DNA of 62,319 nt, the filler included, from Hausera hauseri (lineage: Eukaryota): NCBI GenBank assembly GCA_046269625.1. It is 9 parts of 9 records of this genome, joined end to end, with 100 filler letters (N's around TTAATTAATTAA, not from the genome) between each part and the next. Parts side by side here need not be neighbours in the genome. Positions count along the whole stretch, not along the records: positions 1 to 10,400 come from JBJURY010194414.1; 8 more parts are not named here. One strand, written 5' to 3'. The notes under the pieces were generated by a model, which made no database searches, had not been told where the DNA came from, and worked only from the letters and a program-made list of their open reading frames with translations. A program made the position numbers and the translations under genes. This document shows, in pieces, positions 1 to 62,319 of the stretch (position 1 is its first letter; each line of letters starts with the position of its first letter).

Positions 1-365
1 TTAGAAAATGAAATCATCTCAAGATTGCATAAATTAGAACGCCATTAAATCGTATTGTTCACGTATTCAAGATAAACTTTATGTAACTAAATTGTTTATT
101 GATTTATTGCAGTATGTGAATTTTAAATTTATGGATGGCAAATTTCATTGTAAATTCAAATATTGAGTTTATTTACCAATCAAGATAAATTTCTGTTTTG
201 ATGATAAATTCAGCAGCACCGAAACCGTGAAATAGCAGTTTAATAGTGGACCCTGTTATTTATTAGCATCAGTTGTTACTATTATGTAATATTAAATATG
301 AATCATTTTTCATTTTATTGTAAATTTGTTTATTTAAAGTTGGTACAGTCACAAATTTCCGGAAA

Positions 366-494
366 ATGCCAGCAGAACAGCCACAAAACGTTGAAGAGGA
401 ATACGACGAGGAAGAGGAATTCGATGAAGATGATTTAGAATGCGAAGAAGACCAAGACGACGATGAGGAAGAGGAAGAGGAGGATGATGAGTAA
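366..494 (+). CDS. Small highly acidic ORF (42 aa, MPAEQPQNVEEEYDEEEEFDEDDLECEEDQDDDEEEEEEDDE); a microprotein or the terminal exon of a larger gene
   Basis: ATG at 366, TAA at 492-494; GA-rich coding-like island in AT-rich DNA; acceptor-like ttgtttatttaaag ending at 339 with the frame open to the ATG; AATAAA signals downstream (about 517 and 594). Confidence 0.5.
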   Translation: MPAEQPQNVEEEYDEEEEFDEDDLECEEDQDDDEEEEEEDDE

Positions 495-1041
495 CCGTCT
501 ATAGGATTTTATAGATAATAAATACTTCTGATTCGTTTGTATGTGTACCTCATTAATCTGTATTTTATTTGATTATGTTGAGTAATATATTTTAATAAAA
601 TCTAACCAGCGGTTTTTTATTCATTGAATTCTTGAACTGAAGTTAATAATACAAGTGAAACATTTTATGTGTGTAAAATACGTAGTTATCTTTGTTCCTT
701 ACAACAAATTTAGTGCAACACAAAAAGATTAGTATTATGTAATCGAAACCCATAAAAAGGTTTTCTATTATGCAAAATACTCGTAAAACAGTTGAAATTT
801 AATTTAATAAAAGAAATTAGATTTTCGAAAATAACGAGGCAGTGAAAATATATTTCATTCGAAGAATATCGGAAACGAAACTAAAAATAACCCACATGAA
901 CTTAAATTTACGAAATATTTTCCAAAATCCTTTCCTAGCATGGTCGTATTGTGTAATCGTGTCATTAGTTTAGCATTAGGTAATACTTTCTGAAATGTAT
1001 TTTGTTTCAATTTTAATTTGTTCATTGAAAATCATTGAAAT

Positions 1042-1149
1042 ATGTCATCAAACGCACAAAAGAAATTCGAAATTGAACACGAAAAACAGATTTATGAAGA
1101 TGGCGAAGGACTTTGTAAAGATGAAGTAGACTTTGAAAATGACGAATAA
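1042..1149 (+). CDS. Small acidic ORF (35 aa, MSSNAQKKFEIEHEKQIYEDGEGLCKDEVDFENDE), possible paralog of 366-494
   Basis: ATG at 1042, TAA at 1147-1149, AATAAA just downstream; Cys at nearly the same position and the same DE-stop ending as the upstream ORF. Confidence 0.35.
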   Translation: MSSNAQKKFEIEHEKQIYEDGEGLCKDEVDFENDE

Positions 1150-1588
1150 TCAAATAATTAATAAAGTATTGTGAAATCTATTTAACCTACATTCTACTTG
1201 TATGTGCTTGCTTCGCATTTATGGTTAATTTGAAAGTTGGATCCATTTTTAATTTGCATGTATTAATTTATTTTTATTGATTTTATCAGTGACATCATGC
1301 TAAATTAGTAAATGAGATTGAGGAAATTTTGGAACAGTTTGAAATAACAATTCACGTGCGGGGGATATTGGATTAGTACCGACATCATTGAAAATTAAAT
1401 TTAGGACACAAAATTAGAAGCAGAGATAAACTTCTATCATCGAATATTCGAAAGCAATAATCACAGTTCTACTAACTAAAATAATCGAGTCAGTCGAATT
1501 GTGTAGAAAAAGAAATAATGAAAAGAAATTTTATGTTATTCAACATCCAATCATATGTTGAACTAAATTTAACATCACATTTGTAACA

Positions 1589-3171
1589 TTAATTTGTCAC
1601 AAGCCAAATTTCATTATGTCGATGAGTAAGTTTCCATGGTGAATCATATGTTGCCGTGATGAAGGTTCCCGGTTTGTAGGCATTGGTGTCGTTAATAGCG
1701 TTCTTTAGAATTTCATACTGCTTCAACCAGGAGCTTTTGGACAGCATGTATCCACTAAATGATCTGTAATATAAGAATGAGTAAATCCAAATAAATATGA
1801 CTGATACGGGGTTTGATTTGTTAAAAGTTATACTCGAATATTATCAATAAATGTAAATGAATATACAATTTGAATGATAGAAAATAAAAATAGATTCCCA
1901 AAAAGAATACTCCCTTGATGTAAAACGACTATACTTCATTTGAAATATTGATACTAAACGAATAGCACAGTTCGACGGAAAGATCAAAGGACATACGATT
2001 AGACAGAAAACTCTTGAGCTTTCAAGGTAAAACACGGTTTCGATACAACTCACAAATTCATTGTGCTTATTCACTTTTCCGTTATTTAAGTTTCTTAGCA
2101 TCTTATCGATAATGTTTGAACCATTCTGTGACTGCTCTGTACAAATAAAATATTCCCGTTCTATTAGGGTCGTCGATTAAGTGCGAATTCCTTTTTCGAT
2201 ATTCAGTGGAGCAGTTTCAGTACACTAATGACGAGAAAGGTAGAGAAAACAAGAAAACGCGATGTACGCTTTAAACATGATGTTGATATGAAGAGTAACA
2301 TGTACAATTACCATGCGATTTTGATTGATGGACAGAAAATTCGGAACATCTGGTAATACAGGACAATCAAACAATGATTTAAGGAGTTATCGAATAATAT
2401 GATAACCAAATTCTCAAAATCCATTACATCGGAAGTATGTTAGTCGATATTCGAACTATCACTAAAATATAATCTACAGAAAACATAAAAAGACAAATTG
2501 AAATGCCAAATCAATAATGCATCAATTGAGACCAAAATACATTGCATGCTGTACACGACAGAGTTACAGCATAAAGCATTAACCAACCCAGTACTAATTA
2601 GTCATTTATATTTAAATTTAAAAACGATTTATTTAAACTGCTAATTGAATACCTCACATATATTTTCATTTCACCTTGATTCTCTAAACGTACGCTGCTG
2701 TCTCGAGGTGTTGGCGAATTCCCATTCGGGAGGAAAAATTTCATCGAATAATTTCTCGCATCCGGACAGATTTCCATGAGTATCGGAACACCACTTATGA
2801 TTCCTTCATCTGAATAAATAAAAAGTCGTAGCATTTTTCTTATTTCGAATTCGGCTTACTGTTGGTATTGTACCCATGAGTATATCCCACCAATCGCAAA
2901 TAAAGACTTGGTACAACAAGTGAAAACGGATAACCGACAATTTTTGACGATGCCCAGGACGTGGCGTTCAATTCTCGTATTTCGTAAAGCTTAATTGTGA
3001 AGTTCGTAAGGTACAACCGAATAAAATCGAAAAAAATACTTCTTCCATTTTGACAACTTTGTAATAAGGACAGTGCCAACTTCTACAAAATTTCGGGGGC
3101 CATTTATCACATTGTACAATGGCAACGAGAAGTAAAATTAAACCAAATAGCATTTCGAATACTAAACTCAT
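1589..3171 (-). CDS. Secreted SOUL/heme-binding protein family gene, 4 exons (3171-3040, 2989-2860, 2809-2653, 1763-1589), 197 aa
   Basis: GT-AG introns (50, 50 and 889 nt) join into an uninterrupted frame: signal peptide MLFGLILLLVAIVQC, PKFCRSWHCPYYKVV, YEIREL..W, RLVGY..G.N, MKFFLP..PTPRD..V, YVRSFSGY, YDSPWKLTHRHNEIW, all typical SOUL/HEBP motifs. Confidence 0.9.
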
Positions 3172-3843
3172 TCGTAGACAAAATTTCGTATATATATAGT
3201 ATTCGGTTATCAACATAGATAGTTTCTTTACACGTTTTGCCGGCTTATCATTGTTGTGTGACGTACACTGTGAGTAATCAATATGCTGCTGTAGAAGTAC
3301 TCGATTGATCATAAGGAATTGATATCGATTTTTTGACAACGGTACCTAAACGAGGTGTTAAGATACAGATGCAACTGAACAACTAACAAATCGAAATGTT
3401 ACGCATTGTAATCGATTCAAGCGTATATGTTTAATATGGAGTTAAGTGACCCTGAACATGTGTTTATCTTCTCTCTTTCAATGTTATGCACACATGCTTA
3501 TTAAACAGTGTCAAATTAACGCAATTACAGCTTTCATTTCTTGTTCAATCCTCTCCCAGTGTGCAAAAGAATTTTGAGTTTTGATAACATTTTCATCGTT
3601 TCTTCGAAGTGTTTTACTAATATTCGATTGTTGGTGTTTGTGTTACGTCGATTGAAAAATTATCAGTTGCAGGAGGTACTTTCCCCATACACAGATGGCT
3701 GGCTTTAAATGTGCGTGATTCGTACCATATATGCATATTAGATATAAGATTTGTAGAAATGATTGAAGAAAATTTTATGACGGATGAAAATAATTATGCT
3801 TATTGTAATGGACAGAAATTGTTCCGATTTTGTAAGATAAATC

Positions 3844-4557
3844 TGTTATTGTTTGGGTGGGCCCTATACAATTCCCAATTATAACAAGTTACACTTGAAA
3901 TTGCGAGTTATCTTATGCAAGTCCGGTTTAGCGTTCTCGTCAAACGAATGCGTCTCTTTTACAATGCCTGTAGTGCGTGCGAGTCCTGTGCAAATATTTA
4001 ATTACGTTCTCCTCTTAACTATATAAATTACAATCGAATTTAAGACTTAGTGGATCCTCTAACTACTCTTAAGGAGCAGTGGGGAACTATATAAAACAGT
4101 TTAACAATAAAATATATTGAATAAACAGTTACTAACGGATTATAGTTCACAAAAGAGTCAATCAGATCGGTAAGTTCGATTCGTCCTCAATAACAATATT
4201 GCTTGAAATCAGTATCTTTAGTTAGTCAACGGTCTGTGAATCTGACGCTTTGCTCTATCTACACTCCATCTTCCTCTTTCTCTACTTCTTATTGCGTATT
4301 TATACTACGCATCTAATCTGGTCTTTTTAATTATTTACAATTCTCTAATGTTTCTTCCAATAAAATTCAATAATTTATAATTCTATGTTCATTCTTTACA
4401 ATGGCAAATCCAATTCAGACGCCAATTAACACGAGATAACTAAGTTTTATTGTTTAAACTGGTCAATATTTAATTATATACCGATTTCTACATTACAATT
4501 AGATATTCTAGTCATCATTAACTATTCTTTTCTAGTCCGACTAGCTATTCTATAACA
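3844..4557 (-). repeat. 3' LTR (714 bp)
   Basis: 6-bp terminal inverted repeat tgttat (3844) / ataaca (4552-4557), directly abutting the PPT; TATAAATA on the minus strand at 4297-4304; sequence similarity to the LTR starting at 61788. Confidence 0.85.
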
Positions 4558-4569
4558 TCTCTCCTCCCT
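4558..4569 (-). promoter_or_regulatory. Polypurine tract (AGGGAGGAGAGA), primer for plus-strand synthesis
   Basis: Pure purine run on the minus strand immediately before the TGTTATA LTR start. Confidence 0.85.
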
Positions 4570-4886
4570 GAGCGGCATCCTCAAATGTGCCTATTGCGTC
4601 AGGAAAGGTGACGCTCAAACGAGGTGCTCTTAACTGGTCCAGTCTTTGTTGTAGATCCAGTTCTTGTGAGTTTGGTAAAACTTGATGATAGTGGGCTCGG
4701 TTCTCTATTTGGTAACTAACATAGGGTGGGATTTCCACAATTTTGTTACTTTCGCCTCTAGTGTATTATTTCAACTGACTAGCTTCGGCTCGGCAAACTG
4801 GGCAGCTTTTTGGTTCTTTGGGGTCAGTCTTTTGGTTCCCATTCTAGATCGAAACACCGGTGCCAGATATTTTCCCATATTGGGGT

Positions 4887-6023
4887 TTACATTGGCACAC
4901 GCATTTTCATGAACTTCCATTCGTGATTCCAGTTAAGTGTGGCGTAAATGTCTTTTAGATACTGGGTGCGCCGACTTGCGGATAACAATTTTCTAATTTT
5001 AAAGTGCCTTCCGCACATCGATTTCAACATTAGTTTAAACCTAGCTTCTGGGCCTATTGGTAGGGCACTATTCCTTTCTTGTAATACTGATCCTAGCTGT
5101 TCCGCTACCGTTGGGTGTAGTTCAATGTCTCTCACTCCAACGATATCCGATGGTGGTATGTTTAGTTCTTCGATGGTTTGTTGAACTTGGTATACTGCCA
5201 GGCGGCAACCGTAGACACAGTGGTGAATTTCTGTCTCGACTGCTTTAGCATCTTTCCCTTTTAAGAAATCTGCCCTTTTAATCCCAGTTAAATCGAAAAA
5301 TGTTTCCCTTACCTGTTTTCTCGGGTTTATTATCTTGGAATATATATCTGTTCCAGAGTATTCTCGAATAGAGACTTCGAATGGCATCCCTTACCCATCA
5401 TCACCTTCTCCTCGATTTATGGAGATGATTCGTACATTGCGTCCATCTTGGATTAGTCTAAAAGACTTGAAATTCTGATCTATTTCTTCTTTCTTGGAAT
5501 ATTGTTGATATTTTAAAGTAGGTAACTGCACATAATGTGCTTCTTCATATGTAACCTCGAACATGAGTTTTGTCGGCAATGCCGCTATGCGGAATTCCAA
5601 TTCGTAATTGTATAGAGCTAAGCTGCTTAAATAGAAGGTGCTAAAACGACGTTGTTTCCTTTTGTTGGCATCCAAATTCTGCCTGGTAATGCGACAATAT
5701 AATTCACCTTTAGCTAAGTGGGTATAAATTCCTTGGTGATACACTGGTTCATATTTTATTAGACTTCTTAAGGGATATGCCCGAGCATCTGAATCCTGTC
5801 TCATTGCGTATAAACACATAACCATGTTCTCTTTGATCGTACCCTTCAAGTGGTTGGTGATTTTGTCGGTTTGGCTGAATTCGATGAATGTCTTCTTGTG
5901 TAATTCGGTGTTCATTTGGCGATAAATGGATTTCGATTGCGGTATCAAGACAGTCACGTGTCTATCCAGGAAATCATTGATATCGCATCTTTGAATCTGA
6001 CTATTTTCGGCTTTTGTCGCCAT
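4887..6023 (-). pseudogene. Retrotransposon 3' extra ORF (378 codons, one in-frame TAA at 5391-5393): unknown N-terminal domain plus a REX4/ISG20-like DEDDh exonuclease fold lacking catalytic residues
   Basis: Track ORFs 5391-6080 and 4887-5387 are in the same frame (GGG TAA GGG ATG). The segment GEGDDG*GMPFEVSIREYSGTDIYSKIINP..V....LTGI....F.KG....VETEI....G.RL.....IEEL....VRD aligns almost without gaps to the remembered REX4/ISG20 pattern GVGP.G..S..ARVSIVN..G..VYDKYVKP..V....VSGI....L.QG....VQKEV...LKGRILVGH...DLKVL....IRD. Confidence 0.65.
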
Positions 6024-6039
6024 AGCAGTACTTACACTT

Positions 6040-6055
6040 CTAAAAATGAAAAATT
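6040..6055 (-). promoter_or_regulatory. Candidate splice acceptor for a subgenomic mRNA of the extra ORF
   Basis: Minus strand reads tttttcatttttag|AAGTGTAAGTACTGCTATGGCG, with AG at 6041-6040 and the ATG at 6023. Confidence 0.5.
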
Positions 6056-6199
6056 TAAGATTAATCCTAAAACAAATCATTGTCCTAAAACAGAACCAGT
6101 TTTCTGTTTGATGGTGGAATAACCCGATGTGTAATTGACAGATTATTTCATCATAGGTTTTGACTAGGGGTTCCGTTACTCTTAATTCTCCCTCTTAAT

Positions 6200-6900
6200 T
6201 TTTTGGCGCTTACAATGACGATTTTTGGCAACTAATCAAAAAATCGCAGTTAACATGATGAGAACAAACGTTGATAGTCCGAATATTGATAAGATCAGTT
6301 GGGTTGTTAATCCCGTCGGTTTCTGTGTAGTGATTGAAGTTCTAATCTCATCATCTATGTTTTCGTATAAATGCGGTTCTGAATGAACTTCGTCTAATCT
6401 CGGCTAATCTCTTCCGCGAGAGTTAATCACGTTTTAGCGTCTACGTGGATGCATTGATTTTTCTTATTTATCGAGATCGTTTTGATATTTTCATCTGATA
6501 TTCGTATGTTTGGGTCAGTAGATTGCAATAATTCGTCGAATTTTGTTTTAAATCGCCTATCTATGGTCGGTGTGATTAATTGGAGTTGTGGGTTTACTTC
6601 GGCGTAGATTTCAGATGAATCCAGCAGGTACAGTCGATAAGTGAGGATGTAGGTACGTCCATAGTTTATGTGATAACATTGTGCATAATCGCGGGGTTTG
6701 AAGTCATGGTTGTTCACTTCGTTCCTCGCATTATCATGCAACACTACTTGAAATTTCCAAAAATTGTGGTGTGGTTTTCAAGTTCTGAATCCAACGTACA
6801 TAGTCTCAGGTGTGAAATAGTAGGCATTCATTGATTGTAACAGCTTAGTGCCTTCATGTGGTGCCCGAATTCACCCAATCGGTGATTTGTATATGAAAAA
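6200..6900 (-). pseudogene. Decayed extra ORF of unknown function between integrase and the exonuclease-like ORF
   Basis: Track ORF 6427-6744 extends upstream in frame through two TGA stops (..LLQSMNAYYFTPETMYVGFRT*KPHHNFWKFQVVLHDN..); boundaries approximate. Confidence 0.45.
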
Positions 6901-7068
6901 TTTTATTAAGGCAGGTGTTTAAATATTGGTATTCACGAGAGGTGTAAAAAAAATTGAAATGAAATAAAAAATTATGAACGTTTCATGTTGGTAACAAACT
7001 TATTTTGTATATAAAGAGTTTTCTTCTTTCAGTGGAATTATATTGCCTTATTCTAATCACTTAACGAA

Positions 7069-7532
7069 TTACAATGGTGTTAGTTTACGAGCTGGAATTT
7101 TGAATGATATTCGATCGAATGCTTTAATAATGGGAGTTAGTAAGTCGAACAATTCATCGACAACATTCGATCCAAAGTCTACGACCAATCTTGGTAATTT
7201 CACAGTTAATTCTTTATCAATCGACCAGTCTGTTTCTTGTGGCGATTCATCATTGCGAACTCACGTTCCATCGATTTGTTCAAATGATCTCGATGATGTT
7301 CCATGAAGCAGCAATTCATCCAGTAAAGGAAACAAGGAAACCCACACTTCGTGTTTTGGATTTCTTCAGTCGTTGGTTTCTTTTCTTTTACAATTGCTTT
7401 TTGTTTTAGCCCACTTCTTCGAATTACGTATACGTCTCCTAACGTAATTTCGTCATTTCACAATTGGGTTTGAGTTTTTGGTATACACGAAGCAATTAGC
7501 GACAATGCTAAGACTATCTGCATGTACGACAT
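7069..7532 (-). pseudogene. Post-integrase extension starting with a signal-peptide-like segment (possible env-like remnant)
   Basis: In frame after the integrase GPY/F region: RYYLRQRETKTSSIITRP-MSYMQIVLALSLIASCIPKTQTQL*; coding-like sequence continues with a stop and a frameshift to about 7069. Confidence 0.4.
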
Positions 7533-10400
7533 CGGTCTGGTGATTATTGAAGAAGTTTTCGTCTCCCGTTGTCGTAGATAGTAACGTTTATTCGGTCGTA
7601 TATCTGCCTTGACGACTCTCTGTACTAACATGACTTCTTTTCCATTTTTGTTGATGTAAGCCGTGATCGGCGTAGTTTTGGTAATTTGGCATGGTCCTCG
7701 ACGAGTACGGGTCAGTTTGAATGATGAGCCCTTTTTGGTTATAGGGTAGTGTACGTATACCCAATTTCCTTGTTCTAAATCGTGCGATTTTGCTTTCTTG
7801 TCATATTGCTTTTTAAATTGTTCCCGATATTCCTAGGACAGTTATTTTGCGATCTCCCAACATTTTTGTAATCGTGCTTGTAGTACTTCTGCAAAATTTT
7901 GTTCCAAATCTTCGGGGTTAACCATTCCTAAATCTGTCGGTAAAACGGCTTCTCGTTCATACATCGCAGAAAACGGTGTGAATCCGGTCGCAGGATGAGG
8001 CGCTGTATTGATAGCAAATTGCATGCCTTCTAGAAATTCTTCCGAGTCCTTTTTGGTTTTTGGCAATCACCGTTGACAAAATGCGTTGCATTCATTTGCA
8101 TTTATTCTGCAGTAGTTAATCGTTCGATTACGAATATTTTGGCAATTTTTTCAAATAGTTTGTTCGTGAAGTTTCTTCCTCGATCCGTCAGTATTTGTTC
8201 CGGGGTCCATATAGGCAAATGATTCTCTTCACCACGGTCTCTGCCAATGTTTCGGCCTTTTGATTGATTAGCGCTATTAACTCGACGAAATTAGTTAGGC
8301 GATCAATACAGGTTAAAATATATTTATTATTTTTGTGGGTCATAGGCAGTGGTCCTACGATGTCCATTAGCATGGCGTGCATAGACAGGTCTGGCACATT
8401 AATTGGCTCTAGTTCTGCTATATGGTTCTTCGTCTCCTTCTGCTTATTTGCACATATTTCGCAAGCACTTACCCAATTTTTTTACGTCGACTGGGTCGAA
8501 AATATTTATTCAGTATTCTTTCCAGTATCTTTTTCCGGGACACGTGTCCTGCTAAATATGAGCCTTGTTCTGCCATTAAACTTCGGATCGTAATCCTTTT
8601 GGGATGGTTATCAATTATCGTCCTTTTCTTTCGTAATATAGAATATTTTCATGACCCTTACCATTCAAAACACAATATTTATGTCAGTGTCTCTGTAAGT
8701 GTTTCTTTAGCTGTCGTCCTTTTGGTATTATCTTTTTCGGCAAATTCTATAATCTGCTGAGTGACTATGTTCTTTTTCTGTCCTGTTGAAATTTTGATTG
8801 CTTTATCTAACGTTAATGCGCGTTGGCGATCTACTAATTCTTCAAGCTGAGTCTTCTTCATCATTGTGATTGCACTCGTCTTAGTTTTCAATCTTGATAG
8901 AGTGTCAGCATCTAAATGCTTATTTCCAGGTTTATACTCGAATTCTATGTTGTATCATGGGATTTCTTCAATCCATCGGTTAAGCCTGCATGTTGACTTA
9001 TCTATTCATCCCTTTAAAGTCGTGACAGCCTTATTATCCGTAACAATTATAATTTTCTGTCCAAAAACATTTACGTTGAAATGTCGTAGTGGTTCCTTGA
9101 CGGCTAATGTTTCTAATTCCGTAACGAAATAATTATTCTCGGCTTTCTTTAACGAGCGGCCTCCATAGGCAATGGGTGCTCCAATTCTTCGTCTTCTCGT
9201 TTCTGTGCTAGTTCGTATCCAATACCTTCTTTACTAGCATCTGTCTTAATTATAAATTGCAATTTAAAGTCGGGATATCTTAGAACTGGTTCGCTTGTTA
9301 AGATCATCTTCATTTTGTCGAAAGCTTTCTGTTCGATATTAGTCAATTTCCATTTAATCCCTTTCTTAAGTAGGCGATAGAAGGGTGCATTTATTTTTGA
9401 GTTGTTTGACACAAGTGGCGTAATATACACAAACCTAGCCAGTGCCGTAACGCCTTCTGATTTTGTGCCCTCATGCAGTCTGATATTTTGTTCAACATTG
9501 ATTTAACTGGTTTCGATCCTCGTTCCTCAACTATATGGCCACTTTAGAATACTGCATTTTGAGCTCATTTGCATTTCTTGAAGTTTAATTTTAGTCCTGC
9601 TTGTTCTAATCGCAACAGCATGTGCTTGATATCCTTTAAATATTCCTTTTTTGTTTTGACGGTATTATTACATTATCTAAGTATGCAAAAGCGTGATCTT
9701 GTACTATTAACATTTTATTCATCATTCTTGTAAAAATAGCCAGCCCACTAGTGATACCGAACGGCATAACGTTAAATTCGTAAACGCCATCGTGTGTTTT
9801 GAACGACGTTTTGTAACGGTCTTCGCCATCAATTTCTACTTGCCAATATGCGGATTGTAAGTCCAGCGTGGTAAACCATTTTGCTCCTGAAAGTTTATCT
9901 AGAGCTTTTTTTACTAATAGCAATGGGAAAGAAACCTTCATCATAAGATTATTCAATATTCTGTAATCAATACAAAATCTATGTTTTGTAGTACCTTTTT
10001 TTAACCATAAGGATCGGTGAGTACCAAGATCTATAGCTGGGTCTAATTATGTCTACTCTAAGCATTCGTTCAACTTTCTTTGTTATTCAGGGTCTCAGCG
10101 AGTGAGGTTGATGATACCATTTCGGTATCTTCTGATCTTCAAGATTTATTTCTTCGTTTGAACCAGGCTTTTTCTTAAGCAGAATGGTCAATTTTTGAGC
10201 TTTAACTCTACCAATATCTTCGTCCTCCTTGGCAATAACTGATTTATAACGGTATAACAATTGATAAAAACGATAATAGGATTCAGGCGAGAATTTAGTT
10301 TCAACTTGAGATGGGAATTCAGCATATTTGAAAGGTTTTACTTTGATAGTTACGGATGACACTCTATAAGTATGTCCAAAGGTAGTATGAGAATATAGCT
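7533..10400 (-). pseudogene. pol: Gypsy pol (RT, RNase H, integrase) with many stops and frameshifts
   Basis: RFCIDYR..LNN, FTTLDLQSAYWQV, YEFNVMPFG, AYLDN (mutated YLDD), KTDASKEGIG, MDIVGPLP, CIDRLTNF, TGFTPF, RRGPCQI. Confidence 0.95.
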
Positions 10401-10500
10401 NNNNNNNNNNNNNNNNNNNNNNNNNNNNNNNNNNNNNNNNNNNNTTAATTAATTAANNNNNNNNNNNNNNNNNNNNNNNNNNNNNNNNNNNNNNNNNNNN
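10401..10500. other. Artificial contig linker N44-TTAATTAATTAA-N44
   Basis: Six-frame stop cassette inside Ns; the same linker recurs at 14754-14853, 20361-20460, 24599-24698, 28812-28911, 47006-47105, 51656-51755 and 57210-57309. Confidence 0.98.
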
Positions 10501-11245
10501 TAGATGGAGGCTCGAAGGTGACATCCCTTTTAACTATATGAAAACAAGACGTTGTGACGTATGATTTAAAATTGGAGTCTAGAGACAATAATGAATGAGG
10601 CATATCATTAGAGAGAACAGCTCCAGTGATTGACGAAAAGCAACTGGCATAGATACTGTCGACGCCTAGTTTGGATTTTTGTTTTAGAATAGATTTATGA
10701 ATGCCGTTCATAATTGAAATATTGCCGACTTTATCGGAAGTTTTTTATAGATGACAAGGTGTTTAACATGTTCACAGATGAGTGCAATGAATTGCTCGCT
10801 AAGTTGTCTACGAGACACATGTTTGGAGTTGCAATCGAGTTCCTGCTTGAAAGACAGCTGTATTTGCAATCGACCAATAGATCATGTGCGGCAAGAAAAT
10901 CTGAGCCTATTGTAGGAAATTTAATGTTGGCCACGTGGAACTTCCAGACAAACTTATCTGGCAAGTTGCCGAATGTGAAAGTCAATTCCGTGGTTTCTGC
11001 AACATGCAACGATTGACCACTGGCAGTGAAAATCGGTGGACAGGAAATCATATTCGATTTAGCAACAAAGGACAAGGGAAGGAGCGAAAAAACAGCTCCT
11101 GAGTCTATAAGAAAGTCGATATATGACGCATCTCTGCATGATAGTACAGCTTTTAACAGAAGGACTGCAGAGGCGGTGTTGAAACGGCCAGAAGATTGAG
11201 CAATATTGCATGCGCCAGAATGTGCCGTAAAATCTGGCACAATTA
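10501..11245 (-). pseudogene. pol: CsRN1-like Gypsy aspartic protease and PR-RT spacer
   Basis: DFLIDSGAVFSLLP, TASGQSL, FVWKFHVANIKFPTIGSDFLAAHDLLVDC; the spacer resembles those in the copies at 23008-23565 and 48354-48968. Confidence 0.9.
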
Positions 11246-12287
11246 TTAGTTTGTCGAAGGTTTTGGAGAAAAAGAAGAAGAGGAAGAAAAGCGAGGAGAT
11301 TTATTGTTGTAATGTTTACAACCAGTCACACATGATCTAGCCTGTGACTGGAACTTATTGTTGTAGACACAAATAGGGTTATCCACAGCGTACCGTTCGC
11401 TGTAGAACCGACAACCCAAAAAACATTTCCTAGCATCCGTTAGAAATCGAGTGTGATAGAAGCAAGTCATGCGTCCGCCAGGTGAATTGGATCCAGCAGA
11501 GTGTCTCGAAATGCTTCTCTCCTTTGAAGGCCTGGTTTCACTTCATCGAGGCCCATTAAGATTATTTAGTTGGGTAGTAATGGCCAAAATCGACTGCTAT
11601 AACTCGTCAAATTGTTGGTGCATCATTTGCAATTGTTGTGAAAATAAAGTGTTATCTGTGTGTGATGGTGTGTGAGCGGTTGCTGCAGCTACTGGTTATG
11701 AACTATTAGATTGCAAAATGTCAAAACTTTTGTCTGCCAATAAGGCGAGCTTTTCAAGGGCCGTTGAGTCGTCTACTACAGTGAGCAGCGCTCTAATGGA
11801 GGATGGCAAGGATAAAAAAAATACCGACTAAGAAGATCGGCATTGTTTATAGGAATGACACCTAAGGAACTCAGTTGAGAGATTGCAGTTTTAAGGAAAT
11901 CCGATGGTTTTTGATTTCCTATGGCATGTTCATTGAAGTATTTCTGAATTATGCTGTCAGTGGAAGGGTCGGTAATGTGCAGAACTGATTGATAAAGCAT
12001 ATCACATGGATTTGAAGAGGTTAGTATGTCGGCCAGATTATTGATTTGCTGCTTGATATTAGCTGGAAGTAGTATCAGCAAACTGTTCGCCCACAAGAAG
12101 GAATCTGTGATATGATTGGCTTTAAGCCATTGCAAATGGAATTGTAACCAGGCACGACTTGAATTCGTTTTGTCGAGAAAAAGTCTGTGCAAAGGAGATT
12201 TGCAGATGTAGTTGGTGTGGGGCCTGCGGGACGACGACCATATCTGGTCTTATTAGGTTTTTTTACATAAGAAGGATCGGGGTCCGA
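11246..12287 (-). pseudogene. gag: CsRN1-like gag with two tandem CHCC (C-X2-H-X9-C-X3-C) motifs
   Basis: AWLQF, IGNQKPSDFL, CFYHTRFLTDARKCFLGC and CVYNNKFQSQARSCVTGC. Confidence 0.85.
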
Positions 12288-12494
12288 TACACTCCGTAAG
12301 CGAAAATGAAGTAAGGTGGATAATTATGGAGGAAAATGCAGAAAGTTGGTCATTGACATTAAGTATAGAACCATGATATGAGAGATAAAAGTCTGGTGAG
12401 TTGAGGTGGGAGGATAGATGTGCGTGAAGGTGATGAGGTATACTTGTGGGGCGCATGGAAGGTATGGAGGTGTATTATTAAAGAAGATAAACAA
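12288..12494 (-). pseudogene. Ubiquitin-like domain immediately N-terminal to gag (two frameshifts, one stop)
   Basis: Joined frames give LFIFFNNTPPYLPMRPTSIPHHLHAHLSSHLNSPDFYLSYHGSILNVNDQLSAFPP*LSTLLHFRLRSV, matching the ubiquitin pattern (IFV..., L.F.GK.L.D..TL, STLHLVLRLRGG). Confidence 0.55.
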
Positions 12495-14671
12495 GGGTAA
12501 GGGACGCGGCGCAGCGTGGGCAATCACGCTCAATTGCACACCCAATTCATCGATAGCTCTTTCATTGATAGCTCTGTCTTGATCCGAGCTATCATAGATC
12601 TGAGATGACACATGGCACTCATGTGAAGTACCATCTTTGTTTAGCATTATAAATGAACAAATGCCGATACGTAAATGTGTCGTAATTTAATAAAGGTGAC
12701 TCGGGCAATCCTTCTTGATCTTCATGATTGTTGTATTTGAATGGATCAACAAGTATGTTTGATTTGGTGAATGACTTAGCCACACATATCTCAATCCCCG
12801 TGTCGATATCTGTTTCTTTGAATAAAGCGTACAAAGTTTTATGGGAAAAGAATATATTTGTTGGGATTTCTACAGGTGATAAAATATCAATTACCAAAAT
12901 GCTTTTACAAGAAGCTTTAGTGGAAGACAGAAAGTCGATGACATAAGCTAAAATTCTACGGCGTCCCTTTTGTTTGATTATTGGCAAGGTTTTAAAAAAT
13001 AGATTCTGCAGGAACCATTCGTAATCAGTTTTGTCGTTGAAAAATTGGTCGTCACCAGACGTTGCCGAGAGTGAGTCTCCGACGTCATGAGCGAAAGACA
13101 TAGTGATAATGATAGAATTTTAAAAAATAGAATATTCTTCAAATTTATAAATAGCGCTCGCTTATTTTCAAAATAATCATACATAGTACCTGTATAGATA
13201 TATCCTAAACTGTCTTTGAATCGGGAGATGGAAATCGACGATATACAATTTTTAGTATCATACTTTAAGTTACCAATGCAGTCAAGTAAAACAAAACTGT
13301 TACTGTATGCCTTTTGTAATGTCTGACTACTAAAACTAAGCTTTTGCAGTGTTTCTATGAATCTGCTGACAACGGACGAATGACCACAGTTCGTAGAAAA
13401 TACTTTATAATCATCAGCTGAAACAAATTGTTTCTGAATGGCTTGATGCATTAAACTCGTGAGAACGATCAGTGTTTTGATGTTAACTTGATGGATGGCA
13501 GGTTGATTGGACGGTTTAAATCTTCACAATTTTCTGTAATAATGTCCTAATTAAGTTCTCGCAAAACATGATGGATAAGCAATTTTGTAATGAAAATTTA
13601 AACAAGACCTGTGACACAAGAATTGACGACGCATCACTTTTAATGATATTATGATTGTCATTCATACTTTTATCACTTAGGCGGTGGGTGATGTATTTAA
13701 TTCTCCAAAATATTGATTCTAAGAGCATTTCATCGAATTCCATCATGTGCGACAAACTGTTGAGAAAATTTTGACAATTAAGATACTTTGAAAAATTACG
13801 AAAGAAAATTACCAGTTGCTGCTTATTCAAAATGCTAGTGCATCTACTATGTTTTGTTTCGCGGTTTTGATCAACGAATTTTGGCGACAAAGTGTTAATA
13901 CTCTGCCAATAATTGCGGTTTATGTGTCCGGGAATTGAACTTCGAGACGATCGAGAAACAGCTCCATCGTCGGGTGAATATGAAAGAGAAGATGCATTGA
14001 TTGTAATTATTGACAATGGAGATAGATTTTTAGACACTATGCGAGAATGAGATTCGTCAACATTAGCAGTAGTCATTAACGGCATTGGTAATGAATTTGT
14101 TCTTTTCGGCGACAATGTTTCAACAGGATAATTAATATCAATTAAATTGTTACTTTTATTAACAGAAATAATTGTTGCAGTTTCCTTGTCCTGTCTTTGT
14201 TTTGAAGTAGTAATAAACCTACTCGACCCATTTTGTTTAGTTTGAGACAACGGTTCATAGATAATAAGATAAAAAACTGAACGGATATTTCATCAGTTTT
14301 GGTCAGATGAGATTCACTGGTAATTTGCACCTTAATATTTTCAACCGGCCGATACATTGGTTGCTGATACGACTTCAGCCTCTGTACGACACTTATGTCT
14401 CACTGATTCTGCACTTTGCGATTGTGTTTTCTGAATGCTATGATAAATCCGTCCTTTTTCATAGTCGGATACGATTGTTATGAGATTCTATGTTGATTGT
14501 TTTAGACGACGGTCTAACACTACTGGGCCTGATGTTTGACATACTAAATTTATCATTACTGTGAATATTAGGCAGTGACTTTAATTTGGAGTTAGACCGA
14601 ACAGTGGTTTCATTAATTTCGCATTTGATATCAACGACCATGTTGGTTCTTGACCATTGATGCATGCTCAT
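12495..14671 (-). pseudogene. Long decayed, apparently intronless ORF of unknown function upstream of Ubl-gag
   Basis: Chain of same-strand overlapping or abutting ORFs (14459-14671, 14142-14357, 13516-14250, 12978-13451, 12619-13101, 12324-12647), Ser/Thr-rich at the N-terminus and globular-looking at the C-terminus. Confidence 0.5.
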
Positions 14672-14853
14672 TTGGTAGTTCTTTCAAGTATTAGAATATT
14701 TGTATTCAAATTACAATCAAAAACATTGGTGCCATTTATTGGCCAAATATTATNNNNNNNNNNNNNNNNNNNNNNNNNNNNNNNNNNNNNNNNNNNNTTA
14801 ATTAATTAANNNNNNNNNNNNNNNNNNNNNNNNNNNNNNNNNNNNNNNNNNNN

Positions 14854-17800
14854 TAGCTCATTCCGCTAAGTCCAAATATGCAGGTGTCCGGAACTGGGTC
14901 ACTCTAAAATTTTTCGTCCTAACTCATTCCGCTAAGTCCAAATAATCAGGTGTCCAGGAACTGAGTCATTCTAAATTTTTTCGTCCTAACTCATTTCGCT
15001 ATGTCCAAATAGACAGGTGTGTGGAATTGAGTCAGTCTAAAGTTTTTTTCGACCCAACTCATTCCGCTGAGTCCAAATATGTAGGTGTCCGGCATTGGGT
15101 CTGTCTGAAATTTTTTTCGACCCAACTCATTCCGCTAAGTCCAAATATGCAGGTGTCCAGGAACTGGGTCACTCTAAATTTTTTCGTCTTAACTCATTCC
15201 GCTAAGTCCAAATATACAGGTGTGCGGAATTGTGTCAGTCTAAAATTATTTTCGACACAACTCATTCCGCTGAGTCCAAATATGTAGGTGTCCGGAACTG
15301 TGTCAGTCTAAAATTTTTGTCGACCCAACTCATACCGCTAAGTCGGAATATGCATGTGTCCAGTAAATGGGTCGGGCCACAAATTTTTCGTCCTAGCTCA
15401 TTCCGCTAAGTCCAAATATGCAGGTGTCCGGAACTGGGTCACTCTAAAATTTTTCGTCCTAACTCATTCCCCTATGTCCAAATATGCAGGTGTCCAGGAA
15501 CTGAGTCACTCTAAATTTTTTCGTTCTAACTCATTCCGTTGAGTCCAAATATGTAGGTGTCCAGGAACTGAGTCACTCTAAATTTTTTCGTCTTAACTCA
15601 TTCCGCTGAGTCCAAATATGTAGGTGTCCAGAAACTGAGTCACTCTAAATTTTTTCGTCTTAACTCGTTCCGCTGAGTCCAAATATGTAGGTGTCCGGCA
15701 CTGGGTCAGTCCAAAAGTATTTCGACCCAAATCATTCCGCTAAGACCAAATATGCAGGTGTCCAGGAACTGGGTCACTCTAAATTTTTTCGTCCTAACTC
15801 ATTCCGCTAAGTCCAAATATACAGATGTGCAGAATTGGGTCAGACTAAAATTTTTAGACCCATCTCATTCCGCTGAGTACAAATATGTAGGTGTCCGGAA
15901 ATGGGTCACTCTAAAATTTTTTTCTTCCCAACTCATTCCGCTAAGTCGGAGTATGCATGTGTCCAGTAAAGGAATGAGGCCAAAAATTTTTTCGTCCTAG
16001 CTCATTCCGCTAAGTCCAAATATGCAGGTGTCCGGAACTGTGTCACCCTAAAATTTTTTGCGACCCAACTCACTCCTCTGAGTCCATATATGCAGGTGTC
16101 CGGAACTATGTCAGTCTCAAATTTTTTTCGTCCAAACTCACTCCTCTGAGTCCAAATATGCAAGTGTCCAGAAAATGGGTCACTCTAAATTTTTTCGTCT
16201 TAACTCATTCCGCTGAGTCCAAATATGTGGGTGTCCAGGAACTGAGTCACTCTAAATTTTTTCGTCTTAACTCATTCCGCTAAGTCCAAATATACAGGTG
16301 TGCGGAATTGGGTCAGTCTAAAATTTTTTTCGACCCAACTCATTCCGCTGAGTCCAAATATGTAGGTGTCCGGAACTGGGTCTGTCTGAAATTTTTTTCG
16401 ACCCAACTCATTCCCCTAAGTCCAAATATGTAGGTGTCAGGCACTGGGTCAGTCTAAAATTTTTCGACCCAACTCATTCCGCTAAGTTCGAATATTGAGG
16501 TGTGCAGGAACTGTGTCATCTAAAATTTTTTTTGATTCAAATCACTTCCTTGAGTCCAAATAAGCAGGTGTCCCAAACTGGGTCAGTCTAAAATTTTTCG
16601 AACAAATTCTTTCCGCTGAGTCCAAATATGCAGGTTTCCGGAACTGGGTCAGTCTAAAATTTTTTTCGACCCAACTCATTCCGCTAAGTCGGAATATGCA
16701 TGTGTCCAGTAAATGGGTCGGGCCAAAAATTTTTTCGTCCTAGCTCATTCCGCTAAGTCCAAATATGCAGGTGTCCGGAACTGGGTCACTCTAAATTTTT
16801 CGTTCTAACTCATTCCGCTAAGTCCAAATATGCAGGCGTCCAGGAACTGACTCAGTCTAAATTTTTTCGTCCTAACTCATTTCGCTAAGTCCAAATATAC
16901 AGGTGTGTGGAATTGGGTCAGTCTAAAGTTTTTTTCGTCCCAACTCATTCCTCTGAGTCCAAATATGTAGGCGTCCGGAACTGGGTCTGTCTGAAATTTT
17001 TTTCGACCCAACTCATTCCGCTAAGTCCAAATATGCAGGTGTCCGGAACTGGGTCACTCTAAAAATTTTTTCTACCAAACTCACTCCTCTGAGTCTAAAT
17101 ATGCAGGTCTCCAGGAACTGGGTCACTCTAAATTTTTTCGTCTTAACTCATTTCGCTGAGTCCAAATATACAGATGTGCAGAATTGGGTCAGTCTAAAAT
17201 TTTTAGACCCAACTCATTTTGCTGAGTCCAAATATGCATGTGTCGAGGAACTGGGCTGCTCTAAATTTTTTCGCCCCAACTCATTGCCCTAAATCCAAAT
17301 CTGCAGGTGTCCGTAACTGGGTCTCTCTGAAATTTTTTTCGGCCCAACTCATTCCGCTGAGTCCAAATATGCATGTGTCGAGGAACTGGGCCGCTCTAAA
17401 TTTTTTCGCCCCAACTCATTGCCCTACATCCAAATCTGCAGGTGTCCGTAACTGGGTCTGTCAGAAATTTTTTCGACCCAAGTCATTCCGATAAATCCAA
17501 ATTAGCAGGTGTCCAGGAACTGGGTCAGTCTAAAATTTTTTTCGAGCCAACTCATTCCGCTAAGTCCAAATATACAGGTGTCCAGAAATGGATCAGTCCA
17601 AAAATTTTTTTCGTCCCAACTCATTCCCCTAAGTTTAAATATGTAGGTGTCCGACACTGTGTCAAACCAAAAGTAATTGGACCCAAATCATTCCGCTAAG
17701 ACAAAATATGCAGGTGTCCAGGAACTGGGTCACTCTAAATTTTTTCGTCCTAATTAATTCCGATATGTCCAAATATACAGGTGTGCGGAATTGTGACAGT

Positions 17801-20360
17801 CTAAAGTTTTTTTCGACACAACTCATTCCGCTGAGTTTAAATATGCAGGTTTCCGGAACTGGGTCACTCTAAAATTTTTTTCAACCCAACTCACTCCTCT
17901 GAGTCAAAATATGCACGTGTCAGTAACTGGGTCAGCTCCAAATTTTTTTCGATCCAACTCACTTCGGTGAGTCCAAATATGCAGGTGTCCGGAAATCGGT
18001 CAGTCTAAAATTTTTTCTACCCACCTCATTCCGCTAAGTCTAAATATGCAGCTGACCGAAACTGGGTCAGTCTAAAATTTTTTCCAACAAATTAATTCCG
18101 CTGAGTCCAAATGTGCAGGAGTACGGAAATGGGTCAGAATTAAATTTTTTTCGACCCAACTCATTCCCCTAAGTCTAAGTATGTAGGTGTCCGAAACTGT
18201 GTCAGTCCAAAAGTATTTCGACCCAAATCATTTCGCTAAGACCAAATATGCAGGTGTCCAGGAACTGGGTAACTCTAAAATTTTTGGTCCTAACTTATTC
18301 CGCTAAGTCCAAATATACAGATGTGCGGAATTGGGTCAGTCTAAAATTTTTTTCGACCCAACTCATTCCGCTAAGACAAAATATGCAGGTGTCCAGGAAC
18401 TGGGTCACTCTAAATTTTTTCGTTCTAACTCATTTCGCTAAGTCCAAATACACAGGTGTGCGGAATTGGGACAGTCTAAAGTTTTTTTCGACACAACTCA
18501 TTCCGCTGAGTTTAAATATGCAGGTTTCCGAAACTGGGTCACTCTAAAATTTTTTTCGACCCAACTCACTCCTCTGAGTGCAAATATGCAGGTGTCCAGA
18601 AATAGGTCAGTCTAAAATTTTTTGGACCCAACTCATTCCGCTAAGTCCAAATATGCAAGAGTCCGGAACTGGGTCACTCTAAAATTTTTTTCGACCCAAC
18701 TCGCTTTTCTGAGTCCAAATATGCAGGTGTCCGGAACTATGTCAGTCTCAAATTTTTAGACCCAACTCCCTCCCCTTAGTCCAAATATGCAAGTGTCCAC
18801 AAATAGGTCAGTCTAAATTTTTTTGGACCCAACTCATTCCGCTAAGTTCGAATATGCAGGTGTGCAGAAACTGTGTCATCTAAAATTTTTTTCGACCCAA
18901 CTCACTCCCCTGAGTCCAAATATGCCGGTGTCCCAAACTGGGTCAGTCTAAAATTTTTTGAACAAATTCTTTCCGCTTAATCCAAATATAAAGGTGTCCC
19001 GGAACTGGGTCAGTCTAAAAATTTTTCTACCCAACTCATTCCGCTGAGTGCAAAGGCGCCGGTGTCCCAAACTGGGTCAGTGTAAAATTTTTCGAACAAA
19101 TTCTTTCCGCTAGGTCCAAATATGTAAGTGTCCCGGAACTGGGACCGTCTAAAATGTTATTGGACCAAACTCACTCTTCTGAGTCAAAATATGCAGGTAT
19201 CCGGAACTGGGTCAGCGCAAAATATTTTTCGATCCAACTCATTTCGGTGAGTTTAAATATACACGTGTCCGGAAATCGGTCAGTCTAAAATTTTTTCGAC
19301 CCACCTCATTCCGCTAAGTCCAAATATGCAGGTGTCGGAAAGTGGGTGAGTATAAAATTTTTTCCTAAAACTCATTGCGCTGAGTCCAAATGTGCAGGAG
19401 TCCGGAAATGGGTCTGTCTAAAATTTTGTCCACCCAACACATTCCGATAAGTCCAAATATGCAAGTGTCCGGGAACTGGGTAACTCTAAATTTTTTCGTC
19501 CTAACTCATTCCGCTAAGTCCAAATATACAGGTGTGCGGAATTGGGTCAGTCTAAAATTTTTTTCGACCCAACTCATTCCGCTGAGTCGGAATATGCAAG
19601 TGTCCAGTAAATGGGTCGGGCCAAAAATTTTTTCGTTCTGGCTCATTCTGCTAAGTCCAAATATGTATGTGTCCGGAACTGGGTTTGTCTGAAATTTTTT
19701 TCGACCCAAGTCATTCCGATAAGTCCTAATTAGCAGGTGTCCAGGAACTGGGTCAGTCTAAAATTTTTTTCGTCCCAACTCATTCCCTTAAGTGCAAATA
19801 TGTAGGTGTCCGGCACTGTGTGAAACCAAAAGTAATTGGACCCGAATCATTCCGCTAAGACAAAATATGCAGGTGTCCAGGAACTGGGCAACTCTAAATT
19901 TTTTCGTCCTAACTCATTCCGCTAAGTCCAAATATACAGATGTGCGGAATTGGGACAGTCTAAAGTTTTTTTCGACCCAACTCGCTCCTCTGAGTCCAAA
20001 TATGCAGGTGTCCGGAACTATGTCAGTCTAAAATTTTTAGACCCAACTCCTCCTCTGAGTTCAAATATGCAAGTGTCCAGAAATAGGTCAGTTTAAAATT
20101 TTTTGGACCCAACTTATTCCGCTAAGTTCGAATATGCAGGTGTGCAGGAACTGTGTCATTTAAAATTTTTTTTGACCCAACTCACTCCCTTGAGTCCAAA
20201 TAAGCAGGTGTCCCAAACTGGGTCAGTCTAAAATTTTTGTCGACCCAACTCATTCCGCTAAGGCGGAATATGCATGTGTCCAATAAATGGGTCGGGCCAA
20301 AAATTTTTTCGTCCTAGCTCATTCCGCTAAGTCCAAATATGCAGGTGTCCGGAACTGGGT
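14854..20360. repeat. Tandem satellite, 66-68-bp monomer (about 80 copies), consensus approximately CTCATTCCGCTAAGTCCAAATATGCAGGTGTCCGGAACTGGGTCAGTCTAAAATTTTTTTCGACCCAA
   Basis: ctcatt recurs at 14857, 14923, 14990, 15058, 15126 and onward through the whole contig. Confidence 0.97.
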
Positions 20361-22119
20361 NNNNNNNNNNNNNNNNNNNNNNNNNNNNNNNNNNNNNNNN
20401 NNNNTTAATTAATTAANNNNNNNNNNNNNNNNNNNNNNNNNNNNNNNNNNNNNNNNNNNNTGTGATTAAAATTATGCATTTATCGTCTATGAACCCAGTT
20501 TAAATGACAATATTCTAAATAGAAAAATGTGTGAAAAAATTTTTATTGACAATTCTAACAATCCAGTTGTTGTTGAACTTTGTCTAGAGAAAAGAAAAAT
20601 GACTGCTAGACAAAGTATTACGTCATTTATATTCACAATTTGAGTACTAACTCAAAATTTTTAACCAAATTGTTCAGTGCCGAAAAGAATTCAAACCCAA
20701 AAAATTTGGCCACACAAAATAAAAATTAAAGAAGTTAATACGAATTTAGTTGAGCCGTTCATTTGTGTATCGAAATGACATTTTTTAAATCATTTTTACG
20801 ATTTTGGGGAGTGCAGGCAAGTGCCGATATTGGCGTGTAGTATAATTCATATTTAGCCCAAGAAGTTAACTAATTGTTTGGTCGGTGCAACGATTGAATT
20901 AAAAATGACTTACTTTTGGTTTCACAATAACAAAACAACTTTCATTTTCCATGTTGAATTTACATTTACGATTTTTATACACCGTGTGGATATTCAGTGT
21001 TGTTTTTTATCAGAAAATTTGTTGGCGCTTTCAGAATATAAATATTGGATACGAATGAGTTATTTAATCGACAGACGCCATTTGGATTATACGTGCAAAG
21101 GTTATTTAGATGGGAGGGATGTTTTGTTTTGGATGTCAGGTTATTCGACTGCCGATGGTCGAATCTGGAAGCTGAAGGTGTGTTGTACTTTACAAATATT
21201 GAACATGATTAATCACATTAAACTTCATTTAAATAACTACTCAAATTTCAGTTAGTTATAAACATTTTTCAAAAATTTTAATGTCTAAAATTATACGAGT
21301 AATCCTCCGTTTCTTGACATAATAATACTCAATGTAACTACAATTCTAAGTAAGTACCGAAGAAGGAAACTAGAACTACGAGAACATAAAAGATTTGCTA
21401 CCGATATTCAAGAATTTTCACGATTCAGAGAACGATGTATTGTCATATAGAAGACTCAAATATAGTGATTGAGATTGTTAAATATATACACAATTTTTAA
21501 AACACACGAATTTTTAAAGTTATTCACAATTGTCATCGATCATTCTTACACCTCCTTTATCCTACAGTTTACAATGGATCTACGAAAATAGAGAGGCCAA
21601 GCCGATTCTTTCAAAAAATCGAGCAGCATATCAGAAACATTAAATCAAAGCGTTTATAGTATCTCGAAGCAGCTATGATTCCCAACTGTTTCAAGAAATA
21701 CAGTATTTCGGACAGATCGTTCACAATTATTTATATAGAAACAGGATCGTATTATTGTCTAATTGATCTGATCAATATTTCTTCAAAAAATTCAGAGATA
21801 TCAATCTATGTTACGCATGGAAAAGTACAGTTGGTATCGAGGGCTAAAAATCAAAAAGCACCGAGCGATACATTGGATATCGAAGAACACACCGTGCTAT
21901 CTCTTTCAAGTCAGTTTTTACGATTTAACTTTATAATCGCACGGTATTTGTCGAAAAAAGGTTGGTTAAAAATGTTTCCGGCCCTCGCAAACTTAGATCT
22001 AAATTTTTTATCTTCAAGCCACTTTTTATGGTTTTGATTTCATTTAAAAGCCCGCTTTCTTGCGCTTATTTTGATATACCATTATTATTATTATTGATAT
22101 TCTGTTATTATTCATGTAT

Positions 22120-22534
22120 AGTTGTTTAGAATGGAATTAACTGGACATGAATGCGTTAGAAAGCGCCGAAAAGATCAATGAAGCCTATGGGAAGAGAACA
22201 ATTAGCCTATCTACATATAAGGAAGGCTTTGCCAAGTTTCGAAACGGCGACGAAACATTGGAAGATCAGACATGCTCAAGTCGTCCGATAAAGTGTGATG
22301 ATGGAGATTTGCAAGCCGAATTGGAGACTGAACCTTCGTCAGTCACGCACGATTTGGCAGCAAAACTTGGCGTCTCAAACGTGACTGCCTGGAATCATTT
22401 GAAGCAACTTGATTTTGTACACAAAAAGCCCTAACAAGATCCACACGAACTTACCCAAGCTCAAGCTGCCAAGGGAGTTGAAATTTGCCCTTAGTTGCTC
22501 AACAGTCCATTGAATGATCGGTTTTGGAAGCGCT
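22120..22534 (+). mobile_element. Mariner (Mos1-like) transposase N-terminal fragment
   Basis: INEAYG...FAKFRNGDETLED..SSRP (HTH), second HTH LAAKLGVS..TAWNHL, DPHEL (WVPHEL variant), EIC..LLN..LNDRFWKR; cut off before the DD34D domain. Confidence 0.9.
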
Positions 22535-23565
22535 GGAAGATTAAACGTAAGTGCTCGGAGTGTTGTTTTGAGGAAGATGATGTAATTAGGATATCATCGA
22601 TATAGGGATAAGCAAAGTCTAAACCTGAGAGGACTGTATTAATATGCCTTTCGAAGGTTTGGGAAGCGCTACGGAGTCCAAAAGACATGAAAAGGTATTC
22701 GAAAAGGCCAAAATGTGTAATGGCAGCTTTTTTCGGAATGTCTGCTAGGGCCACCGGGATGTGGTGGTATGCTTTGTGCAAATCAATGCAGGAAAAATGG
22801 TCGAACTATGGAATCTGTGAAGGATATCGTTGATTAATGGTAGAGCGTAGGTATCCCTTATTGTTATGACGTTTAGTTAGCGATAATCACCGCATTGGCA
22901 AAAGGTACCATCTTTTTTGAAACCACATGCAGTGGTGAAGACCACGGGGATTTGGATCTTCTGATTATTCCTGATTTTTCCAGTTAGAGAAACTCAGCCT
23001 CCACTGCCTATCTGCGGCGAGGCGATAGCGGGCGGACCTTTTTCCGTATTTGTCTTTGATATGCTGTTACTATGTGATGGAAAGTGGATTTAGGTGGTAC
23101 GAAAGATTTGTCCTTTTGCAACAGACGTGTGCAGGAAGACGAAATATATTGCTGTAGGTCAGAGGGCAACGATGAAAAGTTTTCAGATGTTGTCGATGCA
23201 TCCTGACTGCATGCAGTTGAGGTATGAGTTGTAGACGAGGTGTTGTGGCTAAATGGTATTACGTGCAGGATGTTCGTGTCAAAGATGGTTTTGGTAGCTG
23301 TACTATCAGTAATAGGTGCCACGCAGTTGGCAGTATCGTATTTTTTGCCGTAATAAAAATTTCTACATAATGAACGATTATAAAAGTAAGTCAAATCGGA
23401 GGTCGTTTTCTTTAGTATTGATTTGCTAAAAACGATCGCCCAAGTAGTCACCGAAATGCTGCTAATTTGATTAAAGTTATTTCCGCTGCTTAAGAAACAT
23501 CGTTTGCAGTTTACAAGTAAATTATAGTGGGACAGAAAGTCTGAACCCAATATAGGTATGGTGCC
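22532..23565 (-). mobile_element. pol: CsRN1-like Gypsy pol fragment (end of protease, spacer, RT up to YIDD)
   Basis: PILGSDFLSHYNLLVNC, HHIVT, SKSPWSSPLHVV, CGDYR, FGLFEYLFMSFGL, PYIDDILI. Confidence 0.9.
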
Positions 23566-37900: not shown

Positions 37901-40900
37901 TCGATCGTTCGTTCGATCGTTCCTTCCTTTGTTCGTTCGATCGTTCATTACTTCGTTCTTTCGTTCAATCATTCCTTCGTTCGTGCGTTCACTCTATTTT
38001 TCGTTCTTACGTTCGTTTGGTCGTTCGTCCATTTGTCCGTTCGTTCGGTCGTTCTTTCGTTCTTTCTTTCGTTCATTCGTTTGTTCTTGCGTTTTTTCGC
38101 TCCTTTGTCGTTTTTTCGTTCGGTCGTTCTTTCCTTCGTTCTTTCGTTCGGTCGTTTCTTGGTTTGTTCGTTCGTTCGCTCGTTCTTTCTTTCGATTATT
38201 CGTTTTTTAGCTCGTTCCTTTAATCGTTCGTTCCTTTGTTCCTTCGATTCTTCGTTCCTTCGTTCGCTCGTTCCTTCCTTCCTTCGTCCTTTCTTTCGTT
38301 CGTTCCTTCGTTCATTCTTACATTGCTTCTTTCATTCGGTCGTTTGTTCTTTCGTTCTTTCATTCGTTCTTTCTCTCTTTATTTCGTTCATTCGTTCGTT
38401 CATTCGTCCCTTTGGTCGTTCGTTCGTTCTTTCTTTCGTTCATTCCTTCTTTCGTTCGTTCCATCTTTCCTTCGTTCGTTCCTTCGTTCGTTCGTTCGTT
38501 TCATCTTTCGTTCGTTCCTTCGTTCGTTATTTCGTTCGTACGTTTGTTCATTCTTTCATTCTTTCGTTCTTTAGTTTGTTCGTTCTTTCGTTCCTTCTTT
38601 TGTTCTTTCGTTCTTTCTTTCGTATGTTTATTCGTTCGTTTGTTCTTTCGTTCTTTTTTTCTTTCTTTCCTTCGTTCTTTTTTTTAATCATTCGTTTGTT
38701 CATTCATTCTTTTATTCGATTATTCGTTCTTTCGTGCGTTCCTTTATTCGTTTTTTTTGTGCGTTCGTTCGATTGTTTATTCTTTCGTTTGTTCTCTCGT
38801 TCGTTCGTTCGTTCCTTCGTTCGTTCCATCGTTCGTTTATATGCTGGTTCGTTCCTTTGTTTGGTCTTTCGTTCGGTCCTTCATTCCTTCGTTCGTTCGT
38901 TTGTTCTTTTGTTCTTTCGCTCGTTCCTTCAATTGTTCGTTCCTTTGTTCCTTCGATTGTTCGTTCCTTCGTTCGTTCGTTCGTTCCTTCCTTCCTCCTT
39001 TCGTTCGTTCGTTCCTTCGTTCATTCCTACATTCCTTCTTTCATTCGGTCGTTTGCTCCTTCGTTCGTTCGTTCGTTCTTTTGTTCGTTCTTTCGTTCGT
39101 CCGTTCTTTCTTTATTTCTTTCGTTCGATCATTCGTTCGTTTTTTCGTCCGATTATTCGCTCGTTCGTGAGTTCTTTGGTTCTTTTATTCGTTCGTGTTT
39201 TCGTTCGTTCGTTCTTTCGCTCGTTCCTTCGATCGTTCGTTCCTTTGTTTATTCGATCGATCGTGCCTTCGTTTTTACGTTCCTTTGTTCGTTTGTTTAT
39301 TCGTAGGTTTGTTTATTCTTTTATTCTTTCCTTCTTTCGTTCGTTCGTTCTTTCGGTTTTTCTTTCGTTCCATCGTTCGTTCTTTCGTTCGTTTATTCGT
39401 TCTTTCCTTCGTTCGTTCGTTCTTTCGTTTATTCGTTCCTTCGCTCGTTCCTTCGTTCTTTCGTTCTTTCGTTCATTCGTTCCTTCGCTCGTTCCTTCGT
39501 TCCTTCTTCTGTCTAATCGTTCTCTCGTTCGGTCTTTCGTTCGATGGTTCGTTCTTTCTTTCGTTCGATCATTCGTTCGTTCGGGCGTTTGTTCTTTCGT
39601 TTGTTCGTTCATTCCTTCTTTTGTTCGTTTTTTCTTTCCTTCGTTCGTTCCTTCGTTCGTTCTTTCGTTCCTTCCTTCCTTCGTTCCTTCCTTCGTTCGT
39701 TTGTTCGTTCGTATGTTTGTTCGTTCTTTCATTCTTTCGTTCTTTCGTTCGTTCGTTCTTTCGTTCCTTCTTTCGTTTATTCGTTCGTTTCTGCGTTCCT
39801 TCTTTCGTTCGTTCATTTGTTCTTTCGTTCTTTTTTTCGATTATTCGTTCGGTCGTGCGTTCGTTCCCTCGTTCTTTCGTGCGTTCGTTCGTTCCTTTTT
39901 TGTTTTTCCGTTCATTCGTTCGTTCGTTCTTTCGTTCCTTCGTTCTTTCGTTCGTTTGTACCTTTGTTCGTTCGTTCTTTTGTTCTATTATTCCTTCGTT
40001 CGTGCGTTCCTTAATTCGCTCGTTCGTGCGTTCGTTCGTTCGTTCATTCGTTCGTTTGTTCGCTCGTTCGTTCGTTCCTGCGTCTGTCTAATCGTTCGTT
40101 CGTTTGTTCGTTCGTTCGTACTTTCGTTTGTTTGTTCCTTCGTTCGTTTGTTCGTTCGTACGTTTGTTTGTTCTTTCATTCTTTCGTTCTTTCTTTCGTT
40201 CGTTCTTTCGTTCCTTCTTTACTTTATTCGTTCGTTCCTGCGTTCCTTCTTTCGTTCGTTCATTTGTTCTTTCGTTCGTTCTTTCGATTATTCGTTCGGT
40301 CGTGCGTTCGTTCCCTCGTTCGTTTGTGCGTTCGTTCGTTCCTTCTTCGTTCTTTCGTTCGTTCGATTATTTGTTTTTTCGTGCGTTCCTTTATTCGTTT
40401 CTTCGTGCGTTCGTTCGATCGTTTATTCTTTCCTTTGTTCTCTCGTTCTTTCGTTTGTTCCTTCGTTCGTTCCATCGTTCGTTTATACGCTGGTTCGTTC
40501 CTTTGTTTGGTCTTTCGTTCGGTCCTTCCTTCCTCCTTTTGTTCGTTCGTTCCTTCGTTCATTCCTACATTCCTTCTTTCATTCGGTCGTTTGCTCCTTC
40601 GTTCGTTCGTTCGTTCTTTTGTTCGTTCTTTCGTTCGTCCGTTCTTTCTTTATTTCTTTCGTTCGATCATTCGTTCGTTTTTTCGTTCGATTATTCGCTC
40701 GTTCGTGAGTTCTTTGGTTCTTTTTTTCGTTCGTGTTTTCGTTCGTTCGTTCTTCCGCTCGTTCCTTCGATCGTTCGTTCCTTTGTTTATTTGATCGATC
40801 GTGCCTTCGTTCCTTCGTTCCTTCGTTTGTTTGTTCTTTCGTTCATTCATTCCTTCGCTCGTTTTTTCGTTCCTTCTTCTGTCTAATCGTTCTCTCGTTC

Positions 40901-43900
40901 GGTCTTTTGTTCGATGGTTCGTTCTTTCTTTCGTTCAATCATTCCTTCTTTCGTTCGTTCCTTCCTTCCTTTGTTCCTTCCTTCGTTCGTTTGTTCGTTC
41001 GTATGTTTGTTCGATCTTTCATTCTTTCGTTCTTTCGTTCCTTCTTTCGTTTATTCGTTCGTTCCTGCGTTCCTTCTTTCGTTCGTTCATTTGTTTTTTA
41101 GTTTTTTTTTCGATTATTCGTTCGGTCGTGCGTTCGTTCCCTCGTTCTTTCGTGCGTTCGTTCGTTCCTTCTTTGTTCTTCCGTTCATTCGTTCGTTCGT
41201 TCTTTCGTTCCTTCGTTCTTTCCTTTGTTCTTTCCTTAGTTCGTTCGTTCGTTTGTACCTTTGTTCGTTCGTTCTTTTGTTCTATTATTCCTTCGTTCGT
41301 GCGTTCCTTGATTCGCTCGTTCGTGCGTTCGTTCGTTCGTTCATTCGTTCGTTCGTTCATTCGTACGTTTGTTCGTTCTTTCATTCTTTCGTTCTTTCGT
41401 TCGTTCGTTCTTTCGTTCCTGCGTCTGTCTAATCGTTCGTTTGTTTGTTCGTTTGTTCGTTCTTTTGTTCGTTCGTTCCTTCGTTCGTTTGTTCGTTCGT
41501 ACGTTTGTTCGTTCTTTCATTCTTTTGTTCTTTCGTTCGTTCGTTCTTTCGTTCCTTCTTTCGTTTATTCGTTCGTTCCTGCGTTCCTTCTTTCGTTCCT
41601 TTATTTGTTCTTTCGATTATTCCTTCGGTCGTGCGTTCGTTCCCTCGTTCGTTTGTGCGTTTGTTCGTTCCTTCTTCGTTCTTTCGTTTATTCGTTCGTT
41701 CGTTCTATCGTTTCTTCGTTTTTTCGTTCGTGCGTTCCTTGATTCGATCTTTTGTGCGCTCCATCGTTCTTTCGTTGGTTTGTTTGTTCATTCCTTCTTT
41801 CGCTCTTTCGTTTGTTTTTTCGTCTGTTTAATCGTTCGCTCGTTTGCTCGTTGGTTCGTTCGTTCGTTCGTTCTTTTGTTTGATCATTCGGTCGTTTGGG
41901 CCTTCGTTCTTTTGCTAGTTCGGTCCTTGGTTCGTTCGTTCGTTTGTTCCTTCGTTCATTCATTCTTTCATTCGATTATTTGCTCTTTCGTGCGTTCCTT
42001 GATTCGTTTGTTCGTGCGTTCGTTCGATCGTTCGTTTTCTTGTTCGTTCGTTCCTTCCTTCGTTCGTTCAATCGTTCGTTCCTTCGTTGTTTCGTTCGAT
42101 CATTCGGTCGTTCGTCCGTTCGTCCGTTCGTTGTTTCGTTCTTTCGTTCTTTCTTTCGTTCATTCGTTCGTTCGTGCGTTCGTTCCCTCCTTCGTTCTTG
42201 CGTTTGTTCGCTCCTTTGTCGTTCTTTTGTTCGGTCCTTCTTTCCTACGTTCTTTCGTTCGGTCGTTCCTTAGTGCGTTCGTTCGGTCATTCGTCCGTTC
42301 GTCCGTTTGTTCCTTCTTTCTTTCGTTCTTTCTATCGTTCATTCGTTCGTTCTATCGTTCTTTGATTCACTTGTTCGTGCGTTCATACGATCGTTCGTTC
42401 TTTCGTTCGTTCTATCGTTCGTTCGTTCCTTTGTTCGTTCAATCGTTCGTTTATTCGTTCGTTCGTTCCTTCGTTTGGTCTTTCGTTTGGTCCTTCATTC
42501 CTTCGTTCTTTCGTTCTTTCGCTTGTTCGTTCGATCGTTCGTTCCTTTGTTCGTTCGATCGTTCGTTCCTTCGTTCTTTCGTTCGATCATTCCTACGTTC
42601 GTGCGTTCGTTCGTTTTTTCGTTCGTTCGTTCTTTCTTTATTTCCTTCATTCATCTGTTCTTTCGTCTCTTCGAACATTTGTTCTTTCTATCGTTCGTTC
42701 ATTCCTTCTTTTGTTCGTTCCTTCTTTCCTTCGTTTGTTCCTTCGTTCGTTTGTTCCTTCCTTCCTTCGTTCGTTCCTTCGTTCGTTTGTTCGTTCGTTC
42801 GTTCTTTCGTTCGTTCGTTCCTTCGTTCGTTTGTTCGTTCGTACGTTTGTTCGTTCTTTCATTTTTTCGTTCTTTCGTTTGTTCGTTCTTTCGTTCCTTC
42901 TTTCGTTTATTTGTTCGTTCCTGCGTTCCTTCTTTGTTTTTCCGTTCATTCGTTCGTTCGTTCTTTCGTTCCTTCGTTCTTTCGTTTGTTCGTTCCTTGG
43001 TTCGTTCGTTCGTTTTACCTTTGTTCGTTCGTTCTTTCGTTCTATTATTCCTTCGTTCGTGCGTTCCTTGATTCGATCTTTTGTGCGTTCCTTCGTTCTT
43101 TCGTTGGTTTGTTAGTTCATTCCTTCTTTCGCTTGTTCGTTCGTTCCTTCGTCTATCTAATCGTTCGTTCGTTCGCTCGTTCGTTCGTTGGTTCGTTTGA
43201 TCTTTCGTTTGATCATTCGGTCGTTTGGGCGTTCGTTCTTTCGCTAGTTCGGTCCTTGGTTCGTTCGTTCGTTTGTTCCTTCGTTCATTCATTCGTTCAT
43301 TCGATTATTTGTTCTTTCGTGCGTTCCTTGATTCGTTTGTTCGTGCGTTCGTTCGATCGTTCGTTCTTTCGTTCGTTTTCTCGTTTGTTTGTTCGTTCCT
43401 TCGTTCGTTCAATCGTTTGTTCCTTTGTTCTTTCGTTTGATCTTTTGGTCGTTCGTGCGTTCCTTCTTTTTTTCGTTCGTACGTTCGTTCGGTCGTTCGT
43501 CCGTTCGTCCGTTCGTTGTTTCGTTCTTTCGTTCTTTCTTTCGTTCATTCGTTCTTTCTTGCGTTCGTTTCCTCGTTCGTTCTTGCGTTTGTTTGCTCCT
43601 TTGTCGTTCTTTCGTTCGGTCGTTCTTTCCTACGTTCTTTTGTTCGGTCGTTCCTTGGTTCGTTCGTTCGTTTGTTCGTTCGTTCCCTCGTTCTTTCGTT
43701 CGTTCGTTCTTTCGCTCGTTCCTTCGATCGTTTGTTCCTATGTTCCTTCGTTCCTTCGTTCATTCCTACATTCGTTCTTTCATTCGGTCGTTTGTTTATT
43801 CATGCGTTCGTTTGTTCGTTCGTTCGTTCATTCGTCCCTTCGGTCGTTCGTTCGTTCTTTCGTTCTTTCTTTCGTTTATTTGTTCGTTCGTGCGTTCGTT

Positions 43901-46900
43901 CCCTCCTTCGTTCTTGCGTTTGTTCGCTCCTTTGTCGTTCTTTTGTTCGGTCGTTCTTTCCTACGTTCTTTCATTCGGTCGTTCCTTGGTGCGTTCGTTC
44001 GGTCGTTCGTCCGTTCGTTCGTTCGTTCGTTTTTTTTTCTATCATTCGGTCTTTCGGGCGTTCGTTCTTTCGCTCGTTCGGTCCTTGGTTCGTTCCCTCG
44101 TTCGTTCCTTGGTTCGTTCGTTTATTCCTTCGTTCGTTTGTTCCTTCGTCTGTTTAATCGTTAGCTCGTTCGGTCTTTCGTTCGTTGGTTCGTTTCTTCT
44201 TTCATTCTTTCGTTCTTTCGTTCGTTCGTTCTTTCGTTCCTTCGTTCTTTTGTTTGTTCGTTCCTTCGTTCGTTCGTTCGTTTGTTCGTTGGTTCGTTCG
44301 TTCATTCCTTCGTTTGCTCGTTCGTTTGTTCCTTCATCTGTTTAATCGTTAGCTCGCTCGGTCGTTTGTTCGTTGGTTCGTTCGTTCTTTCGTTCGATTA
44401 TTTGGTCGTTCGGGCGTTCGTTCTTTCGCTAGTTCGGTCCTTGGTTCGTTCGTTCATTTGTTCCTTCGTTCGTTCATTCTTTTGTTCGATTATTCGTTCG
44501 TTTGTGCGTTCCTTGATTCACTTGTTCGTGCGTTCGTTCGATCATTCGTTCTTTCGTTCGTTTTCTTGTTCTTTCGTTCGTTTCTTCGTTCGTTCAATCG
44601 TTCCTTTATTCGTTCGTTCGTTCCTTCGTTTGGTCTTTCGTTCGGTCCTTCATTCGTTCGTTCGTTTGTTCGTTCTTTCGTTTTTTCGCTCGTTTCTTCC
44701 ATCGTTCTTTCCTTTGTTCGTTCGATCGTTCGTTCCTTCGTTTTTTTGTTCGATCATTCCTACGTTTGTGCGTTCGTTCTTTCTTTCTTTCGTAGGTTCG
44801 TTCTCTCGTTCGTCCGTTTGTCCGTTCGTTCGTTCTTTCTTTCGTTCCTTCGTTCTTTGATTCGTTCCTTCGTTCCGTCGTTTGTTCTTTCGTTCGTTTT
44901 CTCGTTCGTTCGTTTGTTTCTTCGTTCATTCAATCGTTCGTTTATTCGTTCGTTCGTTCCTTCGTTTGGTCTTTCGTTCAGTCCATCATTCTTTCGTTCG
45001 TTCGTTCGTTCATTATTTCGTTCTTTTGCTAGTTCCTTCGATCGTTCGTTCCTTTGTTCGTTCGATCGTTCGTTCCTTCGTTCTTTCGTTCGATCATTCC
45101 TACGTTCTTGCGTTCGTTCTTTTTTTCGTTCGTACGTTCGTTTCGTCGTTCGTCCGTTCGTCCGTTCGTTCGTTCGTTCTTTCGTTCTTTTTTTGGTTTA
45201 TTTGTTCATTCGTGCGTTCGTTCCCTCCTTCGTTCTTGCGTTTGTTCGCTCCTTTGTCGTTCTTTCGTTCGGTCGTTCTTTCCTATGTTCTTTCGTTCGG
45301 TATTTCCTTGGTTCGTTCGTTCGTTTGTTCGTTCGTTCGCTCGTTCGCTCGTTCTTTCGTTCGTTCGTTCTTTCGCTCGTTCCTTTAATCGTTCGTTCCT
45401 TTGTTCCTTTGATCGTTCGTTTCTTCGTTCGTTCGTTCCTTCCTTACTTCGTCCATTCGTTCGTTCGTTCTTCCGTTTATTCCTACATTCCTTCTTTCAT
45501 TCGGTCGTTCGTTCTTTTTTTATTTCGTTCATTTGTTCGTTCGTTCGTCCCTTTGGTCGTTCGTTCGTTCTTTCCTTCGTTCATTCCTTCTTTTGTTTGT
45601 TCCTTCTTTCCTTCGTTCGTTCCTTCGTTCGTTCCTTCGTTTGTTCCTTCGTTCGTCCGTTCGTTCGTTCGTTTGTTCGTTCGTTCGTTTTTTTTGTTCT
45701 TTCTTTCCCTCGTTCGTTCTTTCGTTCTTTTTTTAGCTCATTTGTTCGTTCGTGCGTTTGTTCACTCGTTCGTTTTTGTGTTTGTTTGTTCTTTCGCTCG
45801 TTCCTTCGATCGTTCGTTTTTTTGTTCCTTCGATCGATCGTGCCTTCGTTCCTTTGTTCCTTCGTTCGTTTGTTCGTTCGTACATTTGTTTATTCTTTCA
45901 TTCTTTCGTTCTTTCGTTCGTTCGTTCTTTCGTTTTATCTTTCGTTATTTCGTTCGCTCTTTCGTTCGTTTATTCGATCTTGCGTTCGTTCGTTCGTTCA
46001 TTCTTTCATTTGATTATTTGTTTTTTCGTGCGTTCCTTGATTCGTTTGTACGCGCGTTCGTTCGATCGTTCGTTCTTTCGTTCGTTCTCTCGTTCGTTCG
46101 TTCGTTCCTTCGTTCGTTCAATCGTTCGTTTATACGCTTGTTCGTTCCTTTGTTTGGTCTTTCGTTCGGTCCTTCATTTCTTCCTTCGTTTATTCATTCT
46201 TTTTTTCTTTCGCTCGTTCCTTCGATCGTTCGTTCCTTTGTTCCTTCGATTGTTCGTTCCTTCGTTCATTCTTACATTTCTTCGTTCATTTGGTCGTTTG
46301 TTCCTTCGTTCGTTCGTTCGTTCGTTCGTCCCTTTGGTTGTTCTTTCGTTCCTTTGTTCGTTCATTCCTTCTTTTGTTCGTTCCTTCTCTCCTTCGTTCG
46401 TCCCTTCTTTTGTCAATTTGTTTGTTCGTTCTTTCGTTCGTTCATTCCTTCTTTCTTTTGTTCCTTCTTTTCTTCGTTCGTTCCTTCGATCGTTTGTTCG
46501 TTCGTTCGTTCTTTCGTTCTTTCGTTCCTCCTTTCGTTTGTTCGTTCGTACGTTTGTTCGTTCTTTCATTCTTTTGTTCTTTCGTTCGTTTGTTCTTTCG
46601 TTCCTTTTTTCGTTTTGTTCGTTCGTTCGGTCCTTCTTTCGTTCGTCCGTTCGTCCTTTCGTTGTTTCGTTGTTTCGTTCTTTCTTTCGTACATTTGTTC
46701 GTTCGTGCGTTCGTTCCCTCGTTTGTTCTTGCGTTTGTTCGCTCCTTTGTCGTTCTTTCGTTCGGTCGTTCTTTCCTACGTTCTTTTGTTCGGTCGTTCC
46801 TTGGTTCGTTCGTTCCTTTGTTCGTTCGTTCCCTCATTCTTTCGTTCGTTCGTTCTTTCGCTCGTTCCTTCGATCGTTTGTTCCTATGTTCCTTCGTTCG

Positions 46901-47005
46901 TTCGTTCCTTCGTTCATTCCTACATTCCTTCTTTCATTCGGTCGTTTGTTTATTCATGCGTTCGTTTGTTCGTTCGTTCGTTCATTCGTCCCTTCGGTCG
47001 TTCGT
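28912..47005. repeat. About 18 kb of degenerate (TTCG)n/(CGAA)n microsatellite-derived satellite with embedded longer motifs; internal N gap at 29947-30089
   Basis: Continuous TTCG/TTCT/TTCC/TTTG/TTCA tetramers with an A-poor plus strand. Confidence 0.98.
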
Positions 47006-47105
47006 NNNNNNNNNNNNNNNNNNNNNNNNNNNNNNNNNNNNNNNNNNNNTTAATTAATTAANNNNNNNNNNNNNNNNNNNNNNNNNNNNNNNNNNNNNNN
47101 NNNNN

Positions 47106-50100
47106 GCTTTAGCACCAGGATGGTGTAAAGAATGTACGCTGTGAAATGCTTGCCTTTGCAATGATGGTGCTAGAATTATTACTAAATGGCTTGGTTTGGA
47201 GGTGTCCAAAGCCATGCCGTCAACGATTGTGCAAGATTTAAAAGACTTAAGCATGTCTTGAGGTGGCTAATTCTGTTGAAGTTGGTCTTGTGTAAAGATC
47301 GGTGAAAAATTAATCGAACTAATCGACCTCGATAAAAAATCAGCAACTAAATTGTTAACTCCGTTAATATGTTTAATATCGAAATTAAATGTCGACAGGT
47401 ATGATATTTGGCGTTCGTGGCGTGTGGAAGGGTGTTTCATGGCCATGATGTTAAGTAAGTGTTTCTGATCAGTTTGTAGAGTGAAATGACGAGCTAAAAG
47501 TAGATGTGAGAAATGCTTTAAGGCAAGAACGATTGCCCATAGTTCTCGATCAAACGTGGAATATCTGATTTTTGGTGCTTTTAGCTTGCGAGAAAAAAAT
47601 TCCAGGGGTTGGTTTTCTCCCTTGTGGATTTGGCGGAGCACAGCGCCTACAGCAGTGGTTGACACGTCTGTAGTAATGATGAGTACTGCATCAAGCTTGG
47701 GAAAAGCTAGAATATCTACGGTTTATATGCTTTCGCGTAGCTTGTCGAATTTGTCAACCAATTCAGGTGTCCACTGGATTTACTGATGCTTTTGCCGCCG
47801 CTTAGGTGTGAAAATGGTGCCGTTAATTTGGAGCAATATGGTACGTATTTATGTACAAAGTGTAGTGTGCCAAGGAAGCTACACATTTCGGTGGTCGTAC
47901 GATTGCGGGGAATGGCCGTCTGGTGTAATAACGTGTCCTAAAAAGTTAATGCGTTTTTTTTGAAAAGTTGGCATTTGTCGAAATTGACTTGGAGGTTATG
48001 GTGATTAAGACGTTGAAATATTATGAGAAGATGTTCTTCGTGTTGTTTGGCTGAAGATGAAACAAATAGAATATCGTCGATGTAAGGGTGTGCAAACCGG
48101 AAATCTGCAAGAACTGAATCAACGTGCCGCTAAAAAGTTTGTGCGGCATTCCGTAAACCAAATCGCATGAATAGGTATTCATAGAGGCCAAAAGGAGTAG
48201 TTACTGCGGTTTTTTCTATGTCTTCAGGTGCTACCGGTATTTGATGGTAGGCTTTAGCTAAATCAATGGTCGAATAGATGGTGGTTGAATTAAGACGATG
48301 CAAGATATCCTTGATGAGTGGTAAAGAGTATGCATCCATGATAGTCAAGTTGTTCAGCTGTCGGTAGTCACCACATAATCTAAAAGTACCGTCCTTTTTT
48401 GTACAGCGTGTAAAGGTGATGACCAAGGTAATTTGGAACGGCGTACTTTGCCAGAACGTTCTAGATCGAGAAATTCGGCTTCTACGGCCTGTTTACGACG
48501 AGGTGACAGTGGTTGTACCTTTTGGCCTATTGGTCGTTGATGCCGTGTGACGATGTGATGTAAAGTACTGTTTGTGGGAGTAAAAGTACGGTCTTTTTTA
48601 AGTACGCGTGGACATGATGTGTGGACGAATTGCTGTAAAGTTGTAGGTAACTGTGAGAGATCTGGTGGAAGTGGTGAAACGGCTTGAATAGTAGCTGATG
48701 CAATATGTGAGTTGTTTAATGATGTGCAGTCAAGTGGTATTTGGTGTAAGATGGTTGATTTGAAAATGGTGTTGGAGGAGGTATTTTCGTCGAATGAATC
48801 ACGGTTGAACGTAGTACCACAATTATCAACATCAAACCCTAATCGAATGTCAGTGTTATTATTTAAAAATTTACAAATTGCGTTATTATTATGGAAATTA
48901 GAATTAGTTATTGATTTTTTAAGATTGATCTCCGCATTCAGGTCGACTGCGCGGTAGTCGAAACGCAATTAACATATCTAGATATGTCGCCAACGGTGCC
49001 GTTCTTCAAACATCATTGGCTGCAGTCAACCAGTAAATTATAGTGTGAGAGGAAGTCAGATCCTAGAATTGCTGTCTGGACGTTAGCTACTGTGAACGTC
49101 CAGTGGAAGGTTGAAAAAAAATTCGGCAAAGTGAAAAATAATTTATCTGTGCCAGAAATGTTCAGCGGTTGGCCTGAAGCAGTGTATAAGGGGTTTGATC
49201 TTAAATGGAGTATTTTGTGAGGGAAAGGTTTGTGGTATTAAAGAAATCGCTGCACCTGTATTGATGAGGAAGTCAACAGATTGCGTTGTAGGAGCAGTGA
49301 TTGCAGTCTTTAGAGTAAAGGCAGCAAAAGAGATGTGTCGGCGTTTAGAATGTGAAGTAGTGCCTTTGCCAGAGTTTGCCGCTACATCTGGCGCCGAACT
49401 TAGTTTTTTTGAAAGGGTGAACTGAAACGACTATTAAAAGGAAAGGCAGTACATACGTCATTCGTATTTGATTTAAAAGTGCAGCCTGGAATACATTTGC
49501 GCGCACGATTTTTGAACCTTGCATGGTAAATGCAAACAACGGTGTCCGAGGAAAAATTCTTGTTATAAAATTGGCACCCTAGGCAGCACTTCTGGGCATT
49601 AGTGTTTAATCTGCTGTGGCAATAGCAGATCGGCGAACGCGCAGGCGATGGTGAGCGATTTCGTGACGCAGAACTGGTACGGTCAGCGGCAAAACCTCTC
49701 GGCGGGACAGAGATAATTCGTTCAATTTATTATTGATGTTGTTGATTGTTGCATGTACTGCAATGTATTCAGCACGTAGCTGATTAAATTGTTGTTCTAT
49801 GGATGTATTGTCGTTAGCTGCAGCTGCTGCTGAAACTACTGGTGGTGAATTTACGTGTAGGATATCGTGTGTCCTATCGGCTAATTTGGCCAATTTCTCA
49901 AGCGGTGTGGAGTCCCCACTACGGTAAGGAGGGCCCGGATTTGAATAGGTAGTGCATTGAGGAAATAGTGGCGTAGGAGGTCTGGATTATATTCCTTGTT
50001 GACGCCAAGAGTATGTAACTGCGCTATCGATGTATGTAAGAATTCTGATGGCCGTTGGGTTCCTATCACGTTGTCATGAAAGAAACGCTGTATAATCGTG

Positions 50101-50330
50101 TCCGTGGAAGGTTCCGTGATCTTGAGGACTGCGTTAGAAAGTTGGGAATATGGGTCTGGAAGTTCAAAGATTTCGATGATGTTTGTGGTGCCCACATTGG
50201 CCCATTTAAGAAAAATAACTATTGAATTAGCAAATAAAATCATTTGTAAAGTTATCATAAATCTATTTAAGTTAAAAATAAATAAGTGCCGTAATTGCAG
50301 ATTTTAAGATACACGCCAATCTGGTGTTGT
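47106..50330 (-). mobile_element. CsRN1-like Gypsy element (gag, PR, RT, RNase H, start of integrase), decayed
   Basis: gag IGTQRPSEFL, KLADR; two CHCC motifs CYCHSRLNTNAQKCCLGC and CIYHARFKNRARKCIPGC; PR DFLINTGA; RT RLCGDYRQLN, PYIDDIL; RNase H YSTFDRELWAI; integrase HSLHHPG. Confidence 0.93.
49368..49409 (-). promoter_or_regulatory. gag-pol -1 ribosomal frameshift signal (A AAA AAC plus a downstream stem-loop)
   Basis: gag ends CAA AAA AAC TAA; the protease ORF is in the -1 frame; a GCCAGA...TCTGGC stem follows and is conserved in the copy at 11211-11241. Confidence 0.8.
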
Positions 50331-50439
50331 TTAAATAAAAAGGAAATGTTTGTGATTAAAAATAAAAAAAAAAAGATTTTCAGTTTTCTTTTTTCATTCT
50401 GCCATTTTTATTTATCAATAAAATCAAGTCACCCTTTTA

Positions 50440-51655
50440 TTCAATGCCTGTACAGACTCATTTTTTGTTGGGCGCAATGTTCTGTTTAGGACAAACTGTC
50501 GATGCTGGTCATTTTTGCAAATCTTTAAAATCCTCCTTGACCATTTGTTGCAAAAATTCTGGGAGATTCATAACCTTTCTCGGGGGTAGGTTAGAACTCC
50601 CTACAAATGCGGGTAATTTCTTGATGCTATTCAACTCTGATTTGAATGAGAACGAATTGGAGATGAAGTTTAAACTCAACAGATGACCCAAAATATAAAA
50701 ATTCTGTATGGATCCTTAATGAAACTATAATACCGCCTTATTGTCAAATACTAATTAAAAAAAAACTTTTAGCAGCAGAAAATACAATAGTAAAATTTGA
50801 ACCAAAGAATTTTGAAAAAGGATATTTTCTTGTTACAATCTGTACAGTAGTTCTGAACGGTACTATTACGATTGTGGTTGCAAATTGTACAGCACGAATC
50901 AAAATTTTACACCCTAATACTAGAATAGGCGAATTTTATAATACGTTTGACCAAAACCTTACGGATTTCTTAGCTGCAACCACACATGCGGAGTTAAATG
51001 AGCATAAAATTTTCCAACAGTTAATAGTCAATATTAAACAAAGAGTTAATAATGAGCAATTAATAAAGGAATTTTCCGAAATACGAGCAGTCAATGATGT
51101 TGATATAGGATGTACAGATCTAGTAGAATTTCGTTCAAATTTAATAACTGATGAAAAAACTGGCAACGAAATAGATCTAAATAGACAACCTATGCCAAGA
51201 TGGTGTCCACCACTTCAATAAGTCTTTGAGAGACTAAGAGATGCCAAATTAAAGTTGAATCCATTAAAATGCGATTGGTACCAAACTTCAGTAACGTATT
51301 TAGGTTTTAAAATATCAGCCGAAGGTATTGAAACTAGTTCTCATATAATTGTTAAAGTATTAGAATTTCCAGCCCCAACTAATAAAAAGGAATTACAATG
51401 TTGGTTAGGACTTATTGGATTTTATAGCATTTTCGTAGAAAATTTCTCCCAAATTAATGGTGTACTATATAAATTATTGCGATATGATACAAAATATATT
51501 TGGGAAGAGAAGCATCAAAATGTGTTTGATATTGTGAAAAAGAAATGGTTTCCGCACCAATTCTACTATATCCAGATTTTGAATTACCATTCATTTTGAA
51601 AACCGATGCAAGCTTAAATGGTTTAAGTTATATTTTGGCACAACAGTACCCTAAT
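50440..51655 (+). mobile_element. pol: Gypsy pol fragment (relative of the contig-1 element) with the RT core deleted
   Basis: DIGCTDLVEF...EIDLNRQPMPRW resembles DIGRVK...EINLEDQKIPKW at about 10120-10220; it jumps directly to VFERLRDAKLKLNPLKC..YLGF, WLGLIGFY, KTDAS. Confidence 0.85.
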
Positions 51656-52089
51656 NNNNNNNNNNNNNNNNNNNNNNNNNNNNNNNNNNNNNNNNNNNNT
51701 TAATTAATTAANNNNNNNNNNNNNNNNNNNNNNNNNNNNNNNNNNNNNNNNNNNNGAACATTGTTCCCCAACTTTCACAGACGCTGATAGACCTGCGGAC
51801 TCAAGCCAGAATTCCATCACAACCACTGAAGAGTACGAAGCTCAAGGTGTCCTGATTAATGGACGATGGAGCGCAAGCATCAGAGAAAGACAAGGAGACT
51901 GAAAAGACAGTAACTTTCATGGAAACTCTGGATCGGCTGTATTATACTGCTGCCTACCAACGTCAGGACTTCGGTGCAGGGAGACGTTAAAGATACATGA
52001 AAGTACCACAGCCAGTTTCCTGCAGTACAAATATAAAAGAGGCTGATGATGCTAATGATGATGACGATGATGATGAGTGGGTTTGTGCT

Positions 52090-53120
52090 CCCCAACAGTA
52101 GGACAGGAATATGGTTCCAATACTAACTCTTGTTCTGGAAGCAGACTGATACGGAGTGCCAAACAGAGTTGCTATGGCCATCAACAGAGCTGCATTGGTG
52201 GTCTATGGCGTTATAAGACTAGAAGACCAGATCAATGTTGTCGATCATCACAAAGTATGGAGAACCCGACAACAGTTGAAAAGGAACATCAGATTAAATT
52301 TTATCAATGCTGAGGAAGAAATTACAGCAATATTTTTGATGGACAAAAAGATATGACGCTGGTGAGAGAGAAAAATGGAGGCAAGTAGTATGGTTTTAAA
52401 AAAACTGAAGACCACTATGTAATTGTTGGTGAGCCTGGAACTTTCTACTTGCGTCATCTAACATTAAAGCGAGGTACAGGTGCTGCTATTGATGATGGCA
52501 TTCAACCTGCAATTGAAGACATTGTAATTACAGGTAAGGCCATGGCTGTTGAGGCTGACAGCACAACTGTGAACATCGGGTACCGTGATGGAGCAATACA
52601 TTTGTTAGAGCTTCACATTGGCCATCCTTTGAATTGGTTCATTTTCTCCTGACACCTGAACAAGCCTCCATTCCGCCATCTTTGCAAAACGCTCATTGGA
52701 CCAACTGAAGGATCCACACTGTATAAAGGACCAATTGATAATGCATTAGTAACTTGTGCATAATTGCCAGTTCCTCCAACAGGATTTCAATGCATCAAAG
52801 ACGATGATTCTCTTCCAGAAATTGATCTCTGTGAACTTAGTAACGATCAAGCCTACCTGTACAAAATGATCACGGCTATTCGAAATGGAAGTATCAGTGA
52901 TGATTTATTACCGGAAAAGCCTGGACCAATTTCGATGGCCAGGTGGCTCACAACTGCTATGAGAATATTGACTGCATGTGGCAATAGAAGAACCATGCAA
53001 CGAACTGTATGACAATTCTGACAATTCATTGTCTGAAACTACGAACCATCATAGTTCAGCATCAAGTGTCGCTAAAGGCCACTGATAAGCGAAAGCACTT
53101 TGATCAAATTAAGCAACAGA
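52090..53120 (+). mobile_element. DNA transposon transposase, N-terminal/core part (Sola2-like), decayed
   Basis: AIFFDGQKD.T, EDHYVIVGEPG..YL.H, DSTTVNIG...GAIHLLE..IGHPLNW....HLN.PPFRHL, LSNDQAYLY, PGPISMARWLTTA.RIL; the superfamily name comes from motif memory and is less certain than the transposase call. Confidence 0.7.
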
Positions 53121-53399
53121 GTCTGTTTGTTACTGTATTATTGGTGATGATAACTAATTACTCAAATGCTTCGTTAATTTACAATAACATACAAATGTTT
53201 TTGACTAATCTGAAGGGGAAGTCCGAGGGCGGTTCGGTATACTAAAGATACCTGCGCCTTTAATTATAAAAGGTAGTGTGGCTTGGTGGTCGTGCAAAAC
53301 CTTCGATATATATTTATGATCCCACATTTCCATATGCAACAATCTCTGGGCAACGTGTAATACAGACTACAATTTCCACTTAAGGTAACTTAAAGCGTT

Positions 53400-55220
53400 A
53401 ATTTTCTTGGGAACGCCTGTCTTTATTCTTTCAGTTGAGTATGCGATAATTTTCAATATAAAATATGGTATATGTATTTCGATTTTAACCAAGAATACAC
53501 ATTTAACATTTCCCATAATGTAATTATTTCCAAATAACGTATGGTATAATCTCCAATTCGTACCGAGGGTATATGTTTGTGAAGGTATCTGTAAATTTGG
53601 ACATTGCAAATCCATTTTTCTTGGAGCTATATAACGACATTACATTTACAATATGTTCGACGTCATCCTTACAATATGTTCGACATCATCCCGGCATTCA
53701 CTATCGAAAACAATTTTCAACATAGTTACACTCTAATTCTTTGTAATCGATCGGAGCCTCCAAACCAACACAAGATGCATTTCTCATTCCAATTCATGAG
53801 TCAGCAAGAATAACTCATTCCCTCAATGCACAAATTCTATAACCCTTCCAGACCGACACGTAGCACATTTCCAGTGCAAATTCAACGCACATGCATGCAA
53901 GTTTAACCATTAAATCTATTTAAAATTTTATATAAATTATACATTATTGACAATATTTGTCTTCATCCGTTCTTATATCGAAAGTGCACAAATTATTTAT
54001 CTTGTTATATATTAACATGTATGTTTATAAATTACTCATTTCGCTTCTCGTTCAATTTAATATCACACTATTCAGCGTTGGTGCGATCCACTATTTTCGA
54101 TAAAGACAAATGGAACTGTTGTGCCTCCTATCATGCCTCTTTATCAGAGGATATCTTTTAGTCCTGGGATTTAACACTGGGTCGTATAATTCACGTGTTC
54201 TTTTATATATCTTTCATACACCAAATCATTCGCATCACTCAATTGTTCTGGCATCCTATATTATTATGCTGCCGATTTCTTTCTAATTCCGACCATCATT
54301 TATTTCCTCTTCTGAAGTCACATACATACCCCTATACCTTATTCAACGCAAGGATCGTCAGATGTTTCAACATACTCAGGGATATGATAAAAATACGATA
54401 ATGTATTTATATCATTATTTTATTATAAATAGGTGATATTTACGTAATCCTCACTTCTGAGATAATATAAAGATCAATCACAAAACAAAACACTAAATTA
54501 TAATTGAACTATTCGGGGATTATGGCCACTGTCATACGATTATTAACAAATTTTTTATTCGTCTTGTTTCAATATAACTTACAATATCACCAAATTAAAG
54601 TATGATCCTTGTGATTAAATCATCATCATTGATCTCATGCGAACCGACTGGGTGAGTTCGAAGTCGCCCTGATATTGAGGAATTCATCTAATACATCTGT
54701 GCCAATCCATGAATCCGTACGACCCGACTTCGAAGCATCACTGTAAACAAAGCTACCTTCCGTCAGATTTCACGTGAGACGAACACATCTTTTCTTTTCA
54801 CACAGAAACAAATCATTCATTGGTTTTTTATCGATAAGTTTTATTATAAAACAAAAAATATTTTACAATAACGATGAGGGGTAACTAATTAACAAACCAT
54901 TATTAAAAGAGTCATAATGTAAATCTAATCAAATGAACCTTTACCAGCTATGTCTCCGATTGCATTAACATTTGATATCGAATCATTATCTGGGTGAATG
55001 TTATTATTTCCATTGGCTTCCAAATCCGATGTTCTGTCTTGTCCCTGAGCTAACGTTCGTCTACTCATTCCGGAATCCATTTAAAACTGTTGATCTACGA
55101 TGGTCATAAACATACAACAATTATATGTATTACTCACCAAAAGAGTACCTGGTTATAAAAGCTTTGTATTTAAAAATTTTTTGTGTGTGTTGTGTTTCGT
55201 TGTTCCGCTTTATATACCCA
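53400..55220 (-). pseudogene. Decayed intron-containing gene of unknown function inside the insertion that splits the transposase
   Basis: Minus strand GGGTATATAAAG TATA box at about 55209-55220, a gtgagt...cag 5'UTR intron, ATG at 55080 (MDSGMSRRTLAQGQDRTSDLEANG), then exon-like blocks with stops. Confidence 0.3.
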
Positions 55221-55784
55221 CTGCAAAACGCTATTATGTCGTATGATTCTATTTTTGAAATCGCATGGTTCAATTTTTAAATTTAGAAATTACAACACTA
55301 TGTCGTTTCGTTCTATTTTTGATAATGTTCGTTTGGAATTTTTCAATTGTATTTTTTAAACCAAATTGCATATTTCTAATTGCATTTTTTAAATAAAACT
55401 GCATTTGCTTTTTCAAAATGTTGAATCTTAAATTCATTTTTATAATCAATTCTTCATTCGATTACTCATTTGTTCGATCACCCGTCATTTGACTAACAAT
55501 ATTTTCCACTCGTTCCGATTACTCGTTCCAATTATTCATTTGACTCTTAAATTCATCTCAACTCTGATTTTATCAATCAAACCCCTCATTTGGTTAACAA
55601 CGTGTGTACATTTTTCAGGAATAAAACAATAGAACACCCATCAGAGGGGTTAACAAAACAAAACAAGAAGCAAAGACAAAATATAATTTATTCGATATTG
55701 TCAAAACATTTGTCAGAACATTGTTATTTAATGTCGAATTTGTCGAATTTTCAATGTCGAGGAATCTGTCGAGGAATCTCAACG

Positions 55785-56295
55785 TTGTTAAGAAATCTCA
55801 ACATGTTACCATCGGCCTCCAGAAATGTAACGAAGTGCATACTGAGCTCACCAGGAAAATGTTCTTTTGTCAATGCTTGGAGATTACGATGAAGTCAATA
55901 GGATGACCGCAGTGGACATAATCAAGACCATTCCCCAAATAGCTGTTAGATTCCAACGGCAAGTCAGAAAATTTTGTCCTCCCAAAGTAATTGCAATTGC
56001 GCAAACATTTCAAGGCTTACTGCCACTAGTGAAAGAACTCATCCTTGAATCACCTCTCACAAAGAACCTCTCTGATCAAGAACTTCAGCAGTTTCTCATG
56101 CAGCCCTTCATCAGTCTGATACCATGTCGCTCTCAGGGAGTCAAACGCTGTGTCAGAACATTGAGTAAGGCATCAAAATCAATCTACGGATTGAATGCAA
56201 AGAATGGCTACTTTCCAGCACTCATCAAGTCCAGAGACTTCATGTCATCATTTCAGACGAAGCGAGATTTTGTTTTACCGCACGACTACAAATAA
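55785..56295 (+). mobile_element. C-terminal part of the same Sola2-like transposase family
   Basis: RSAY*AHQENVLLSMLGD, VRKFCPPKV, ESPLT, IPCRSQGVKRCVRTLSKAS, SRDFMSSFQTKRDF. Confidence 0.75.
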
Positions 56296-57309
56296 AATCT
56301 GATACGTGAAATGTTTCGTTTTTATTGTCTCACAGTAAGTCTTACGGGAACTGATATACTATACGTAGAGAATTTCTGTTAAAGGGGAATATTTTCACTA
56401 AAAAGCCCGATTTTTCAAATATTTGGCACAGAAAAAATGAGATATTCCATTAACTGTGGACTTTTTTTATTATACATTTTTAACTGAGCATAGCTAGTTA
56501 TACAAAACCCAAAATGTGTCAAATGATCTGTTACAATTCATTGTATGACGCTATATCCTATTATGTACCGTCTTCCTTGAATCCATCTTAGCGTTTTCTG
56601 CCGTCTTCATCTAGGAATCATCGAATAATGGTGTCCCTTTAAATTTGGCTAATATCGAGTAAGTCAAAATAAGAAATGACTTCAGACAGGAATTATTCGA
56701 TGTCGTCTCCTATGGAATAAATTTTCGGATGAGGAAATAATTTTAGCAATTCGCTTGGATTTAGCATTGACGCCAACTTAGGATTATAATAACAAGAACC
56801 CGATTGAAAATATTTTATTTCTCCTTAGTAATAATACAAGATATAGGCCCATGTCTGGAGAGTTGTTGTGCGTCAATTACGAGGCAATATTACTCAATAA
56901 CTCAAATTAATCTTATCAGTCCTAAAGATTTATTACTCAATAAAATTAAGCAATAAATATTACACAACATACTTTCTTGAAACATTTCCAAACATACGAC
57001 ATACATACATGCAATTTTCTCATCAACTATTTACATCTTATTATTGTTATTTTTATAGTAAATCCACTAAAATTTGAGACTTTATTTTTTTTGATAAAAA
57101 TTATAATTCCGTTGCTATGAAGTAATAGCATAAAATTTACATTAGAGACAAATATTTTTTAACTTAACGTTTATATATCGCTTAAAGCATGACAAATGCA
57201 CATAGGGCANNNNNNNNNNNNNNNNNNNNNNNNNNNNNNNNNNNNNNNNNNNNTTAATTAATTAANNNNNNNNNNNNNNNNNNNNNNNNNNNNNNNNNNN
57301 NNNNNNNNN

Positions 57310-60050
57310 TATCGCTTTCTCTTTATTATTTCGAATAATTTACGATCCGTATTAGATTCCTCATTAACTCATTTAATTCTTCATTATCTGTACTGAAAGT
57401 GGGAATTGACATTTGTCTCAATTTTTTAATGAGCTCCCCGTTATAATTGAAATCTTCTCGGATTTTTCTAGGTCTTCCTACTGGTCGTCTCTGTTTCGGC
57501 ATAGTTGCCGATGTAATGCTTAATGGTACTGAGTTTTTATTGTATTGTTCCTTGTCTTCGTTTGTTTGCAAATACTCGAAATACATTGCTGCGTCTTGAA
57601 CTTCCATGATTGGTCCTACACATTGTTCTGTCTTTGCTTTACGCGTGGCTTCTTTAGTCTGTTCGTTGGTGACCGTTACCAATAATCTGTTTATTTCGTC
57701 GGGTATAATCCCAATATCTATTAACTGTTCTAAATCGTCTAGTATTCTACCTCTAAAATAGAATTTATAATTTAACTCGTTTGATCCACCGTTATACCTT
57801 AACCATTCCTTTACGCTCCTTACTTAGGAATAAGTGGTCAACTCGCATTCTTTTTCGTCCATCCACTCGGACGATATTTTTATTTTCATTGTTGTTTCCG
57901 GTTTAGCCCTTAAGATTTTAGCATACTTCTTTATTAAAAGTTTCGGCGTCGTACTGTAAATTGTGTTCTCACTAGATAATTTAGTTAAAGTCGGAATAAG
58001 TGTCTTAACTTATTTTCAGTGATGATCACGTTAAGTAACTCAATTAAATCTTTTTCGGTTAGTGCTGAATCCAGTAGCATCTGCACATTGAACTTCTTGT
58101 TCTGCGGGTACGCTTCTATTTCATTTAGGTGCACTGAAGTTATAGGATTTTCGGCCGTTACCGCCTCTAAATACGCATCCCATTCCAGTTCGTTCCCAAT
58201 ATCTTGGAGTCCATAGTCTACTGAGGCTGTGTTCGTTCTGTGAACATTTTTTTGAATTTCTTTCAATCTTCTTTGTATTTCTTTCATCTGCGTGGTTCGG
58301 AAACCCATTCCGTTTCCACAGGCATACTAAATCATTTTCAGTAGTTCGCCTAATTCATTCGGATTGATAAATCCCTTCTGTTGATATTCAGTCAATTCAA
58401 AAATTACATATCTTTGCCATCTTTGTACAAATTCTCGCTTATTTTTTATTTATGATTCCGTAAAAGCGTATTTATTCCGGTAGCTTTCGAACTCTTTTAC
58501 TAGTTCATCTAACCTCGTTGCTCTTTGTTTCGTTCTGATGCACGTTTCTTCAACTTGTTGTAATTGGGGCATCATTTGCCTTCTCTTCTCATCATTAATT
58601 TCTGCCATTTCTACTAATAAGTAGACTAACTCGTACATCTTATTTATGATTTTTCAATCGAGATATATTGCATCGAGCAATTTCTTTACAAACTTAACTT
58701 CTTCGGAATTGATATATTGCTTGTTTCTTAATTTGGTTAGTTCGGTATGACAATTTTGATCGGTTCCGGACATCTACTTTTGAGGTCCATGCACAAATTT
58801 TATTGCTTCCACTAAAGCTGCTGTATGTTCCAGACAAATATCTAGGGTTTCGATATCTTGAATTAAAATCTCGTAGATAGGTCTATACGTTAAAAATGTT
58901 GGATTCCTTCTATTCGGATACTCCTTAATTTTGGATAAAAATTGCAAGTCATATCTGGCTTTTCTGTAAAGTTTGTTTCTTCGATCATTTTGTAAATCTC
59001 TTCAAATATCATCGATTCTTGCTCCTTCTTTGAAAAAATTTAGTCATATTAATGCTTCGATCTGTGTTTGGATGTCTATTTCTGCTTGTATGGTATCTAA
59101 ATTACGCACACTTTCTTCTAATTGCTTTTTTTACAAATGATTCACTTTCTGAGAATTCTTTCTTACGTTCTTCTACAAGTTTAATTAATTTCTTTATTAA
59201 TTCGGACCATTCTGACAATTGATTAGCAATTATTGGCTTTGCCAATATAGCCTTGTCCAGCATTTTATATGCAACCTTTAATTTGTCATCTGAACCTTTT
59301 ATGAAGTGCATAATCTGACTAATGTAGCTAAACTCATCCTTATATTCGTCTGTGCTTTCGCAACTTTTACATCAACACTATCTTGGTTTTTACTCCACCC
59401 TTCTGAGAATTCAACTCCATTTTTAATCCATGATTCTAATTCCTGGTTCCATTTCTTCAACGTGTCTCGTGATATCTCTTCAGTATGTCTTGATTCGATT
59501 GTTTCATCAAGTTTCCTTTCACTACATAACTTTAAACTTTATATAACTTTTCCGCAAATTGTTGTTCTTTACCACATATATCTACTTGTTTGCTGATCTG
59601 TTTAAGCCTTTCTAAATTGTGTTGGAGTACCTCCGGATTGTGACATCTAATTCTTATTTTCTTAACTCGTCGGCATTCTTCAACGAACGTCGGAATTTCC
59701 ACTTTCTCGGATTAGAGTGCTTACTATCTTCCGTTTCTTCCTCACTAGTGGGAAGCGGACAAATTTCATTAATTTCCTCATTAGCGTTTATTATTTCTGG
59801 TGTTTCCAACGTTTCCAAAGTCTTCTTTGGCGTACTGAAAGTGTCTAAGGGTGAGCCGTTTCTCAGGATAACAGTTTCTTCCAAGCTCTTTTTAACGGGA
59901 GACCGGGAACGAGCCTTTAATTTCTTCTTAGGCGATGGGTTTCTACCCTTATTCTTCGTTATTTTGAGAACTAAGGGCCCAATAAATTCACTTTCGACTT
60001 CATCCGTCGTTTTTTCTGGGTTGTACTTTCCGAATTCTGCGTATATATAT
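57310..60050 (-). pseudogene. Long helical, charged extension downstream of the gag zinc knuckle, with an AT-hook (RRPVGRPRK); no protease seen before the contig ends
   Basis: Continuous same-strand ORF fragments 59654-59884, 59102-59311, 58450-58638, 57985-58308, 57326-57682. Confidence 0.55.
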
Positions 60051-61447
60051 ATATACGTGCTCTGATGCCGCTGGTTTCTCCAACTGGGCTATTCCTTGGG
60101 GAATAGACTTTTTACCTGCCGTATTAGCATTGTTTGGTGCCAGTGCATATTTTTCTTCAGTTTGTGGTTCTCTTAGTCCGTAATGGACTTCCATTAGCCG
60201 TAATTGATCTTCATATTCTTTTCTAGCCTTTATGACTCGATGATTAAAAGTTTCACCTAGATTCCTTACTGATCTGCGTATATCTTGCATTTTAGTTATC
60301 AAGCTTATGTCACCTCGCTTACCATAGGCAGCTTCTATGTTATTTCTAATCATACTTGTTTTGTTCGGTTCCGTAAATGCAACACTTCTAGGATTCGGAT
60401 ATGACATGGCGATATGTCCCTCTTTGCCACATGTAAAACAAATTAAGTTCCCATTTTGGCCAATTCTTTGTCGGCCGTCTTCGTTCACAGGTGATTTCGA
60501 TGTGTTTATATTCTTATTTTGGTTCTGTGATATTTGTCTTTTATCTCCGTCGTATCTGTTATCGTTATTCCGATTATCTATGTATTTATTGTTGAGTCGG
60601 TAACCACCTTGGTTCCTGTCCGGATTGCAACCCGGTTTATTATACGAGCTGTATACATTCCAATTACTACTAAAATTTCTGTTGTAATGTTTTTGATTTA
60701 TTCTGTAAACATTTTGATTCCTGTTGTCAAAACCTCGGTTTCGGTTATTGTCATTAAACCGTCTATTGTCTTGGTTATCGTTTCTATTTCGGTTATTGCG
60801 ATCATTATTCTTTTCGTATTTGTCACCTTGTTTGGCATATCTCTCCAATACCATCTCTAAGTCTTGGGCCAACTGCAACGTTTTCTCGAAATTGTCTGGT
60901 CTGGCCAGAATCAACTATTTAACTAGATCTCTCGACCATATACCATTTATTAATTGAGTTGTCATCATTACATCCAGATCTGGCGGGCTTGCCTTTTCTG
61001 CAAGTTCGCGCTCGGCATCCATCTTTGCCTTTGCTACATTAGCTATTCTCAGGGTGCTTACATAACTATTAGCGAGTTTCTTCAGAGCAAACAAAAACTG
61101 TGATACCGATTCACCTTTTTGTTGCACTCTATTCTGGAAAGCCATACGTTTCTGTTGCAGCGTTACTGTCGGCAATAACTTACGGTTTACTGCTCCTATC
61201 AGGGAGGACCAAGATTTTTTTCATCGTTGGTGAGTTTGCTATAGGCATCGGCGGCTAGATTCTTTAAATATAATGATAAGCGTTTTATTGCTACTTAAGG
61301 GGTAAGACTAGCACCTTCTGCATGCAACTTATTAGTCCTCAAAAAATCGTTCAATCCGTCCGGATCACCATCGTATGCCGGCAAATTTAAAGAATCAAAT
61401 GTAAAAATATCGAGCTTCTGAGCTACGGCTGGATTACCTGCTGCCAT
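60000..61447 (-). pseudogene. gag: Gypsy gag (capsid-like region, Asn/Arg-rich linker, CCHC knuckle with the last Cys mutated to Tyr)
   Basis: ATG at 61447 (MAAGNP), LPAYDGDP..L.DFL, RVQQKGESVSQF...LKKLA, CFTCGKEGHIAMSYP. Confidence 0.88.
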
Positions 61448-61767
61448 ATTTATTTTATTCTTATAAAATTTATCCTTAAGCTGAAGAGGTTTAAACTTAC
61501 CATTTGGTTCGATGTTAACTATTTTAGCTCTAGTTTCAGAATTTGCTCGTTTATTTAATTCTCTATATATAACTCTACATGTCTGACGAATAGGTGATTT
61601 GTCTTTACCGTTTAATTGGTTGTCAGTATTTATCCTGAATTATCCTTTTAAATTTAAGTTCAATAACATTCCAAATTTTGAATTTTTCACAATTACTCGG
61701 TGTAGGTGGCGCTAATCGCCGGTATGTCGTTACTTGACTCTGAATAGTACCTAGCTAGGCACAAACT

Positions 61768-61785
61768 GTCCTGTTAGGGTTGCCA
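61768..61785 (-). promoter_or_regulatory. Primer-binding site TGGCAACCCTAACAGGAC (tRNA-Arg-like)
   Basis: Begins with TGG two nt after the LTR end (ATAACA-AT-TGG); 15 of 18 positions match the remembered tRNA-Arg PBS TGGCGACCGTGACAGGAC. Confidence 0.7.
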
Positions 61786-61787
61786 AT

Positions 61788-62314
61788 TGTTATATATTAG
61801 GGTGGCCGTTACCACTCCCCTCTATATATAACGTAGATTACACTTGAATTTTTAATAGCTATATGCAGATTCGGTTTAACGTTTTCGTTAAACAAATGTG
61901 CCCGATATGTAGATATTTCGTGAATGCAATGAGGTGTATGCCGTATCCTATGCACCGTTAATCAATTCTGGTACCTATATTAATTACCGTAAATTTAGAA
62001 ACTTAGGGTTACTCAAATCAGCTTTAAGAGCCGATTGAAACTATAAAGATTTTAGAAAATAAAATACACAAATATATTAATACCACACGTGATCACCACA
62101 GCAATTTTCGAGTAATGTTCCAAACAATCTTCGGATTTATCAGCACTGTTCCGTTGAGTTGAACTCGCGAATCGACGCTACAGTCGACGATTAACTGTCC
62201 ATTCTCTCCTTTCAATTCAGTATATATACTCTCCTGGTTTATAAATTAAATATTTCTATAAGTCCTTTAATTATTCTTAAGCTTTATCTTGCAATTTTTT
62301 CTATTTTGGTAACA
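61788..62314 (-). repeat. 5' LTR (about 527 bp; outer boundary tentative)
   Basis: tgttat at 61788 next to the PBS; gtaaca at 62309-62314; shares ttacacttgaa and a 29/36 matching block with the LTR at 3844. Confidence 0.7.
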
Positions 62315-62319
62315 ACTCC

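Follow-up and report, generated by a model that had tools for sequence, protein, structure and literature searches.

Organization of the element in the window

The window analyzed here is a stretch of 62,319 nucleotides from the Hausera hauseri assembly GCA_046269625.1, in which parts of nine records are joined by eight 100-nt breaks (two runs of N around a 12-nt spacer, at 10401, 14754, 20361, 24599, 28812, 47006, 51656 and 57210). The minus strand of its first part carries remnants of a Ty3/gypsy retrotransposon. The reverse transcriptase–RNase H–integrase order of this group is present, and Pfam and PDB matches identify the reverse transcriptase as Ty3-like. A broken fragment of the pol reverse transcriptase is located at 9636–10046 (RVT_1, E 6e-21; top PDB match Ty3 reverse transcriptase, E 7e-22). 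It is followed by fragments of an RNase H-like domain at 9149–9502 (RT_RNaseH_2, E 3e-15) and of the integrase core at 8188–8481 (rve, E 8.5e-5, which fails the curated cut-off of Pfam). At the 3′ side, a polypurine tract of 12 purines (4558–4569) adjoins a candidate 3′ LTR of 714 bp (3844–4557), which starts with TGT at 4557 and whose ends are inverted at seven of eight positions, the far end being a predicted boundary. No second LTR is found in the window, where the 5′ part of the element is cut off at the break 10401–10500. Beyond this break, a gag-protease-like fragment (10730–12250, minus strand) appears by eye to belong to a different Gypsy-type element; its best Pfam match has an E-value of 0.07.

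Three-frame translation revealed broken coding frames over about 1.35 kb (6182–7532, minus strand), env-like by their layout, that separate the integrase from the accessory frame described below. They have a short hydrophobic start at 7532, then a transmembrane segment at 6313–6240 and then a basic tail; the hydropathy reaches 2.43 in the transmembrane segment and stays below the threshold in the stretch at 7532. The frames gave no Pfam match, and one of the three, searched against the PDB, gave nothing better than E 0.34. The env proteins of errantiviruses are described, in the accessible part of PMC13524379, as being of the F or gB type with a signal peptide, an ectodomain and a transmembrane anchor. 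In the window a transmembrane segment occurs in the upstream frame 7532–6182, which lacks a homology match, whereas hydropathy analysis found none in the accessory ORF itself. Judging from the layout, the region 7532–6182 is likely to be the env slot and the accessory gene a further ORF. The initial annotation had put the accessory ORF where env would be; since a separate env-like membrane frame lies upstream, the gene appears to be an addition to env and not its replacement.

The accessory frame extends from 6023 to 4887 on the minus strand. As had been annotated, it lies between the Ty3/gypsy integrase and the polypurine tract with the LTR, and it comprises 378 codons with a single in-frame stop, a TAA at 5393–5391. 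The chance of encountering at most one stop in 378 codons at the local composition is 7e-11. The candidate splice acceptor noted earlier is also present in the sequence: a T-rich tract (6040–6057) is closed by an AG at 6041–6040, 16 nt upstream of the ATG. An acceptor filter, devised after the site had been seen, returned this site alone on the minus strand of positions 1–14700 and no site on the plus strand. The acceptor at 6040 would thus be a candidate for the production of a spliced subgenomic RNA. A donor-like hexamer, GTAAGT, is located at 6035–6030 (minus strand), 4 nt past the candidate acceptor; it may be fortuitous, belong to a micro-exon or mark a recursive site. The region 6210–6030 was also examined for a special RNA structure, which was rejected (z −0.94).

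Contig depth was inspected in sequencing run X1, which may be the source sample. This depth, which does not equal copy number and is taken as a hint only, was 17–90 in bins over 4729–5963, 9 in the flank and 775–27936 over pol. The stop is covered by one contig, which differs from the window in a single letter. Very high depth was observed at about 6100–6200 and 4560–4620, with loose contig ends at 6105 (seven contigs) and 4618 (five contigs). Related elements seem to share these flanks, with other or more diverged sequence between them. In run X2, listed as another organism, a low-depth contig covers 5475–5727 with 3 of 253 letters differing, and possibly represents carry-over. Elsewhere in the window, retroelement-like fragments can be recognized by eye at 23008–23592, 47267–50303 (minus strand), 50667–51221 (plus strand) and 60000–60914 (minus strand). 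Short repeats of the TTCG/TTCT type fill positions 28860–47050, an array of about 18 kb in which the AT skew is extreme. From about 14900 onwards, repeating peptide patterns in ORFs of the region 14946–16000 suggest a satellite with a longer unit.

Relatives and extent of the accessory gene

The frame was translated through its stop, with X at the stop position, to give the protein P0001. A phmmer search with P0001 among 1.84 billion representative sequences yielded two matches, P0002 (E 5e-88) and P0003 (E 1e-65). P0002 is an unbroken protein of 870 aa and P0003 comprises 333 aa; each is a single-member cluster from one ENA contig (16 kb and 12 kb, respectively). P0001 is about 41% identical to these relatives, with a range of 41–56% in the N-terminal and nuclease-like halves alike, and the window frame aligns to residues 49–419 of P0002 with 42% identity. 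The reading frame is open at the position of the P0001 stop in both relatives. A word-based protein search gave no match with P0001, P0002 alone with the alignment, and nothing among shorter proteins with the DEDDh-like domain. Its run with the alignment missed P0003 and is therefore not exhaustive. Locus scans for the DNA of P0002 and its relatives found no locus. Two phage records obtained by tblastn were at chance level and were discarded.

Comparison of P0002 with the window by tblastn revealed three collinear matches in three different frames. Residues 5–418 of P0002 correspond to 6083–4914, residues 632–662 to an out-of-frame fragment at 4822–4914 (48% identity, E 2e-5) and residues 786–870 to a second one at 4550–4807 (aligned part 4807–4553, 38% identity, E 8e-8). 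These fragments score 37.7 and 47.8 bits, respectively, compared with a maximum of 23.5 bits in 40 shuffles. The last one contains one stop; it holds the final CxxC of a RING finger together with the C-terminal tail and runs into the first bases of the LTR. The final six residues of P0002 are identical to the window residues encoded across the purine tract and the LTR start. The frame 6023–4887 is thus only the 5′ part of the gene, which continues for about 450 residues to the RING and the LTR edge. About 210 codons are missing before the 632–662 match in the window copy, and about 120 before the 786–870 match. P0002 is presumably the product of the same gene in a related element, and both stretches would have been lost from the window copy. 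This copy is unable to make the full protein. It had previously been regarded as a near-intact gene with one lesion, a view that has to be abandoned, as the gene is broken by two large deletions, accompanied by frameshifts, and by a further stop. A nested insertion is unlikely as the origin of the gene, because the coding sequence of its tail passes through the purine tract of the element itself. The nef gene of HIV likewise overlaps the polypurine tract and the LTR edge.

The 5′ end of the gene is less obvious. A Phe-rich stretch lies 5′ of the conserved part in P0002 (13–20) and in P0003 (16–23), and the acceptor tract of the window, when read in frame, likewise gives such a stretch. The Met nearest to the window ATG is residue 55 in P0002 and residue 68 in P0003, neither at the position of that ATG; therefore the start may differ or may come from an upstream exon.

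The domains of P0002 give an idea of the intact product. The N-terminal domain (window 5463–6023, minus strand) is conserved in P0001, P0002 and P0003 (42–53% identity) and has no Pfam match or usable Atlas match; ATP synthase gamma entries at E 0.7–1.6 were taken as chance. It is followed by the DEDDh-like domain (4908–5462), which contains the TAA stop. A basic KKRRK stretch is found at residue 547 of P0002. Ahead of the RING, residues 605–735 look like a globular domain with no assigned family; 31 residues of this domain are left in the window. A second DEDDh-like unit within 420–745 was rejected (scores below 0). The RING is located at 747–790 (zf-C3HC4, E 2.6e-7, passing the Pfam cut-off) and contains all eight C3HC4 zinc ligands in RING spacing, of which only the last two are left in the window; P0002 matched no B-box family in Pfam. 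The complete RING is known from this one protein. The intact protein would comprise about 820–870 aa: an N-terminal domain, a dead DEDDh-like domain, a basic low-complexity linker, a second domain, the RING and a tail.

The DEDDh-like domain and its catalytic positions

Assignment of the nuclease-like half was not possible with P0001 alone, which had no match in Pfam, PDB, NCBIfam or PHROGs. When a profile of the three sequences was compared with the PDB, DEDDh proteins were the top four of five matches (the top four of eight in a similar run). The best of these was DnaQ 8h18 (E 1.7e-4 to 1.8e-4), followed by PolC 2p1j (E 0.031–0.037), SDN1 (E 0.16–0.33) and ISG20L2 (E 0.27–0.37). P0002 alone matched 8h18 in the PDB (E 8e-4), phrog_192 in PHROGs (E 1.1e-4) and PolC/epsilon/dnaQ models in NCBIfam (E 0.004–0.011). 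In the Atlas, a result obtained with the relatives and not with the window's own sequence, 19 of 30 matches carry RNase_T with a top score of 0.92, and the top RNase_T clusters are eukaryotic. The first Atlas match has 167 features in common, just below the 170 typical within a family, and the second is a cluster of arenavirus nucleoproteins.

A bacterial reference set was used as a further comparison. Among 301 bacterial genomes, 3 gave a match to our own profile, located on the same stretch. Of the 14 DEDDh proteins collected for the reference set, the two found through our own profile were removed and 12 were used. An HMM built from the 12 scored 14.1 bits on P0002, 5.6 bits on P0001 and 6.4 bits on P0003; a score as high was reached in none of 200 shuffles for the first two and in one of 200 for P0003. 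Alignment with hhalign gave a score of 30.3 (E 4.7e-4), compared with 14.6 for the reversed profile; none of 60 column shuffles exceeded 20.0. Its probability was 33% (5% in global mode), and it spanned 165 columns with low confidence over ExoIII. The HMMER matches are confined to ExoI–ExoII.

A kinship with the DEDDh/RNase T family, as proposed in the initial annotation, is borne out by these profile matches (1e-4 to 1e-3) and not by structure prediction. Both AlphaFold models are of low confidence (pLDDT 29.1 and 34.0), and Foldseek found nothing at E ≤ 0.001 with them. The RNase_T family of Pfam was not matched by P0001, P0002 or P0003. It is very improbable, in our opinion, that the resemblance to DEDDh proteins is only partial or spurious, or that the RING is limited to the lineage of P0002, so that the window would contain an accessory ORF of another kind. 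The weak E-values, the low-confidence folds, the missing Pfam match and the mere two relatives speak for this possibility; however, searches of several libraries all point to DEDDh for one stretch of 80–100 residues, and in the window the final CxxC of the RING and the tail are still collinear with P0002. The profile searches thus support a DEDDh fold, and homology of the ExoI–ExoII half is supported at modest E-values of 1e-4 to 1e-3. The first half of the domain is very probably of DEDDh origin, an assignment that we make with less confidence for the ExoIII part. As to the subfamily, the REX4/ISG20 label given earlier is possible. ISG20L2 (E 0.27) aligns without a gap over 73 columns; DnaQ scores better (E 1.7e-4) with an alignment that needs two gaps. 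The scores favour DnaQ/PolC, and the gap pattern fits ISG20L2.

Catalytic positions were mapped on D12, E14, D103, H162 and D167 of E. coli epsilon, which were checked in its sequence. The two acidic positions of the ExoI D-x-E motif are occupied by S201 and N203 in P0001 and by A and N in P0002 and P0003, so all three proteins lack both. A register shifted by two gives N/G in P0001, N/G in P0002 and N/A in P0003, without an acidic pair. The ExoII Asp is replaced by T283 in P0001 and by M330 in P0002; P0003 ends before this position. At the H-x4-D motif of ExoIII, where the alignment is of low confidence, L347/R352 are found in P0001 and L395/C400 in P0002. The earlier statement that the catalytic positions are replaced therefore also holds on the epsilon mapping (S/N, T, L and R in P0001), and the relatives do not restore the canonical D-x-E, D and H-D residues.

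The initial annotation had argued from a single nonsense lesion that the residues were not lost by decay after insertion. This argument fails, because at least two deletions and two stops are present in this gene. The loss is nevertheless older than the decay of the window copy, because relatives at about 41% identity share it as far as each reaches; post-insertion decay was rejected as its cause for the same reason. The conclusion that the active family encoded a pseudonuclease with a DEDDh fold is thus supported, now by the two relatives that lack the same residues. We regard it as quite improbable that the domain is still a nuclease with a non-canonical site. Eleven D/E/H positions are common to P0001 and P0002, including E253 just after ExoI, E349/H351 and H415/E416; the ExoIII alignment is of low confidence, and Maelstrom, reported to cut RNA without the DEDD residues, offers a precedent. 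On the other hand, some common D/E/H residues are expected anyway at 41% identity, neither register places an acidic residue at the two canonical positions of ExoI, and Met or Thr stands in for the Asp of ExoII.

Proposed function and comparison with known systems

We propose, as the interpretation somewhat favoured on balance, that the window contains what two deletions have left of an additional 3′ gene of a Ty3/gypsy element. The intact relative of this gene product combines a dead DEDDh-like domain with a RING and is likely to act as a nucleic-acid-binding adaptor that ubiquitinates host proteins. A dead DEDDh-like domain plus a RING is probably the anatomy of the family. In an intact element, the gene would be expressed from a spliced 3′ mRNA by means of the acceptor at 6040. 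Like PXL and Exuperantia (PMC13659232), the dead domain might bind RNA or cDNA, and the RING, as a putative E3, might ubiquitinate host proteins brought near. The targets could be host silencing or RNA-decay proteins on the RNA of the element. Retroviral accessory proteins likewise destroy host factors. Such a counter-defence ligase mechanism is put forward tentatively, as possible rather than probable.

Alternatively, the same protein may serve the element's own RNA, as a Rev- or CERV-like factor for the export, stability or packaging of unspliced transcripts; the RING would then serve in interaction or turnover. The basic KKRRK stretch of P0002 would fit this explanation, which we consider unlikely; the complete C3HC4 RING points instead to E3 activity, which is not described for CERV in the accessible part of PMC10309623, and no sequence link to CERV came up in the searches made. 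A more far-reaching form of the ligase hypothesis, doubtful as a whole, would assume an env-bearing Ty3/gypsy lineage with a fourth, spliced gene over the polypurine tract. Its product, in which a RING ligase is joined to a dead DEDDh domain, would act as a PML-like counterpart on the RNA or cDNA of the element, or as a mimic of a host nuclease, and would destroy host silencing or decay factors.

LTR retrotransposons are known to carry accessory genes, but a mechanism is available for few of these. A ubiquitin ligase encoded by the element itself, with a pseudonuclease as its targeting module, would, if confirmed, be a direct and testable route to counter host silencing, and the host factors restricting the element could be identified from its substrates. 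It would also add one more independent example of a DEDDh fold that has come to serve in binding. With P0002 as an intact natural protein, nuclease, binding and ligase assays are possible without the broken copy.

In the openly accessible literature on LTR retrotransposons, surveyed mainly by title and opening of the abstract, no dead DEDDh domain fused to a RING was found; Repbase, Dfam or supplements might annotate one, notably the element tables of PMC13524379. Among host proteins, PML-1 resembles P0002 in having a RING together with a catalytically dead DEDDh-type domain: as far as described in the available part of PMC13659232, its PXL domain has the DEDDh fold without the catalytic residues and binds nucleic acid. 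PML and Exuperantia are, however, host proteins; the RING of PML is N-terminal within an RBCC, and the same part of that source describes an EXO-SAM arrangement (PMC13659232). Neither PML-1 nor Exuperantia is among the PDB matches listed, and the likeness is by analogy only.

Closer in context are accessory domains carried by transposable elements themselves. CERV of the C. elegans element Cer1 is a pseudo-GTPase, for which splicing and function are demonstrated in the consulted portion of PMC10309623, whereas the window family would encode a pseudonuclease. The Gypsy-like Burro elements of planarians resemble the P0002 family in carrying ubiquitination-linked domains, namely AIR1 with a RING Zn finger, MATH/TRAF and BIR; these are mainly located in a giant polyprotein, and a dead exonuclease is not described in the accessible text (PMC6431247). 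KolobokD of invertebrates carries a DEDDh (DnaQ) accessory domain. In contrast to the window family, it is a DNA transposon, its domain is proposed to be an active nuclease, and no RING appears in the available part of the text (PMC9587614). The Juno and Vesta LTR retrotransposons of bdelloid rotifers, likewise of Ty3/gypsy type, are similar to the window element in that they carry an additional 3′ ORF derived from the DEDD superfamily. According to the part of PMC5408684 consulted, their ORF3 is an RNase D-like DEDDy protein with intact invariant residues that takes the place of env, and a RING is not mentioned there. In the window family, by contrast, the domain is DEDDh-like, its canonical residues are lost, a RING is present in P0002, and an env-like frame lies upstream in addition.
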